Assembly (NCBI GenBank): GCA_002403335.1
Contig: DHHO01000002.1
Coordinates: 71,540 to 125,469 of the forward strand
Length of the DNA stretch: 53,930 nucleotides
Reading direction: 5' to 3'
DNA from: Caldiserica bacterium UBA4770
GTDB lineage: Bacteria > Caldisericota > Caldisericia > Caldisericales > Caldisericaceae
The notes below the pieces were generated by a model. The model did no database searches and was not told where the DNA came from. It saw only the letters and a program-made list of their open reading frames with translations. Made by a program: the position numbers and the translations under genes. Each line of letters begins with the position of its first letter. The stretch's first letter is position 1. Of this stretch, positions 1-53,930 are shown piece after piece.

Positions 1-76
1 GATTGGGAGCAATGGTCTCATGGGAGGGGGAAGAGAGAGTAGTAAACATTTACAGGTTTATAAGGCTTGATTAGCC

Positions 77-1702
77 TTAATCAGCTGTGATGACCTTTCT
101 TGCTTCTGAAGTTTTTGCTAAATAAAGAGCATCATCGACCCTTTTGAAAAAGACCTCAGAATTTTCTCCTCTATACTCAGCAATGCCAATTGATACGCTT
201 ATGCGTACTTTCTCATCGAATCTGGCATTTTTTACGAGTTTTGCAATTCTGTTGCTGATCACTCTGGCTTCTCTTACCTTTGTTTCAGGCAGAATTACCA
301 TAAATTCGTCTCCTCCGATTCTGCATGGAACATCAATGCTTCTTACTGACTTTAAGATAATATCTGCAAATTCCTTTAATAATCTATCCCCTTCAAGATG
401 TCCATATGTATCATTCCACTTTTTGAAGTTATCAAGATCCAGCTCAATTATACTGAGGGGATGGCTATATCTCTTTGCTCTTTCTATTTCTCCGCTCAGA
501 CGTTTCTCAAGCTCTCTTCTGTTATAAAGACCGGTAAGAGGATCTGTTATTGAGAAAACGTTGTATTGTTCAAGTAGTACGTTTTTCTCAACTATACCGC
601 TCAGAATGGGCACAAGAGATTGTGCAAATTGTACATCTTCTTCGTCGAATTGAGAAGGTTTATACCCATCGATATTGAGAACTGAAATAACCTGCCCGTA
701 AAGAATTATAGGGATGCCTATATAGGAGAATGGGTAATCTCTTATGGTGATCCATTCAGAGCTTTTAACTACATCTTTAAAGTATAATACCTCTTTATTT
801 TCTTTTATTACCCTGAGGTTCCCACCGAAGTTTACGTCCTTTATCTTTTCACTTACTACACTTAAGACGTCGCCTGCCACATTTTTAACTGCTATAAACT
901 TCCACTGTGATTGTTGCCCAGAGACATCAATGATGGATGTAGAACGTGCATCGAAGATGTCTGAAACAACCTCTACGATCTTCCAGTAAGTTTGTTCAAG
1001 TGTCCACTGATCTCCAACAGATACAATTAATTTGCTGATCGACTTGTACCTTTCAATCTTGTTTATCTGTGCCGCTATATCCTTCTCAAGTGCGTCTACC
1101 CTTCTTGCATTTTCGAGAAGTGGGATTACTAATTTGGCATACTTATCGAGTTCTTGCATCTTACGATCCGAAATTTTATCAAAGAATGCAATGTAGAGGA
1201 CTGAATCAGGAAGAGCAAAGCTCTTCAATGTAATTTCTCCAGATTTTTTATCTATACATTCAATAAAATATCTTCTATCATTCTCATCGCTATCAGTCAG
1301 GACATTATACTTATAATCATTATCGATCTTTAAAAAGACGCCTGCTCTGGATAAAGGAACAATCCTTAGCATGCCGTCAAAAAATTCCCTTAATTTTTCG
1401 TAAAATCCGTTTGCTTTGAGTATTCTCTTCATTGCTTCATTGGTCACTTCAACTTGCTTTGAGACGTTATTTACCTCACTCATTTTTCTTTCACTTTTGT
1501 ATATAAGATATATGCTGAAGGTAAGGGCAATAATCAGGAGATGAACAAATACGTAATAGATAGTTGAGGAAGGTGTATGCAATCTTTCAAAAAATGGAGA
1601 TCCAAAATAACCGAAGTCAGAAAGATAAAAGCAAATATAAATGAGCAGCCCACTAATAACTGCCACTGATATAAAATGTAAAGCCCTGCTTAACTTTTTC
1701 AT
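77..1702 (-). CDS. Membrane-anchored GAF-GGDEF diguanylate cyclase
   Basis: 541-aa ORF with N-terminal TM helices, a central GAF-like region and a C-terminal GGDEF domain (motif RIGGDEFMVIL, preceded by PLTGLYNRR). Confidence 0.85.
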   Translation of the reverse strand: MKKLSRALHFISVAVISGLLIYICFYLSDFGYFGSPFFERLHTPSSTIYYVFVHLLIIALTFSIYLIYKSERKMSEVNNVSKQVEVTNEAMKRILKANGFYEKLREFFDGMLRIVPLSRAGVFLKIDNDYKYNVLTDSDENDRRYFIECIDKKSGEITLKSFALPDSVLYIAFFDKISDRKMQELDKYAKLVIPLLENARRVDALEKDIAAQINKIERYKSISKLIVSVGDQWTLEQTYWKIVEVVSDIFDARSTSIIDVSGQQSQWKFIAVKNVAGDVLSVVSEKIKDVNFGGNLRVIKENKEVLYFKDVVKSSEWITIRDYPFSYIGIPIILYGQVISVLNIDGYKPSQFDEEDVQFAQSLVPILSGIVEKNVLLEQYNVFSITDPLTGLYNRRELEKRLSGEIERAKRYSHPLSIIELDLDNFKKWNDTYGHLEGDRLLKEFADIILKSVRSIDVPCRIGGDEFMVILPETKVREARVISNRIAKLVKNARFDEKVRISVSIGIAEYRGENSEVFFKRVDDALYLAKTSEARKVITAD

Positions 1703-2739
1703 ATATTAAATCTGAAGTGTAAAACCTCATTTTCACCAATAATATAATCTTCTCCTTCAATTTTCAAAAGACCCTTTGCTTTTGCCTCCTTTAAAGAGAA
1801 TCCAACACTCTTCAACTCTTCGAAAGATATAACCTCTGCAGCAATGAACCCCTTTTCAATATCTGAATGGATGATTGAGGCAGCAGTCCTTGCGTTTGCT
1901 CCACGCTCAAGAAGCCAGGCCCTTACCTCGTCTCCTCCGACTGTGTAGAAGGTATGATAATTTAGAAGTTCCATAGAAGCTCTAATTACCTCAGGGAGAG
2001 CTGGTTCTTCGAGTCCGTAAGATTGCAAAAATTCTGAACGTTCTGGCTCCCCGAGCTCTGAAAGTTCTTTTTCAAGTTCTACTGGCATCACAATCACAAG
2101 GTTAGCTCTATTTTTGAGTTTACCTGAAAGATTTTCCTTGATCTCGTTTTTTCTTGAAAGGTCGGTATCTCTGATATTAATAAGGTAAAGAATAGGTTTG
2201 ATTGTAAAGAATTCAAAAGATCTTATAATAGCCCTTTCTTCACGACTTAGTTCTATGGTGCGCAAAGGAAGACTATTATTTAAAGTATCAAGGAATTTCT
2301 CAAGTAATCTTTTCTCCTTCTCCTTTTGAAAATCAAGCTTCTCTTTTGAAAGCCTTTCAATCCTTCTTTCTATCACATCCATATCTAAAATAATGAGGTC
2401 TGAATCAAAGTTGTAGATTTTTTCCTCTATAGTTCCTCCAGAAAATCCGTCGACGACCTCTATAAGGGCATCCACGTTTTTTATGTTTGTAAAAACTTCG
2501 CTTCTTCTCTTTGAATTTTCTATACCTACAGGAACACCAGGAATATCTACAAATGTAATTTCTGCAAATGTTGTCTTTTTTGGTTTGAAATAGTCTGATA
2601 GTTCCTGAATGTTTTTATCAAATACCTTGACGCTCCCGAGGTTTGGTTTATCAAATAAAACAGGGAAATTACTCCCTATAAGAGCCTGAAAGAGCGTTGT
2701 CTTTCCTGAAGAAGGTAAACCAACAATTCCTACTTTCAT
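1699..2739 (-). CDS. ychF: Ribosome-binding ATPase YchF (Obg-family GTPase/ATPase)
   Basis: N-terminal P-loop MKVGIVGLPSSGKTTLFQALIG and a C-terminal TGS-like tail ...EVLHFRFNI; 4-nt overlap with the downstream gene. Confidence 0.88.
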   Translation of the reverse strand: MKVGIVGLPSSGKTTLFQALIGSNFPVLFDKPNLGSVKVFDKNIQELSDYFKPKKTTFAEITFVDIPGVPVGIENSKRRSEVFTNIKNVDALIEVVDGFSGGTIEEKIYNFDSDLIILDMDVIERRIERLSKEKLDFQKEKEKRLLEKFLDTLNNSLPLRTIELSREERAIIRSFEFFTIKPILYLINIRDTDLSRKNEIKENLSGKLKNRANLVIVMPVELEKELSELGEPERSEFLQSYGLEEPALPEVIRASMELLNYHTFYTVGGDEVRAWLLERGANARTAASIIHSDIEKGFIAAEVISFEELKSVGFSLKEAKAKGLLKIEGEDYIIGENEVLHFRFNI

Positions 2740-2764
2740 TAAACCCCCTTTTATAAATTAAAAA

Positions 2765-2839
2765 TGGTAGCGTAGCAGGGAGTTGAACCCTGGTCTGGGG
2801 ATTGAGAGCCCCCCGAACTAACCGTTGTTCTACTACGCC
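2765..2839 (-). tRNA. tRNA-Glu (anticodon CUC)
   Basis: Manual fold of the minus strand: acceptor GGCGTAG/CTACGCT (G1-U72 wobble), D-stem GAAC/GTTC, anticodon stem GGGGG/TCCCC with loop CTCTCAA (34-36 = CTC), T-arm CAGGG-TTCAACT-CCCTG, encoded ACCA 3' end. Confidence 0.7.
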
Positions 2840-3025
2840 CTGTAAAAATTATACGATTTTTCTGAAAATCTTCAAGAGGATGTACGGGTTGTATTAATAC
2901 GTCTGGCTAAAACAAGTGATAGGTAGGTTACCTTAAGTAGTTTAGTGTCTTACAATCTTATGATAAAGTGTTTCAAAAATTTTCAAATTCTTCACTTGTA
3001 TAGTAAAATAAGATAGGAGGAAAAT

Positions 3026-3781
3026 ATGAAGATATATTTAATTCCCATAGGTTTAGTTGTCATCGTTATTTTTGCACTGAGTATCAGGATCGTGCAGGAG
3101 TGGGAGAGGGGGGTCATCTTTTTACTTGGGAGATACAGGAGGGAACTTAAGCCGGGGTTTAACTTATTAATACCTTTTTTTGAATATGCTCGGTATGTAG
3201 ATGTGCGTACTCGCACAATGGATGTTGTTCCACAGGAAGTTATGACCAAAGATTCTGTTCCTGTTCAAATTGACGCAGTGGTTTATTACAGGGTGTTTGA
3301 TGCGATGAAGTCGATTGTTCAGGTTGAAAATTTTGTTTCAGCTTCAACGCTTCTTGCGCAATCAAAATTAAGAGACGTTGTGGGAAAGTATGACCTTGAT
3401 ACTCTTCTTGCAAGTAAAGATCAAATAGGAAAAGAAATCCTCGAAGCCCTGCAGGGACCAACAGATGACTGGGGCATAACCATTGTAAGTGTTGAGATTA
3501 AGAACATAGAACTTCCTGATAATATGAAACGAGCAATGGCAAAAGAAGCTGAGGCAATAAGGGAGAAGAGGGCTCGTCAAATTAAAGCATCTGCAGAAGA
3601 GGATGCAAGCAAGGCCTTCCTTGCAGCAGCAAAGACAATAGAAGGTGCGCCCGAGGCAATGCTTTTGAGGCAGCTCCAAACGTGGCAGGAAATTGGTGCA
3701 GAACAAAACAGCCTGATTATCCTTGTCCCAACTGAGTTTGCAAAGTTACTCAGCAGTGTTCAACCTAAAAAGGAGAAGTAG
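3026..3781 (+). CDS. SPFH/band-7 (stomatin-like) membrane protein
   Basis: N-terminal TM helix followed by an SPFH core (VPVQIDAVVYYRV...; coiled-coil AMAKEAEAIREKRARQIKASAEED); good RBS GGAGG upstream. Confidence 0.85.
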   Translation: MKIYLIPIGLVVIVIFALSIRIVQEWERGVIFLLGRYRRELKPGFNLLIPFFEYARYVDVRTRTMDVVPQEVMTKDSVPVQIDAVVYYRVFDAMKSIVQVENFVSASTLLAQSKLRDVVGKYDLDTLLASKDQIGKEILEALQGPTDDWGITIVSVEIKNIELPDNMKRAMAKEAEAIREKRARQIKASAEEDASKAFLAAAKTIEGAPEAMLLRQLQTWQEIGAEQNSLIILVPTEFAKLLSSVQPKKEK

Positions 3782-4108
3782 AAAAGCACTTTAATTAGTA
3801 AGTTGTAATGGAAGGATCTTTACATGTAATTTTTTATGAGTTTAATTTTGTCGTTAAACTTACTTGTACGTTCGTCCTCATGCTTTTTATGATTCAGGGT
3901 ATTTGATTCAATAATTATCATCGTACCAAGAGAGCATTAAAAACTCTTTAATAGTTTTATGATGCTTCCACTGCACTCCCCCTTAATAAATCATATTTAT
4001 GTCTTCAAGAATTTTAAAGCTTACCGTTAGGTTCAGACCTCAAGAGGAAAAGAGCAATTCTTATATGTCTGGACTCATCTATTTAGAAGATATTAAATAT
4101 ATTTATCC

Positions 4109-4182
4109 TGGCTGGGAAGGATGGACTCGAACCATCATTAGAGGATCCAGAGTCCCCTGTCCTACCATTAGACGACTTCCCA
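4109..4182 (-). tRNA. tRNA-Gln (anticodon CUG)
   Basis: Manual fold: U1-A72 acceptor pair typical of bacterial tRNA-Gln (TGGGAAG/CTTCCCA), D-loop AATGGTA, anticodon loop CTCTGGA (CTG), T-arm GATGG-TTCGAGT-CCATC, discriminator G then CCA. The 66-aa ORF 3999..4199 on the other strand is an artefact over this gene. Confidence 0.8.
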
Positions 4183-4223
4183 GAGCGTGTTTATTATAAT
4201 CAAACTAAGAAAGAGTTCCAATA

Positions 4224-4454
4224 TTATTTCTCTTCTTCTATATTAATCCCTTTTCCTGCTATAAACTCTCTTCCCTTAGATTTTGTTTCCTCAACAACCT
4301 CCCTTGTTTTCTCGCTAATTTCCTTACCCTTTTCCTTCAGGATCTCTCTTGTTTCATAGCCAGGTCTCGGTGCAAAAAGAATCCCTATTGTAAGGCCTAC
4401 CATTACTCCAAAAAATGCTCCTCTTAAAAATGATTCTGTCCTATCCTCTGACAT
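4224..4454 (-). CDS. YtxH-like small general-stress membrane protein
   Basis: Probable start at the internal Met (MSEDRTESFLRGAFFGVMVGLTIGILFAPRPG...): one TM helix plus a charged EK-rich tail. The track ORF extends into the upstream gene. Confidence 0.5.
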   Translation of the reverse strand: MSEDRTESFLRGAFFGVMVGLTIGILFAPRPGYETREILKEKGKEISEKTREVVEETKSKGREFIAGKGINIEEEK

Positions 4455-4890
4455 TTTTCTTTCCTCCCTTTGCAAAGTTTTTTCTGTATATTGAATAACC
4501 CTCATACACACCCGTAGCAAACCTTCCCATATTGAGAAGATGCCTTAATGAACTTGTACTTTTGGTATTCTTTTTATCGTTGGATTCTTTTCTGAAGAGG
4601 TAAAAGATTCCCACTATTGGTACTATGAAGGCTCCAATAGTGAGTGCTGTGTTCATTTTATTTACTGTTTTCTTAACCCCGTCCGTAATTTCCGACGAAT
4701 TTTTCATAGTTTTTTCAAGGTCACTGCCAACTGTATCGACCTTTTCCCTTAAAGACTTTACAAGATTTTGAGACTCCTCAAGCACACCTCTTATCTCTTT
4801 TCTAAGGTTTAACAAAATAAAGATAAGAAAGATTAACCCAGCAGTGACTTCTATAACAAGAATCCATATAGCAATAACAAGCGCCTGCAT
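4441..4890 (-). CDS. YtxG/DUF948-like membrane protein
   Basis: N-terminal TM helix, coiled-coil middle, second TM; strong RBS AGGAGG 5 nt upstream of the ATG. Confidence 0.5.
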   Translation of the reverse strand: MQALVIAIWILVIEVTAGLIFLIFILLNLRKEIRGVLEESQNLVKSLREKVDTVGSDLEKTMKNSSEITDGVKKTVNKMNTALTIGAFIVPIVGIFYLFRKESNDKKNTKSTSSLRHLLNMGRFATGVYEGYSIYRKNFAKGGKKNVRG

Positions 4891-4892
4891 TG

Positions 4893-5040
4893 GTCCTCCT
4901 AATAAAATCCCCGCCTGAGCCGCGGCTTAGCAGATTTCTGGAGTCCCAACGGACAGGTGGGAATTTAAGCACTCTTTTAGGAAGCCCGAAGGCTTCTCTT
5001 AATAATGCGTCCGTCCCCAAACATAGTGTGTTGGCCCAAA
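4893..5040 (-). promoter_or_regulatory. Structured 5' leader of the ytxG-like gene (candidate attenuator or riboswitch-like element)
   Basis: On the minus strand: long-range helix GGACGGAC...GUCCGUUGG enclosing a GAAGCCUUCGGGCUUC tetraloop hairpin, then a GC-rich palindromic hairpin CUAAGCCGCGGCUCAG followed by GCGGGGAUUUUAUU directly before the RBS. Confidence 0.25.
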
Positions 5041-5245
5041 TCTACTAAGTTTAACACGAACTCCGCAGGGTCTACTACATTTTAACATTTTTTGAATAAA
5101 TTCCAAAGGGTTTAATAAAGTACCCGAATATTTATAGAACACTGGTTCCTTTCGTATTATTAAAAATATCACGCAAGATTTTGAGATATTTATATGGATT
5201 TCAAAAGAGGTGAGGGTTTAAAATGATATGGAAAATCTAAAAAAT

Positions 5246-6571
5246 CTACTTAAATGCTTCTGAATCTGCCTTTTCAACAAATCTTGTAAACTCATTAAAG
5301 AATAAAAGCTTTGTCGAACTTCGTGGTCCGTTTCTCTGCTTCGCCACATATAATTCAACTTCATTACTTCTATTTTCGTCCGGTACATGAAGGAAGATAA
5401 CAACATCGGCATCCTGTTCAATCGACCCTGATTCTCTGAGATCTGATAGAATTGGCCTTTTGTCGTCCCTTCTATCAACTGCTCTGCTGAGCTGAGAAAG
5501 GACTATCACAGGTATGTCTAACTCTCTTGCAAGATTTTTAAGACCCCTTGTAATCTGCGATATTTCTATAACCCTATTCTCGGCCCTTTCAGTATGTACG
5601 AGCTGAAGGTAATCTACGATCACAAGGTCAATATTTGCCTCTATCTTAAGCCTTCTTGCCTTTGTTCTCAAATCTATTAAAGCAGCATCCGGGCTGTCAT
5701 CTATATAAATCGGAGCTTCATAAAGATCACCATAAGCCTCTGTAAGCATTGTCCAATCTTCCTCGCGAAGAAAACCTGTCCTCATTCTTTGCATATCTAC
5801 CTTTGCAAGAGAACAGAGCATTCTTTCAACAAGTTGCTCTTTAGACATCTCAAGGCTGAAAAATCCAACTCCCTTTCTCTCTTTTATGGCAACGTGCTCT
5901 GCGACATTTACTGCAAGAGAGGTCTTGCCAAGGCTTGGGCGGGCCGCTATAATTACGAGGTCTGAACGTTGGAAGCCCCCCGTAATCTTATCAAGTGAGG
6001 GAAAGCCTGAGGGAAGCCCTGATAAACCCAGCTTTAGTTTATATCTTTTTTCAATTTCAGAGAAACTGTGCCCAAGGAAATCCTTTACCTGGACAAAATA
6101 TGCCTTTGATTTTTTCTGAGCAATTGAAAAGATTTTCTGCTCTGCAATATCAAGAAGATCATCAATGTCTTTAGACTCGTTGAAGCCAAGGTCAGAAATC
6201 TCTGCACCTGCCTGAATCAAATCTCTCATAAGGGCTTTTGTTCTAACAACTTTTGCATAATACTCGGCATTTACCGCATTAGGTACGGAGTCTGCGAGTC
6301 TGGCAAGATATGTTATACCACCAATGTTTTCGAGCTTACCAATTCTTTTAAGCTCTTCTGAAACAGTTACAATATCAACAGGTTTTTCAGAAAGGGCCAG
6401 CCTCAGTATTGCTTCCATTATTCCTTGGTGCTCCTCTCTATAAAAATCACTGGGTCTGATTTCTTCCATAATTTTGTATACAGCTTCTCTATCTATAAGG
6501 AGTGCACCAAGGACAGACTGTTCAGCCTCTATGTTATAAGGTGGGACTCTCAATTTATCTACTTCAGCCAT
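5246..6571 (-). CDS. dnaB: Replicative DNA helicase DnaB
   Basis: 441 aa; N-terminal PPYNIEAEQSVLGALLID, Walker A GARPSLGKTSLA, RecA-like C-terminal domain; sits in the conserved rpsF-ssb-rpsR-rplI-dnaB context. Confidence 0.95.
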   Translation of the reverse strand: MAEVDKLRVPPYNIEAEQSVLGALLIDREAVYKIMEEIRPSDFYREEHQGIMEAILRLALSEKPVDIVTVSEELKRIGKLENIGGITYLARLADSVPNAVNAEYYAKVVRTKALMRDLIQAGAEISDLGFNESKDIDDLLDIAEQKIFSIAQKKSKAYFVQVKDFLGHSFSEIEKRYKLKLGLSGLPSGFPSLDKITGGFQRSDLVIIAARPSLGKTSLAVNVAEHVAIKERKGVGFFSLEMSKEQLVERMLCSLAKVDMQRMRTGFLREEDWTMLTEAYGDLYEAPIYIDDSPDAALIDLRTKARRLKIEANIDLVIVDYLQLVHTERAENRVIEISQITRGLKNLARELDIPVIVLSQLSRAVDRRDDKRPILSDLRESGSIEQDADVVIFLHVPDENRSNEVELYVAKQRNGPRSSTKLLFFNEFTRFVEKADSEAFK

Positions 6572-6577
6572 AGAATG

Positions 6578-7021
6578 TCACTCTTTCTCAACCCTTATAT
6601 TTAAAATTGCCTCAATTTCCTTATAGAGTTTAACAGGAATAAAATAATCCCCCACCTTTTTTAGAGGGGAATCAAGCTTGATTTTTTTCTTATCGATATC
6701 CAGGCCAAAAACCCTTTTTAGCATCTGTGATATGTCCTGAGAAGTAATTGAACCGAAAAGCTTATCTCCTTCTCCTGCTTTCAATTTAAAAGCAAGGACC
6801 TTCGACTCAAGCAATTCTTTCTCTTTTAATGCATTGTTCTTTTTTTGTTCTTCAATACTCTTTTCGAACTTAAGTGTAGAATCTGCTGTATCTTCATCAA
6901 CAAGCTTTGCGAATCCCTTTGGTATAAGATAATTCAGAGCATAGCCTCTTGATACAGAAACTATGCTCTTTTCCTTTCCAAGTCCTTCAACAGTAGTAGT
7001 CAAGACAACTTTAACCTTCAT
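6578..7021 (-). CDS. rplI: 50S ribosomal protein L9
   Basis: [38 protein letters not shown] is a classical L9 N-terminus; 147 aa. Confidence 0.92.
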
Positions 7022-7266
7022 CTCCTTACAAATGGCAGAAGTGCCATTTCTCTTGCCCTTTTAATTGCCACTGCAAGCTGTCTCTGATGCTTTGCACAAA
7101 GACCGGTATTTCTTCTGGGTAAAATTTTTCCCTTATCACTTACATATCTTGAAATCTTTGCAAGATCTTTGTAATCAATTGATTCATCTCTTGCACAAAA
7201 GGGACATGTTCTCTTGCGAGGTTTATAATAACCAGCTTTCTTTGGTGTTCTTTTTTGACTATCCAT
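7018..7266 (-). CDS. rpsR: 30S ribosomal protein S18
   Basis: [59 protein letters not shown] matches the S18 signature. Confidence 0.92.
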
Positions 7267-7276
7267 TTACATCTCC

Positions 7277-7672
7277 TTATGAAAAAGGCACATTTGGCTC
7301 GGATTCGTCTTCAGGTATCTCTTCTACTTCGGTCTCTTTGACGACAGGAGCAAATGCCTTCAGATCATTTGCAATAACCTCTGTCATCCATTTCTTTACA
7401 CCATCAACTTCATAATCTCTTATTCTGAGCCTTCCTTCAACCATTACGCTCTGGCCTTTCTTAAATGTTTTCTCCACTTTTTCGGCAAGTCTGTTCCATG
7501 CAATAATGGTAATAAAGAAGGTTTCTTCCTGCCACTGCTCCGAACCTTTTGCCTTGTAATTTCTGTTAACAGCAATCCTGAATTGAGCAACTTCACTCCC
7601 TGACGGAGTGTACTTTATTTCAGGGTCTGCAACAAGTCGACCAGTTAAAAATATCCTGTTTATGTCAGACAT
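7277..7672 (-). CDS. ssb: Single-stranded DNA-binding protein
   Basis: MSDINRIFLTGRLVADPEIKYTPSGSEVAQFRIAVNR OB-fold N-terminus; acidic C-terminal tail ending PF. Confidence 0.9.
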   Translation of the reverse strand: MSDINRIFLTGRLVADPEIKYTPSGSEVAQFRIAVNRNYKAKGSEQWQEETFFITIIAWNRLAEKVEKTFKKGQSVMVEGRLRIRDYEVDGVKKWMTEVIANDLKAFAPVVKETEVEEIPEDESEPNVPFS

Positions 7673-7997
7673 TGCTTTCAACTCCTCCCTTCTGCTCCTC
7701 TTGAGCGGGCTTCTTCTCCTTTTTAAGAATCATTGCCCTCAAAAACCCCTCGTTAACCTTTATAAAATACTTCAGGTCTTTTACTACATGCTCTGGAATT
7801 TCTACATAAGAGAGCACATAATAGCCTTTTTCCTCTTTCTTGATGAGGTATGCCAGGCTTCTTAAACCCCACCTGTCCTCTTTTTCAATAACTCCACCAT
7901 TTTTTTCAATAAAATCCCTGAGTTTTAAGATAACATTCTCACGTTCCTCATCTGATAGAGAGGAAGAGACAATGTAAAGCATTTCATAGTAAGCCAT
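7665..7997 (-). CDS. rpsF: 30S ribosomal protein S6
   Basis: MAYYEMLYIVSSSLSDEERENV... is typical S6; RBS AAGGAGG upstream. Confidence 0.9.
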   Translation of the reverse strand: MAYYEMLYIVSSSLSDEERENVILKLRDFIEKNGGVIEKEDRWGLRSLAYLIKKEEKGYYVLSYVEIPEHVVKDLKYFIKVNEGFLRAMILKKEKKPAQEEQKGGVESNV

Positions 7998-8057
7998 TTA
8001 ACCTCCTTGTGGTCTATGCCCTGTATCTTTAGATACAGGAAAGAATAAATACAAATA

Positions 8058-8085
8058 ATTATACAGAAGTACTGAAATTAATCAA
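8058..8085 (-). promoter_or_regulatory. Putative sigma-70-type promoter of the rpsF operon, with leader hairpin
   Basis: Minus strand TTGATT-16 nt-TATAAT; downstream leader contains a perfect 8-bp hairpin CCTGTATC-tuua-GATACAGG (8018..8040) just before the rpsF RBS. Confidence 0.3.
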
Positions 8086-8170
8086 GTTTGCGAAGAAAAC
8101 CTTTTTCAGAATAAAGAATATTCTTTTCTAAAGATTGGTCTTACATTAATTCTAAAACTTGAAAAACCAA

Positions 8171-9043
8171 TCAGTTATGTGTCTTATCAGAAGCAGCAAC
8201 CTTTTCCTTTTCGGCGACCTTTTCTTCGCTTTTAGGCTTAGCCTTTACCAGGGTCTCCTTCTTCAGGATGGCTCTTCTTAAGAGAAGTGAATCAACAAAT
8301 TGCCTTGAACTTCTTGCAACAAGAAGAGTTGAAAGAGAAAAAAGGATAGAATAGGTAATGGCAACGAAATAAAATTGCCTTCCCTCCTCAAATGATTGGA
8401 CAATCTGGAAATTGCTTGTTATGAGATTTGACAAGAGGAAATAGATAAAGGGAGCAAAGATACCTATAAAGAACCCTGATATTTCATTGAGGGAGCAGAC
8501 GGAACATAAAAGAGCAATACATGAAAGGATAAAGAAACTGTTTACAGGAATGGAGGAAAAGAATAGTCTCTGATCAAGCAGCGTGAATATGGATGAAAGT
8601 ACAATTGAAAGAAGGAATACAACAATTGGAAAAGCGACATCTCCTTGAAGCCTTACCTCCTTAATTTTTTCTCTGTATCTATCGTTGATTCTTGAAGAAA
8701 AGTACAGAAAGATTGCCTCTGTCAGTGTAAAGACAATGATTATTCCGGTAGTTAAAAGTCTTTCTACTGTGAGAAGTGAAGCAATATCCTTGTATCCAAA
8801 AACAATCTTCACTATGTTGTAGGAGAGAAGATATGTGAGAAATGATGCAATGCTTAATGTGATATTATGGGATAGCGTTACGAAAAGAGTGGTAAGAAAA
8901 ATAGAAATCAGAAAGAAAAGGATTGATGAATCATAAAGGGACATCAGTGGTATATAAAAGTTTGAATTAATTTCCTCAAGCCATCCAAATAATATACCTG
9001 TGATGATACAAAGGGAGATTATAGTGATTGCTTTCTTCTTCAT
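8171..9043 (-). CDS. Polytopic integral membrane protein of unknown function
   Basis: 290 aa with about 8 predicted TM helices; 4-nt overlap (co-transcription) with the upstream M18 aminopeptidase gene. Confidence 0.6.
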   Translation of the reverse strand: MKKKAITIISLCIITGILFGWLEEINSNFYIPLMSLYDSSILFFLISIFLTTLFVTLSHNITLSIASFLTYLLSYNIVKIVFGYKDIASLLTVERLLTTGIIIVFTLTEAIFLYFSSRINDRYREKIKEVRLQGDVAFPIVVFLLSIVLSSIFTLLDQRLFFSSIPVNSFFILSCIALLCSVCSLNEISGFFIGIFAPFIYFLLSNLITSNFQIVQSFEEGRQFYFVAITYSILFSLSTLLVARSSRQFVDSLLLRRAILKKETLVKAKPKSEEKVAEKEKVAASDKTHN

Positions 9044-10410
9044 TTAAAATCAAAATTTTTAAGAAAAGCTTTATAGCCAAGATATGTAGAATAAAGATCT
9101 GCCTTTGATGCTAATTCTATAGGAGCATGCATTGAAAGAAGCGCAGGACCTGCATCAATTGTCTCAATTCCTCTCTTTGCCATGAACTTTGCAACAGTCC
9201 CTCCCCCACCTGCATCAACCTTTCCCAGTTCAGCCATCTGCCAGGGGACATTGTTATCATTGAGTAGCTTTCTTACTGCAAAAACAAGTTCTGCCGAAGC
9301 ATCGCTTGCCCCGCTCTTTCCTCCCAAACCTGTAAACTTTGTTACTGCAATACCTCTACCAAATACAGCATTGTTCTGTTCCTCAAATGTATCTCTGTAA
9401 ATGGGATCTATTGCTGCGTTCACATCACCTGAAATTGCTGAAGATTTGTGAAGGATGCTTCTTGCAGAAATCCTGAGCCCTTCTCGTTTTGCCAGTTCCT
9501 CAATTGCATATTCAAGAAAATCACTCTGAGCTCCAGTAATTCCCTCTGAACCAATTTCCTCTTTGTCAAAGAGGACAACGGCGGCAGCTTTATTGTTCAT
9601 TTCAGTATCAAAAAGTGCTCGAACTCCTGTATAGGCACAAATTCTGTCATCGTGTCCGTATGAGGCAATGATGCTTCGGTCAAACCCAACGTCCCTTGCG
9701 CTTCCAGCAGGAACAAGTGTTAACTCTGCTGAAAGAAAATCTTCTTCGATGATACCATACTTTTCATAAAGTATATTTAAAACATGCTTTTTGAATCTAT
9801 CTTTTTCCTTTTCTTCTCCTTCTGGTATACTTCCCACAATAGGGTCGAGTGCCTCCCCAGCAATAACCTCTTTGGCATTTGCTTCCATTTGTTTCCTCGC
9901 AAGATGCGGGAGAAGATCTGAAATGACAAAAACAGGCTCATCGGGCATTTCACCCACGCAAACCTCAAGTTTCTTACCCTCTTTAAGGATGATTACCCCA
10001 TGGAGCGCAAGGGGGATTGTTACCCACTGGTATTTTTTAATTCCTCCATAGTAGTGCGTCCTTAACATAGCTACATCGAAACCCTCGTAAAGAGGATTCT
10101 GTTTTATATCAACCCGGGGTGAATCAAGATGTGCAAATACAAAGTTAATACCATTTTCAAGGGAGGATTTCCCTTTTTTAATGAGCAGCATGCTTTTGTA
10201 TCCTTCGACTGCATAGAACATTCTATCTGATGTCCCTTGGGAGAAGATGTCAGCAAAGCCTTGTAGCTGTGCCTCTTTTCTGAAGAAATTTACAGCCTCC
10301 CTTTCGGTTTTTGCTTCTGAGATAAAGTGCTTGTAATCCTCTGCAAATGAGAAAACACTGCTTCTATCAAGAATTTCCCACGCATTTTTTGTCTTGTACT
10401 CAAGTTCCAT
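9040..10410 (-). CDS. M18-family aminopeptidase (aspartyl aminopeptidase-like)
   Basis: 456 aa; M18 metallopeptidase motifs (AHLDSP, GHDDR, EEIGS, SMHAP). Confidence 0.8.
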   Translation of the reverse strand: MELEYKTKNAWEILDRSSVFSFAEDYKHFISEAKTEREAVNFFRKEAQLQGFADIFSQGTSDRMFYAVEGYKSMLLIKKGKSSLENGINFVFAHLDSPRVDIKQNPLYEGFDVAMLRTHYYGGIKKYQWVTIPLALHGVIILKEGKKLEVCVGEMPDEPVFVISDLLPHLARKQMEANAKEVIAGEALDPIVGSIPEGEEKEKDRFKKHVLNILYEKYGIIEEDFLSAELTLVPAGSARDVGFDRSIIASYGHDDRICAYTGVRALFDTEMNNKAAAVVLFDKEEIGSEGITGAQSDFLEYAIEELAKREGLRISARSILHKSSAISGDVNAAIDPIYRDTFEEQNNAVFGRGIAVTKFTGLGGKSGASDASAELVFAVRKLLNDNNVPWQMAELGKVDAGGGGTVAKFMAKRGIETIDAGPALLSMHAPIELASKADLYSTYLGYKAFLKNFDFK

Positions 10411-10514
10411 TCATTTCCTCCTTCCTATTGAATCGTACATAAAAGTCTGCTAAACAATTATAAATCATTTGGATAAAAAAACAATTAATCGTAAAATTTA
10501 AGAAAGGAGAAAGT

Positions 10515-11042
10515 ATGCCCCTGCAGGGAAACTTAGCTGATTTTAACCTTGAAGAAGTAATACAGACCATCACGCAAGGGAAGAAGAGCGGTAAGCTCGA
10601 AGTATTAGGAAGGATGGGAGTGTACGGAATATTCTTTGAAAACGGAAAGATCATCCATGCGTTTGGTCCATTTGCAATAGGTGAAGATGCAGCCATGGAT
10701 GTATTTCTTGAGGATGGTGGAAGTTTTGTTTTTAAGCAGAATCTCATCCTTCCTCCTCAAACTATAAAAAAGGATACAATGGATATAATGATGGAAGGAA
10801 TTGCTCTCAGGGAGAATTTTAAAGAAGTAGCGGCTAAGGTAAAGAAAGAAGGTAAAATTGCCCCTCTCGGAGTTAATTCTGGCCTCTTAGAGTTAAAAGA
10901 GAATGAGTGGAAAATAATAAAACTTGCACTCGAAGGAAAAAGTATAAGAGAAATTATGGAGATGTGTAACATATGTTTTTTTCAGTTCGTTATCTTATTA
11001 AAAAGCCTTGAAGAGAAAGGCTTTGTTAAGATTGGAGGTTAA
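10515..11042 (+). CDS. DUF4388 (PATAN-like) domain protein
   Basis: N-terminal LQGNLADFNLEEVIQTITQGKKSGKLEV matches the DUF4388 signature; first gene of a three-gene module with roadblock and MglA homologues. Confidence 0.7.
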   Translation: MPLQGNLADFNLEEVIQTITQGKKSGKLEVLGRMGVYGIFFENGKIIHAFGPFAIGEDAAMDVFLEDGGSFVFKQNLILPPQTIKKDTMDIMMEGIALRENFKEVAAKVKKEGKIAPLGVNSGLLELKENEWKIIKLALEGKSIREIMEMCNICFFQFVILLKSLEEKGFVKIGG

Positions 11043-11043
11043 A

Positions 11044-11538
11044 ATGCAGGAGGGAAGGCTATCAAAAACTCAGATAGTTTTTACAGAGGAGGAAGTAAGA
11101 GAAATAGAAAATTATTTCGGGGAATACCTTATAGAAGCGGAGGCAAGGGATATTATCCTGCTTAATAAGAGTGGGGAATTGCTTGCAAAAAGTGGCGATA
11201 TTACGTCGGATGTTGCTGTAACTGTTTCTGCGCTTGCTGCTGGTGTATTCTCTGCAACAAATGAACTTGCAAGAATACTCGGAGAAAGAGAGTTTACAAT
11301 TACATTCCATCAAGGAATGGAAACCAACATACATATTTCTCTCATTACTCCAAATGTGCTTATTGCCATTATATTTGATAATAGGATCCCTATTGGTGCT
11401 GTCAGGTTCTGGGCAAAACGGGTAGGAAACAGTGTAAAGGAAATTATAAGGAAGGCCGAAATAAGAACTCCGAAGGAAGAAGCAGCCACAAAAGATCTTA
11501 AAGAGGAACTGAAAAAAGGGATAGACGAGTTATTTTAA
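11044..11538 (+). CDS. Roadblock/LC7 (MglB-like) GTPase-regulator domain protein
   Basis: Likely start at the internal Met (MQEGRL...) preceded by GGAGG; roadblock/LC7 fold signature (IILLNKSGELLAKSGD...). Confidence 0.7.
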   Translation: MQEGRLSKTQIVFTEEEVREIENYFGEYLIEAEARDIILLNKSGELLAKSGDITSDVAVTVSALAAGVFSATNELARILGEREFTITFHQGMETNIHISLITPNVLIAIIFDNRIPIGAVRFWAKRVGNSVKEIIRKAEIRTPKEEAATKDLKEELKKGIDELF

Positions 11539-11553
11539 TTTAAAGAAAGAAAA

Positions 11554-12132
11554 GTGAGCACAATAAATTTTGCAAGAAAAGAAATATCCTTTAAGATAGT
11601 CTATTATGGCCCTGCAATGAGTGGTAAGACAACAAATCTTCGATATATATATTCTTCTATTCCACAGAAGGTAAAAGGAGAGTTTACAAGTATTGCTACA
11701 GAAACAGAAAGAACACTCTTTTTTGATTTCCTTCCTTTAGAACTCGGGGTTATAAAAGGCTTTACTGTCAGGTTAAGTCTCTATACAGTCCCTGGCCAGA
11801 ATATCTATAAACTTACAAGAAAATCAGTACTTAGAGCATGTGATGGAATTGTATTTGTTGCAGACTCTCAACTTTCAAAGAAAGAAGAAAACATTATGAA
11901 TTTTTATGATATGGTAGAAAACCTGAATGACTTTGGGGAAAGCCTTGAGAGTATTCCACTTGTTATGCAGTATAACAAGAGAGATTTAAACCCGATCATA
12001 CCCATAAGAGAGCTTCAAGAGGCACTTAATAATGAAAACCAATTTGAGTATTATGAGGCTATTGCAATGCTTGGGTTAGGTGTAATGGAAAGTATGAAGG
12101 CTATTACAAGATTAGTTATATCGAGGATATGA
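11554..12132 (+). CDS. mglA: MglA-like Ras-family small GTPase
   Basis: KEISFKIVYYGPAMSGKTTNLRYIY closely mirrors the MglA P-loop region; G3/G4 motifs DSQLS and NKRD present. Confidence 0.8.
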   Translation: MSTINFARKEISFKIVYYGPAMSGKTTNLRYIYSSIPQKVKGEFTSIATETERTLFFDFLPLELGVIKGFTVRLSLYTVPGQNIYKLTRKSVLRACDGIVFVADSQLSKKEENIMNFYDMVENLNDFGESLESIPLVMQYNKRDLNPIIPIRELQEALNNENQFEYYEAIAMLGLGVMESMKAITRLVISRI

Positions 12133-12746
12133 TGAAAACAACTTTTATTGGTATTGCAGGGGGAACAGGCTCCGGTAAAACTACAGTTGCAGAAATCATC
12201 CGTGAAAATATTGGAAACGATAAGGCATTTATCATTTCAATGGATTCTTATTACAGAGACTTCCCCGAACTTTCTTTTGAGGAGAGAAGGAAATTGAACT
12301 ACGACCATCCTTCTATTTTCGATGTAGAACTTCTGGAGGCGCATCTTAGAGATCTTAAGAATGGTAAATGTGTGGAAGTACCTATTTACTCATTTGATCG
12401 CTACGAGAGAATTGGTAAGTTTGAGACTGTCTGTCCCAAGACTATTGTTATTGTTGAGGGTATACTCCTTTTTTATTATGAGCGCATAAGAAATTTTTTT
12501 GACATTAGGATATTTGTGGATACTGATGCAGATGTAAGGATTCTCAGGAGAATTGAAAGGGATGTAAAAGAAAGAGGAAGGACACTTGATTCGGTAATGG
12601 ATCAGTATCTTACTACGGTACGCCCCATGCATATTCAGTTTGTTGAACCTACAAAGCAATTTGCAGACATAATAGTTCCACGTGGTGGCAAAAATGAAAT
12701 TGCAATGGATATCATCATTGCAAAAATCAAAACTTTGCTTGAATAA
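12129..12746 (+). CDS. udk: Uridine kinase
   Basis: GIAGGTGSGKTTVA P-loop and typical Udk core; ATGA overlap with the mglA-like gene. Confidence 0.9.
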   Translation: MMKTTFIGIAGGTGSGKTTVAEIIRENIGNDKAFIISMDSYYRDFPELSFEERRKLNYDHPSIFDVELLEAHLRDLKNGKCVEVPIYSFDRYERIGKFETVCPKTIVIVEGILLFYYERIRNFFDIRIFVDTDADVRILRRIERDVKERGRTLDSVMDQYLTTVRPMHIQFVEPTKQFADIIVPRGGKNEIAMDIIIAKIKTLLE

Positions 12747-12808
12747 CTTTATATTTTAAGGTAGCTCTAATTGGACGCCTTCTAATATCAAATGAAGCTT
12801 TTCAGTTG

Positions 12809-12850
12809 AGGAAGTAAGAGACTTTCCTTGCAATGACCTTCCTTTTTGCT
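12809..12850 (+). terminator. Candidate intrinsic terminator after udk
   Basis: Hairpin AGGAAGT-aagag-ACTTTCCT / outer GGAAG...CTTCC immediately followed by TTTTT. Confidence 0.35.
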
Positions 12851-12972
12851 ACTGGCAGCCCTTAGCAAAGCAGAGGCCTTTTACTTTTCCTAAAAATGTG
12901 GAAAGTTTGAAAGGGTTTTTCTACCTCTTCGATTAAAAAAGTCTCTCCCAATGGCAATGAAAAAATAATAAC

Positions 12973-13851
12973 TTAATCATATTGTACCCAACCATTTTTA
13001 AAACCCTCCTCACGGAGAATTTTAATTGCTTCCAGCATTTCTTCCCTTGATAATTTTCTTGAAATCTCAGGAAACTCCTTAGCTCTGTAGACAGGAACAT
13101 ACTGGCTCATCAAGCTTATGTAAACATCCTTTCCAAATTCCTTTGCAATGTGTCTTAAAGTGAGCCTTAAATCCTGGAGGTTGTCAGGAAAGAGAAGAAT
13201 GCGAATAATTACGCCTCTTGACATCGTTCCGTTCGGTCTAAATTTCACTTCCGGAACCTGTTTTAGCATTTCTTTTATTGCAGCAGTGGTTATGTTTACA
13301 TAGTCAGGTGCTTGGGAATATTTAATTGCTTTCTGGTCGTCTATATATCTAAAGTCGGGGAGATAGATATCTATGTAACCTTCCAAAAGATTTAAAACTT
13401 TCACGTCTTCATACCCTATCGTGTTAAGGATAATGGGTAATGTAAGGCCATTTGATTTTGCCAATCTGAGGGAAGCAACTATTGGTGGGAAGTAGTGCGT
13501 TGGAGTTACAAGGTTAATGTTTGAAGCTCCCTTCTCCTGTAAGGAGAGCATGATGCGGGTCAATTCTTTAACTGATACGAATCGGCCGTTCCCTATCTGG
13601 CTGAATTGGAAATTCTGACAGTAAACACACTTCAGGTTGCAATTACTGAAGAAAATTGTTCCTGAGCCATCCCTTCCTGAAAGAGGAGGTTCCTCTCCTT
13701 TATAAAGGGTAAATGCAGATATCTTTGTAACAATCCCTGAATTACAGATTCCGGATTCTCTTTTTAATCTTTCTACTCCGCACCTCAGGGGGCAGAGATA
13801 GCAGGGAGAAAGCATTTCATAAAGTCTTTTTATCTTTTCGATTTCATTCAT
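12973..13851 (-). CDS. Radical SAM enzyme (PflA/PflX-like activating-enzyme family)
   Basis: CNLKCVYCQN (CxxxCxxC) radical-SAM motif; 292 aa. Confidence 0.75.
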   Translation of the reverse strand: MNEIEKIKRLYEMLSPCYLCPLRCGVERLKRESGICNSGIVTKISAFTLYKGEEPPLSGRDGSGTIFFSNCNLKCVYCQNFQFSQIGNGRFVSVKELTRIMLSLQEKGASNINLVTPTHYFPPIVASLRLAKSNGLTLPIILNTIGYEDVKVLNLLEGYIDIYLPDFRYIDDQKAIKYSQAPDYVNITTAAIKEMLKQVPEVKFRPNGTMSRGVIIRILLFPDNLQDLRLTLRHIAKEFGKDVYISLMSQYVPVYRAKEFPEISRKLSREEMLEAIKILREEGFKNGWVQYD

Positions 13852-13887
13852 ATGTTTTCTTTGACTTTGCTCTCATTGGCTTTGGTT

Positions 13888-13994
13888 CATAGGTATTTTG
13901 GAAGGGGATAAACTTTATAAGTAAGCCAAGCATTTGCAATCCGAAGTGCGGCCTCCGCTCCGGCAAGCCCTCCACCTATGACATTAATCTTCAT
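13888..13994 (-). pseudogene. Remnant encoding an FAD-binding N-terminus (TrmFO/Gid-like)
   Basis: 35-aa reading frame MKINVIGGGLAGAEAALRIANAW... starting at an ATG overlapping the dprA stop; resembles the GxGxxG(S/A)EAA N-terminus of TrmFO and terminates after 35 codons. Confidence 0.3.
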
Positions 13995-14940
13995 AAATCT
14001 TTGTATATCTACCTGCTACCTTTTTTACAAGGCCTTTTATCTCCATCTGTGCGAGAATGGAGATGAGTTTAAGAAAGTCTATCCCTGTCTTTTCGGCGAT
14101 TTTATCAAGAGTTTCTGTATCATTCTGAAGTACTTCAAGCACACTTTCTTCCTCCTGGGAGAGCATAGGGGAAGGCCTATCTTTCCTAAGTGTTACAAAT
14201 TGTGGAATATTTTCAAGTATATCTGAAATTTCAAGGAAAGGAATTGCTCCATCCTTTATAAGCATATTTGTACCTTTGCTAAGGGCACTTGTGATATTCC
14301 CTGGTACAGCGAATACTTCCTTTCCCTGCTCGACTGCAAAATTTGCAGTAATAAGAGACCCACTTCTTTCCTTTGCTTCAATAACGACAGTAGCAAGTGA
14401 AAAACCGCTTATGAGCCTGTTTCTAAATGGAAAATTGTAGGCATTTGGTTTAAAGTGGAGAGGAAACTCAGAAATTACAGCACCATGTTCAATAATTTTC
14501 TTATAAACAGACTCATTGGATTTTGGATAGATAACATCGATTCCTGAGCCAAAGATTGCAACAGTCCGCCCGTTTGCATCAATTGCCCCCAGGTGTGCCT
14601 CTGTATCAATTCCGTAAGCCATGCCACTTACAATTGTTATCCCAAGGCTTGCAAGTTCATAAGAAATATGTCTTGATATACTTTTTCCGTATTCTGTGCA
14701 CTTCCTGGAGCCCACGATACTTACTGCAAGTGTATCAGATTTTCTTAATTCTCCCTTTTGATATATAAGGATTGGAGGGTCTTTGATCTTTTTGAATTGC
14801 TCCGGGAAGTCATCGGAATCAAATGGTATTATTTTAACCCCGAGATTTTTAGCCTCCTCAATCTCTTTATAAGCAGTTTCATATTCCTCTGCTGTAAACT
14901 CTGGTTCAAATAAGCCATCTCTTTCAAAGGCTCTGAGCAT
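13984..14940 (-). CDS. dprA: DNA-processing protein DprA (Smf)
   Basis: Rossmann-like core LAVSIVGSRKCTEYGKSISRHISYELASLGITIVSGMAYGIDTEAHLGA and a C-terminal winged helix. The track ORF (to 15324) reads through the upstream promoter region; true start is probably the Met at 14938-14940 (or the GTG near 15009). Confidence 0.85.
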   Translation of the reverse strand: MLRAFERDGLFEPEFTAEEYETAYKEIEEAKNLGVKIIPFDSDDFPEQFKKIKDPPILIYQKGELRKSDTLAVSIVGSRKCTEYGKSISRHISYELASLGITIVSGMAYGIDTEAHLGAIDANGRTVAIFGSGIDVIYPKSNESVYKKIIEHGAVISEFPLHFKPNAYNFPFRNRLISGFSLATVVIEAKERSGSLITANFAVEQGKEVFAVPGNITSALSKGTNMLIKDGAIPFLEISDILENIPQFVTLRKDRPSPMLSQEEESVLEVLQNDTETLDKIAEKTGIDFLKLISILAQMEIKGLVKKVAGRYTKIYED

Positions 14941-15036
14941 ACCTTTTACTTCTTTTGCAAGGGGAGAAAATCTTTTTATATTTAGTGCAACACTATCTTC
15001 AATTTTCACAAATAAATAATAATGATTTAAAAGGAT

Positions 15037-15065
15037 TTGACAAAAAGTTATTGAGTGATTAAAAT
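15037..15065 (+). promoter_or_regulatory. Sigma-70-type promoter
   Basis: TTGACA-17 nt-TAAAAT, about 14 nt upstream of the GAGGG RBS of the 15079 gene. Confidence 0.45.
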
Positions 15066-15078
15066 TTCTCGAGGGAAG

Positions 15079-15441
15079 ATGAAAGAGAATGTAAAATTTT
15101 TCTTGAAATTGTACTTTATCCGGATTCTTCCCATTTCTGCAGGGATTGTTTTGGTCACACTCCTTATTATGTACTTTACAGGGACATTTATGCTTGTTCG
15201 TTATCTTGACATTCTCTTCTACGAAGGTGCAGCATGTCTTATCATTGCAGGGATATCTGGCCTCAACTGGGTTTTGTGGGGAAGAGAGGCAGGTACGATG
15301 GCCTACAGGCCTTTCCCCCAGCAAACAGAAGTAATGCTTAAAGACAGAAGACAGAGGGTAGCAATATCAATTTATATGTCGCTTGTAGGTGGTACAATAT
15401 TTCTTATAATAATAATCATTCATATTTTATCTTCGGTATAG
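15079..15441 (+). CDS. Small integral membrane protein (unknown function)
   Basis: 120 aa starting MKENVKFF...; three predicted TM helices; own promoter and RBS. Confidence 0.5.
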   Translation: MKENVKFFLKLYFIRILPISAGIVLVTLLIMYFTGTFMLVRYLDILFYEGAACLIIAGISGLNWVLWGREAGTMAYRPFPQQTEVMLKDRRQRVAISIYMSLVGGTIFLIIIIIHILSSV

Positions 15442-15644
15442 TTAGATAGATTATTTGGAAAAATCTGCGACAGAAAGGATTAGGAGGTAATTGTCCTTGC
15501 GGAGATTGATAAGTAGTACTATCTGACACCTTATATCTGTGGGTAGATATGAGGGAGAAATCTCTTTTGTATTTAACTTAAAGCAAGGTTTTTTATTTTT
15601 GTTTTTTTTGTAATAAAATAGTTTGGTTTAAAATCTATAGGGAG

Positions 15645-16424
15645 GTGAGTATGAGAAGAAAAAACTTAGTCGTATTGGTAAGCATCCTTTTACTTGTTTT
15701 AATGAGTGTGACCCTTACAGGATGCAGAGAAGAGGTAACTCCGAAGACATTGAGAGTGGGGACTTCCGCCGATTATCCTCCTTTTGAGTATGTCGACGAG
15801 CAAACTCAGGAATTCGTGGGTTTCGACCTTGATCTTATGCGACTTCTTGCTCCAAAAATGGGGTATGATAAGGTTGAGATTGTAAATATGGATTTTGATA
15901 CAATTATACCTTCTCTTGGAGCAGATAAGATAGATGTTGCAGCTGCCTGTATAACAATAACGCCCGCAAGGCTTGAGGAAGCGGATGCAGTTGAGTATAT
16001 AACGACTGGTCAATCACTTATTGTTAAGAAGGATAGCACTTTTGAGCCTAAAAGTATATCTGATTTGAGTGGAAAGAAAGTTGGTGTTCAAAAGGGCACA
16101 ACGGGAGAAGAGACAATTGATAAGGGTATCGAAGCAGGCGAGGCATCAAATGTTGATGTAAGAAGATATACCTCTGTTATTCTGGGTATGATGGATCTTG
16201 ATGCTGGGGCTATTGATGCAATGGTTATTGATACACCTGTTGCGAATCTCTATTCAACAAAGTATAATTATAAAACAACTGCTGAGCTTGTTGCAGAAAC
16301 TGCAGGGCTTTTTGTAAAGAAAGGGAATACCACACTTCTTAACGCACTAACCAATGCTCTTACGGAGGTAAAGGGTACTACTGAATGGAATAATCTTATG
16401 GAGAAATATTTTGGAGGTTCATAG
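15645..16424 (+). CDS. Polar amino-acid ABC transporter substrate-binding lipoprotein (SBP family 3)
   Basis: Lipoprotein signal (LTGC) and a family-3 SBP fold; first gene of a four-gene ABC operon. Confidence 0.85.
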   Translation: MSMRRKNLVVLVSILLLVLMSVTLTGCREEVTPKTLRVGTSADYPPFEYVDEQTQEFVGFDLDLMRLLAPKMGYDKVEIVNMDFDTIIPSLGADKIDVAAACITITPARLEEADAVEYITTGQSLIVKKDSTFEPKSISDLSGKKVGVQKGTTGEETIDKGIEAGEASNVDVRRYTSVILGMMDLDAGAIDAMVIDTPVANLYSTKYNYKTTAELVAETAGLFVKKGNTTLLNALTNALTEVKGTTEWNNLMEKYFGGS

Positions 16425-16433
16425 GGTCAGTTA

Positions 16434-17099
16434 ATGCAGGTCTTTGATTTTTCTATTTTTACCAGCATAAGTGCAATCACCTTTATTCTTGAGGGAGTAG
16501 GAGATACGCTTCTTCTTACCTTTGCAGCTATTAGTATTGGCTTGATTATAGGGTCTTTACTTTCTTTCGGGGAGGTCTATGCACCTCCCTTTTTCGCTAT
16601 TCCCGTTAGATTAATTGGAGAAATCCTCCGGGGAATACCCCTTATGGTATTTTTTTTCCTCCTCTTCCTTGGCTTGAGACTTGATGTGTGGCAGTCGGCT
16701 ATCATAGGGCTTGGTTTAAGAAGCGCTGCCTTCCAGGGACAGATATTAAGAAGCTCTCTTGAAGCAGTGAGTATTGGGCAACTGGATGCCGCCATGAGCC
16801 TTGGAATGACAAGACCCCAGGTTTTCAGGGAAATTCTTCTTCCACAGGCTATAAGGATTATGATTCCAGGTTGGTCAAATGAGTTCATAACAGTTCTTAA
16901 GGATACATCTATTGCATTTGTATTAAGCTTTCAGGATATTATGACAAGAGCAGACCTTATTGCTCGTTCCATAGGGAGGTATCTTGAGATTTATATATTT
17001 GTAGCATTGCTTTACTTTGTTCTTGTGAGGTCTTCCACTGCTATTCTTAATGCTTTATATGAAAGAAATAGAATTCCAGGGCTTGGGGAGAAGAGATGA
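16434..17099 (+). CDS. Amino-acid ABC transporter permease
   Basis: His/Glu/Gln/Arg/opine-family permease with the EAA-like loop; five TM helices. Confidence 0.85.
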   Translation: MQVFDFSIFTSISAITFILEGVGDTLLLTFAAISIGLIIGSLLSFGEVYAPPFFAIPVRLIGEILRGIPLMVFFFLLFLGLRLDVWQSAIIGLGLRSAAFQGQILRSSLEAVSIGQLDAAMSLGMTRPQVFREILLPQAIRIMIPGWSNEFITVLKDTSIAFVLSFQDIMTRADLIARSIGRYLEIYIFVALLYFVLVRSSTAILNALYERNRIPGLGEKR

Positions 17100-17842
17100 A
17101 AGAAGTTCTAAGAGTTGTAGATTTAAAAAAGAGCTACCATAAGAATGAGGTATTAAAAGGTGTGAGTTTTTCTGTTGACGAAGGGGAAACTAAAGTCATT
17201 ATTGGGCCAAGCGGTGGGGGAAAGAGCACACTTCTTTATTGTATTAATATGCTCCAGAGACCGGATTCAGGAGAGGTTTACCTTGATGGGGAGGAGATAA
17301 CAAAAGGGAAGGTGAGAGTCAATGAAGCAAGGCAAAAGATAGGCTTTGTGTTTCAGCACTTCAACCTTTTTCTTCATCTCAATGCACTCGACAATGTAAG
17401 AGTGGGACCCCTGAAGGTAAGGAAGATGAGTTTAGATGAGGCAACTCAAACTGCAGTCGCAGCATTAAAGCTTGTGGGCATCAGTGAAGATCTCTGGAGT
17501 CATTATCCTGCACAGCTCAGCGGAGGGCAGCAGCAGAGAATTGCTATTGCCAGAGCAATTGCAATGAACCCCAGAATTATCCTATTTGACGAACCAACAA
17601 GTGCTCTTGATGTGGAACTTATCGGAGAGGTATTAAAAGCAATGAAGGACCTTGCCTATGGAGGAATGACAATGCTGGTGGTGACTCATGAACTCGAATT
17701 TGCAATGGAGGTTGCCAATGAAATTATGTTTCTTGAAAATGGAGTGATTATTGAGAAAGGTCCTCCACGTGAAGTAATCATGAATCCAAAGAGTGAGAGA
17801 ATCAAGAGATTTCTTGGCAGAATTCATAAAGAGGAGAGTTGA
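17096..17842 (+). CDS. Amino-acid ABC transporter ATP-binding protein
   Basis: Walker A GPSGGGKST, signature LSGGQQQR, Walker B ILFDEPTSALD. Confidence 0.9.
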   Translation: MKEVLRVVDLKKSYHKNEVLKGVSFSVDEGETKVIIGPSGGGKSTLLYCINMLQRPDSGEVYLDGEEITKGKVRVNEARQKIGFVFQHFNLFLHLNALDNVRVGPLKVRKMSLDEATQTAVAALKLVGISEDLWSHYPAQLSGGQQQRIAIARAIAMNPRIILFDEPTSALDVELIGEVLKAMKDLAYGGMTMLVVTHELEFAMEVANEIMFLENGVIIEKGPPREVIMNPKSERIKRFLGRIHKEES

Positions 17843-18525
17843 TGGAGAAGTTTTTGGGAATATTTAATAGATTCGGGAGTTTACTTCTATCTGGTCTTGG
17901 ATACACTATGTTTATTACAATTGTTGCTATTGTCATCGGGTTTTTCCTTGGGTTTTTGCTTGCGGTCCTGAAAATTTATGGACGGGGAGTTTTGAAGTGG
18001 CTTGCAATTGCATACATTGAACTGATTCGCGGTACCCCCATGATTGTTCAGTTGTTCATAATCTATTATGGCCTTTCTCAGACAGGTCTTGTAAGACTTA
18101 CTCCTCTTCAGGCTGCTATTATTGGTATGGGCTTGAATAGTGCTGCATACCAGGCGGAGTATTTCAGGTCTGCCTTTCTTGCAATACCCACAGGACAGTC
18201 TGAGGCAGCTTTAAGTCTTGGTATGAGCAGAGCGCAATTGATTTTAAACATACTTCTTCCGCAACTTTTGAGAATAGTACTTCCATCCTGGACAAATGAA
18301 CTTGTCGCTCTCATTCAATACTCAAGCATTGCAATGGTGGTAACGATTATGGAGCTCACTGCTGTGGCAAAGTATATAGGAAGTAAAACATTCCTGTACA
18401 TGCAATCATTTATCATTGTAGGGATCATTTACCTTGCACTTTCATTTATTTTTACGCGTCTTATGGTCTATTTTGAACATAGGCTTTCAATCCCGGGTAT
18501 CTCAGTAACAAAGGCAAGGGTCTAA
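17839..18525 (+). CDS. Amino-acid ABC transporter permease (second)
   Basis: Paralogue of the 16434 permease; 4-nt overlap with the ATPase gene. Confidence 0.85.
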   Translation: MMEKFLGIFNRFGSLLLSGLGYTMFITIVAIVIGFFLGFLLAVLKIYGRGVLKWLAIAYIELIRGTPMIVQLFIIYYGLSQTGLVRLTPLQAAIIGMGLNSAAYQAEYFRSAFLAIPTGQSEAALSLGMSRAQLILNILLPQLLRIVLPSWTNELVALIQYSSIAMVVTIMELTAVAKYIGSKTFLYMQSFIIVGIIYLALSFIFTRLMVYFEHRLSIPGISVTKARV

Positions 18526-18665
18526 GTTCTTAATTCGGCAGTATCAGAGAAGAAAATGGAGAGAGCCTTGATGGGTGATATATGTCTGTGCGGTTTTGTA
18601 GGGAAATTTGCGAAAAAATTAAAAATTCCTTAAAATTTAGAGGAATTTAAATAGAAAGGTGGCAG

Positions 18666-20297
18666 ATGGAGTTTCAAGACGTTCTTGTTCTTATTGGTGG
18701 GATAGCTTTATTCATTTATGGTATTACAATTATAAGTAAAAGCCTCGAGGGATTTGCTTATACAAGTTTTAGAAGGTGGCTTAACAGAATTACGTCCAGG
18801 CCAGGAGCGGGAGTTATCCTCGGGGCTGTTTTTACAGCGATCATTCAATCAAGTTCAGCAACCACTGTTACTGTTGTAAGCCTCGTAAATTCAGGGATGC
18901 TTAGCTTTGAAAATACACTGGGCATTATCTTTGGTGCAAACATCGGGACGACAATGACAGCTCAGATTATTGCTTTTAATTTGGGTGTGTATGGACTCCC
19001 AATCTTTGCGGTGGGTTTTCTCATTTATTTTATTTCAAAGAAAGACTCTATTAAATCTATTGGTAATGCAATTCTTGGTTTTGGTCTCATATTCGTTGGT
19101 ATACAGTTTATGGAGAGTGCCGTTGCTGGCCTCAGTGATTCTCCTTATTTTATAAATCTTTTTGTCAGGATCAGTAAAAACCCTATCTTGGGAGTTCTTG
19201 TCTCTGCGGTTTTCACGGCCATTGAGCAGAGCTCTTCAGTTACCGTCGGTATAGTGGAGGCATTGGGAGCTCAGAATCTAATAAGTCTTGATGCAGCATT
19301 TGCCCTGGTAATAGGAGCCAATATTGGCACTACCGTTACAGCGCTCCTTGCAAGTATTGGGACAAATGTACAGGGACGAAGGGTGGCTGTTTCGCATGTA
19401 CTTTTTAATTTATTTGGTGCAATGATTTTTCTTATCATTTTCAGGCCTTTTATTAATCTTGTTTCAAAGACTTCTTCTGATCTTGTAAGGCAGATTGCAA
19501 ATGCTCATACACTTTTTAACGTTATATGTACGTTATTCTTCCTTCCTTTTGTAAATATCTTTGCAAAAACTGTAAAGAAGATTGTACCAGGGGAAGCGCT
19601 TACTATCGAAGAAGGTGTTAAGTATCTCGATAAAAGGCTTTTGAATATGCCTTCTTTTGCGTTGGATGCACTCAGAAAGGAAGTTTCAGGGTTAAGGGAA
19701 GTAGTACACAGGAATATGTGTACAGTATTTGAAATGATTGAACAAAATTCAGGAAAGCTTATTCAAAAGGTAAATATCACAGAAAATGCTATTAATAGCA
19801 TTAATAGAGCAATTCAGAGCTTCGCTCCTCTTCTGGTATCAAAGTCTTTGCCAAAAGAGCATTCAATTGAGGTAAACTTTCTTATTAATGTTTCAACGCA
19901 ACTCGAGAGGATAGGTGATATATTGAGGGGTACTGCAGAACTTGAGGTTGAAAAAGTACATAATGGGATTGTCTTTTCTGATGCGGCGAAGGCTGATCTC
20001 AGCAAAATGTTAAATATCGTAAGAAAGGAGTTTGAATTATTGTGTGAAAACTTCGAGAATATGAGTGAGGAAGTCTTTTATAAGATAGAAGGTGTCGAGC
20101 AATCTATTGATAGGATGGAGATGGAATTAAGAGATGCTCATGTGGCGCGGTTGATGTCAGGGGTCTGCCTTCCTGAAGCCGGTATTATATATGTTGATAT
20201 TCTTTCTGACCTGGAAAGAATCTCAGATCATATATATAAGATAGCCAGACTCGTATTAGAGTTTCACAGGAAAGAGCAGGTTAAGGAGCGTGTTTGA
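18666..20297 (+). CDS. Na/Pi-cotransporter family protein with PhoU-like C-terminal domain
   Basis: Duplicated QSSSATTVTVVSL / EQSSSVTVGIVEAL Na/Pi-cotransporter repeats and a C-terminal helical PhoU-like region. Confidence 0.85.
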   Translation: MEFQDVLVLIGGIALFIYGITIISKSLEGFAYTSFRRWLNRITSRPGAGVILGAVFTAIIQSSSATTVTVVSLVNSGMLSFENTLGIIFGANIGTTMTAQIIAFNLGVYGLPIFAVGFLIYFISKKDSIKSIGNAILGFGLIFVGIQFMESAVAGLSDSPYFINLFVRISKNPILGVLVSAVFTAIEQSSSVTVGIVEALGAQNLISLDAAFALVIGANIGTTVTALLASIGTNVQGRRVAVSHVLFNLFGAMIFLIIFRPFINLVSKTSSDLVRQIANAHTLFNVICTLFFLPFVNIFAKTVKKIVPGEALTIEEGVKYLDKRLLNMPSFALDALRKEVSGLREVVHRNMCTVFEMIEQNSGKLIQKVNITENAINSINRAIQSFAPLLVSKSLPKEHSIEVNFLINVSTQLERIGDILRGTAELEVEKVHNGIVFSDAAKADLSKMLNIVRKEFELLCENFENMSEEVFYKIEGVEQSIDRMEMELRDAHVARLMSGVCLPEAGIIYVDILSDLERISDHIYKIARLVLEFHRKEQVKERV

Positions 20298-20469
20298 CCT
20301 CTTATTTTTCATTTAATAAGCGTTTGAGTCATATGTAAATGATAGATAACAATGTAGTTGCGATATCCTGAGTGGCTAAATACAGAAAAGTGATTCATTC
20401 GGGAAACTTTTAAAAACATTTAATAAATTCCAACGTACAAGTTCTTTGTTAGGGGAATCGCGCTTTGTC

Positions 20470-20505
20470 TTGCAAAAGATAAAATATTTGCTATAATTTG
20501 CAAAT
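20470..20505 (+). promoter_or_regulatory. Sigma-70 promoter with overlapping 6-N8-6 inverted repeat (candidate ArsR operator)
   Basis: TTGCAA-16 nt-TATAAT; the inverted repeat ATTTGC-tataattt-GCAAAT spans the -10 box, upstream of the thioredoxin-like/permease/ArsR operon. Confidence 0.4.
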
Positions 20506-20517
20506 GAAGGAGGAAGT

Positions 20518-20757
20518 ATGGAAATAAAGATTGCAGGGACAGGTTGCCCCAAGTGTAAAGCAACAGAAAGGATTGTGAAGGAAGTTGTTCAAGAGTTGAA
20601 TGTTAATGTCGTGGTGGAACACATCTATGATCCAAAAGAATTTATGAAGATGGGCGTGACTCTTACGCCTGCTGTTCTTATCGATGACAGGATTGTTATC
20701 GAAGGAAAGGTGCCATCAAAAGAAGAGGTCATCGAGATATTGAATAAGGTTATTTAA
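20518..20757 (+). CDS. Small thioredoxin-fold protein (redox-active disulfide protein 2 type)
   Basis: 79 aa with a CPKC redox motif near the N-terminus. Confidence 0.75.
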   Translation: MEIKIAGTGCPKCKATERIVKEVVQELNVNVVVEHIYDPKEFMKMGVTLTPAVLIDDRIVIEGKVPSKEEVIEILNKVI

Positions 20758-20847
20758 TGTGACAAAAAGAACTCTCTTGTGTTGAAAAGTATCTGACTTT
20801 AGAGTATGTTCTTTATAATGTTTCCTATTGCTTATTGAGGAGAACTG

Positions 20848-21900
20848 ATGTTTTTTGAGATAATCTTAGCCGGGCTTATCGCGATAAGAGATTATATTGC
20901 CACGCATGTTCTTACCTGCCTTGTTCCTGCTTTTCTTCTTGCAGGGGGGGTGGTTACCTTTATTGATAAAAATACTGTGGTGCACTATTTGGGCAAAAGC
21001 ACAAATAGGTTCAAATCCTTTTTTATAGCTGCTTTCTCAAGCTTTTTCATTGCTGCCTGTTCCTGCACAATAGTGCCTATTTCTGCTGGGCTTTATGCTG
21101 CGGGTGCCGCAGTAGGTGTATCTTTTATTATTCTATGGGTTGCTCCCGCAACAAATATATTGGCGCTTGTTTATACGGGGAATATCCTTGGTGGGCAGAT
21201 TCTCGCAGCCAGGGTTGTAATGGCTATTTTGATGGCAATTGTTGTAGGCTCTGTGATGTCTTTTTTATTTGATACCGAAGTAAGGAATGCGAAAACTAAT
21301 AAGGTGGACTCTGAAAGGTTAACAGGGGCATTAGTCCTACCGAAACATCTACTCCTCCTGTTTTTGATTCTTTTATCCATCCTTTTACCCAACTATGTAA
21401 TAGGAGGTGGTAGGTATTTGTATAAGGTGCTTTTATGGCTTATTTTGACAATTGTAATTTTTACTTATGCCTTCAAATTTTTAAAGATATCAGAGATAAG
21501 AGACTGGTTACACGAAACTCTCTGGTTTTTCCGTATGATTTTTCCTCTTTTAATGCTGGGAGTATTTATCGTAGGAATTGTTGGAAAAATTTTTCCTGCA
21601 AGTATTGTGAGGACTCTTGCAGGAGGAAATTCTCTCAGGAGTTCTTTCTTTGCAACCCTCTTTGGTGCCGTGAGCTACTTTGCCACTATGACTGAATCTC
21701 CTTTTGTGGATACACTCATGAAACTTGGAATGGGCAAAGGACCGGCTCTTTCACTCCTTCTTACAGGTCCCGGCCTCTCCCTTCCCAATATGCTTGCTAT
21801 CGGGAGGATCTTCGGGGCTAAGAAAACTATTGTTTATGTTATTTTGATAATTATTCTCGGTACGGTTGCCGGGTGGCTGTTTGGAGGGTACCTCCCATGA
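20848..21900 (+). CDS. DUF318-type permease (two-repeat membrane transporter)
   Basis: 350-aa polytopic membrane protein; conserved genomic pairing with the CPKC thioredoxin-like gene and an ArsR regulator. Confidence 0.65.
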   Translation: MFFEIILAGLIAIRDYIATHVLTCLVPAFLLAGGVVTFIDKNTVVHYLGKSTNRFKSFFIAAFSSFFIAACSCTIVPISAGLYAAGAAVGVSFIILWVAPATNILALVYTGNILGGQILAARVVMAILMAIVVGSVMSFLFDTEVRNAKTNKVDSERLTGALVLPKHLLLLFLILLSILLPNYVIGGGRYLYKVLLWLILTIVIFTYAFKFLKISEIRDWLHETLWFFRMIFPLLMLGVFIVGIVGKIFPASIVRTLAGGNSLRSSFFATLFGAVSYFATMTESPFVDTLMKLGMGKGPALSLLLTGPGLSLPNMLAIGRIFGAKKTIVYVILIIILGTVAGWLFGGYLP

Positions 21901-22250
21901 AAGATTATACGTCTATTTTCAGGGCTTATTCTAATGAGATTAGCCTGAGGATAATAAAGCTTCTTGTGGAAACTTCTGATTCAATATGTGTCTGTGAATT
22001 TTCTTTTGTTTTTCATAGGCCAATCTACGAGGTTTCTAAAGTCCTGAAACCCCTACGTAAGAGCGGGTTTGTCACCCCCACCAGAAAGGGTAAATACATC
22101 TTTTATCATATTTCTGATATCAATGATCCCTTCAAATTGAAGGTCCTCGAGGCTTTAGGTCAGATGAAGTGTGAGGTGTTTGATTCTGACGTTATCGTAT
22201 TCAAAAAGATGAGGAGAGAGGGTAAAATCCCTTATTGCCCTTACTATTAA
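21897..22250 (+). CDS. ArsR/SmtB-family metalloregulator
   Basis: Start MKDYTSIF by ATGA overlap with the permease; wHTH with the metal-sensing ICVCEF (CVC) motif. Confidence 0.75.
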   Translation: MKDYTSIFRAYSNEISLRIIKLLVETSDSICVCEFSFVFHRPIYEVSKVLKPLRKSGFVTPTRKGKYIFYHISDINDPFKLKVLEALGQMKCEVFDSDVIVFKKMRREGKIPYCPYY

Positions 22251-22426
22251 GAGAAACTTAAGTCTAAAAAACTTCCTGATTTTGTCTCTGTGTTAATTAT
22301 TAATTAGAAGTTTCCGAGGGGCACTAATAAAAAATTGATTTTGAGTATTACATCTTATATTTTTAAATTTTGAATTTTCAGTAAAATATATGTATGGCAT
22401 TTTAAGAGATTAGGAAAGGAGGTTTT

Positions 22427-23578
22427 ATGGTAGACAAGGAGTTTTTGATGATTCCAGGTCCTACGCCACTTCCGCCGAGAGTTATGGCTGCAATGACTCA
22501 TCCAATGGTGAATCACAGGGGAATATTGTTTAAAAAATTGTTCGGGGAGTCAAGGGACATCCTGAAAAAAATGCTTAATATTTCCGGCGATGTTTTTCTT
22601 ATTCCTTCTTCCGGGACAGGGGCAATGGAGCTTGCAGTTCAGAATTTTACACACAGAGGTGAGAGGGTTCTTGTTGTGGACACAGGATTCTTTGGGGAGA
22701 GATTTTATAAGATAAATGTTGCCTTTGGAAGGAACGCAATCCATCTTGAGATTCCCTGGGGAAAAGGTGCCACACCAGAAGCAGTTAAAGAAGCAGTGAG
22801 AAACGATCCAACTATAAAGGCAGTTTTCCTTACTCAAAACGAGACATCCTCAACTGTGCTGAACAATATCAGAGAGATATCAAGTGCAATAAGGGAAATT
22901 TCAGATGCATTTATTATTGTTGATGCAGTGAGCTCTATAGGAATAGCGGAGATTGATATGGATAACTGGGGAATTGATGTGGTTGCTGCTGCATCCCAGA
23001 AAGGACTTATGAGTCCTCCAGGTATTGGCATTGTTGCAGCAAATAAAAGAGCAGTTGATTTTGCACTTTCAAGTGATAATGACTCTTATTATTTCAATCT
23101 AAAGGATCTTAAGAAAAACGCAGACCTCGGACAGCCATTTACAACCTTTCCTGTTGCAGATTTCTTTGGTTTTAGAGAGGGTTTAAACATCCTGCTTGAA
23201 GAAGGGTTTGAGAATACTTATAAAAGGCACGAAGCATACAGAACTCTTGTGAGAGACGCATTAAAAGAACTTAACTTGAAATTTGTTGCAGACGATGCAG
23301 TTGCTTCTCCCGCTGTTACAGGTATCTATGCACCAGAGGGTGTGAACGCTGACGAGATTGTAAGTATGATGAGGAAATACAGTGTTGAAATTGCCTCAGG
23401 GCAGGGTATCCTGAAAGGCAAGGCATTTAGAATAGGGCATATGGGATTTATTAATTCTAATGATTTGCTTGTTACAGTAGGTGCTCTTGAGTGCGTTCTC
23501 AAGGACCTGAAATATGAGTTTGAATTCGGGAGTGCCGTTAAGAAGCTTCTTTCCGTAAGAAGAAGCCTTAATGTGTAA
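22427..23578 (+). CDS. Class-V PLP aminotransferase (serine-pyruvate/alanine-glyoxylate type)
   Basis: MIPGPTPLPPRVMAAM N-terminus and class-V fold; 383 aa. Confidence 0.85.
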   Translation: MVDKEFLMIPGPTPLPPRVMAAMTHPMVNHRGILFKKLFGESRDILKKMLNISGDVFLIPSSGTGAMELAVQNFTHRGERVLVVDTGFFGERFYKINVAFGRNAIHLEIPWGKGATPEAVKEAVRNDPTIKAVFLTQNETSSTVLNNIREISSAIREISDAFIIVDAVSSIGIAEIDMDNWGIDVVAAASQKGLMSPPGIGIVAANKRAVDFALSSDNDSYYFNLKDLKKNADLGQPFTTFPVADFFGFREGLNILLEEGFENTYKRHEAYRTLVRDALKELNLKFVADDAVASPAVTGIYAPEGVNADEIVSMMRKYSVEIASGQGILKGKAFRIGHMGFINSNDLLVTVGALECVLKDLKYEFEFGSAVKKLLSVRRSLNV

Positions 23579-23648
23579 TAAGTTTCAATGTAGGAGGTGA
23601 TGAAAAGATAGAAGATTTGAAAAGGTACTAAAAAAATCCACAAAGGAG

Positions 23649-24941
23649 GTGGTTATGGAAGAGGAAAAGCAAAAAAAAGGTTTTATGGATTGGTACTTTA
23701 AGTCCAATCTATTGATGAGGATCCTGATAGGACTCATCCTTGGAGCTATTGTGGGTCTTATTGTAGGGCCTGGGATTAGTGTGATTAAACCTCTCGGAGA
23801 CCTTTTCATTCGACTACTCCAGATGATCGTAATGCCTGTCATTTTATTCTCACTTATTGTAGGTGCGGCAAGTATTGAACCTTCTCGTCTTGGGAGAGTT
23901 GGTGTAAAAATTATCGTCTACTATATGTTAACAACCGTTTTTGCTATTGCGATAGGGCTTCTTTTAGCGAATTTGTTTCAACCAGGGTGGGGCCTTTCCC
24001 TTGCTGGAGGTGAGGCAGCAGGAAAGGAGCTTACGAGGCCTTCTATCATTGATACTTTGCTTAATATTATACCTACCAACCCATTTAGTGCCCTTTCATC
24101 GGGTGCTGTTCTTCAGATTATTGCCTTTGCCCTCTTTTTTGGTATTGCTATTTCTTTCCTGAGAGGAAGCAAAGACTCACGATTAAGCGAAGGTGCAGAA
24201 CTCGTTCTGAAATTCTGTGATGGAGCTGCACAGGCAATGTATATTGTTGTAAGATGGATTCTTCAATATGCTCCCATAGGTGTGTTTGCCCTTATTGCTG
24301 TTGTCTTTGGTACGCAGGGTGGAAAGGTTGTGGGTCCTCTTGCTCTTGTGACACTCACCTGCTTTATAGGCTATGTAATTCATGTTCTTGTTGTATATGG
24401 TGGGGTGCTTGCAATGTTCAAATTTAGCCTTTTCAAGTTTCTTGCGAGGGCAAAGGAGGCTATGCTTACTGCATTTGTAACCAGGAGTAGTAATGGTACA
24501 CTTCCAATTACAATGAGAAATGCAGATGAAAACATGGGCATCTCAAAATCTGTCTATTCATTTACCCTGCCGTTAGGGGCAACAATAAATATGGATGGAA
24601 CTGCCATCTACTTGGGTGTCAGTGCAATGTTTGTTGCCTATGCAATTGGCCTGAGGCTTAGCTTTAGCCAGCAGATGATAATTATTCTTACTGCAACCCT
24701 TGCTTCAATTGGCACTGCAGGTGTGCCTGGTGCAGGAGCAATTATGCTTCTTATGGTGCTTGACTCTGTAGGACTTAAGGTAGAGGCAGGCTCTGCTGTT
24801 GCAATGGCGTATTCGATGATTCTTGGAATTGATGCCATACTTGATATGGGCAGGACCTGTCTTAATGTAACTGGTGACCTTGTGGGTACCACGATTGTCT
24901 CAAAGACTGAGGGGGAGCTCGACCTGGAGAAGTGGAAGTAA
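23649..24941 (+). CDS. Dicarboxylate/amino-acid:cation symporter (DAACS family)
   Basis: 430-aa GltP/SstT-like transporter with conserved hairpin-loop regions (TRSSNGTLPITM, GTAGVPGAGAIML). Confidence 0.85.
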   Translation: MVMEEEKQKKGFMDWYFKSNLLMRILIGLILGAIVGLIVGPGISVIKPLGDLFIRLLQMIVMPVILFSLIVGAASIEPSRLGRVGVKIIVYYMLTTVFAIAIGLLLANLFQPGWGLSLAGGEAAGKELTRPSIIDTLLNIIPTNPFSALSSGAVLQIIAFALFFGIAISFLRGSKDSRLSEGAELVLKFCDGAAQAMYIVVRWILQYAPIGVFALIAVVFGTQGGKVVGPLALVTLTCFIGYVIHVLVVYGGVLAMFKFSLFKFLARAKEAMLTAFVTRSSNGTLPITMRNADENMGISKSVYSFTLPLGATINMDGTAIYLGVSAMFVAYAIGLRLSFSQQMIIILTATLASIGTAGVPGAGAIMLLMVLDSVGLKVEAGSAVAMAYSMILGIDAILDMGRTCLNVTGDLVGTTIVSKTEGELDLEKWK

Positions 24942-25633
24942 AGAGTAAAACTATAGGGATTATTGGTGGCATGGGTCCGGAGGCAACTCTGGACCTATGC
25001 TCCAGAATTATAAAGCATACACCCGCCCAGAAAGACCAGGACCATATTCATCTTATCATCGATAATTATCCTCAAATTCCTGATAGAACAGCCTTTATTC
25101 TTGGAAAAGGTGAAAATCCCCTTCCGTATATATTGAAATCTGTAGATTTGCTTGTAAATTGTGGAGTGGATGCATTGTGTATGCCCTGCAATACCGCACA
25201 TTATTTTGTTGAAGATATTAGAAAGCATTCAAGTACTCCTTTTATCAGTATTATAGAGAGTGTTTTGAAAGAAGTGAGAAATAATTATTCTGAAGTTAAA
25301 AATATTGGCCTTCTTGCAACGCGGGGTGTAATAGTTGGGCGTGTTTATCATCAGGTTTTCGAGAATGATGGGTTTAAAATTGTAACCCCTTCAGAGAGTG
25401 TTGAGGATGTAGTGATGGATGTTATTTATTCTGTCAAGGCAGGAACGGGAAGGGAGAAGGTTTACGACCTTCAGATGTGTATTGATTCCTTAAAAGAAAA
25501 AGGATGTGAACTTATTATTGCAGGGTGCACGGAGATTCCCATTCTGTTACCTTTTGTAGAATTACCTGTTCCTGTTGTGGATTCGACGCTCTCTCTTGCA
25601 AAGGAGGTAGTAAGTTTTGCCTTTAAAAAATAG
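24932..25633 (+). CDS. Aspartate/glutamate racemase-family protein
   Basis: IGIIGGMGPEATLDL N-terminus and two catalytic Cys regions (CMPCNTAH, IAGCTE). Confidence 0.8.
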   Translation: MEVKSKTIGIIGGMGPEATLDLCSRIIKHTPAQKDQDHIHLIIDNYPQIPDRTAFILGKGENPLPYILKSVDLLVNCGVDALCMPCNTAHYFVEDIRKHSSTPFISIIESVLKEVRNNYSEVKNIGLLATRGVIVGRVYHQVFENDGFKIVTPSESVEDVVMDVIYSVKAGTGREKVYDLQMCIDSLKEKGCELIIAGCTEIPILLPFVELPVPVVDSTLSLAKEVVSFAFKK

Positions 25634-25650
25634 AAACGAGGGAGGTAGGT

Positions 25651-27525
25651 ATGGAAAATACCGAAGAAATACTCAGGAAAAGGATTGATAACAATAATTA
25701 TGAGAAGCTTCTGGAGATTAACAACCCGGAGCTTTATTCATTTGTCGCAAAGTATATAGAGTTGTGTAATCCGCGAAGTGTTTTTATAAGTAATAGTTCT
25801 CCTGAGGACATAGATTATATAAGGCGTAAGGCTATAGAGAATCACGAAGAAGAGCACTTAAGGACACCAGGGCATACGATTCATTTTGATGCATATGGGG
25901 ATCAGGGGAGAGACAAGGCACACACGAAAATCCTCCTCGAAAAGGGGGAAACTCTTGATGAATTCATCGTGACAGGGGAAAGGGAAGAGAATCTCCTCGA
26001 AATAAATTCAATATTGAAGGACATAATGAATGAAAGAGAGATGTTTGTATGTTTCTTTACCCTTGCTCCAGAGAATTCAATCTTTTCAATTCACTGTGTC
26101 CAGATTACTGATTCTCCATATGTTGCTCATAGTGAAAATATCCTTTATAGACAGGGATATGGAGAGTTTGTAAGGCTTGGCAAAGATGCCCGCTTCTTTA
26201 AATTTGTTCATTCTCAGGGGGAACTTGATGAAAGATTTGTATGTAAGAATCTCGATAAGAGGAGAATTTACATAGACCTCAAGGAAGAAACAGTATATTC
26301 AACAAACACGCAATATGGAGGAAACACCATAGGCCTCAAGAAACTTGCAATGCGCCTTGCAATAAGCAGATGTGCAAAGGAAGGGTGGCTTACAGAACAT
26401 ATGCTTATTATGGGGGTTCATGGACCTCAGGGTAGGGTTACTTATTTTACAGGGGCATTTCCATCGCTATGCGGAAAAACTTCTACTGCTATGCTTGAGG
26501 GTGAAAGCATTGTGGGTGATGATATTGCCTACATTAAAAATAAGAATGGTTTCGCCTTTGCTGCTAATGTTGAAAAGGGAATGTTCGGTATTATTCAGGG
26601 GGTAAATTCAAAGGATGACCCCATCCAGTGGAAGACGCTTCATACCCCTGGGGAAATAATATTCTCCAATGTGCTTGTTACTGAGGATGGTTCTGTTTAC
26701 TGGATAGGACATGATGGGGATGTTCCAGAAAGAGGATATAATCATTCTGGAGAATGGTTCAAAGGAAAAAAAGACAGCAAAGGAAACGAAATTCCACCCT
26801 CGCACCCGAATGCAAGATTTACACTTCCACTTGAAAGTCTTGATAATATTGACCCGAATCTCAATAATCCAGAGGGCGTTCTTGTGGGAGGTTTTATCTA
26901 TGGAGGAAGGGATTCTGATACGTGGGTACCAGTTTGTGAGTCATTTGACTGGGAACATGGTATCATTATGAAAGGGGCTTCTATTGAATCGGAGACAACC
27001 GCAGCAACACTGGGTAAGGAAGGAGTAAGAGAGTTTAACCCAATGTCAAATCTCGATTTTCTATCTATACCAATTGCAAAATATATTACTATTAATCTCG
27101 AATTTGGAAAAAACCTTGCTAAACCTCCTAAAATATTTGGAGTGAACTATTTTTTAAAGGGAGCGGATGGGAACTTTCTTAACGAGAAGAATGATAAGAA
27201 GGTGTGGCTTAAGTGGATGGATTTGAGGGTTCATGATGAGGTAACTGCAATAAAAACTCCTATTGGTTATATTCCTCACTATAAAGACCTGAAAGAGCTA
27301 TTCGAGAAGGTACTTTACAAAGATTATTCATACGATGATTATGTGAAGCAATTTCAAATAAGGGTTCCAGAAAATCTTTCCAAGGTAGAGAGAATTAAAA
27401 GCATTTATTTGAAAATAAAAGATACCCCTGTTAGGGTTTTTGAGGTACTTGAGGAAGAAAAAGAGCGACTTATCAAGGCTTCACAACGGTTCGGGGATTA
27501 TATCTTACCTGAAAAGTTTATTTGA
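25651..27525 (+). CDS. pckG: Phosphoenolpyruvate carboxykinase (GTP)
   Basis: 624 aa; GTP-PEPCK kinase-1a motif FPSLCGKTSTAM and a PEPCK-specific domain. Confidence 0.9.
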   Translation: MENTEEILRKRIDNNNYEKLLEINNPELYSFVAKYIELCNPRSVFISNSSPEDIDYIRRKAIENHEEEHLRTPGHTIHFDAYGDQGRDKAHTKILLEKGETLDEFIVTGEREENLLEINSILKDIMNEREMFVCFFTLAPENSIFSIHCVQITDSPYVAHSENILYRQGYGEFVRLGKDARFFKFVHSQGELDERFVCKNLDKRRIYIDLKEETVYSTNTQYGGNTIGLKKLAMRLAISRCAKEGWLTEHMLIMGVHGPQGRVTYFTGAFPSLCGKTSTAMLEGESIVGDDIAYIKNKNGFAFAANVEKGMFGIIQGVNSKDDPIQWKTLHTPGEIIFSNVLVTEDGSVYWIGHDGDVPERGYNHSGEWFKGKKDSKGNEIPPSHPNARFTLPLESLDNIDPNLNNPEGVLVGGFIYGGRDSDTWVPVCESFDWEHGIIMKGASIESETTAATLGKEGVREFNPMSNLDFLSIPIAKYITINLEFGKNLAKPPKIFGVNYFLKGADGNFLNEKNDKKVWLKWMDLRVHDEVTAIKTPIGYIPHYKDLKELFEKVLYKDYSYDDYVKQFQIRVPENLSKVERIKSIYLKIKDTPVRVFEVLEEEKERLIKASQRFGDYILPEKFI

Positions 27526-27529
27526 TTAA

Positions 27530-27560
27530 CAGGGGGGGCTTGCCCCCCCTGTTTTATTTA
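27530..27560. terminator. Bidirectional intrinsic terminator between pckG and the xdh-like operon
   Basis: Perfect hairpin CAGGGGGGG-cttg-CCCCCCCTG followed by TTTTATTT; the reverse orientation has an A/U-rich tail for the convergent operon. Confidence 0.7.
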
Positions 27561-29875
27561 TTAATATTATCTTTAAGAGCTTTCAGTACCTTTTCTGGTG
27601 TGTATGGTGTCTTATGAATTCTTATACCGGTTGCATTGTAAAGGGCATTTCCAATTGCAGGGATGGGTCCATTGATGTTTACTTCTGCAACTGATTTTGC
27701 TCCATATGCTCCGGTGGGCTCGTAGGTTTCAATAATAATTGGTACTATCTCAGGTATATCCCTTGAGGAGGGTATCCTGTAATAGAGAAAGTTTGGATTT
27801 ACCATCTTTCCAGATTTTCCAAATTCAAACTCCTCTGTAAGGGCGTAACCAATGCCATTTACTATTGCACCAATAATCTGTCCTTTAACAAGTTCGGGGT
27901 TAATTGGAATACCGCAATCAACAGCTGCAACGTACTTAATGGGAGTTATCTGCCCTGTTTCTGTATCAACCTCTATTTCAACAAAGTGCACTGCAAAAGG
28001 AGGAGGGGAACTCTGTGAGATGAAAGAGGCTGTTGCCATCAACTGCTGATGTTTTCTTACATAAAATGTCTCGTATGCAATTTCAGAAAGTGAAATTCTT
28101 CTTCCACTTCTTTTGCTTATAACCTCTCCATCTTCAATAAGGAATTCTTTTGTATCAAATTCATTAAATTTTTCCCTTGCGTATTCAAAGACCTGCTCCC
28201 TTAATTTCAGTGCTGCATTGTAAACTGCCCCTCCTGAGACAAATGTCCCGCTTGAGGCATATGCCCCTTTATCAAATGGTGTTATGTCGGTATCAGCTGC
28301 ATAGACAATCACCTTATCAGGGCTTGTCCCCAGTGTTTCCCCCACAATCTGAGCGACCACTGTATCAAGACCTGTTCCTATGTCTGTTCCCCCATAAAGA
28401 ATGTTGAATGAACCGTCCTCGTTCAATTTTATTGTGGCAGCACCCATGTCAACTGCAGGGATTCCTGAGCCCTGCATAAGCATTGCCATACCTATCCCTC
28501 TTACCTTTGATTGTTTTCCTGTCTTTTTTCTCCTGTTTTCTGACCAGCTAATTTCCTTTGCCCCTGCTTCTATAAGTCTATCAAGTGATTCACTCTGTAT
28601 ATACTGGGTTACACCTTCTCTTCCTTCTCCAAGTGCTCTGAATATGGGTGAGGTTTCACCACTTCTTATGTGGTTTTTCTTTCTTATTTCAATGGGACTT
28701 ATCCCTAATTTTTCTGCGACTTCATCTACAACCTGCTCCAGAGCTGCATATCCCTGTGTTGCTCCATACCCTCTATAGGCGCCTGCAACAGGAAGGTTGG
28801 TGTATACAACATCTGCTATAAACTCTACATTTTCGGCTTTGTTGTAAAGTGGCAGGGTCTTTGACCCTGTATTTGAGGCAACTGTGAGCCCATGGGTCCC
28901 ATATGCCCCTGTATTGCTGAGGGCGTACATTTTTATTGCATTGAAAGTTCCGTCCTTCTTTGCGCCAATCTTTACTTTAATCTTCATTGGGTGTCTTGTT
29001 CTTGAGGAGATAAATTCTTCCTCTCTTGAATAGAGGTATCTTGCAGGCCTTCCCGTAAGATATGTTGTATATGCACATATTTCTTCAAGGATAATCTCCT
29101 GTTTAACGCCGAATCCTCCCCCGATTCTTGGTTTTATAACTCTTATATCCTTCAAGGGGATACCCGTTACCTGTGACACAATCCTTCTTACATGGAAGGG
29201 TACCTGTGTTGAGGTCCTTATAACAAGCCTTCCATATTCGTCAAGGTATGTAATTGTTACATGAGGTTCAATGGGGCAGTGCTGTGCATAGTGTGTTTCA
29301 AATGTATCCTCAACAACAACATCCGATTCTCTGAATCCCTTTTCAATATCTCCTGTTTTCACCTCAATATGTGCCACAAGGTTTCTTCTGGCATCATATA
29401 CTCCTGAAATACCTTCTTCATCATGAATAACAGGTGCGCCTTCTTTCATTGCTTCTTCCGGGTCAAATACTGCAGGGAGTATTTTATAATTTACCTTAAT
29501 GTGTTTCAGGGCTTCTGTCGCTATCTCTTCTGTTTCAGCTGCAACCGTGAGAACTCTATCTCCCACGTAACGAACCTTTCTGTTAAACATACAGGTATCG
29601 TAGGGAGACGGTTCTGGCCATCCCTGCCCTGCTGTTGTGTGCAGATACTGAGGGGTGTTTTTATAGGAGAGGATGAGTTTAACCCCCGGGATTTTCAATG
29701 CTTCTTCTTCCTCAATGTCCTCTATAATTGCATGTGCATAGGGAGAGTAAAGACTTTTTATCTGAAGTGCATTTTTTATCTCCATATCATCAGTAAATAA
29801 TGGCTGCCCTGTAGCAAGGGCAAGTGCGTCTATCTTTTCTACACTTTTTCCTATGTATTTAAAAAATCCCTCCAT
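27554..29875 (-). CDS. Xanthine dehydrogenase/aldehyde oxidase-family molybdopterin-binding large subunit
   Basis: 773-aa Ald_Xan_dh fold; last gene of the FAD / 2Fe-2S / Mo subunit triplet. Confidence 0.85.
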   Translation of the reverse strand: MEGFFKYIGKSVEKIDALALATGQPLFTDDMEIKNALQIKSLYSPYAHAIIEDIEEEEALKIPGVKLILSYKNTPQYLHTTAGQGWPEPSPYDTCMFNRKVRYVGDRVLTVAAETEEIATEALKHIKVNYKILPAVFDPEEAMKEGAPVIHDEEGISGVYDARRNLVAHIEVKTGDIEKGFRESDVVVEDTFETHYAQHCPIEPHVTITYLDEYGRLVIRTSTQVPFHVRRIVSQVTGIPLKDIRVIKPRIGGGFGVKQEIILEEICAYTTYLTGRPARYLYSREEEFISSRTRHPMKIKVKIGAKKDGTFNAIKMYALSNTGAYGTHGLTVASNTGSKTLPLYNKAENVEFIADVVYTNLPVAGAYRGYGATQGYAALEQVVDEVAEKLGISPIEIRKKNHIRSGETSPIFRALGEGREGVTQYIQSESLDRLIEAGAKEISWSENRRKKTGKQSKVRGIGMAMLMQGSGIPAVDMGAATIKLNEDGSFNILYGGTDIGTGLDTVVAQIVGETLGTSPDKVIVYAADTDITPFDKGAYASSGTFVSGGAVYNAALKLREQVFEYAREKFNEFDTKEFLIEDGEVISKRSGRRISLSEIAYETFYVRKHQQLMATASFISQSSPPPFAVHFVEIEVDTETGQITPIKYVAAVDCGIPINPELVKGQIIGAIVNGIGYALTEEFEFGKSGKMVNPNFLYYRIPSSRDIPEIVPIIIETYEPTGAYGAKSVAEVNINGPIPAIGNALYNATGIRIHKTPYTPEKVLKALKDNINK

Positions 29876-30342
29876 TATTTACCTCCTTTAATAAGTTCAA
29901 TTGCATATTTAATGGCTTCTATTTGCTGGATGTACCCTGTGCACCTACAGAGGTTGCCGTCCAGTGCTATTTTTATATCTTCCACTGTTGGGCTCGGGTT
30001 ATTTTTAAGCAGGGCATAAGCTGTAAGCACTGCCCCGGGTGTGCAAAAACCGCACTGAACGGCTCCTTTTTCCGCAAATGCCTTCTGAATGGGATGAGGG
30101 TGTTTGATACTGCCTATCCCCTTTACTGTCAAAATTTCCTGTCCCACAACCTGTGCAGCCAATGTTACGCAGCTTGCTCTGGGTATTCCACCAATAAGTA
30201 CCGTACAGGCACCACAAGTCCCGAGGTAGCAATTCCCTTTTACCTCTGTGTAGCCATTCCGTCTGAGGAGATCAAGCAGCACCTCTCCTTCCGAAAATTC
30301 AAATTCCTTTTTCTCACCATTAATGGTGAAGTGTGCCTTCAT
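29875..30342 (-). CDS. (2Fe-2S)-binding small subunit of the xanthine dehydrogenase-family enzyme
   Basis: Two [2Fe-2S] Cys clusters (CYLGTCGAC...C and CGFCTPG...C...C). Confidence 0.85.
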   Translation of the reverse strand: MKAHFTINGEKKEFEFSEGEVLLDLLRRNGYTEVKGNCYLGTCGACTVLIGGIPRASCVTLAAQVVGQEILTVKGIGSIKHPHPIQKAFAEKGAVQCGFCTPGAVLTAYALLKNNPSPTVEDIKIALDGNLCRCTGYIQQIEAIKYAIELIKGGK

Positions 30343-31197
30343 CTATACCTCCCTCAGGAAACTTGTAAGTATTCTTTTTGCAAATACCCCTGCAATATGG
30401 GCTCTATACTCTTTACTGAGCCTGATATCTGTATCTACATTTATGTTTTCCTCAACAAAATCTGCAAATATCTCAATATTTTTTTCGGACAACTGTCGTC
30501 CTTTAAGGTATTCCTCCCCTTCGGTAAAGAATTCTGCCTCCCCTGGCCTTGCACCTGTTACGATTGTAGCATCTTTAACAGTGTCACCTGATAATTGTAC
30601 GAGTATTCCCATATTGAGGAGGGGGATTTCTGTTGCGTTCTTCACGAATCTTTCCATTCCAAACCTGAAGTCTTCCCCCTTCTTTTCGAGAACAATCTCC
30701 TTAATAATTGAATGCTTCAAGGTTTCCCTGAAATTGCCTGCATAAAATTCCTTTAAGGGAATTTCGCTCTCCCTGTCACCGCTACTTATTAAAACCCTTG
30801 CCCTTATGGCTGCAAGGAGTGTCACAATATCTGAATAAGGCTCATTTTGTGCAACTGAACCCCCAATGGTAATTTGATTTCTCAATAATTCTGTGGCGAT
30901 TGATTGCAGAACTTTTTTAATGCTATATCCGTTGTAATAGTTTATTGCTCCTGAATTAATGAGCTCGCTTATAGTTGTTGTGGCACCGATTGCAACCCTT
31001 CCCTCGTTTTCTTTCACATAATTTAAATGGAGATTATTAAGAAAGATCAGTCTTCTAATTAGAGGATTGGGAAATGCTGCTATGTGAAGGCCGCCTCCGA
31101 TGATTCGGGCAGAGTCTTTCCCCTCTTTTAATAGCTTTACGGCTTCTTCAATAGTTTCAGGATAAAAGCATTCGCTAACTCCTTTTAGCTTTAGCAT
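30343..31197 (-). CDS. FAD-binding (CoxM/XdhB-like) medium subunit
   Basis: Molybdopterin-dehydrogenase FAD-binding domain; tight spacing with the 2Fe-2S gene. Confidence 0.8.
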   Translation of the reverse strand: MLKLKGVSECFYPETIEEAVKLLKEGKDSARIIGGGLHIAAFPNPLIRRLIFLNNLHLNYVKENEGRVAIGATTTISELINSGAINYYNGYSIKKVLQSIATELLRNQITIGGSVAQNEPYSDIVTLLAAIRARVLISSGDRESEIPLKEFYAGNFRETLKHSIIKEIVLEKKGEDFRFGMERFVKNATEIPLLNMGILVQLSGDTVKDATIVTGARPGEAEFFTEGEEYLKGRQLSEKNIEIFADFVEENINVDTDIRLSKEYRAHIAGVFAKRILTSFLREV

Positions 31198-31258
31198 ATT
31201 ACCTCCTTGAGGTTATTTCTAAATTATATATAAAGTTTTAACAAATTTTAACTCTTTC

Positions 31259-32374
31259 CTAAGAAAAGTAAACCTCTTTCCCATTTATGAATACTTTTTT
31301 CGCCTGTGTTTTTGTTTCCCAGGGGTCTCCGTCAAAGATAGTAAGGGTGCAATCCTTACCCTCTTTGATACTTCCGAAACTCTCCATTCCCAGAATCTTT
31401 GCTGGTACAGATGTAATGGTTGCAAGCGCTTTTTCTCTTTTAAGCCCTTCTCTTATAAGTAACCCTGCCTGAATCCTCAGGAATTCCGCAGGGAAGAGAG
31501 GATGTCCGGAAATAATTGCGGTTTCTATGCCATTTTCAATGAGTGCTACAGGGACTTCTGGGGAAAGGTGGCTTAATTCTCTGGATTCTCTTGATAATAT
31601 AATCGGACCAAATGCAACAGGTATTTTTCTCTTTTTGATTTCGTCTATGAGTAAGTCTGCTTCAAACCCATTCGTTATAACTGAGTTAAGCTCAAACTCA
31701 TCTGATATGCGTAATCCTGTCATAATATCATCTGCGCGGAATGAGGAAAGAAATGCCCTGTCTTTTCCACTAACGATAGGAAGAAGCGACTCTTCAAATA
31801 GGGAGAACTTTTTCTTACTCTTTTTGTATTCCTTTGCCCGTGATAGTGCCTCCCTTATAAGATAAGCATTGCCCATTCTTGTCATTGGCATCTTTTTCTG
31901 TTTCATATAAACAAATTTTGGCTCATTATTCAGAGAAAATCTCATTCCGAATGGTGACTTGATGGTCATATCAAGGATATTGTCACCCACGTTCCATATA
32001 AGAGATCCTCTCCCCCCGATAGTATTGGAAATTCCGGCAAGTACAAGGCTCATTGTGACCCCGCCCCTTATTGATTTTTTGAAGGATTCATCGTATGGGT
32101 TAATTCCATCAAGAGCAACAAGCTCAGGAGTCTGGGGGTTTGTTTCCTCATTAAGGTCGACTCCTTCAATCCTTCCAAGGGATTCCTCTCTGAGCCCAAT
32201 TCCAGATGCAAGATCTATAAATCCTGGTGTTACAAATTTTGCCATGTGGGTTTTACTTACTTTATCTTTTGTATCCTCACCGATGTGGATGATTTTTCCC
32301 CTTTCAAAAAGGATCACTCTGTCTTCAAGGATTTTTTTGCCATCAAAAAGTTTTTCTGCAATAATCTTATACAT
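31259..32374 (-). CDS. Metal-dependent amidohydrolase-family protein (paralogue 2)
   Basis: Likely start MYKIIAEKLF preceded by a perfect RBS AAAGGAGGT; amidohydrolase fold; paralogous to the upstream gene. Confidence 0.75.
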   Translation of the reverse strand: MYKIIAEKLFDGKKILEDRVILFERGKIIHIGEDTKDKVSKTHMAKFVTPGFIDLASGIGLREESLGRIEGVDLNEETNPQTPELVALDGINPYDESFKKSIRGGVTMSLVLAGISNTIGGRGSLIWNVGDNILDMTIKSPFGMRFSLNNEPKFVYMKQKKMPMTRMGNAYLIREALSRAKEYKKSKKKFSLFEESLLPIVSGKDRAFLSSFRADDIMTGLRISDEFELNSVITNGFEADLLIDEIKKRKIPVAFGPIILSRESRELSHLSPEVPVALIENGIETAIISGHPLFPAEFLRIQAGLLIREGLKREKALATITSVPAKILGMESFGSIKEGKDCTLTIFDGDPWETKTQAKKVFINGKEVYFS

Positions 32375-33527
32375 ATTTACCTCCTTTAAATACAATCTTA
32401 CCATCCACGATAACCTGCTCGCACCTTGCCTGTGTGGAGAATGGATGCCCAGAGTAGATGGATAGGTCTGCAATCTTCCCCTTTTCAATGCTTCCGTAGT
32501 CTTTATCTATATCGAGTATCCTTGCAGCATTTATAGTGATAAGTTCAAGGGCTTTTTCCTCTCCCATTCCTCCATAGTAGGCAACCAAGCCTGTTTGGAT
32601 GGGAAGGTACTGTATTGGTATGACAGGGTGGTCTGTCATTAGAGCTACGAGTACACCTGCTTCAACAAGTTTTGCAGGATTTTCAAAAGAGGAGGACTTT
32701 GTTTCAACCTTCTGTGAAACATCTAAGAGTGGCCCTGCTATAACGGGTACCTTCTCTCTGGCAAGAAAATCTCTCACCCTTACAGCATCCGTTCCATGTT
32801 CTATTGTGACATCAAGTCCAAATTCGTGTTTGGCTATGCGGATGGCTGTAACAATATCATCTGCTCTGTGCGAATGAATCCTTAAGGGAATCCTGTGTTC
32901 AAATGCTGGAATGAATGCCTCCATGTTCAGGTCTGTTACTACCTTATCCTTCTTTTTCTTTTTGTTCTCATAGTATTCCTTTGCCTTTGAAAGGGTTTCT
33001 CTGAAAACCTTTGCAGTGCCCATCCTTGTTGTAGGCAGCTGTGACTTTTCTGAATAAACTCTTTTCGGGTTTTCTCCAAATGCACACTTTAATCCTGAAG
33101 GATTTTTAATGACCATCTCATCAACGATGCTTCCATAGGTTTTCATTACGACACTCTGCCCTCCTACAACGTTTCCTGAGCCAGGCCCTGTAAAAATAAC
33201 AGTGATACCTGCAGATATTGCATCTTTATAAGCAGGGTCCTGGGGATTGATTGCATCAATGGCTCTCATTGCAGGAGTTGCGGGATTTGTCATTTCATTT
33301 CCATCGTATCCTTCAAAGGTAGATTCGAGTGCAAAGAGCCCCAGATGGGAGTGAGCATCAATAAACCCGGGGAAAATGAACTTACCTTCTGCATTAATTT
33401 TCTCAAAGTTTCCCCTGAATGGTTTGTTTGAAATATCCTTGATTCTTCCAGCATCAATCAGGATAAACCCATCGGGGATGATACCCCTTGTAACCGTAAA
33501 AATCTTTCCATGTTCGATTGATAGCAT
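32367..33527 (-). CDS. Metal-dependent amidohydrolase-family protein (paralogue 1)
   Basis: 386 aa; HSH metal-binding motif (IDAHSHLG) typical of the amidohydrolase superfamily. Confidence 0.75.
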   Translation of the reverse strand: MLSIEHGKIFTVTRGIIPDGFILIDAGRIKDISNKPFRGNFEKINAEGKFIFPGFIDAHSHLGLFALESTFEGYDGNEMTNPATPAMRAIDAINPQDPAYKDAISAGITVIFTGPGSGNVVGGQSVVMKTYGSIVDEMVIKNPSGLKCAFGENPKRVYSEKSQLPTTRMGTAKVFRETLSKAKEYYENKKKKKDKVVTDLNMEAFIPAFEHRIPLRIHSHRADDIVTAIRIAKHEFGLDVTIEHGTDAVRVRDFLAREKVPVIAGPLLDVSQKVETKSSSFENPAKLVEAGVLVALMTDHPVIPIQYLPIQTGLVAYYGGMGEEKALELITINAARILDIDKDYGSIEKGKIADLSIYSGHPFSTQARCEQVIVDGKIVFKGGKYV

Positions 33528-33898
33528 GTTACCTCCTTAAAATTATGAGATTTTATCACTAAAAGAAGATTTTCGAAATGGAACGTTTTTAAAGTATTGC
33601 ATTTTCTGGCAGTAACCGTTGGAAAGCAATGTTTATATTGCTTGTTTTCTCTCTTTTTCATGATAAAGGTCTGTTTATTTGCGAAAAATTTATTATTTAT
33701 CTTCTATCATCTATTTTATTGCTTTGAATTTGACTGGTGTTGACCCAACTTGATAAGGATGGCTCGCTTAATTTCTGCTATGTTGAATGCTCTAATAGGT
33801 TTATGCTACGTATGCTTCTAAAATGTTTATTTATTGTGAGAGGATAAGGGAGAAGATAGGGAAAGACAAGATAAAACCAATAACCTGATGAAAAGAGC

Positions 33899-34240
33899 AC
33901 AGGTTACAGAGGATTAAGGAAAAGATCGGGAGAGGATTGGGGATAAGGACAAAGAAAAGTTAGTAGTGCAGGCGGTAATATCGCACCAAAAAATTTTCAT
34001 TTCGTAAGCTCAAAGACCAGAAAAGTTTATCGTGCACCGCCCTGCAAAAATCATTTTAAAAGGAAGAAATAAGCTGTAGTCAAATCCTACATACCGAGGT
34101 CGCATAGGTGAGATGGTTTTGATATAATTTTCCCACCTCAGTTAGTTATTCGCTGTGCGATTGTAAATTCATTGGCAGGCTGACCGCCTGCAACTTCACT
34201 GCTTTGATGGTGGTAATTTAGAGGGCCCGGCTCGCAATTT
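33899..34240. repeat. Left copy of ~340-bp direct repeat bracketing the accessory island
   Basis: Aligns over its whole length (about 93% identity by eye) with 49088..49440; contains internal 9-nt inverted segments GCAGGCGGT (33968) and ACCGCCTGC (34183) about 215 nt apart and a GCAGGC-tgacc-GCCTGC hairpin; no plausible ORF. Confidence 0.7.
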
Positions 34241-34362
34241 ACAAGATCCCTCAAAGAGTAAAAAAGATTTAGATAGTAGAATTTTGATGCTTGACAAATT
34301 TTTCAAAAGGGATAAACTTTTATTGAAAGATAAAAAAGTATTTAATTTTAAAAAGGGGATAA

Positions 34363-35394
34363 ATGAAAAAAGTATTTATCATTATTCTCATTCTAGTTTT
34401 GCTTTTGCTTGCAGCAGGAGCAGGGTATTACTATTTTATTTTTTTCAAAATACCGACTTATACCTTTATGCAGATTAAGAAAGCATATGATACGCATGAT
34501 GTAGAGCTGTTTAAGAAATATGTTGATGTAGATAGTTTTTGCGAACAGGTCGTGGATGATTATGTAACATGGATAAGCCAAAGTGATTTAGCAGATACCG
34601 GAACTGATGTATGGTCAGAGTTAGGTAGTAATATCGCAAAAGGAATGATTGGTCTAATGAAACCTCAAATGGTAACAGAGATGAAAAATGGATTGCTTTA
34701 TTCTGTGGAAAACAATTCAATTAACTCCTCTTCCAGTCAAAATACTTTAAAAGATATAATCAGTGGTGTATCAAATTTACAATCCTTTATTAATAACAAT
34801 TCTGTTTCGACAGTCAAGAATGGTAAAATAACTACGCTCAAGTTTACTATTCACAACGATCAGTATAGTGCCGATTTGGAAATTGACCTCTTACTGAGAG
34901 AGAAAGGTAACCACCTGCAAGTTGTTAAAGTCAGTAATCTCTTAGATTACTTAAAGACTATTGACTATCTTGAGCAAGAACGTATTGATGACCTTAACGC
35001 AAATATTACTAATAACATGCAAGAATTGCTCAGTATTTCCAATGTTAAATATGAGTGGACTGAGCCTGATGAATGGACTACATATGTAGATGTGACTTTC
35101 TTTGCAGATTTTAAAAACAATGGCAATAAAACAATTGACAAATTTACCCTTTCATTAACATTATACGATTCTTCTGGTAACAAAATAACGGATATCGATT
35201 TTGACGAGAGCAAAATAATTAAATCAAGTTCTGTTGTTAAGATTAAGTTAAATAAAGAATTCGATATTTATGACTCGAATGACAAAAAAGCATTAGACTC
35301 GTTACGAAAGGGAGATGGAACATATGATGTTACGTATACTTATATTCACTTTGCGGATGGAAGTGAATTAAAACTTCATAAAAAATTTGAGTAG
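34363..35394 (+). CDS. Membrane-anchored extracytoplasmic protein of unknown function
   Basis: 343 aa; N-terminal TM anchor (IIILILVLLLLAAGAGYYYFIFF) then an Asn/Ser/Thr-rich beta-type domain; first gene inside the island. Confidence 0.55.
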   Translation: MKKVFIIILILVLLLLAAGAGYYYFIFFKIPTYTFMQIKKAYDTHDVELFKKYVDVDSFCEQVVDDYVTWISQSDLADTGTDVWSELGSNIAKGMIGLMKPQMVTEMKNGLLYSVENNSINSSSSQNTLKDIISGVSNLQSFINNNSVSTVKNGKITTLKFTIHNDQYSADLEIDLLLREKGNHLQVVKVSNLLDYLKTIDYLEQERIDDLNANITNNMQELLSISNVKYEWTEPDEWTTYVDVTFFADFKNNGNKTIDKFTLSLTLYDSSGNKITDIDFDESKIIKSSSVVKIKLNKEFDIYDSNDKKALDSLRKGDGTYDVTYTYIHFADGSELKLHKKFE

Positions 35395-35414
35395 TTGCTT
35401 TAGGAGGTGTAACA

Positions 35415-36086
35415 GTGTTAGAAAAAGAGGATTTAGAAGTATTAATTGCGTTGTATTTACTTTGCAAAGGTGATCCATACATGTCGATAAGACATTTTAA
35501 CCTTATTACCAATCTTACTTCTATTGATGACAATGAAGTATTAAAAAGACTGGGAAGATTAAAACAAAAGGGATTGGTTGAGTTTAAAGAAAGTCCATGT
35601 TACAGTGGAACTTTGCCAGATATTGCATTGATTAAACTAACTGGGAATGGATTTGATTATGTTGAAAATCCGTTTAAAACAAAAGGAGGATCCTACGAAC
35701 AAATTAACAGACAGACAATAGAAAATATCAATATCATTAATAGTCCAGGAGGAAATGTCGATGCGAAAAACATTTCACAGCAGACTATAAATCTCTCACC
35801 AGAACAAATAAGTGAAACCAATGAAGGTATAGATTCTATCAAAGACATGATAGAAAAATCCGATGAAATCCCAGATGGTTTGAAAAGAGAGCTATTACAA
35901 ATATTGGATAAAAGTAAAGAAATGTTAATGGAAAAAGATAACAGCGGTTTTATGAATAAATTGAAAGAGTTTTGGTCCAAGATTTTAAAGTTTATAACTG
36001 AATCTGGAAAAATTATAAACTTGTTGCCAATATTAGAGAAGATGATCTCGTTCATCAACAAAGTAATTATTCTGTTAGTCAAATAA
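35415..36086 (+). CDS. Hypothetical protein with N-terminal winged-helix-like and C-terminal coiled-coil/amphipathic regions
   Basis: 223 aa; RBS GGAGGTG; N-terminus LEVLIALYLL...NEVLKRLGRLKQKGLVEF resembles a wHTH; acidic linker; hydrophobic C-terminal helix. Confidence 0.5.
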   Translation: MLEKEDLEVLIALYLLCKGDPYMSIRHFNLITNLTSIDDNEVLKRLGRLKQKGLVEFKESPCYSGTLPDIALIKLTGNGFDYVENPFKTKGGSYEQINRQTIENINIINSPGGNVDAKNISQQTINLSPEQISETNEGIDSIKDMIEKSDEIPDGLKRELLQILDKSKEMLMEKDNSGFMNKLKEFWSKILKFITESGKIINLLPILEKMISFINKVIILLVK

Positions 36087-36167
36087 TTGGGCGGCTCTTT
36101 CTATGAGTAAAATTAAAATAATATAAGTGATGAAGTAGGTTAAAAATAAAATTTCAAAGGAGGAAGT

Positions 36168-37219
36168 TTGATGAAAAGGGCTGTTATAATTCTAACGACT
36201 GTCTTAATGCTCTTCTCTTTGTTTCAGGGAGCATCAAGAGAAAATATGGTGAAAGCAGATAGCCAACCAATCTGGCCAATGCCTGGCTACAATTCACAGC
36301 ACACAGGACAGTGCCCATATGATACATCACAAAATAATGGGAAACTTAAGTGGAAGTTTCAAACAGATGGTGGAATTGCTTCTTCTACTCCTACTATTGG
36401 TTCTGATGGAACGATATATATTATGTCAAGTGATCTCTATGCAATTAATCCTGACGGCACACTGAAATGGAGATATCAAACAGATAACTATTATATTGTT
36501 TCTTCCCCTGTTATTGGTTCTGATGGAACAATCTATGTAGGGGCAGATGACCGTTGTCTCTATGCAATAGGTGGTACTTTTTCTACTGCTATAATAACGG
36601 CATCTGTAGAAGGTATTGGTGGCTCAATTTCCCCTTCTGGCACAATCACTGTTAAGTATGTGAGTCAAAAACCTTCACTATAATACCTGCTTCGGGATAT
36701 AAGATTTCTGATGTTAGAGTCGATGCCAATTCAGTTTTAGAACAGTTGGTTAACAACACTTATACCTACACAAATATTAAAGACAATCATAAAATTACGG
36801 CATTCTTTAAAAAAGGGAAAAAAGAAACAGTCATTATCCTTCAGATAGGTAACAAGAATTTTACTGTAAATGGCAGCCAAAGAACTCTTGACTCTCCTCC
36901 TATCATTAAGAACAACAGAACGCTACTTCCTATAAGGGCTATTATTGAAGCGCTTGGCGGAACAGTTAGCTGGGATGCTAATGAAAAGAAAGTTACAGTA
37001 ATACTTGGAAATGATACTATTGAACTCTGGATAGGGAAGAACACTGCAAAAGTTAATGGTGGTTATACTCCTATTTATTCTACAAATTCTAAGGTAGTCC
37101 CTGAGATTATTAATAGCAGAACTATGCTTCCACTTCGTTTTGTTACCGAAAACCTTGGCTGTGATGTGCAGTGGGATGGGACAACAAAGACAATTACGAT
37201 AACATATCAAGGAGAATAA
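36168..37219 (+). pseudogene. Frameshifted secreted protein (signal peptide, beta-propeller-like repeats, copper-amine-oxidase-N-like stalk domain)
   Basis: ORFs 36168..36683 and 36746..37219 read as one protein if a -1 shift is made in the A5 run at 36667-36671. The first part has a signal peptide and repeated GSDGTIY(I/V) blades; the second has an RTLLPIRAIIEALGG...WD domain. Confidence 0.5.
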
Positions 37220-37220
37220 A

Positions 37221-37397
37221 ATGGCAAGAAAAAAGCAGGAACCTAATGTAAAAGTATTCTTATTTAAGTTAGCGCTTGCAGTTGTTGGAATCATTGTTGT
37301 TTATCTTGCCCTCATGAATTCTGCATGGGTTAGTGAGCATATTATGAAGCCAATATTTGCACCAATTTTTAAGAATTTTGGTATTATACTGAAATAG
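37221..37397 (+). CDS. Small (58-aa) membrane protein candidate
   Basis: MARKKQEPNVKVFLFKLALAVVGIIVVYLALM...; strong RBS AAGGAG 7 nt upstream; one TM helix; below the 60-aa ORF-track cutoff. Confidence 0.3.
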   Translation: MARKKQEPNVKVFLFKLALAVVGIIVVYLALMNSAWVSEHIMKPIFAPIFKNFGIILK

Positions 37398-37412
37398 ACC
37401 TGGAAGTTAGCC

Positions 37413-37436
37413 TTGACAAAGATTTTCATTTGTCAA
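37413..37436. promoter_or_regulatory. Perfect 8-N8-8 palindrome (candidate operator or promoter element) upstream of the hsd operon
   Basis: TTGACAAA-gattttca-TTTGTCAA; the left arm also supplies a consensus -35 hexamer TTGACA. Confidence 0.3.
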
Positions 37437-37582
37437 TAATTAATAGTGAGAAGAGTTTTGTTTTAACTTTTACTTTATAATGGGTACTAATTAATAAATA
37501 TGACTGACGGCTTTGTTGAAAATATTGAGATAATCTGCTTATAAGGAGTGCAGATTACAGAGAATTAAAAAACGAGGTGAAA

Positions 37583-37747
37583 ATGGGTATGCATATTATA
37601 AAAGGGTGGGTATTGACCACAATTGTAGATCTCTCAAATAGTTTATCTTTACGCCAAGACTGTGAGGATATACGAAGCAAGACGTATACAAAAGTGTTAA
37701 GAGAAAAGCAAAAGCCTGCTTCTATTAAAATAAGGGTGGAAGAATGA
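37583..37747 (+). CDS. Small 54-aa basic ORF translationally coupled to hsdM
   Basis: RBS GAGGTG-4 nt-ATG; stop TGA overlaps the hsdM ATG (ATGA); sequence [54 protein letters not shown]. Confidence 0.25.
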
Positions 37748-40200
37748 GCAACGGAAAGATTACATTAAGACAACTTGAAACACACTTATTTAGAGCTGCA
37801 GATATCTTAAGGGGCAAAATGGATGCCTCCGAATATAAAGAATACATATTTGGTATGCTATTCTTAAAGCGTACTTCTGACATATTTGAAGAAAAGAGAG
37901 GAATAATAAGAAACAAACTTAAGTCCGAAGGTCTTTCTGACAAAGAAATTGAAGAACTGCTCGAAGACCCAAATATTTACGATGAGACTTTCTTTGTTCC
38001 CAAAAGAGCCAGATGGGCAAATATCTTAATCTTAAAAGAGGATGTTGGCAACCAACTCAACAAAGCTCTCAGTGCTATAGAAGAGGCAAACCCAGAGCTA
38101 GATGGAGTATTAAAACATATTGATTTCAACGCAATAAAGGGGAAAACGCGCTTAAAAGACCAACAACTCGTAGATTTGATAAACCATTTCAACAAATACA
38201 GGCTAAGGAACGAGGACTTTGAATTTCCCGACCTACTTGGAGCTGCCTACGAATATCTTCTAAAAGAATTTGCAGATTCAGCAGGGAAAAAAGGTGGCGA
38301 GTTCTACACCCCACCGCATGTAAAAACGCTAATGGCAAAACTTGTAAAACCACAGGAAGGGATGACCGTTTATGACCCTACTGTCGGTTCTGGAGGTTTT
38401 TTGATTGAGTCAAGACAATATGTAGAAGAGCAAGGTCAAGACCCACGAAACTTAGCTCTCTACGGACAGGAATCTAACGGTGTAACATGGTCAATATGCA
38501 AAATGAATATGATACTTCACGGTATCCTCGATGCAAGCATTGAGAATGATGACACGCTTACAACGCCCAAATTTGTAGAGAATGGCTATATAAAGACATT
38601 TGATAGAGTTTTGGCCAATCCTCCTTTCTCTCAAGATTATTCAAGGGCAAATATGCAATTTCAAGAAAGATTTAAATACGGTTTTACTCCAGAAAACGGC
38701 AAGAAGGCTGACTTAATATTCCTGCAGCATATGATCGCGAGTTTGAAAAGTAATGGAGTAATGGCAAGCGTTATGCCTCACGGAGTTTTGTTCCGAGGTG
38801 GTCAGGAAAAAATAATAAGGGAAGGAATTGTTAATGACAATATCATTGAGGCGATAATAGGCTTGCCTGAGAAACTTTTTTATAATACAGGCATACCTGC
38901 ATGCATCATTGTAATAAATAAGAACAAACCGTTGCACCTTAAAAACAAAATTTTGTTTATAAATACCGACAGAGAATACGGAGAAGGCAGAAACCAGAAC
39001 TACCTAAGGCCAGAGGATATAGAGAAGATCTTGACAGTTTTTGATAGGAAGTTGGAATTGCCAAAGTATTCAAGGCTTGTGGATATAAAGGAAATCGAGG
39101 ATAACGACTTTAATCTCAATATAAGGCGATATGTGGATAATTCGCCAGAAAGAGAAGCAGAAGATGTTCAGCATCACCTGTTGGGGTCTGTGCCAAAAAG
39201 CGAAGTTAGCACATATCAATCGCAGTTGGAGAAGTTCAATTTCAATTTAAGCGTTCTTTTTGCTGAAAAAGATGATAAAAACCTTGAATTCTTAGAAAGA
39301 ATTGATGATAAGAGCAAGATAAAAGAAGGCATTGAAAATCACGAAGGCGTTAAAGATAGATTTTCCAAGCATTACCAGGCGTTAAACGAGTGGTGGCAAG
39401 AAACTAAAGAAGAAATAGAAAATCTACCTCATAAAAATAATCTCTTGGGACTTAAGAATAAGGCAATGCATGCTTTAAAAGACAAATTGCTTCCTCTTGA
39501 GTGTCTTGATGAATTTAAGATTGCAGGTGTTTTTGTTAATTGGTGGGAAGAGCTAAAATATGACTTTAAGACCATCGTTTCATCTGGATGGAGCAAGGAG
39601 CTTATTCCCGACGAAAGAATAGAACAAAAGTTTTTTGCCGATGATTTAAAGGGTATTGAGGAACTCGACGCAAAAATTGCTGAAATTGTTGGTGAGCTAA
39701 ACGAAACCCTTGAAGAAGTTGAGGACTGGGACGAGGAAGAGCAAGGGCAGAAAACCGCAGGCAAAGTAAGAGACTATCTAAAAGAAACAATTAACGACCT
39801 TCACTCTGCTTCACAGGAGATAGCCCTTAAAGAAATATCAAAATTGGAAGATTTGATTAAAAGGATAGATGCTTATGACAGAGAATTAAAGAAATTAAAC
39901 AAAGATTTGAAATCAAAGAGACAGAATATAGATAGCAAAGTAAGTCAAAAGAGGGAAACCTTAACAGAAGATGAGGCAAAGGAGATACTCATAGAAAAGT
40001 TTTATGAAGTTATAAAAGATTATCTCACAAAATACCTGAATGCTGAAAAGAAAGAACTAATAAGAATTTTTGAGAACCTCTGGGACAAATACAAAACTTC
40101 ACTTGAGCAGTTAAAAACCGAGAGAGACGAAGAAGTTAAGAAGCTGGATGAGTTTTTAAAGAAGTTAGGGTATAATCTGCTGAAGAAAAGTGCAGATTAG
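37744..40200 (+). CDS. hsdM: Type I restriction-modification N6-adenine DNA methyltransferase subunit HsdM with long C-terminal coiled-coil extension
   Basis: HsdM N-terminal domain ([29 protein letters not shown]), SAM-binding [10 protein letters not shown] and catalytic NPPF ([10 protein letters not shown]). At 818 aa it is about 300 aa longer than typical HsdM, with an E/K-rich coiled-coil tail. Confidence 0.9.
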
Positions 40201-40236
40201 AAGGAATATACAAATAAGTCAATTATGGAGGCGAAA

Positions 40237-41364
40237 ATGAAGAAAAAAGACCCATACATACCAAAGAAATTTCCTCCAGAGAAAATAAAATGGAAGGAAA
40301 TAATTCCACTGATTAGCAAGGCTAACTCAGCCATAGCACGTTTTGACGGCATGCTTCAGAGCTTAGTAAATCCTGGTGTCTTACTTTCGCCTCTCACAAC
40401 AAAGGAAGCTGTTTTGTCATCTCGTATTGAGGGAACGCAAGCAACATTAGAAGAAGTAATGCAAGAAGAAGCAGGATTTAACGACAAAAAAATTTCAACT
40501 TCTCTCAAGGAAGATATCAAAGAAATCATTAATTACCGTAATGCATTAACTTTTGCAGAAGAAGAACTAAGCCATAGGCCAATGACTTTAGGCCTAATTA
40601 AAGATATTCACGCAATATTGCTTGATAGCGTAAGAGGAAAAGATAAGTCTCCTGGAGAATTCAGAAATAACCAAAATTGGATTGGAATTTCTGGCATGCC
40701 AATGGAAGAGTCTCGATTTGTGCCTCCAAACCCAATAGTTTTACAGGAACATCTTGAAAGATGGGAAGATTTTCTTCGCTTTGACGGATTCCCTGATACA
40801 TTAGTTCAACTTGCTATTATTCATGCCCAATTTGAGATTTTACATCCGTTTAAAGACGGGAATGGTAGAACGGGACGATTGATTATCCCATTATTCCTAT
40901 TTTGGAAAAAGTTGCTAACTAAACCAAGTTTTTATATGAGTGAGTATCTTGAGAGAAATAGGCAGCAATATGACGATAAATTGCTTTTCATAACGGAAAA
41001 AGGTGATTGGCAAGGATGGATAGAATTCTTTCTAAATGCAATTATTGAACAGTCTGAAATAAACACCGGTAAAACAAAAAAGATGCTTGAACTTTACGAA
41101 GGGAGCAAAAGAAAATTTGCAGTTGCAACTCAATCACAATATGCTATTGCGGCATTGGATGCTTTCTTTAAGCAGCCGATTATAAACACTTCATTGTTCT
41201 TAAAGATTGCAGCTATTCCTAATAGAGTAACAGGCAACAAAATCTTGAAGAAGCTGTTGGACGATAAATTAATTAAGTTGTATAAGCCATCAGAAGGAAG
41301 AAAACCAGCCATATATATTTTCTGCGACTTGTTGAATATTGTCGAAGACAAAAGAGTATGTTGA
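40237..41364 (+). CDS. fic: Fic-family protein (class II, auto-inhibited AMPylase type) embedded in the hsd operon
   Basis: Canonical Fic motif HPFKDGNGRTGRL; N-terminal inhibitory helix motif SSRIEGT ((S/T)xxxE(G/N)); likely start at the second ATG after the GGAGG RBS. Confidence 0.85.
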   Translation: MKKKDPYIPKKFPPEKIKWKEIIPLISKANSAIARFDGMLQSLVNPGVLLSPLTTKEAVLSSRIEGTQATLEEVMQEEAGFNDKKISTSLKEDIKEIINYRNALTFAEEELSHRPMTLGLIKDIHAILLDSVRGKDKSPGEFRNNQNWIGISGMPMEESRFVPPNPIVLQEHLERWEDFLRFDGFPDTLVQLAIIHAQFEILHPFKDGNGRTGRLIIPLFLFWKKLLTKPSFYMSEYLERNRQQYDDKLLFITEKGDWQGWIEFFLNAIIEQSEINTGKTKKMLELYEGSKRKFAVATQSQYAIAALDAFFKQPIINTSLFLKIAAIPNRVTGNKILKKLLDDKLIKLYKPSEGRKPAIYIFCDLLNIVEDKRVC

Positions 41365-41398
41365 AGTTGTGCAAACTAAAGTATTCACAAAGGTATTT

Positions 41399-41429
41399 GT
41401 GTAAACTCAAAACATGTTTTAGTTTACAC
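41399..41429. promoter_or_regulatory. 31-bp near-perfect palindrome/hairpin between fic and hsdS
   Basis: GTGTAAACT-c-AAAA-CATG-TTTT-AGTTTACAC (13-bp stem, one bulge, CATG loop), followed by a U-rich tract AACTTTGGTTGTGTTAATTTT. Confidence 0.4.
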
Positions 41430-41523
41430 AACTTTGGTTGTGTTAATTTTAGCGCACACAAGAATTGCTAAAAGCAGAGAATGATGGCTATGAAGAAAAT
41501 AGAGTTGCAACAAAGGAGCATAA

Positions 41524-41572
41524 GGGGAAGCAAAGGAGTCAAAGGGGTCCTAATGGGGTCATTAAGGGGTCA
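41524..41572. repeat. Five helically phased (10-11 bp) GGGG(T/A)(C/A) direct repeats upstream of hsdS
   Basis: GGGGAA 41524, GGAGTC 41535, GGGGTC 41544, GGGGTC 41555, GGGGTC 41566; iteron-like spacing. Confidence 0.4.
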
Positions 41573-41659
41573 AAGGATGAACCAAGCATACAATAAAGGC
41601 TTAATAAATGTGCAAAAAATATACCATAAAGACCTAAAATAAACTAATAGGGACAAAAG

Positions 41660-42892
41660 ATGGAGAATAAAGAAGAATTTAAAATAAAGAACGTGGAGAC
41701 GCTCCCCGACGGCTGGAAAAGGGTGAAGCTGGGGGAAGTATTAGAAGAAAGAGATGAAAGAGTTGGGAATGCAGAGTTAGAACCTGTTGCAATAGGTGTT
41801 CAAGGGGTTAGAAAAAGGAATGAGATCTATTATAAAGATCTATCTGAGAATTATTCAAATAATAAGGTGTTTAAATACGGCTTTGTTGCATTTGGTCTAG
41901 GAACAAATGAAATGGCAATTGGTGTTAATGTTTTAAATGAAGATTTTTGCGTTAGCCCTGCTTACAAAGTTTTTGAAATCAAGAACGGAGATGCTATATT
42001 TTTTCAATATTTTGTAAACTTTATTAAAATTCTTTTTGGCAATAAGTTTTTAACAGTTTCTGCAAGACAGGGTAAAAGTATAGACTTTAAGTGGTTCCTT
42101 CAAGAGAATGTTATCCTTCCTCCACTTCCTGAGCAGAAGAAAATTACGGAAATTCTGGAGACTGTTGATAATGTAATAGAAAAAACTGATGCGATTATTG
42201 GAAAATACAAACGGATTAAGCAGGGCTTGATGCAGGATTTACTTACCAAGGGCATAGACGAAAAGGGACAAATCCGAAGCGAGCAAACTCACAAATTCAA
42301 AGACTCCCCCCTTGGCAGGATTCCCGAAGAGTGGGAAGTTGTGAGGCTGGGGGAAGTGGGAGACATATTTGACAGCAAAAGGATACCGTTAGATGGAGAA
42401 TATAGATCAAATATAAAGGGAGAATTTCCTTATTGTGGCGCTACTGGAATTATTGATTACATAAACGACTATATATTTGATGGAGAGTTTGTTTTGATTG
42501 CAGAAGATGGCGGCAAATTTAATCGTTTTGAAGATACGGCTTATTTAATGATGGGAAAGTTTTGGGCTAATAATCATGTTCATATTGTATTTGGAAAAGC
42601 GGATTTTTTGAATAATGCTTTTTTACAATACTTTATAAATTACGAAGACGTAAGTTCTTACATTTCTGGAAGCACGAGAGAAAAACTAAACCAGCGACTT
42701 TTAAAAAATATTATTCTTCCTCTTCCTCCACTTCCTGAGCAGCAACGCATTGCCGAAATCCTTTCGCAGATTGACGAAACAATTGAAAAAGAGATACAAT
42801 ATAAAGAGAAACTTGAGCGCCTCAAAAATGGCCTTATGGAAGATTTATTCACCGGCAAGGTAAGAGTAAACAATTTAGTAAAGGAGGAGTGA
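41660..42892 (+). CDS. hsdS: Type I RM specificity subunit HsdS (two target-recognition domains)
   Basis: Two TRDs separated and followed by the conserved HsdS helices LPPLPEQKKITEIL and LPLPPLPEQQRIAEIL. Confidence 0.9.
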   Translation: MENKEEFKIKNVETLPDGWKRVKLGEVLEERDERVGNAELEPVAIGVQGVRKRNEIYYKDLSENYSNNKVFKYGFVAFGLGTNEMAIGVNVLNEDFCVSPAYKVFEIKNGDAIFFQYFVNFIKILFGNKFLTVSARQGKSIDFKWFLQENVILPPLPEQKKITEILETVDNVIEKTDAIIGKYKRIKQGLMQDLLTKGIDEKGQIRSEQTHKFKDSPLGRIPEEWEVVRLGEVGDIFDSKRIPLDGEYRSNIKGEFPYCGATGIIDYINDYIFDGEFVLIAEDGGKFNRFEDTAYLMMGKFWANNHVHIVFGKADFLNNAFLQYFINYEDVSSYISGSTREKLNQRLLKNIILPLPPLPEQQRIAEILSQIDETIEKEIQYKEKLERLKNGLMEDLFTGKVRVNNLVKEE

Positions 42893-42895
42893 ACA

Positions 42896-44677
42896 ATGAA
42901 GGATGATGACTCAATTAGACTCGGCAAAGAAAACATCTTAAGTCTAGTAAGAAGATCTTATAATGGAGAGGTAGTGCTTCCTGATTTTCAGAGAAATTTT
43001 ATTTGGGATAGACAGGGGATAGAGGAATTTATTAAGTCTCTTTTAGAGAATGTTTTTATTGGTACATTTTTGATTCTTGAAACAGTTCCTGGCATGGAAC
43101 CTTTTAATTGCATTCTTGTTCAGGGAGCTAAAAAAGTAAATCCAAATATTGAAGCAAAACCAAAAATCATTATTCTTGACGGTCAGCAAAGACTTACATC
43201 TCTTTTTTATGCTATATACAGCCCTGATATTCCTCTTAAAAACACAGAGAGACCTTATGCTTTTTTCATTGACTTACAGAAACTTGCAGAAGATGATATA
43301 GATGAGGCAGTTTTCAGCCATCCAAAAGATCATATGTTTTATAAAAATCTTTTAGATGGAAGAACTTCTTTTGATACCGAAAAACTAAAAGAGTCAAAAG
43401 TAATCACTTTAGCATTGTTTCAAGATATAAGCACTTTTAACAAGCTTTGGTATAAGGAATTTAACAATTTGTTTGACAATGAGACAGCTGAAAAAGTGAA
43501 AGCCTACTTAGATAACATCTTTAGTTACGATGTAATAACACTATCATTATCGACATCTTTTAATGAAGAACCAGACAAAATAGTTGTTCTATTTGAAAGG
43601 TTAAACAGAACTGGCGTAAGGCTTTCTACATACGACCTTCTTGTTGCACGCATGTATAAGTTTATGAAACTTAGGGAAGAATGGGAAAGATTATTTAATG
43701 ATAGCAATAATTATCAGAATATTAGAAAACTTGCTTCTTATGAAATTGAAAACACCGATGTGCCTTTTTCATTTATTCGAGCATTAGTTCTTTCAAAGGA
43801 AAAAAGCATAAAAGATAGAGACCTTATAAAAATTGATTCTAAAATATTGAATAAAGAAGAGTGGAAAAGGGTTGTAGAAGTTGCTGAAAAAAAGGTCTTG
43901 AGCAGGCTATTTTACCAAGGCAATTACGGAATAGGTGGAGATATTGACAAGTGGCTTCCTTATTCAACAATTGTTATTCCTTTTCTTGCTTTATATTTAA
44001 AACATGACCATCCAGATGTAAAAAAGTTAGATATGTGGTATTGGAGTGTAGTTTTTTCGGAAAGTTATTCTGGATCTACATACTCAGAAATCATGAAAGA
44101 TTTTAGAGAAGTCTCAAGATGGTTTGAAGACGACTTATTAATACCTGAAGTTGTAAGAGAATTAAGGGATCAAATACTCAAAGGAGCATATTCTTTAAAA
44201 GACGTAAAGAGGGTTGGAAGCTCTTTGTTTAAAGGTGTTTTCAATTTAATCTTTAGGAATGATCCAGTGGACTTTTTCGAACCTGAAAACATTGCCTTTA
44301 ATGAGTTGAATGACCATCATATTTTCCCTAAAAATTTTCTTAAAGTGGTCAATGTTGATTCAGATATTGTTTTGAATAGGACTTTGATATTTGATAGGAC
44401 TAATAAAATTATTTCTAACAAGAGCCCAGAGGATTATATTAAAGAAATGATCGAAACTCAAAAGCAAAAGAATGTTTCTCTTGAGGAAGCAGAACGTAGA
44501 GTTAAAGAAATTTTTGAAAAACATTTTATAAATTGTGAGATGTACGAGATATTAAAGAATACTTCAAAAGACTTGCCAAAAGAGAAAATTAAAGAAAACT
44601 TCGAACGATTTATTGATTTAAGAGAGAAATTGATTTTGGCAAAGATTAAGGAATTAATTGGATTGAGGGAATATTAG
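42896..44677 (+). CDS. DUF262/DUF1524 two-domain nuclease (GmrSD/SspE-like type-IV-restriction family) between hsdS and hsdR
   Basis: N-terminal DUF262 (ParB/Srx-like) motif DGQQRLTSL; C-terminal DUF1524 His-Me-finger-like motif NDHHIFPKNF; RBS GGAGGAG. Confidence 0.8.
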   Translation: MKDDDSIRLGKENILSLVRRSYNGEVVLPDFQRNFIWDRQGIEEFIKSLLENVFIGTFLILETVPGMEPFNCILVQGAKKVNPNIEAKPKIIILDGQQRLTSLFYAIYSPDIPLKNTERPYAFFIDLQKLAEDDIDEAVFSHPKDHMFYKNLLDGRTSFDTEKLKESKVITLALFQDISTFNKLWYKEFNNLFDNETAEKVKAYLDNIFSYDVITLSLSTSFNEEPDKIVVLFERLNRTGVRLSTYDLLVARMYKFMKLREEWERLFNDSNNYQNIRKLASYEIENTDVPFSFIRALVLSKEKSIKDRDLIKIDSKILNKEEWKRVVEVAEKKVLSRLFYQGNYGIGGDIDKWLPYSTIVIPFLALYLKHDHPDVKKLDMWYWSVVFSESYSGSTYSEIMKDFREVSRWFEDDLLIPEVVRELRDQILKGAYSLKDVKRVGSSLFKGVFNLIFRNDPVDFFEPENIAFNELNDHHIFPKNFLKVVNVDSDIVLNRTLIFDRTNKIISNKSPEDYIKEMIETQKQKNVSLEEAERRVKEIFEKHFINCEMYEILKNTSKDLPKEKIKENFERFIDLREKLILAKIKELIGLREY

Positions 44678-44680
44678 GCA

Positions 44681-47600
44681 ATGATCCTTGACGAAGAGCA
44701 TTATGTAGAAAACTCTTTCCTTGAGCAACTGCAAAAGCTCGGTTGGAAAATTTATAGGCAGAATAAAGATGATTCCGAGGACGCAAAGGAGATTATTCAA
44801 TTCAATAATTTGGGTGTAGCCTCTTATGGAGAAAGCATTAAGTTCAGGGAAAGTTTTAGAGAGATAATCCTTGAGCAAGAATTAAGAAATTCAATTAAAA
44901 GAATAAACTCCTGGATAGAAGATGCCCAGGTAAGCGAAGTAGTAAGGCGAATAACAATGCCGCAAGCCAATTCACTGCTTGAAGCAAATAGAGAAATTCA
45001 TGACCTTTTCCTTGAAAACACTTCCATATCAGAGAATAGAAAAACAGGTGAAAAAAGCCCAACAGTTAGATTTATAGATTTTAAAAATCCAGAAAACAAT
45101 TCTTTTATCGCAATATCTCAGTTTAAAGTAAATATCCCAGGCACCGAGAAACATATCATTCCTGACATAGTTCTTTTTGTTAATGGCTTACCTTTGGTAG
45201 TGGTTGAATGTAAATCACCAGCAACAGCAGATCCAATAAGTGAAGCCATAACACAACTTATGCGGTATTCAAACAGACGTGGCGAGAAAGAAGGTAACGA
45301 GAAATTATTCTGGTACAATCTGTTTATAGTAGCAACTTCCAAACAGGTTGCAAAGATAGGTACAATCACATCGCAATACGAGGACTTCGTGGAGTGGAAG
45401 GACCCGTATCCTTACACTCTTTCAGACATAAGCGAAGAAGGTGTAATTACAAGCCAGCAACTTTTTATACAGGGAATGCTCTCAATTGAAAATCTCTCGG
45501 AAATACTCCACTCATTCACCATCTTTAAGGAAGATTCGAAAGGTGGAGTGGTAAAAATAGTGCCAAGATATCAACAATTCAGAGCAGTGAAAAAAATAGT
45601 AAAAAAGATAAAAGAAGGTAAAACACCAGAAGAGAGAGGCGGGATTATCTGGCACACACAGGGTTCAGGCAAATCAATGACGATGATGTATGCAGTAAGA
45701 GCAATATATCACGACCAAGAGCTAAGTAATTTCAAAGTAGTGTTTGTAACCGATAGAAAAGATCTCGAACGTCAGCTGAGAGACACATCAAAAAGTGTAG
45801 GCTACACTGTTAAACTCGCAAGGAGTATAAATGAGCTTAAAGAACTCTTGAAAACTGATACCCCTGATCTGGTCATGGGAATGATTAGTAAGTTTCAGGA
45901 AAGAGAACTTGAGCAGGAATTCCCGCTATTAAATACATCTCCGAATATCCTTGTTATGATAGATGAAGCACACAGAACACAATATAAACTCCTCGGGGCA
46001 AATTTGAAAAAAGCTCTTCCAAATTCAATTAAGTTAGCCTTCACAGGTACGCCAATTGAAAAAACAGAAATGACCTTTGGTGACTACATTGACAGATACG
46101 GTATAAAGCAATCTGTTGAAGACGGGGTAACCGTTGAGATCGTTTATGAGGGAAGGACGCATTCTGCGGAACTTACAAATGAAGAGGAAGCTAATGCAAA
46201 ATTTGAGGAAGTTTTCCAAAATGTTGATGCAGATGAAAAGAATAAAATAATGGGAAGATACACATGGAGAGCGTATCTTGAAGATGAAAATGTGATAAAA
46301 GACAAATCGAAGGACATGATAGAGCATTACATAACGCATGTCTTCCCAAATAAATTTAAGGCTCAGGTTGTGACTGCATCAAGAGTTGCAGTCGTAAGAT
46401 ACAAAAAGGCTCTTGAGGAATCACTCAAAGAGCATATTGAGAAGCTCAAGAGGGAAAACCCAGATAACGTAGATTTGGAAACGCTTGAGAGGTTGAAAGT
46501 TGCGGCAGTTTTTTCAGGAGCACAGAATGACCCACCTGAATACAAAGAATTTAGCGATGAAGTAATACAGGAAAAAGTTATAAAAAGCTTCAAGATGCCC
46601 TTCAATAAAATTGATGAAAGTGGAATAGCAGGAGAAGTGGGAATCATTATAGTGAATGAAATGCTTATTACAGGTTTCGATGCACCGCTTGAACAAGTGA
46701 TGTACTTGGACAATGTCATAAAAGAGCACAACCTTCTACAGGCAATCGCAAGAGTTAACCGAGTATATAAAGATAAACATTGTGGCTTTGTGGTTGATTA
46801 TGTAGGTGTTTTGAACCATTTAAAAGAAGCTCTCTCTATCTATGCGGATGAAGATATTGAAGAGATAAGCAAAGTTGTTTTTAACAAAGCACAAGCAGTG
46901 GACAAGCTTAGATATTATCATAACGAACTTTTAACATTTTTTGCAAAGCATTATATAAGAAACTTTAGAGAAGACTTCGAGGATTGTATTGAACTTCTCG
47001 AAGATGAAGAAATTAGAGACGAATTTATAGCCATTGTAAAAAATTTTAGTAATGCAATGGATAAAATTCTTCCAGATCCAGAGGCTCTGAAATACATAAG
47101 AGACTTGAAGATAGTCAATTTCATTAAAGAATCTGCGAAAAACAGATTTAGGGATGACAAGCTCAGTATAAAAGACGCAAGTGGCAAAGTAAGAGATATT
47201 GTAGAGGAATATTTGGTATCCAAAGGAGTTGACCCCAAGATTCCTCCGCTTCCACTGTTTTCAGATGATTTCATTTCAAAAGTAAAGGAAAAGCCGTCCA
47301 GAGACAAGACGGTATATCTAAAATATGCAATAACAGAATATATTGCGAAGCATTCTGAAGAAGACCCAGAATTTTACGAGCGATTTTCAGATAAACTGAA
47401 AAAGGTGCTTGACGAATATAGAGAAAATTGGGATTTGCTTGCGTATGAACTTGAGAATTTAAGAACTCAACTTAAAGAAGGCAGAGGAAGCGAACGGGAC
47501 TTTGGCTTTGACAGAAAAACTGAAATGCCATTCTTAGGCTTAATGAAACAGCTAGTATTTGGGAAAACTCCATTAGAGGAATTGAAAGAAGATGATATAA

Positions 47601-47836
47601 ACTTACTTGTCGAAGTAACAAAAGACACAGTTGCAATTATAAAAAGAGAGATAAGATATGTTGACTTCTGGGATAATTACCACAAGCAAAAGAGGTTAAA
47701 ATCTTACATAATTACCAACATCTTGCTTCCAAAAAAGAAAGAGAATCCTTTGCTCTACGATCTTAGAAACCAAATAGCACAGAGAATAATAGAACTTGCA
47801 TACCACATCTATGGAGAAAAGCATAATGGGCATTGA
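44681..47836 (+). CDS. hsdR: Type I restriction enzyme R subunit HsdR
   Basis: 1051 aa; N-terminal PD-(D/E)xK-like nuclease region (DIVLFVNGLPLVVVECK), SF2 helicase motifs (HTQGSGKS, VMIDEAHRTQ), C-terminal helical domain. Confidence 0.9.
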   Translation: MILDEEHYVENSFLEQLQKLGWKIYRQNKDDSEDAKEIIQFNNLGVASYGESIKFRESFREIILEQELRNSIKRINSWIEDAQVSEVVRRITMPQANSLLEANREIHDLFLENTSISENRKTGEKSPTVRFIDFKNPENNSFIAISQFKVNIPGTEKHIIPDIVLFVNGLPLVVVECKSPATADPISEAITQLMRYSNRRGEKEGNEKLFWYNLFIVATSKQVAKIGTITSQYEDFVEWKDPYPYTLSDISEEGVITSQQLFIQGMLSIENLSEILHSFTIFKEDSKGGVVKIVPRYQQFRAVKKIVKKIKEGKTPEERGGIIWHTQGSGKSMTMMYAVRAIYHDQELSNFKVVFVTDRKDLERQLRDTSKSVGYTVKLARSINELKELLKTDTPDLVMGMISKFQERELEQEFPLLNTSPNILVMIDEAHRTQYKLLGANLKKALPNSIKLAFTGTPIEKTEMTFGDYIDRYGIKQSVEDGVTVEIVYEGRTHSAELTNEEEANAKFEEVFQNVDADEKNKIMGRYTWRAYLEDENVIKDKSKDMIEHYITHVFPNKFKAQVVTASRVAVVRYKKALEESLKEHIEKLKRENPDNVDLETLERLKVAAVFSGAQNDPPEYKEFSDEVIQEKVIKSFKMPFNKIDESGIAGEVGIIIVNEMLITGFDAPLEQVMYLDNVIKEHNLLQAIARVNRVYKDKHCGFVVDYVGVLNHLKEALSIYADEDIEEISKVVFNKAQAVDKLRYYHNELLTFFAKHYIRNFREDFEDCIELLEDEEIRDEFIAIVKNFSNAMDKILPDPEALKYIRDLKIVNFIKESAKNRFRDDKLSIKDASGKVRDIVEEYLVSKGVDPKIPPLPLFSDDFISKVKEKPSRDKTVYLKYAITEYIAKHSEEDPEFYERFSDKLKKVLDEYRENWDLLAYELENLRTQLKEGRGSERDFGFDRKTEMPFLGLMKQLVFGKTPLEELKEDDINLLVEVTKDTVAIIKREIRYVDFWDNYHKQKRLKSYIITNILLPKKKENPLLYDLRNQIAQRIIELAYHIYGEKHNGH

Positions 47837-48494
47837 AATAAAAGAAATAAAAAGAGCGAAAAGAAAAACAATAGCCCTTCAAATAACTGATGAAGGAAAT
47901 TTGATTGTAAAGGCACCCTTCGAAGTAAGTGACAAAACCATAAAGAATGTTGTTATTCGTCATCTAAATTGGATAGAGAAAAAGAAGAAAGAAGTTCTTT
48001 CAAGAGACCCTAAATTTGCAAAAAAGGAGTTTGTGAACGGAGAGGGGTTCCTTTACCTTGGAAAGCATTACCAATTAATAATTGTTAAAGAGCAAGAAAA
48101 ACCTTTAATTTTTAGGAATGCGTTTTTCCTCTCGCAAAACCATCTTGAGAATGCAAAGGAAGAGTTCATAAGTTGGTACAAAGAGCACGCTTATGAAAAG
48201 ATTTCGGAGAGAGTTGGATGGTATGGCAAAAACAGCGGCTTTATATATGGCAAGGTTAAAATCACCAATGCAAATAAACGATGGGGCTCTTGCTCTTCAA
48301 ATGGAAACTTGAATTTTTCTTGGCGGTTAATTATGGCTCCTTTGCCTGTGATAGATTATGTTGTTGTACATGAACTCGTTCATCTCGAAGAAAAGAATCA
48401 CACAAAAATCTTCTGGAGTAAAGTGAAAACAATAATTCCAGATTATAAGAAACATGTAGATTGGCTTAAAACAAATGGATATCTCTTGAAGTAA
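47811..48494 (+). CDS. DUF45/YgjP-like (M48/WLM-type) HExxH zinc metallohydrolase
   Basis: HExxH motif VVHELVHLEE near the C-terminus; start overlaps the hsdR stop. This family commonly sits just downstream of hsdR. Confidence 0.75.
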   Translation: MEKSIMGIEIKEIKRAKRKTIALQITDEGNLIVKAPFEVSDKTIKNVVIRHLNWIEKKKKEVLSRDPKFAKKEFVNGEGFLYLGKHYQLIIVKEQEKPLIFRNAFFLSQNHLENAKEEFISWYKEHAYEKISERVGWYGKNSGFIYGKVKITNANKRWGSCSSNGNLNFSWRLIMAPLPVIDYVVVHELVHLEEKNHTKIFWSKVKTIIPDYKKHVDWLKTNGYLLK

Positions 48495-48810
48495 TAATGC
48501 GAGTTTAATAAGTTTGCTGGTTCTAGTGGACAGCTTTCCCTGTGTAACCTTGTTTTTATTGTCATAATACAGCAGATAAACAGTCGAATTTTACGAAGCT
48601 TTCCCACAAATTGCTTTACAACCTCGTTTATATGTTAATTGTTATATGAGACTCTGAACCTTGCTTTTAAAAGAAGATTTACGATGTAAAGAGACAAATA
48701 AGTTAAAGACTGAACAACCCTCTCGCCTACCATGTCAAAGGAAGTTACTACAAGCCGTATGCAAAAGGAGCGCATATTGCTTGAATAATTATATTAACCT
48801 GCTTACGAAG

Positions 48811-49055
48811 ATTGCAGGTTACAGAAGATTAAAGATGATATGTAGGTTAAGTAGTGCAAATAGACTTTTCACTAACGACGTTCAAAGACCATTTAAGAGG
48901 GCATTGCACACCGGCATATCAAAGACAAAACAAAGACCACTGTAAAGATAATTTACTTACAGTTATGCAGGTGTTTAGCAATGCAACGGACTTTTCATTC
49001 GCAAGCTCATTTCAAAAACCGTTTAAGACGCATTGCACACCAGCATATCTGTGAT
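48811..49055. repeat. Degenerate partial repeat copies and a tandem ~65-bp duplication next to the right-hand repeat
   Basis: 48811-48870 is a shortened copy of the first 80 bp of the 340-bp repeat (GATTGCAGGTTACARARGATTAARGA...GTTAGTAGTGCA). Units 48862-48925 and 48988-49055 share ...GACTTTTCA...TTTAAGAGGGCATTGCACACCGGCATATC / ...TTTAAGACGCATTGCACACCAGCATATC. Confidence 0.45.
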
Positions 49056-49087
49056 AATTAACAAAGAAAGTTATAACCCGCCGAAAC

Positions 49088-49440
49088 AGATTGCAGGTTA
49101 CAAAGGATTAAGGAGAAGATCAAGAGAGGATTGGGGATAAGGACAAAGAAAAGTTAGTAGTACAGGCGGTAGTATCGCACCAAAAAATTTTCATTTCGTA
49201 AGCTCAAAGACCAGAAAAGTTTTTCGTGCACCGCCTTGCAAAAATCATTTTAAAAGGAAGAAATAAGTTGTAGTCAAATCCTACATACCGAGGTCGCATA
49301 GGTGAGACGGTTTTGATATAATTTTACCCACCCTCAGTTAGTTATTCGCCGTGCGATTGTAAATTCATTGGTAGGCTGACCGCCTGCTTCTTTATTCATA
49401 GAGAGCCTGCCCTGAACTTGTTTCAGGGGCCCGGCTCATA
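49088..49440. repeat. Right copy of ~340-bp direct repeat bracketing the accessory island
   Basis: Collinear with 33899..34240. Relative to the left copy it carries an extra hairpin CCCTGAA-cttgt-TTCAGGG (49410-49428) inserted between the shared ...CCGCCTGC and GGCCCGGCTC segments. Confidence 0.7.
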
Positions 49441-49469
49441 ATAAAAATGTTCCCACCCTGAAAACGAAA

Positions 49470-49512
49470 AAAGCCTGTCCTGAACCTGTTTCAGGGTCAG
49501 GATAATTTTTTG
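49470..49512. terminator. Bidirectional intrinsic terminator downstream of tRNA-Met
   Basis: Hairpin CCTG-t-CCTGAA-cctgt-TTCAGG-gt-CAGG flanked by AAAAAAG upstream and ATAATTTTTT downstream; on the minus strand it is followed by UUUUUUCGUUUU. Confidence 0.45.
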
Positions 49513-49686
49513 ATGGCGGAGACGGATCCCGGATTACGGCGCTAACTCCACCACCTGTATATAAATATGCAATGGGGGAGAAAAGTTTTTTAAAGAACTA
49601 TCTTAGTGAAATAAAAACTTAAGAATTGGTTTTAATTTTTTTATGATGGCTCAGGATAGGTTTTAGATAGTAATTAGTTATCTTTA

Positions 49687-49762
49687 TGGTGGCGGCGGGG
49701 GGATTCGAACCCTCGACACTCCGGGTATGAGCCGGATGCTCTAACCACTGGGCTACGCCGCC
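49687..49762 (-). tRNA. tRNA-Met (anticodon CAU; elongator type, or possibly Ile2/k2CAU)
   Basis: Manual fold: acceptor GGCGGCG/CGCCGCC, anticodon arm TCCGG-CTCATAC-CCGGA, T-loop TTCGAAT, discriminator A then CCA; lacks initiator features (G1-C72, no GGG/CCC in the anticodon stem). Confidence 0.8.
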
Positions 49763-50115
49763 ATTCCTCTATGTCGCTTCATTCGTTTCTTTTGAACTGT
49801 CTGGTTTTCCTGTGAATCCTTCAGGAATTTTCTCATCATTTTGTCGAAGCTTTCTTTACTGGATTCTGAGCGTTTGGTCGCAGGAGCGGGGTCTAATTTC
49901 TTAACAAAAGAGAAGTTGAGTTTATCTTTTGTTTTACCCTTCCCTATGATGTTTACAACTACCCTGTCGCCTTCCTTAAGAAGGCCCTCTCCATCTTCTC
50001 CATGGTTATTCAGCTGGGAAATGTGGATTAATCCAACTTTGCCCTCATCAAGTTTCACGAAAACTCCATAGGGCATTAATTTTATCACTCTACCAGTCAG
50101 CTCTTCCTGTCCCAT
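49753..50115 (-). CDS. S1 RNA-binding domain protein (YabR-like)
   Basis: S1 OB-fold (GRVIKLMPYGVFVKLDEGKVGLIHISQLN); its last three codons and stop (GCG GCG TAG) overlap the 5' acceptor stem of tRNA-Met. Confidence 0.8.
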   Translation of the reverse strand: MGQEELTGRVIKLMPYGVFVKLDEGKVGLIHISQLNNHGEDGEGLLKEGDRVVVNIIGKGKTKDKLNFSFVKKLDPAPATKRSESSKESFDKMMRKFLKDSQENQTVQKKRMKRHRGMAA

Positions 50116-50132
50116 ACAAATATATATAATAT

Positions 50133-50501
50133 TTATTTTTTAAAAAGTTCCAAGAAATTGTCAAAAAGCGTTTTAAAGAAATTCTTTTCTGAGTTCTGGG
50201 AGGATTCTTCTTTTGTTTCTTCTTGACTTATCCACTTAAAATAAACTACTGTTTCTCCCTCTTTTGCTAACATCAGGTTTTCCCTGGCAATCTTTTCAAT
50301 ATACTCCTGCTGATCTGCCAGAGCAATCTCTTGTTTAATTTTTTCGTTCTCCTCCCTTAAAAATGCAAGCTTTTGTTCAGCGTCGGCATACTCATTCTTT
50401 ATGTCGAAATAATACACTGTGGTATAAATTGTCTGAAAAGCCATATAGGTTACAAGCACGATAAGTAAAATTCTCATAGGACTTATTTTCTTTTTCTTCA
50501 C
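50133..50501 (-). CDS. divIC: Septum-formation initiator FtsB/DivIC-family protein
   Basis: N-terminal TM anchor followed by a coiled-coil (EQKLAFLREENEKIKQEIALADQQEYIEKIARENL); conserved position upstream of the S1-domain gene and tRNA-Met, as in Bacillus. Confidence 0.7.
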   Translation of the reverse strand: MKKKKISPMRILLIVLVTYMAFQTIYTTVYYFDIKNEYADAEQKLAFLREENEKIKQEIALADQQEYIEKIARENLMLAKEGETVVYFKWISQEETKEESSQNSEKNFFKTLFDNFLELFKK

Positions 50502-50612
50502 ATATAAAGCATAGTCTGAATTACCTTAAAGTCAAAATACCTTGTATAGGTTTACGGAGCCCTCTTCAATACAAGGGGAAGGCCTTCTTTTGTTACAGGG
50601 GATTAAAACCTC

Positions 50613-50640
50613 TTGTAAAAAAGTAAATTGTAATTATAAT
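50613..50640 (+). promoter_or_regulatory. Sigma-70-type promoter giving a probable leaderless transcript
   Basis: TTGTAA-16 nt-TATAAT, with the ATG at 50647 only 6 nt after the -10 box and no RBS. Confidence 0.35.
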
Positions 50641-50646
50641 TTCTTG

Positions 50647-53226
50647 ATGAGACGTGTAGCCCAGGGTGTGATCATATTTTTGATTTTTCTTTTGGCGATT
50701 CCTGGTAGTGCTTTGGGTTCAACGCTTATTCCTCCTCCTGAAGGCCTTGTTGTATCAGAGATGCCGCTCGATTATTTCTCTATTGAGTACCCTGAGCTTC
50801 CTGTTGGTATTTATAAGGTTAATGATGCTGTAAGCCTTTATAATAACGTCTATTTTGCAAGTGCCCATAATATCCCTATATTTGCAAGGATTAACCTTTT
50901 TTCCTATTCTCTTATTTCCGAAGAGCCTCAGGATATTGATGCGCTCAGGTCTTATTATCTTAGCATACCAATCGAAGATATTGTAGCGAGAGAAAAAGCA
51001 TTATCTGCCATACTTTATCATGCTCAAGATGGGGGGAAGCCACTTACCTTCTCTATTCCGGAAGAGCCCCATATTGAGATAACATACAAGGTTGAGAGAA
51101 CCAAGAGCGGGGAGGTGAGAATCCCTGTAAGAAATGTTATACAAGGTGATAAAATAGTTACTTATTTTCTTCTGGATGCCTCAAAAGGTCCTTCCGAGGA
51201 GAGGCTTTCACCCATGGACATTGCAAAGATTTATGACATAGATACCTGCCTTCATAATTTAGTTGTTATAAGGAATAAATATGATAACGAGAATGTAGAT
51301 TTTTTGGGTTTTTTCGTTGATGTCCCTCACAGGGGTATTTCTGAAAATTATTTAAAGAGTGTTGAGAGTTCTCTTAAAGAGCTTGTGAGTTATCTTCATA
51401 AACAGGGGAAGCTTCTCCTTGTCCAAAACCTTACTGATGAAACACTTGAGATGGGGGAGTTCGGGGATCTTGTAGGCCTTCGAATCACAGAGGATAATCT
51501 TGCGTTACTGGAAAAGGCAAGGCTGAGGTTTAAGGACAGGACAATTTTTGCAACCTATGATGGAGACTTTTCACATTGGGGGAATGTGGAAAGGTTTTTG
51601 AATGAGTGCACTCTTTATGGGATATATCCAGAATTTGGAAGGGACACAAGTTCAGGGGAATTTTATTATTATGAAAAGGCTTTTGGAGAAAATGAAGAAA
51701 GATTTAAAGATTATTCTACAATAATAAAGGTTTTTAATCAGGCAGGGTTTGTCGAAGAGATTACCTCTGATTCTTCAAGAATTGTCCGTTTTGGAGAGTA
51801 TCCCTTCCTGAACTTTGCAATCTTTCATAGCAAACCTGCTACGGTAAGTGTGGATGGAACAATTTTCAAAGGTTCCAGTGATTTTAAGATTGTTGATTTT
51901 AAAGGGAACAGTGTAAATTTTACACTCAGAGACGACTCTGTTTATATTAAGCTTGAGGGCAGCGGTTATACATTCCTTAGGGTCTTAACAAACGATTTCA
52001 GCCCTGTATATATTGGGACTTTTTTGTCTAATTCCCTTTCAGGGCGTGCAAATACAATTATTGTCAATGCGGGAGAAAAAGGCGGAGTTGTTACACTCAA
52101 ATTTCTTGGTGGTGATTCCCTGGTTTCTCAGGATTTTACCATGGAGCCCCTTGGGGAGCGAAAGGTCTTACTTCAAAATGTCCCCACTCAGGTTGAGTTT
52201 AAGGGAGTGGTATATGATACTCCTCTACCTGAAAAGAAGGGCAGTAGTGTCTTTTTATGGATAGTTCCACTCCTTATCATTTGTTTGATATTTTTATTTA
52301 ATAAAAGGATTAGTTTGAAAAAGGGCATTAAGAGCAGGGATTTCTATGTGCTTTCTATATTGCTACCATCACTACTTATTTTTATAAACAGGGAATTCAT
52401 CCATTATAGTTCAATAACAATTCTTTACTTTGTATTTGCGCTGCTTTTCTTTATTGCCTCATTTCATCAAAAGGAGAGATTCAGGGTAATGTTCTTCGAT
52501 GGTCTTCTTATGTTGATACTTGGTTTTGTTTTTAACTTTTTTGAATTTGGCACATTTTTACCCTATGTTTTTAATGATCTCCCCCCCTTTGAAAGTTATC
52601 TTAATTTTATTTTTTACATACCATTTATTTTGACACTTATTTATTTTTTCAATGTTAATTCACAGGGATTTAAGAAAATAGAGCTCGTGTATATTATCAT
52701 TGTACTAATAGGAGCAATCTTCTTTTTTGATAATTTCTCTCTACCATTTGAATTTGACTTGAGTTTGAGAAGTTTGTTATCAATAGTCATTATTTTCGCA
52801 GGTTTTATCCTACTACAGATTTTTGAGAGGCCCATTGGGACAAAAGATGTGCTTTTACCCATATTGGCACTCTGCATTGCGCTTTCTACAATTCCTTTGA
52901 ATCGTTTGCTGAGGTACAATATTCTGATGAGAGCTTCCCCACCAATGCTATTGTTATTTCTGAAGGATTTTCACCTTTTTTCTGTTCCACTTTTCTTTGT
53001 TTCTGTTTTTGACTATGGAAACAGAAAGATTAGAAAAGGTGGTCACTATGCAAGTGTTGTATATATTATTTTTTATATTCTTGTTGCTTTTTACTTCCTT
53101 TCGCAGTATACTTTTAAACAGGCAGGCACAACTTTTGTATCAGGTTTTGTTTCCCTGATTATAAACGCGATAATAATTACCCTGCTTTTTATGCTTTTAT
53201 TAGAACCATCGAGGAATGATTTTTAA
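50647..53226 (+). CDS. Large secreted/membrane protein of unknown function (N-terminal extracytoplasmic domain plus C-terminal polytopic membrane domain)
   Basis: Start at ATG 50647 gives a classical signal peptide (MRRVAQGVIIFLIFLLAIPGSALG); about 500-aa soluble region then 10 or more TM helices. The track ORF begins at an upstream TTG. Confidence 0.55.
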   Translation: MRRVAQGVIIFLIFLLAIPGSALGSTLIPPPEGLVVSEMPLDYFSIEYPELPVGIYKVNDAVSLYNNVYFASAHNIPIFARINLFSYSLISEEPQDIDALRSYYLSIPIEDIVAREKALSAILYHAQDGGKPLTFSIPEEPHIEITYKVERTKSGEVRIPVRNVIQGDKIVTYFLLDASKGPSEERLSPMDIAKIYDIDTCLHNLVVIRNKYDNENVDFLGFFVDVPHRGISENYLKSVESSLKELVSYLHKQGKLLLVQNLTDETLEMGEFGDLVGLRITEDNLALLEKARLRFKDRTIFATYDGDFSHWGNVERFLNECTLYGIYPEFGRDTSSGEFYYYEKAFGENEERFKDYSTIIKVFNQAGFVEEITSDSSRIVRFGEYPFLNFAIFHSKPATVSVDGTIFKGSSDFKIVDFKGNSVNFTLRDDSVYIKLEGSGYTFLRVLTNDFSPVYIGTFLSNSLSGRANTIIVNAGEKGGVVTLKFLGGDSLVSQDFTMEPLGERKVLLQNVPTQVEFKGVVYDTPLPEKKGSSVFLWIVPLLIICLIFLFNKRISLKKGIKSRDFYVLSILLPSLLIFINREFIHYSSITILYFVFALLFFIASFHQKERFRVMFFDGLLMLILGFVFNFFEFGTFLPYVFNDLPPFESYLNFIFYIPFILTLIYFFNVNSQGFKKIELVYIIIVLIGAIFFFDNFSLPFEFDLSLRSLLSIVIIFAGFILLQIFERPIGTKDVLLPILALCIALSTIPLNRLLRYNILMRASPPMLLLFLKDFHLFSVPLFFVSVFDYGNRKIRKGGHYASVVYIIFYILVAFYFLSQYTFKQAGTTFVSGFVSLIINAIIITLLFMLLLEPSRNDF

Positions 53227-53283
53227 AATTTAAGAAAGATATTAAAATTCAATAATTAAATACTAAATAATTGGAGGTGCCGA

Positions 53284-53481
53284 ATGGCAAAGTATAAGGT
53301 AAATATTGACAAGGACACATGTATTGGGTGTGGTGTGTGTGCTTCAATCTGTCCTGAAAATTGGTTTATGGATGAAGATGGTAAAGCAATGTACCTTTCT
53401 GTTGACTCAGATGTGGATTGTAACAAGGATGCTGTTGAAAACTGCCCGACCGGAAGTATTACGGTGGAAGAGGCAGGATAA
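53284..53481 (+). CDS. 4Fe-4S ferredoxin (POR delta-like)
   Basis: CIGCGVCASICP cluster motif plus a second partial Cys motif; RBS GGAGGTG. Confidence 0.8.
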   Translation: MAKYKVNIDKDTCIGCGVCASICPENWFMDEDGKAMYLSVDSDVDCNKDAVENCPTGSITVEEAG

Positions 53482-53521
53482 ACTTGAAAGGATCAGGCCG
53501 ATCCTGTAAGAAGGAGGTATC

Positions 53522-53930
53522 ATGGAAGTAACGACAAAGACACTTTATGAGGTGAGAATGCATGGCCGAGCGGGCCAAGGGGCGAAGTCAGGATCACAAA
53601 TGCTCGCAGAGGCAGCATTTAAGCAAGGTAAATGGATTCAGGCTTTTCCTGAATACGGGTCTGAGAGAAGAGGTGCTCCCACTGTTTCTTATACAAGGAT
53701 CTCTGATAAACCTATAAGGACGCATGAACCTATTACAAATCCTGATACAGTTCTTGTCCTTGATGGTGGATTACTCCGTGTTATCCCTGTAACTGCTGGC
53801 TTGAGTGAAGAAACGGGTGTATTGATTGTAAATACCACCTTATCTCCCGTGATGGTACGGGAAATTACAGGGTTTAAAGGTAAGATTTATACTATTGATG
53901 CAACCGGTATTTCACTGGACCTTCTTGGTA
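53522..53930 (+). CDS. porG: Pyruvate/2-oxoacid:ferredoxin oxidoreductase gamma subunit (5' partial; continues beyond the window)
   Basis: RMHGRAGQGAKSGSQMLAEAAFKQGKWIQAFPEYGSERRGAP is the conserved POR-gamma N-terminus; RBS AGGAGG. Confidence 0.75.
   Translation, partial: MEVTTKTLYEVRMHGRAGQGAKSGSQMLAEAAFKQGKWIQAFPEYGSERRGAPTVSYTRISDKPIRTHEPITNPDTVLVLDGGLLRVIPVTAGLSEETGVLIVNTTLSPVMVREITGFKGKIYTIDATGISLDLLG

Follow-up and report, generated by a model that had tools for sequence, protein, structure and literature searches.

We analysed a 53,930-nucleotide stretch of the genome of Caldiserica bacterium UBA4770 (hereafter the window) and propose, at a probability of roughly one half, that its segment from 33.9 to 49.5 kb is a horizontally exchanged defence island of the Caldisericota, located at a tRNA-Met hotspot, where homologous recombination between copies of a conserved non-coding block has rearranged or inserted it. 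The island is enclosed by two imperfect direct repeats. These are copies of a composite unit, U, itself a portion of a more extensive non-coding block that is conserved across the Caldisericum lineage.

A defence island beside tRNA-Met

The island genes all lie on the plus strand, as do the other features described below unless stated, and Pfam and PADLOC agree on their accessory or defence content. The defence cargo (block X, 37413–48494) comprises a promoter-like site, a 54-aa open reading frame (ORF), hsdM (37744–40200; Pfam N6_Mtase/HsdM_N, PADLOC MTase_I), SoFic (40225–41364), hsdS (41660–42892; Pfam Methylase_S, PADLOC Specificity_I), a GmrSD_N/HEC-05-like gene (42896–44677), hsdR (44681–47836; Pfam HSDR_N/SWI2_SNF2/T1R_D3, PADLOC REase_I) and ygjP (47796–48494); SoFic, the GmrSD-like gene and ygjP were likewise assigned with Pfam/PADLOC. 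By both resources HsdM, HsdS and HsdR make up a complete type I restriction-modification (RM) system. Four poorly characterised plus-strand genes precede the RM genes. Block S (34363–37398) encodes unknown proteins of 343 and 223 aa, proteins of 171 and 157 aa, and a small ORF (58 aa on the contig). The 171-aa and 157-aa proteins are what remains of the N- and C-terminal ends of a beta-propeller/Cu_amine_oxidN1 surface protein, with 63–75% amino acid identity to the two ends of a 717-aa protein at the related locus L198.

Gene-free stretches of 835 nt (33528–34362) and 1192 nt (48495–49686) flank these genes, and 295 nt separate the end of the right repeat core from the 3' end of tRNA-Met (CAT; 49687–49762, minus strand). 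No integrase, transposase or recombinase was found by Pfam and PADLOC among the ORFs between 33.5 and 49.8 kb, all island ORFs included, and no Pfam or PHROG match in the island corresponds to a phage structural, lysis or replication gene. The G+C content of the island is 35.3%, against 39.2% to its left and 37.7% to its right (p = 1e-5, Mann-Whitney, 1-kb windows), and its GC3 is lower too (p = 0.014). The first-pass annotation, which had described an A+T-richer run of accessory plus-strand genes with no integrase or transposase, bordered by gene-free stretches of about 0.8 and 1.2 kb and ending close to tRNA-Met, is borne out by these measurements; the label ‘divIC-yabR Firmicute backbone’ is wrong, the backbone being that of Caldisericota.

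The position beside the tRNA is itself variable: in the relative L105, the 3' end of the tRNA is precisely where homology to the window stops, and beyond it lies a serine-integrase prophage. The foreign-looking non-coding block, including both repeat copies, lies entirely inside the segment. With its deviant composition, its defence genes and the foreign repeat families confined to it, the segment is a genomic island in the general sense, consisting of accessory, compositionally distinct defence DNA.

A composite repeat and its mini-palindromes

The two repeat cores (33891–34196 and 49085–49392) are about 94% identical by MAFFT, repeat search and blastn/nhmmer, their alignment consisting of two parts, 244 nt at 94% and 61 nt at 93%, separated by an indel of 2 nt. 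The initial description of two same-orientation, non-coding repeats of about 340 bp and 93% identity was essentially right in coordinates and figure: blastn gives 92.8% over 320 nt, starting at 33880 and 49073, and weaker homology reaches ~34253 and ~49456. Runs of identity extend to at most ~49 nt. Elsewhere in the window the repeat matches only two degenerate, partial copies, both in the right spacer (48794–48917 and 48961–49038). Neither repeat copy contains a conserved ORF or matches an Rfam 15 covariance model; scans of both spacers by E-value returned chance-level scores only, and the Rfam 15 matches in the window are confined to tRNAs.

The repeat is a composite unit, U, formed of a mobile hairpin of ~40 nt (H), a purine tract with an 11-nt period, a three-tier hairpin of ~95 nt (P) and a terminator-like hairpin (T). 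Homology between the left and right copies begins within the 3' arm of H, and its other border lies exactly at T. The purine tract, with GGAGARGAT-like units, was read directly from the sequence (33921–33956, with a further stretch at 33838–33875, and 49115–49150 in the right copy), and also stands 3' of H in relatives (L074, L085, L091, L108, L130 and others). P (33957–34052 and 49151–49246) carries the loop motif GCTCAAAG, and all three of its stems are retained in relatives through different sequences, for example GGCGGT/ACCGCC versus GGGTGAT/ATCACCC, or AAATTTTC/GAAAAGTTT versus TATTTTTT/AAAAAATA. The two T hairpins differ in type. On the left, GGCAGGCTGACCGCCTGC within an outer stem (34136–34199) is of type T2, which has no T-run and has a second hairpin; it is followed up to 34362 by module D, the region upstream of the 343-aa gene, which is 83–94% identical to the sequence preceding the surface-protein genes of L198 and L200. 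On the right, T (49332–49392) is of type T1 and is followed, in terminator-like fashion, by TTCTTTATT.

Downstream of the cargo lies a further conserved non-coding module, A (48548–49067), with 78–93% identity to more than 20 loci and more than 90% conservation at most columns across 18 loci. It contains a hairpin, hp1 (~48751–48783), an inserted H and P-like hairpins at 48839–48936 and 48964–49067; partial copies of A between cargo blocks break at differing positions. Two mini-palindromes of another family, M (CCTGAAC..GTTTCAGG), occupy 49411–49497 with no strand assigned, starting at 49411 and 49479; the second, with its A/T runs, is a predicted bidirectional terminator.

Four to five copies of H are present in the island. 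One forms the 5' edge of the left unit (33881–33921; TAACCTG-loop-CAGGTTA followed by CAGAGGATTAAGGA) and another that of the right unit (49074–49114), its 5' arm and loop diverged. A third lies in the 5' UTR of the RM operon (37531–37571), between the promoter-like site at 37413–37440 and the 54-aa ORF preceding hsdM. A degenerate copy (40173–40213) provides the last eight codons and stop of hsdM (..NLLKKSAD*), and the PADLOC MTase_I model stops at residue 810 of the 818 of HsdM. The copy inserted in module A (48795–48835) is missing at the orthologous sites of 9 related loci; the comparison of such sites in module A stands at 15 filled against 9 empty.

Outside the window, a metagenome scan matched at least 120 loci; the 85 H-bearing loci among those listed contain, together with the window, at least 93 distinct sequences, in settings that include ruvB/yebC, pnp, valS, ileS and clpB as neighbours, while 378 kb of control DNA yielded none. 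Three of the six stem pairs show double changes among 56 representative sequences (UA 28/CG 24; UA 38/CG 8/AU 2; GC 41/AU 8). The loop varies in length, which excludes a conserved reading frame. Junctions are compatible with a target-site duplication of TAA or TA, but are one base off. On the strength of these dispersed distinct copies, compensatory stem changes and filled and empty sites, we regard H as a mobile insertion, and the conserved non-coding block is a nest for the two mobile mini-palindrome families, H and M.

Both families occur scattered through related genomes. The same contig includes ~54 kb of backbone in which there is no copy of the repeat, no H, no M and no other module, so that the repeat is not a ubiquitous intergenic element of this genome. 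About six H would be expected there (P(0) ~0.002), at a density taken from loci of relatives that were selected for having H, a family whose copies cluster. Confinement of H and M to the island in this genome suggests import.

In being short, palindromic, non-coding and multi-copy, with intergenic or intercistronic sites, mosaic clusters, presence/absence polymorphism and insertion of one inside another, H and M resemble REP/BIME elements and MITEs such as Correia, RUP and BOX. Unlike these, H has a conserved single-stranded tail of 14 nt (ACARAGGATTAAAGA), which often supplies the Shine-Dalgarno sequence of the gene that follows or lies ahead of it, and no cognate transposase (RAYT, IS630, IS200/605) was identified, short of a systematic search. 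Neither this sequence family nor its phylum, Caldisericota, appears to have been described for such elements in the literature searched.

Module order and proposed recombination

More than 20 related loci, among them a 424-kb chromosomal contig and an NCBI MAG, share a single module order: variable defence cargo X, A, U, T1, ORF163, T2-D and surface-protein genes S. Upstream of A the cargo differs at every locus (AAA_23, UvrD, MmeI-like RM, MNT/HEPN, NERD, HD-CE, serine recombinase), and the non-coding block in these relatives stands at the edge of this cargo, at the border of a region of defence-gene swapping. The window instead reads U-T-D-S-X-A-U-T1 and lacks ORF163, although its S genes are homologous to the canonical ones and its D matches the canonical upstream region. 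In all relatives inspected, ORF163 lies between U...T1 and T2-D with a copy of T on each side; in the left copy of the window the two sides are fused.

The order in the window is what would result if a canonical circle, from a donor presumed to have the canonical order, were opened inside U and had lost ORF163, as would happen if the T hairpins on either side of that ORF recombined. RecA-type homologous recombination between block copies would be the most economical mechanism, either with a circular copy joining a resident U by a Campbell-type single crossover or as an unequal exchange between tandem copies, and neither integrase nor att site would be involved. The conserved block would then act as portable homology through which one defence cargo is exchanged for another. 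As the segment now stands, its 15.2 kb could be lost through recombination between the two copies of U, and turnover by this route is plausible given the lengths of their identical runs. The 6% divergence of the copies would mean that the event was not recent, that they came from different sources, or that they are kept for function.

Long imperfect direct repeats around a circularly permuted order are as in Campbell-type integration and direct-repeat deletion, from which the present case differs in that neither a circular form nor a deletion allele was observed. The analysis turned up neither an empty site nor a deletion allele nor a circular junction. In all the relatives examined the left-flank amidohydrolase had different neighbours, so that insertion and rearrangement in situ look alike. 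As in known defence islands at tRNA-adjacent or other fixed hotspots, a variable set (type I RM, SoFic, GmrSD-like) occupies a fixed position, cargo differs at the homologous position in relatives, and composition is deviant. Unlike those hotspots, the conserved borders here are a non-coding block of 1.3–1.8 kb, as opposed to core genes or att sites, and the island has no integrase.

Alternative explanations

The same end state could also be reached by several deletions from tandem elements. One unlikely reading is that the segment is the decayed remnant of two tandem integrative elements or prophages accreted at tRNA-Met, each with the order X-A-U-T1-ORF163-T2-D-S, from which later deletions took the integrases, any phage genes, ORF163 and the outer parts to leave U-D-S-X-A-U. 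It draws on the use of tRNA-Met by a prophage in a relative, on the visibly decayed S gene of the window, and on the surroundings of the block in L111, L123, L159 and L198, where within 10 kb there are lysis-like genes, phage-like early genes or a serine recombinase. Yet it requires at least four independent deletions, two of them ending in one and the same unit, no phage gene or integrase fragment was found in the window, and the S-to-X junction (37.2–37.7 kb) has a normal promoter-like site and no recognisable scar.

It is rather improbable that selection maintains both copies as functional cis-acting RNA units unrelated to mobility, the left as structured leader of the surface-protein operon and the right as structured 3' UTR or terminator of the RM operon, or as a small RNA gene. 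P, T and the outer stem of T keep their pairing on the plus strand through compensatory and G-U changes, T1 is of the form of a canonical terminator, the modules share the orientation of the flanking genes, and the conservation of module A points the same way. Against this, folding z-scores of whole units are unremarkable (+0.5 left, -2.6 right), H has as many C-A as G-U mismatches, so that a DNA-level palindrome fits it equally well, and the permuted gene order is left unexplained. A role as RNA is compatible with the homologous recombination that we favour.

Less probable again, and decidedly speculative, is that the 1.3–1.8-kb block A-U-T1 is itself a functional device, acting either as a large structured RNA or as a DNA platform for recombination by which defence cargo is captured and exchanged. 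The block combines three to four ~100-nt hairpins with the periodic purine tract and the enclosed terminator, is conserved at more than 90% of its columns across at least 18 loci, and is adjoined by the Caldisericota-specific ORF163.

We consider it very unlikely that the segment is a classical integrase-made genomic island or cis-mobilisable element (CIME) whose repeats are attL and attR at tRNA-Met, mobilised in trans by an integrase encoded elsewhere. An att core is typically the 3' part of the target tRNA gene. Such an origin would suit an A+T-richer segment adjoining a tRNA with direct repeats at both ends, the serine-integrase prophage at this tRNA in a relative and the serine recombinase beside the homologous block in L198. 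In relatives the block does edge variable cargo, but the repeats are not island ends of the att type: they contain nothing of the tRNA, no fragment of which recurs in the window (a blastn-short search with the tRNA-Met region gave only chance matches of up to 12 nt there), lie 295 nt from it, measure at least 305 nt with 6% divergence, and are built as mosaics from smaller modules that are structured or mobile. Moreover, these modules occur non-duplicated and in the same order in relatives, copies of A between cargo blocks break at varied positions, and serine integrases are not known to leave long direct repeats.

A repeat-induced mis-join in a metagenome contig can practically be dismissed: many short-read contigs do end inside the repeats, but the two-copy structure itself accounts for where they break, and it recurs with both junctions in two independent assemblies, ENA contig k141_723039 and JGI contig Draft_10002906, the latter from another sample and spanning both copies, by coordinate calculation from the amidohydrolase to ~49660 of the window.

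The homologous loci resemble integron cassette arrays, where attC hairpins lie 3' of each cassette, in that their variable genes share one orientation, a conserved imperfect hairpin module stands after each block, and hairpin modules also occur in tandem with no genes between. They differ in that no IntI was found in the island or in the loci of relatives searched, in having no R''/R' core (the tail GTTACAG does not fit GTTRRRY), and in their multi-gene cargo with its own promoter-like site and borders at no one fixed position. Should the A-U-T1 block be a functional device after all, it would represent a cassette-exchange system of Caldisericota unrelated to integrons, and H would be a portable intercistronic or 5'-UTR module.

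A defence island at a variable tRNA-Met-adjacent site

The accessory island proposed in the first-pass annotation is real: the plus-strand segment between approximately 33.9 and 49.5 kb is a defence island, and it occupies a variable site beside tRNA-Met in a Caldisericota genome. Every ORF between its two bracketing repeats lies on the plus strand (Pfam, PADLOC). The first two encode 343-aa and 223-aa proteins of no clear family and are followed, within 36168-37219, by a 171-aa beta-propeller fragment and a 157-aa Cu_amine_oxidN1 protein, and then in order by HsdM, SoFic, HsdS, a GmrSD_N/HEC-05-like protein, HsdR and YgjP. The long gene-free stretches described on either side measure 835 nt and 1192 nt, and the island's A+T-richness, previously judged by eye, was borne out by a G+C content of 35.3% against 39.2% and 37.7% in the flanks (p = 1e-5, 1-kb windows), with GC3 likewise below that of the flanks. 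The fic-hsdS spacer contains a run of purine-rich units with a period of 9-12 nt (41495-41590; AAAGGAGC, AAGGGGAAGC, AAAGGAGTC, AAAGGGGTC, AATGGGGTC, AAGGGGTC, AAAGGATG), a motif that differs from the purine tract of the repeats.

The tRNA-Met (CAT; 49687-49762, minus strand) and 42 nt upstream of it are shared with a related contig, L105, at 91.5% identity; divergence begins exactly at the tRNA 3' end, where L105 carries a prophage. In this Caldisericota contig (L105 1-11979), the tRNA-Met is immediately succeeded by a large serine recombinase gene (minus strand, ~130-1510), which was missed by ORF calling, and by a prophage-like element that includes cI/cro, RecT-like and replication genes. 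Prophage-like contigs (L092 3773-4430, L105 10954-11780, L133 680-1650, L159 12367-13242) have in common a conserved stretch of ~0.8 kb, flanked by a 139-165-aa gene on one side and a sigma-like gene on the other. ORFs overlap on its two strands and give similar 'translations', and the stretch has the look of conserved sequence that is non-coding or structured, not of genes. Between the right repeat and tRNA-Met, a conserved segment of ~70 nt (CGGATTAYGGCGCTAACTCCACCAC..TATATAAATATGCA..GGGGGA, at 49517-49596) has counterparts in two relatives (L129 2247-2314 and L136 28-110), where the surroundings are unrelated.

The backbone had been labelled Firmicutes and is instead Caldisericota, because the flanking amidohydrolase has its best matches among named sequences in Caldisericaceae/Caldisericota (65% identity to Caldisericum exile) and housekeeping proteins on related contigs cluster with Caldiserica/Caldisericum MAG proteins. 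Homologues of this left-flank amidohydrolase with 75-84% identity neighbour folate genes or feoAB, with no conserved synteny and no empty site seen among them, and the 894-aa right-flank protein returned no record on database look-up. A Band_7 gene adjoins the amidohydrolase pair in four relatives (L190, L192, L194, L196); in the window they are ~28 kb apart (3026-3781 vs 31259-33527), and the genome has therefore been rearranged around the island's left flank.

Repeats composed of a structured, lineage-wide unit

Alignment, repeat finding and local BLAST/nhmmer all recovered the two direct repeats that had been claimed, with cores at 33891-34196 (left) and 49085-49392 (right) in direct orientation. 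The cores match over 244 nt at 94% and 61 nt at 93% identity, the two parts being separated by a 2-nt indel, and weaker similarity continues as far as ~34253/49456. Apart from this pair, related sequence in the 53.9-kb window is limited to the right spacer, which contains two partial, degenerate copies (48794-48917 and 48961-49038). There is no conserved ORF common to both copies, no Rfam match in the repeats or spacers at gathering score or in permissive E-value scans, and no BLAST match in plasmid and phage collections. A search of GTDB genomes with a pattern from the loop of hairpin P (below) gave 51 single chance matches and none that was repeat-like; folding z-scores for the whole unit carried no informative signal.

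Both direct repeats are copies of one non-coding unit, U, which is composite, structured and MITE-ridden. Each begins with a mini-hairpin, H, 3' of which lies a purine tract with a periodicity of ~11 nt, as read by inspection. The three-tier hairpin that follows, P (~95 nt), keeps all three stems in relatives with different sequences. After P comes a short segment carrying a TGATATAAT box (34114-34122 and 49309-49317), and the unit is closed by a hairpin T, GGCAGGCTGACCGCCTGC, within an outer stem GCCGTGC/GCACGGC. The outer stem has a second variant, altered on both sides (CGGCGTGC/GCACGCCG), with G-U pairs on the plus strand. Type T1 has a T-run directly 3' of the hairpin and looks like an intrinsic terminator; type T2 is not terminator-like and has a second hairpin.

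This unit belongs to a lineage-wide conserved block that borders a defence-gene swap zone. Module A, the non-coding block 3' of the cargo (48548-49067, 0.5 kb upstream of the right copy), has 78-93% identity to more than 20 of the loci fetched for comparison (nhmmer, blastn). Across 18 loci most of its columns are over 90% conserved; it folds into three long hairpins, with compensatory replacement in the first only, the second and third varying too little for covariation to be judged. The canonical order in relatives, also found on a 424-kb chromosomal contig and an NCBI MAG contig, runs from variable genes through A, U (H-purine-P), T1, ORF163, two small ORFs, and T2 with segment D to surface-protein genes with beta-propeller/CARDB/PKD and Cu_amine_oxidN1 domains. 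ORF163 (162-164 aa) has no significant family and a weak similarity to GemA; its 132 detectable homologues are all from metagenomes or MAGs, and for the few whose organism is named it is Caldisericum/Caldiserica. Gene content upstream of A varies by locus (AAA_23 ATPase, UvrD helicase, MmeI-like RM, MNT/HEPN, NERD, HD-CE, serine recombinase), and in relatives the homologous block edges variable cargo.

Two families of mini-palindromes

H is a 41-nt motif, an 8-bp hairpin followed by CAGAGGATTAAGGA, which repeat finding placed at five positions in the island (33880, 37531, 40173, 48795 and 49074). Its 3' arm and tail occur at no fewer than 120 loci in JGI metagenome contigs, and the complementary 5' arm, which the search pattern did not demand, is present in about three-quarters of the matches listed. 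A looser search yielded 93 distinct H sequences from the window and the 85 H-bearing loci among the matches listed; none was found in 378 kb of unrelated control loci or in 80 kb from more distant Caldisericota. Stem variants (ACCTG/CAGGT, ATCTG/CAGAT, ATCCAC/GTGGAT, ATCCGA/TCGGAT, AGCCAC/GTGGCT) represent compensatory changes, and RNAalifold counted UA 28 and CG 24 at one pair, with double changes at two others. A peptide 'NLLxKxxGYxxLK' can be read in some contexts, but the variable length of the loop precludes a conserved reading frame. Likeness of H to a hammerhead or k-turn motif, and any likeness to a T-box, CsrA/TRAP-type site, sigma-H promoter or lambda nut-like site, was superficial, by eye only, and gave no model match.

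Copies of H are located between housekeeping genes (pdxT-yebC, pnp region, valS, ileS, clpB) and in phage-like regions, frequently exactly between a stop codon and the following Shine-Dalgarno sequence. H is, or was, mobile: one site within module A is filled in 15 loci, as TTATAT[TAACCTG...AGAT]TAAAGATGATATG, and empty in nine, as TTATATTAAGATGATATG or TTATATTGAGATG. In the Band_7 neighbourhood, the orthologous spacers with filled and empty H were too diverged for alignment. Within the window, the 5' UTR of the RM operon holds one H, and a degenerate H supplies the final eight codons and stop of hsdM (40173-40200). Since the MTase_I model ends at residue 810/818, the native HsdM C-terminus appears to have been replaced by the H insertion. 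Two loci in the module A alignment have an extra insertion within H: ~34 nt (TTTACTCTTTTCTAATCGCACTCCTTTTCAGTGATT) between GGTT and AC in L152 (11345-11410) and L200 (A3 alignment, columns 262-295). H is interrupted in a similar manner in L118 and L126, and the insertion may represent a third small element, one with H as its target.

A second mini-palindrome, M (CCTGAAC..GTTTCAGG), has two copies in the right spacer (49411-49429 and 49479-49497). Related contigs totalling 837 kb (L081, L095, L116, L122, L153, L164 and L168 among them) contain 47 copies, and 378 kb of controls contain none; within the conserved block, M is inserted in either orientation into spacers and the loops of hairpins.

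These modules set the island apart from its surroundings and suggest a foreign origin. Approximately 54 kb of backbone from the same contig, made up of the window outside 33.8-49.5 kb, 9.9 kb on its left (L202) and ~6 kb on its right (L007), is free of H, M and every other module, whereas the island contains 4-5 H and 2 M. At 0.11 per kb, the rate at which H-bearing contigs carry further H copies, ~6 H would be expected in the backbone and P(0) is ~0.002, a biased figure given that these contigs were found through H and that copies are clustered.

Permuted gene order and the probable origin of the duplication

With X denoting the defence cargo and S the surface-protein genes, the window reads U-T-D-S-X-A-U-T1 against a canonical X-A-U-T1-ORF163-T2-D-S. 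The right copy is positioned as in relatives, 3' of A and of type T1. In the left copy, U runs straight into a 3' part of T2 type and then into D (34200-34362), which matches the canonical region upstream of surface genes at 83-94%. In every relative inspected, ORF163 lies between the U-T1 part and T2-D with a T copy on either side. Homology between the left and right copies sets in within the 3' arm of H and ceases where the T hairpin ends on its 3' side. The window order would thus correspond to the canonical circle opened within U, with ORF163 removed as if by T1-T2 recombination. S has decayed here: a 717-aa surface protein in L198 is matched by the 171-aa protein over its N-terminal part and by the 157-aa protein over its C-terminal part (63-75% aa identity); with the middle repeats of this beta-propeller/Cu_amine_oxidN1 protein lost (36168-37219), it is probably a pseudogene.

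The duplication most likely arose when copies of the block underwent homologous recombination, which would have proceeded by Campbell-type insertion or unequal exchange. Although 6% diverged, the two copies retain identical runs as long as ~49 nt, so that recombination between them could still remove the island. Neither a deletion allele nor a circular junction turned up among the assembled contigs. An integrase-type att duplication is unlikely; no tRNA fragment recurs as a direct repeat within the window. A site-specific cassette system is argued against by three relatives (L131, L152, L159), in which partial copies of A divide successive cargo blocks and break at different positions, and an integron-like reading was rejected on the absence of IntI and of a core site and on the imprecise borders. 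Nor are the repeats an assembly artefact, as a JGI contig from another sample spans the same arrangement from the left-flank gene to ~49660 of the window (calculated from coordinates), and the many contig breaks of other assemblies lie within the repeats. Diversity-generating template and variable repeats were dismissed, the mismatches not being adenine-specific and reverse transcriptase being absent.

Taken alone, an island of type I RM, SoFic and GmrSD genes next to a tRNA would be unremarkable. Its flanking repeats, however, are copies of a block that edges a defence-gene swap zone, and not att sites. H and M are two families of mobile mini-palindromes in the poorly studied Caldisericota, undescribed in the literature searched, one of which directly precedes ribosome-binding sites and can even provide a protein C-terminus. 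The repeats fragment short-read assemblies at the locus, and surveys of Caldisericota defence systems that rely on MAGs will be biased as a result. The locus offers a concrete test case for non-coding homology, rather than integrases, as the driver of defence-cargo turnover.

Follow-up and report, generated by a model that had tools for sequence, protein, structure and literature searches.

Type I restriction-modification operon with embedded SoFic-type Fic and GmrSD/BrxU-like genes in a Caldiserica bacterium

The gene name mlo stands for M-linked ORF. Type I loci of Campylobacter jejuni contain the rlo and mlo ORFs; extra ORFs there are linked to hsdM, and the DUF262 protein RloF is encoded between hsdS and hsdR (Miller et al. 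2005 in PMC4619093). Among the neighbours of GmrSD genes, type I restriction-modification (RM) domains are the most enriched (PMC4619093), and Payne et al. stated explicitly that GmrSD-like genes embed in type I RM. The type I-embedded TgvAB system of Vibrio protects alone, and the nuclease activity of HsdR is not needed (PMC11411939). In the same study, the five-gene cluster was 10–100 fold more protective than tgvAB alone, which the authors attributed to expression artefacts (PMC11411939); this result leaves some room for cooperation. BrxU of BREX (pEFER; 7P9K) and HEC-05/HEC-06 of Hma (Payne et al. 2024) are single-protein GmrSD-like enzymes within methylation-based defence, covering modified DNA; RLFDS is the nucleotide-binding motif of BrxU.

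The SoFic protein of Shewanella oneidensis, whose gene is named mloA, AMPylates EF-Tu and blocks translation; as a dimer it uses its wHTH domain to bind specific DNA, and a related protein, CccR, acts as an autoregulator (bioRxiv 10.64898/2026.07.09.737422). Sofic is a toxic defence of the abortive-infection type, and the wild-type protein is toxic on expression, behaving like the toxin of a toxin-antitoxin (TA) system (PMC12249575). In PrrC-EcoprrI, an anticodon nuclease is guarded by the type I RM complex, and this Hsd-imposed latency is a feature of PrrC.

The window analysed here is a DNA stretch of 53,930 nucleotides from contig DHHO01000002.1 of Caldiserica bacterium UBA4770. The features of the locus are as follows:

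37413..37440, + strand: candidate operon promoter, sigma-70-like TTGACA-16-AATAAT, 11/12, the best match upstream of hsdM
37744..40200, + strand: hsdM, type I methyltransferase subunit, 818 aa (Pfam HsdM_N and N6_Mtase, E=3.5e-106)
40225..41364, + strand: fic, SoFic-type class II Fic AMPylase, 379 aa (Pfam Fic_N and Fic)
41366..41460, no strand assigned: three tandem TTGTG-N14/25/14-CACAA inverted-repeat units, overall an imperfect palindrome of ~95 nt
41660..42892, + strand: hsdS, specificity subunit, 410 aa, two target-recognition domains (Pfam Methylase_S, two stretches)
42896..44677, + strand: GmrSD/BrxU-like putative type IV restriction enzyme, 593 aa (Pfam GmrSD_N/DUF262, E=3e-29)
44681..47836, + strand: hsdR, restriction/translocase subunit, 1051 aa (Pfam HSDR_N, SWI2_SNF2, ResIII, T1R_D3-like)
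47796..48494, + strand: YgjP-like/DUF45 HExxH metallohydrolase (Pfam YgjP-like, E=1.4e-58)

The six ORFs at these coordinates confirm the gene order and shared direction proposed in the sequence-only reading. The tight spacing that it described is found between hsdM and fic (24 nt), hsdS and the DUF262 gene (3 nt), the DUF262 gene and hsdR (3 nt) and in the overlap of hsdR with the ygjP-like gene, the exception being the 295-nt fic-hsdS spacer (41365–41659). Because only 3 nt separate the DUF262 gene from hsdS and from hsdR, it is probably translationally coupled to both neighbours. Promoter-like sites in the region show no enrichment over shuffles, so the site upstream of hsdM is weak evidence of a promoter. 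A small ORF (37577–37747) upstream of hsdM, earlier counted as an operon member, matches no family, lacks an equivalent in four related loci and is not conserved.

Residues 11–471 of HsdM form its core, followed by a helical, K/E-rich C-terminal extension of ~340 aa with no match in Pfam or PDB. HsdM scores 256 with TIGR00497 (cutoff 242.75) and aligns end to end with the PADLOC MTase_I profile PDLC03031 (5–810 of 834 positions). The extension had been regarded as unusual; since 120 homologues with 70–93% identity are equally long (789–857 aa, nearly all 810–836) and the PADLOC profile covers the whole protein, it is, by sequence comparison, typical of its subfamily. HsdS gave many PADLOC Specificity_I matches. 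In sister cassettes its identity is only 35–47%, versus 57–85% for HsdM and HsdR, and is best read as the expected variability of target-recognition domains. HsdR scores 510 with TIGR00348 (cutoff 285) and aligns end to end with PADLOC REase_I. The YgjP-like protein contains the HELVH motif at residue 192, and the likely start of its gene (ATG 47826) is located inside the end of hsdR. This gene follows hsdR in the loci L001, L005, L177, L178, L179/L180 and the distant type I locus L020, and is accordingly a conserved fourth member of the hsd backbone, not an insert.

Gene callers place the start of fic at ATG 40237, giving 375 aa. According to the PADLOC analysis, the Fic protein matches the SoFic profile over its full length (E=8.6e-106); the match with PDB SoFic structures 3EQX/9TC4 has E~4e-34, and the C-terminal region aligns with SoFic through residue ~351. 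Its earlier assignment as a class II Fic with the SxxxEG inhibitory motif was borne out: besides the Fic_N and Fic domains, it contains HPFKDGNGRTGR and SSRIEG, both invariant in the alignment of Fic homologues (A5). It thus shares with S. oneidensis SoFic (3EQX) class II membership, Fic_N, HxFx(D/E)GNGRxxR, the C-terminal domain and the N-terminal SxxxEG inhibitory helix. The differences are that the window protein would be only ~27–30% identical to enterobacterial SoFic orthologues and that the E. coli orthologues examined sit outside type I loci; a conserved AS1-like small protein was not found. Because the score with the NCBIfam SoFic equivalog is 167, under the cutoff of 550, EF-Tu targeting and an anti-phage role are putative for this protein.

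In the DUF262 protein, a helical linker joins the N-terminal NTPase/sensor part (QR, DGQQR, FxxxN) to a His-Me finger at the C-terminus (DHHIFP...N...N), where the residues D473-H474-H475...N494...N503 are invariant in the homologue alignment (A1). Its earlier assignment to DUF262/DUF1524 stands for DUF262 and for a His-Me motif and fold, but Pfam DUF1524 matched neither the protein nor, with E<=10 allowed, its C-terminal 163 aa. The AlphaFold model (pLDDT 89.7) shows a beta-beta-alpha element in the nuclease end, and its best Foldseek matches are BrxU 7P9K (E=3e-11) and SspE (E=2e-4). BrxU 7P9K was also matched in the profile search, and PADLOC indicated weak matches with PDC-M55C and HEC-05/06. 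A BrxU-like His-Me nuclease at the C-terminal end is therefore supported by motif and predicted fold. In both structure and profile comparisons BrxU ranks first, and a homologue of the window protein directly follows brxL of a BREX system in L003; however, the identity with BrxU is ~15%, and the genes around the window protein form a type I RM system. As in TgvAB, a co-oriented GmrSD-family DUF262/His-Me function with the DGQQR and His-Me motifs lies between specificity/methylase genes and hsdR, whereas TgvAB requires two proteins, with TgvA lacking the nuclease, its sequence similarity to the single window protein is low, and the Vibrio operon has no Fic gene. The likeness to RloF is one of position, and the C. 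jejuni rlo/mlo ORFs are set beside the window by description only.

The same six-gene cassette was found in a Leptospiraceae MAG (L001), two JGI metagenomes (L081 and L082) and a cut contig (L120); every L001 protein is 41–81% identical to that of the window. The same backbone (HsdM core 82–85%, HsdR 69–73%, YgjP 61–69% identical), with the long HsdM and YgjP kept, also occurs in other cargo states. In L177 and L179/L180, cargo is absent; in L178, the hsdS-hsdR junction holds an MNT/HepT pair, and L005 contains DUF262 and an AAA_15 ABC ATPase without Fic. Since the unrelated EcoEI-type type I locus L125 independently has a distant DUF262 (25%) and a distant Fic (37%) between hsdS and hsdR, the hsd gene junctions look like insertion hot spots.

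Recurrent embedding in hsd operons, which the sequence-only reading had suggested surveying, applies to the whole cassette; in neighbour surveys that were partly tblastn with single queries, which very divergent hsd genes may escape, the DUF262 family occupied the hsdS-hsdR slot in 2 of 79 species-level loci, and Methylase_S was found in only 5 of 139 immediate neighbours. In M. jannaschii, a DUF262 homologue (58% identity) stands by itself, surrounded by housekeeping genes. Further homologues adjoin a type IIG enzyme (L004), follow MmeI-like/Mrr_N/PLD-SNF2 genes or, in Caldicellulosiruptor, come last in a DUF499-DUF3780-DUF1156-PLD/SNF2 operon. Fic homologues are free-standing in Hydrogenobaculum and Herbaspirillum; at most 4 of 80 metagenome Fic loci had any hsd-like match, L120 and L125 being the only type I contexts and L118 and L144 showing weak methyltransferase matches. 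Judged by these contexts, the Fic family is mostly free-standing and the DUF262 family rarely type I-embedded. Because a cargo-free backbone and free-standing passenger relatives both exist, the passengers can be regarded as autonomous modules. The explanation that we consider likely is a four-gene type I backbone with two autonomous single-gene defence modules acquired at gene junctions and acting independently. The first, the SoFic-type Fic and a palindrome array of its own on the downstream side, would have entered between hsdM and hsdS; the second, the BrxU/GmrSD-like DUF262 and His-Me nuclease, would have entered at the hsdS-hsdR junction.

Alternatively, the passengers could be hitch-hiking selfishly or serving as addiction modules: the Fic toxin, and possibly the nuclease as well, would persist by linkage to a selected RM operon or by stabilising the locus, and would contribute little to defence in this host. 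This would agree with the TA-toxin-like behaviour of wild-type Sofic (PMC12249575), with the interchangeable cargo at the same junctions, which in L178 is a bona fide TA pair, and with the 'genomic sink' and selfish-linkage arguments of Payne et al. However, in both passengers the motifs for catalysis and regulation are invariant across 50–80% identical homologues, indicating purifying selection on activity, and both families include experimentally shown anti-phage members; we consider this explanation improbable.

Somewhat less probable still is a PrrC-like guard, proposed earlier, in which HsdM/S/R would hold the GmrSD-like nuclease and/or Fic latent until a phage anti-restriction protein frees these second-line effectors. 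The DUF262 gene shares the hsdS-hsdR slot of prrC at 3 nt from each neighbour, the cassette has been conserved as a whole on at least four further contigs, the same logic was discussed by Payne et al. as a possible benefit of embedding, and protection by the TgvAB cluster exceeded that by tgvAB on its own (PMC11411939). On the other hand, PrrC is almost exclusively type I-embedded, whereas both passenger families are mostly found elsewhere, with close DUF262 homologues (57–73% identity) alone or behind non-type-I systems, and the backbone itself occurs cargo-free or with other cargo. The DUF262 protein fold is unrelated to the ABC ATPase and anticodon nuclease of PrrC, SoFic has its own intramolecular inhibitor, and BrxU, HEC-06 and TgvAB each protect without the host system (for TgvAB, PMC11411939). 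The proposed latency was therefore not upheld.

The palindrome array begins 2 nt past the fic stop codon and has no Rfam match. L001, L082 and L098 have the element at this same distance from fic, and L097 has part of it. Such a tandem array, recurring after other SoFic-type genes, is more unusual than the gene arrangement. The position of this conserved array exactly between fic and hsdS, together with the specific DNA binding of the SoFic dimer by wHTH and the autoregulation of CccR (bioRxiv 10.64898/2026.07.09.737422), could suggest that the C-terminal DNA-binding domain of Fic acts on the array and controls hsdS-DUF262-hsdR transcription in a C-protein-like manner; in a variant of this explanation, Fic would AMPylate an Hsd subunit. 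However, a similar array lies 3' of free-standing Fic genes without downstream RM genes (L096, L094, L097, L098, L141) and is absent in the sister cassette L081. The array is therefore a property of the Fic module, not of hsdS, and dispensable to the RM operon, and regulation by Fic is marginally less probable than the PrrC-like guard. A decayed locus, in which the insertions broke hsdM-hsdS coupling and left RM nonfunctional, is very improbable: hsdM and hsdS overlap in the cargo-free relatives (L177–L179) and are 1.46 kb apart here, with fic and the 295-nt spacer with its weak terminator-like hairpin between them, but all six ORFs are full length against homologues and without frameshifts, the identical locus is present in several independent metagenome assemblies, and the arrangement is conserved across taxa.

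Layered, independently acting defence is thus the best reading of the locus, and the earlier term 'layered defence module' is a fair description because the domains were assigned correctly, the genes are co-oriented and mostly close, and the cassette recurs as a unit. By analogy with characterised relatives, three activities would run in parallel, none through another. HsdM2S would methylate host DNA, and HsdR would cut unmethylated invader DNA; the GmrSD-like enzyme, which would combine an NTP-dependent DUF262 sensor with a His-Me nuclease, may act against DNA that its modification protects from type I restriction. Fic, restrained by its SxxxEG helix, would AMPylate a host target (EF-Tu in the SoFic case) as infection proceeds, and the infection would be aborted. 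Embedding may provide co-transcription and joint horizontal transfer. The arrangement had been thought not to be a textbook one, but DUF262 between hsdS and hsdR corresponds to RloF (PMC4619093), and Payne et al. described type I RM systems in which GmrSD-like genes are embedded. Given the precedents of RloF, TgvAB, BrxU and 'guilt-by-embedding', this arrangement is already described in other bacteria, and the locus is a new example, not a new kind of system.

Six consecutive ORFs were found on the plus strand between 37.7 and 48.5 kb of the window, with a palindrome array after the second of them.

Features of the locus (window positions)
37744-40200, + strand: hsdM (HsdM_N and N6_Mtase; TIGR00497 above cutoff)
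40225-41364, + strand: fic (Fic_N and Fic)
41366-41460: palindrome array of three TTGTG-N14/25/14-CACAA units, starting 2 nt after the fic stop in the 295-nt fic-hsdS spacer
41660-42892, + strand: hsdS (two Methylase_S stretches)
42896-44677, + strand: gene of the DUF262 protein, 593 aa (N-terminal GmrSD_N/DUF262)
44681-47836, + strand: hsdR (HSDR_N, SWI2_SNF2, T1R_D3-like; TIGR00348)
47796-48494, + strand: YgjP-like/DUF45 gene (profile match; HELVH at residue 192)

The intergenic gaps are, in gene order, 24 nt, 295 nt, 3 nt and 3 nt, and the last two genes overlap. HsdM contains the N6-adenine methyltransferase domain and HsdM_N (Pfam E=3.5e-106 and 3.5e-30, respectively), and its TIGR00497 score of 256 exceeds the cutoff of 242.75. 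Two target-recognition domains are present in HsdS (Methylase_S, two stretches, E=2.5e-44). HsdR combines a nuclease at its N-terminus with an SF2 translocase (HSDR_N, SWI2_SNF2, ResIII, T1R_D3-like), with a TIGR00348 score of 510 against a cutoff of 284.55. The gene order and the domain identities proposed in the sequence-only reading were thus confirmed, with three corrections. The small ORF at 37577-37747, which had been counted as the first gene of the operon, shows no family match and has no counterpart in the related loci L001, L005, L081 and L082. HsdM, described as extended, is of usual length: the 834-position PADLOC MTase_I profile aligns with it end to end, and the lengths of the 120 best HsdM homologues (70-93% identity) range from 789 to 857 aa, nearly all of them falling within 810-836 aa; its C-terminal extension has no match in Pfam or PDB. 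The YgjP-like gene belongs to the backbone, being located 3' of hsdR in every related backbone as well as in one distant type I locus. A search of the accessible literature for a link between DUF45/COG1451 and type I restriction-modification (RM) found no useful support; the link is shown by the loci themselves.

The DUF262 protein belongs to a large, thermophile-rich family of ~580-aa proteins. Its N-terminal DUF262 domain was recognized by Pfam GmrSD_N (E=3e-29), and the QR (Q32-R33), DGQQR (D95-G96-Q97-Q98-R99) and FxxxN (F233...N237) motif residues are invariant across 25 homologues, except for the near-invariant D95. As for the C-terminal part, it contains a D-H-H-I-x-P ... N ... N block, in which D473-H474-H475, N494 and N503 are invariant in the same 25 homologues. 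An AlphaFold model built on these homologues (pLDDT 89.7) presents the block as a strand (472-475), a second strand (495-498) and a helix (500-506). According to the Foldseek search against PDB, the only significant full-length matches are BrxU (E=3e-11) and SspE (E=2e-4), and BrxU was also matched by a sequence profile. In addition, the PADLOC embedding-derived DUF262 candidate models PDC-M55C and HEC-05/06 match the protein weakly. On the strength of the motifs, the strand-strand-helix model and the Foldseek and profile matches to BrxU, the protein is a GmrSD/BrxU-like enzyme in its modelled architecture, combining DUF262 with a predicted His-Me finger nuclease. Its earlier assignment to DUF262/DUF1524 proteins holds for GmrSD_N and the His-Me finger architecture, but DUF1524 itself (Pfam DUF1524/GmrSD_C) was not detected on the whole protein (E<=0.01), nor even on residues 431-593 at E<=10.

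The Fic protein carries the HxFx(D/E)GNGRxxR motif (H207-P-F-K-D-G-N-G-R-T-G-R218; HPFKDGNGRTGR in the window protein), the conserved residues of which are invariant in the alignment of Fic homologues. The class II inhibitory helix (S/T)xxxE(G/N) is located N-terminal to the Fic core (S65-S-R-I-E69-G70) and is invariant in this alignment except for R67. The PADLOC SoFic profile gave a full-length match that includes the C-terminal domain (E=8.6e-106, residues 7-374), the solved SoFic structures (PDB chains) match residues 29-351 (E~4e-34), and the PADLOC embedding-derived Fic-like candidate models PDC-S04/S24 match as well. The score with the NCBIfam SoFic equivalog NF046030 is 167.4, below its cutoff of 550; judged by these profiles, the protein is a member of the SoFic-type family rather than a close SoFic orthologue. 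SoFic has been described as a single-gene defence system whose wild-type protein is toxic (PMC12249575). The reports of anti-phage activity and EF-Tu AMPylation concern the SoFic proteins of E. coli and S. oneidensis alone (PMC12249575; bioRxiv 10.64898/2026.07.09.737422).

The least ordinary thing in the region is the palindrome array after fic, whose three units together form an imperfect palindrome of ~95 nt. The same element occurs at the same offset 3' of the Fic genes in L001 (7840-7935, and again at 8655-8750), L082 (3942-4080), L098 (2336-2420) and, in part, L097; two of these four loci lie outside RM loci, and the element is missing from the sister cassette L081. At many SoFic-type genes an array begins no more than a few nt past the stop codon, and distant members have similarly laid-out arrays of lineage-specific sequence in the first ~150 nt after the Fic stop (L096:8125-8235, L121, L123, L141, L154 and others), with 2-4 palindromes of 24-34 bp each and a 30-41-bp period. 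Such arrays were found after 9 of 52 Fic genes versus 0 of 300 random windows taken from the same loci (Fisher p=1.8e-8).

The array shows no Rfam match at E<=1, and the ORFs overlapping it are not conserved among related loci. An integron attC site was rejected by reading the sequence, as the window copy lacks the R''/R' consensus (RYYYAAC / GTTRRRY). An RNA hairpin with covariation is less likely: the T/C differences between the arms do not keep the same strand sense from one locus to the next, which favours, though not decisively, a reading of the array as repeated, putatively protein-binding units over an RNA hairpin. An antitoxin termed 'AS1' was reported downstream of E. coli Sofic (PMC12249575). 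A comparable protein antitoxin 3' of the window fic gene is not supported, since neither small ORF of the spacer (41358-41471, 37 aa; 41481-41642, 53 aa) matches any family. The ORF overlapping the fic stop varies from 31 to 97 aa across loci and is interrupted by stop codons in L097 while the DNA repeats persist; the E. coli SoFic loci examined have either no room for an AS1-like element or none comparable. Since dimeric SoFic binds specific DNA via its C-terminal wHTH domain (bioRxiv 10.64898/2026.07.09.737422), the simplest guess is that the Fic protein would use the arrays as operators or docking sites. The array may also have a role as a nucleic-acid regulator or RNA, or be a relative of the reported AS1 antitoxin. 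In Hydrogenobaculum, a Fic gene that stands alone has its stop overlapped over 4 nt by a 61-aa ORF (L094:8122-8307), and this ORF shares the peptide stretch KAxCxxYxxRKNF with an ORF read through the L082 array; this likeness may merely reflect related DNA repeats.

The locus is flanked by ordinary metabolic genes and lies in a stretch of lower G+C content (0.31-0.39 versus 0.38-0.44 further upstream). A tRNA-Met gene is situated ~1.2 kb from it, and no integrase was found nearby. The identical locus is present in several independent metagenome assemblies and in one 144.8-kb NCBI MAG contig. Just upstream, a 343-aa ORF (34363-35394) has no Pfam match and, over its first 190 residues, weakly resembles the PADLOC candidate PDC-S55 (E=1.2e-7); this ORF and the next one (223 aa) are inside the low-G+C stretch and may be part of the same small island. 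The 1.2-kb non-coding stretch between the YgjP-like gene and tRNA-Met (48495-49690) has no Rfam match at E<=1. It contains several dispersed direct repeats, including 41 nt at 48795/49074 and 20 nt at 48901/49030, and two copies (49404 and 49472) of the REP-like palindrome AGCCTG(C/T)CCTGAAC(T/C)TGTTTCAGGG. Beyond tRNA-Met, an 894-aa ORF with a TTG start (50542-53226) shows no Pfam or PADLOC match.

The order hsdM-fic-hsdS-DUF262-hsdR(-ygjP) was also found in a Leptospiraceae MAG (L001) and in the JGI metagenome contigs L081 and L082, and a cut contig (L120) keeps hsdM-fic. HsdM and HsdR of these cassette relatives are 57-81% identical to those of the window, HsdS only 35-41%. In backbone relatives with other cargo, the HsdM core is 82-85% identical to that of the window. 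Cargo-free hsdM-hsdS-hsdR-ygjP is present in L177 and in Thermotoga profunda (L179/L180); in a Pseudothermotoga MAG, the hsdS-hsdR junction is occupied by an MNT/HepT toxin-antitoxin pair (L178:13591-14002); and an archaeal MAG has, at the same junction and without Fic, the DUF262 gene adjoined by a gene for a 619-aa AAA_15/OLD-like ABC ATPase (L005:11721-13580). With one highly conserved backbone found empty, with a toxin-antitoxin pair, with DUF262 and an ABC ATPase, or with SoFic and DUF262, insertion hot spots seem to lie at the two junctions between the hsd genes. An additional half-size hsdS (208 aa, one target-recognition domain) lies between fic and the full hsdS in L001 (7914-8540), flanked by two copies of the element found downstream of fic; it may provide a substrate for the shuffling of hsdS, or be the scar left by a duplication. 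A TARA scaffold (L125:18-10461) contains an unrelated EcoEI-type type I locus with four genes between hsdS and hsdR, namely, a distant DUF262, a 410-aa protein without Pfam match, a distant Fic and an OGG-like glycosylase, with a DUF3375 (JetA-like) gene downstream; it is an independent assembly of the DUF262 and Fic pairing.

The arrangement had been regarded as unusual, a view not borne out by earlier descriptions. RloF is the name given in 2005 to a DUF262 gene located between hsdS and hsdR in C. jejuni (cited in PMC4619093). Among the neighbours of GmrSD homologues, type I RM domains show the strongest enrichment (PMC4619093), and TgvAB is itself literally 'type I-embedded GmrSD-like' (PMC11411939). 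Type I operons that combine SoFic with a BrxU-like protein recur, but as a minor variant. Miller et al. reportedly also defined mlo (M-linked) ORFs. The name mloA given to the S. oneidensis SoFic gene (bioRxiv 10.64898/2026.07.09.737422), taken with that term, suggests that a Fic gene adjoining hsdM may have been known equally long.

Although the whole cassette recurs, both passenger families occur mostly elsewhere. Among 79 DUF262 loci (one per species, flanks up to 10 kb), 11 contain an hsd-like match in the flanks, and only in 2 is the gene located between hsdS and hsdR; Pfam Methylase_S, N6_Mtase and ResIII account for 5, 5 and 6 of the 139 immediate neighbours, respectively. The remaining neighbours include BrxL, Eco57I/MmeI-type methylases, DUF499/DUF1156 and AAA_15/21. 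Homologues of the DUF262 protein were found 3' of a type ISP-like system and UvrD (73% identity), 3' of an MmeI-like/Mrr_N/PLD-SNF2 set (68%; L083:6804-11770), directly 3' of brxL (56%), in an IS-rich island of Kosmotoga and, in Methanocaldococcus jannaschii (58%), alone among ribosomal and metabolic genes. The Caldicellulosiruptor homologue (57%) ends a DUF499-DUF3780-DUF1156-PLD/SNF2 operon (L085:7332-11749). It begins where the helicase stops, and in L083 the gap between the two genes is 24 nt; these two homologues, directly 3' of PLD and SNF2 helicase genes, hint that members of the clade habitually ride at the 3' end of modification-based systems of several types. As for Fic, type I context was found only in L120 and L125 among 80 metagenome loci. 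Solitary homologues (54-55% identity) occur in Hydrogenobaculum and Herbaspirillum, and the locations of the E. coli SoFic orthologues examined are an ICE, a flagellar cluster and a site beside a cytosine methylase island.

This pattern, with a recurring cassette, varying cargo and passenger families mostly elsewhere, matches the expectation for autonomous defence modules that entered an RM operon at permissive junctions and then travelled with it, and not that for effectors in need of the RM complex. Together with direct evidence on characterized relatives, it makes it probable that the locus works as three parallel defence layers under largely common transcription. The type I system would restrict unmethylated DNA, the BrxU-like nuclease would attack DNA whose modification evades type I restriction, and Fic would shut the cell down when infection proceeds. 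The domains, motifs and gene neighbourhoods are observed directly; the targets of the layers and their independence are suggested by analogy with the relatives. BrxU and HEC-06 each protect as a single gene. TgvAB, located in a V. cholerae type I operon, is protective when cloned alone, and a mutation that inactivates the HsdR nuclease leaves this protection unaltered; protection by the full cluster was 10-100 fold better, which the authors credit to expression (PMC11411939).

Functional integration of the six-gene cassette, in which the Hsd complex would keep the nuclease and/or Fic latent until attacked by a phage anti-restriction protein, or array-docked Fic would gate expression of the restriction genes, is very improbable. 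A guard of the PrrC type is very improbable as well: the DUF262 gene does occupy the PrrC slot between hsdS and hsdR, with 3-nt gaps on both sides, but PrrC is reported almost exclusively embedded in type I loci, an embedding between hsdS and hsdR seen in only 2 of the 79 DUF262 loci surveyed, and the modelled BrxU/SspE-like fold (ParB-like NTPase and His-Me finger) differs from the ABC-ATPase and anticodon-nuclease architecture of PrrC. Thus, the layered defence of the sequence-only reading remains plausible as parallel layers, while neither its PrrC-like guard nor its claim that the arrangement is unusual finds support.

The locus itself leaves the knowledge of type I RM, GmrSD enzymes and Fic proteins unchanged. 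It adds a thermophile-rich BrxU-like clade that is overlooked by the current Pfam DUF1524 and NCBIfam models. In addition, the related backbones constitute a clean natural series for the study of 'embedding', and matched constructs from this series could be used to test whether embedded defence genes cooperate with the host RM system.
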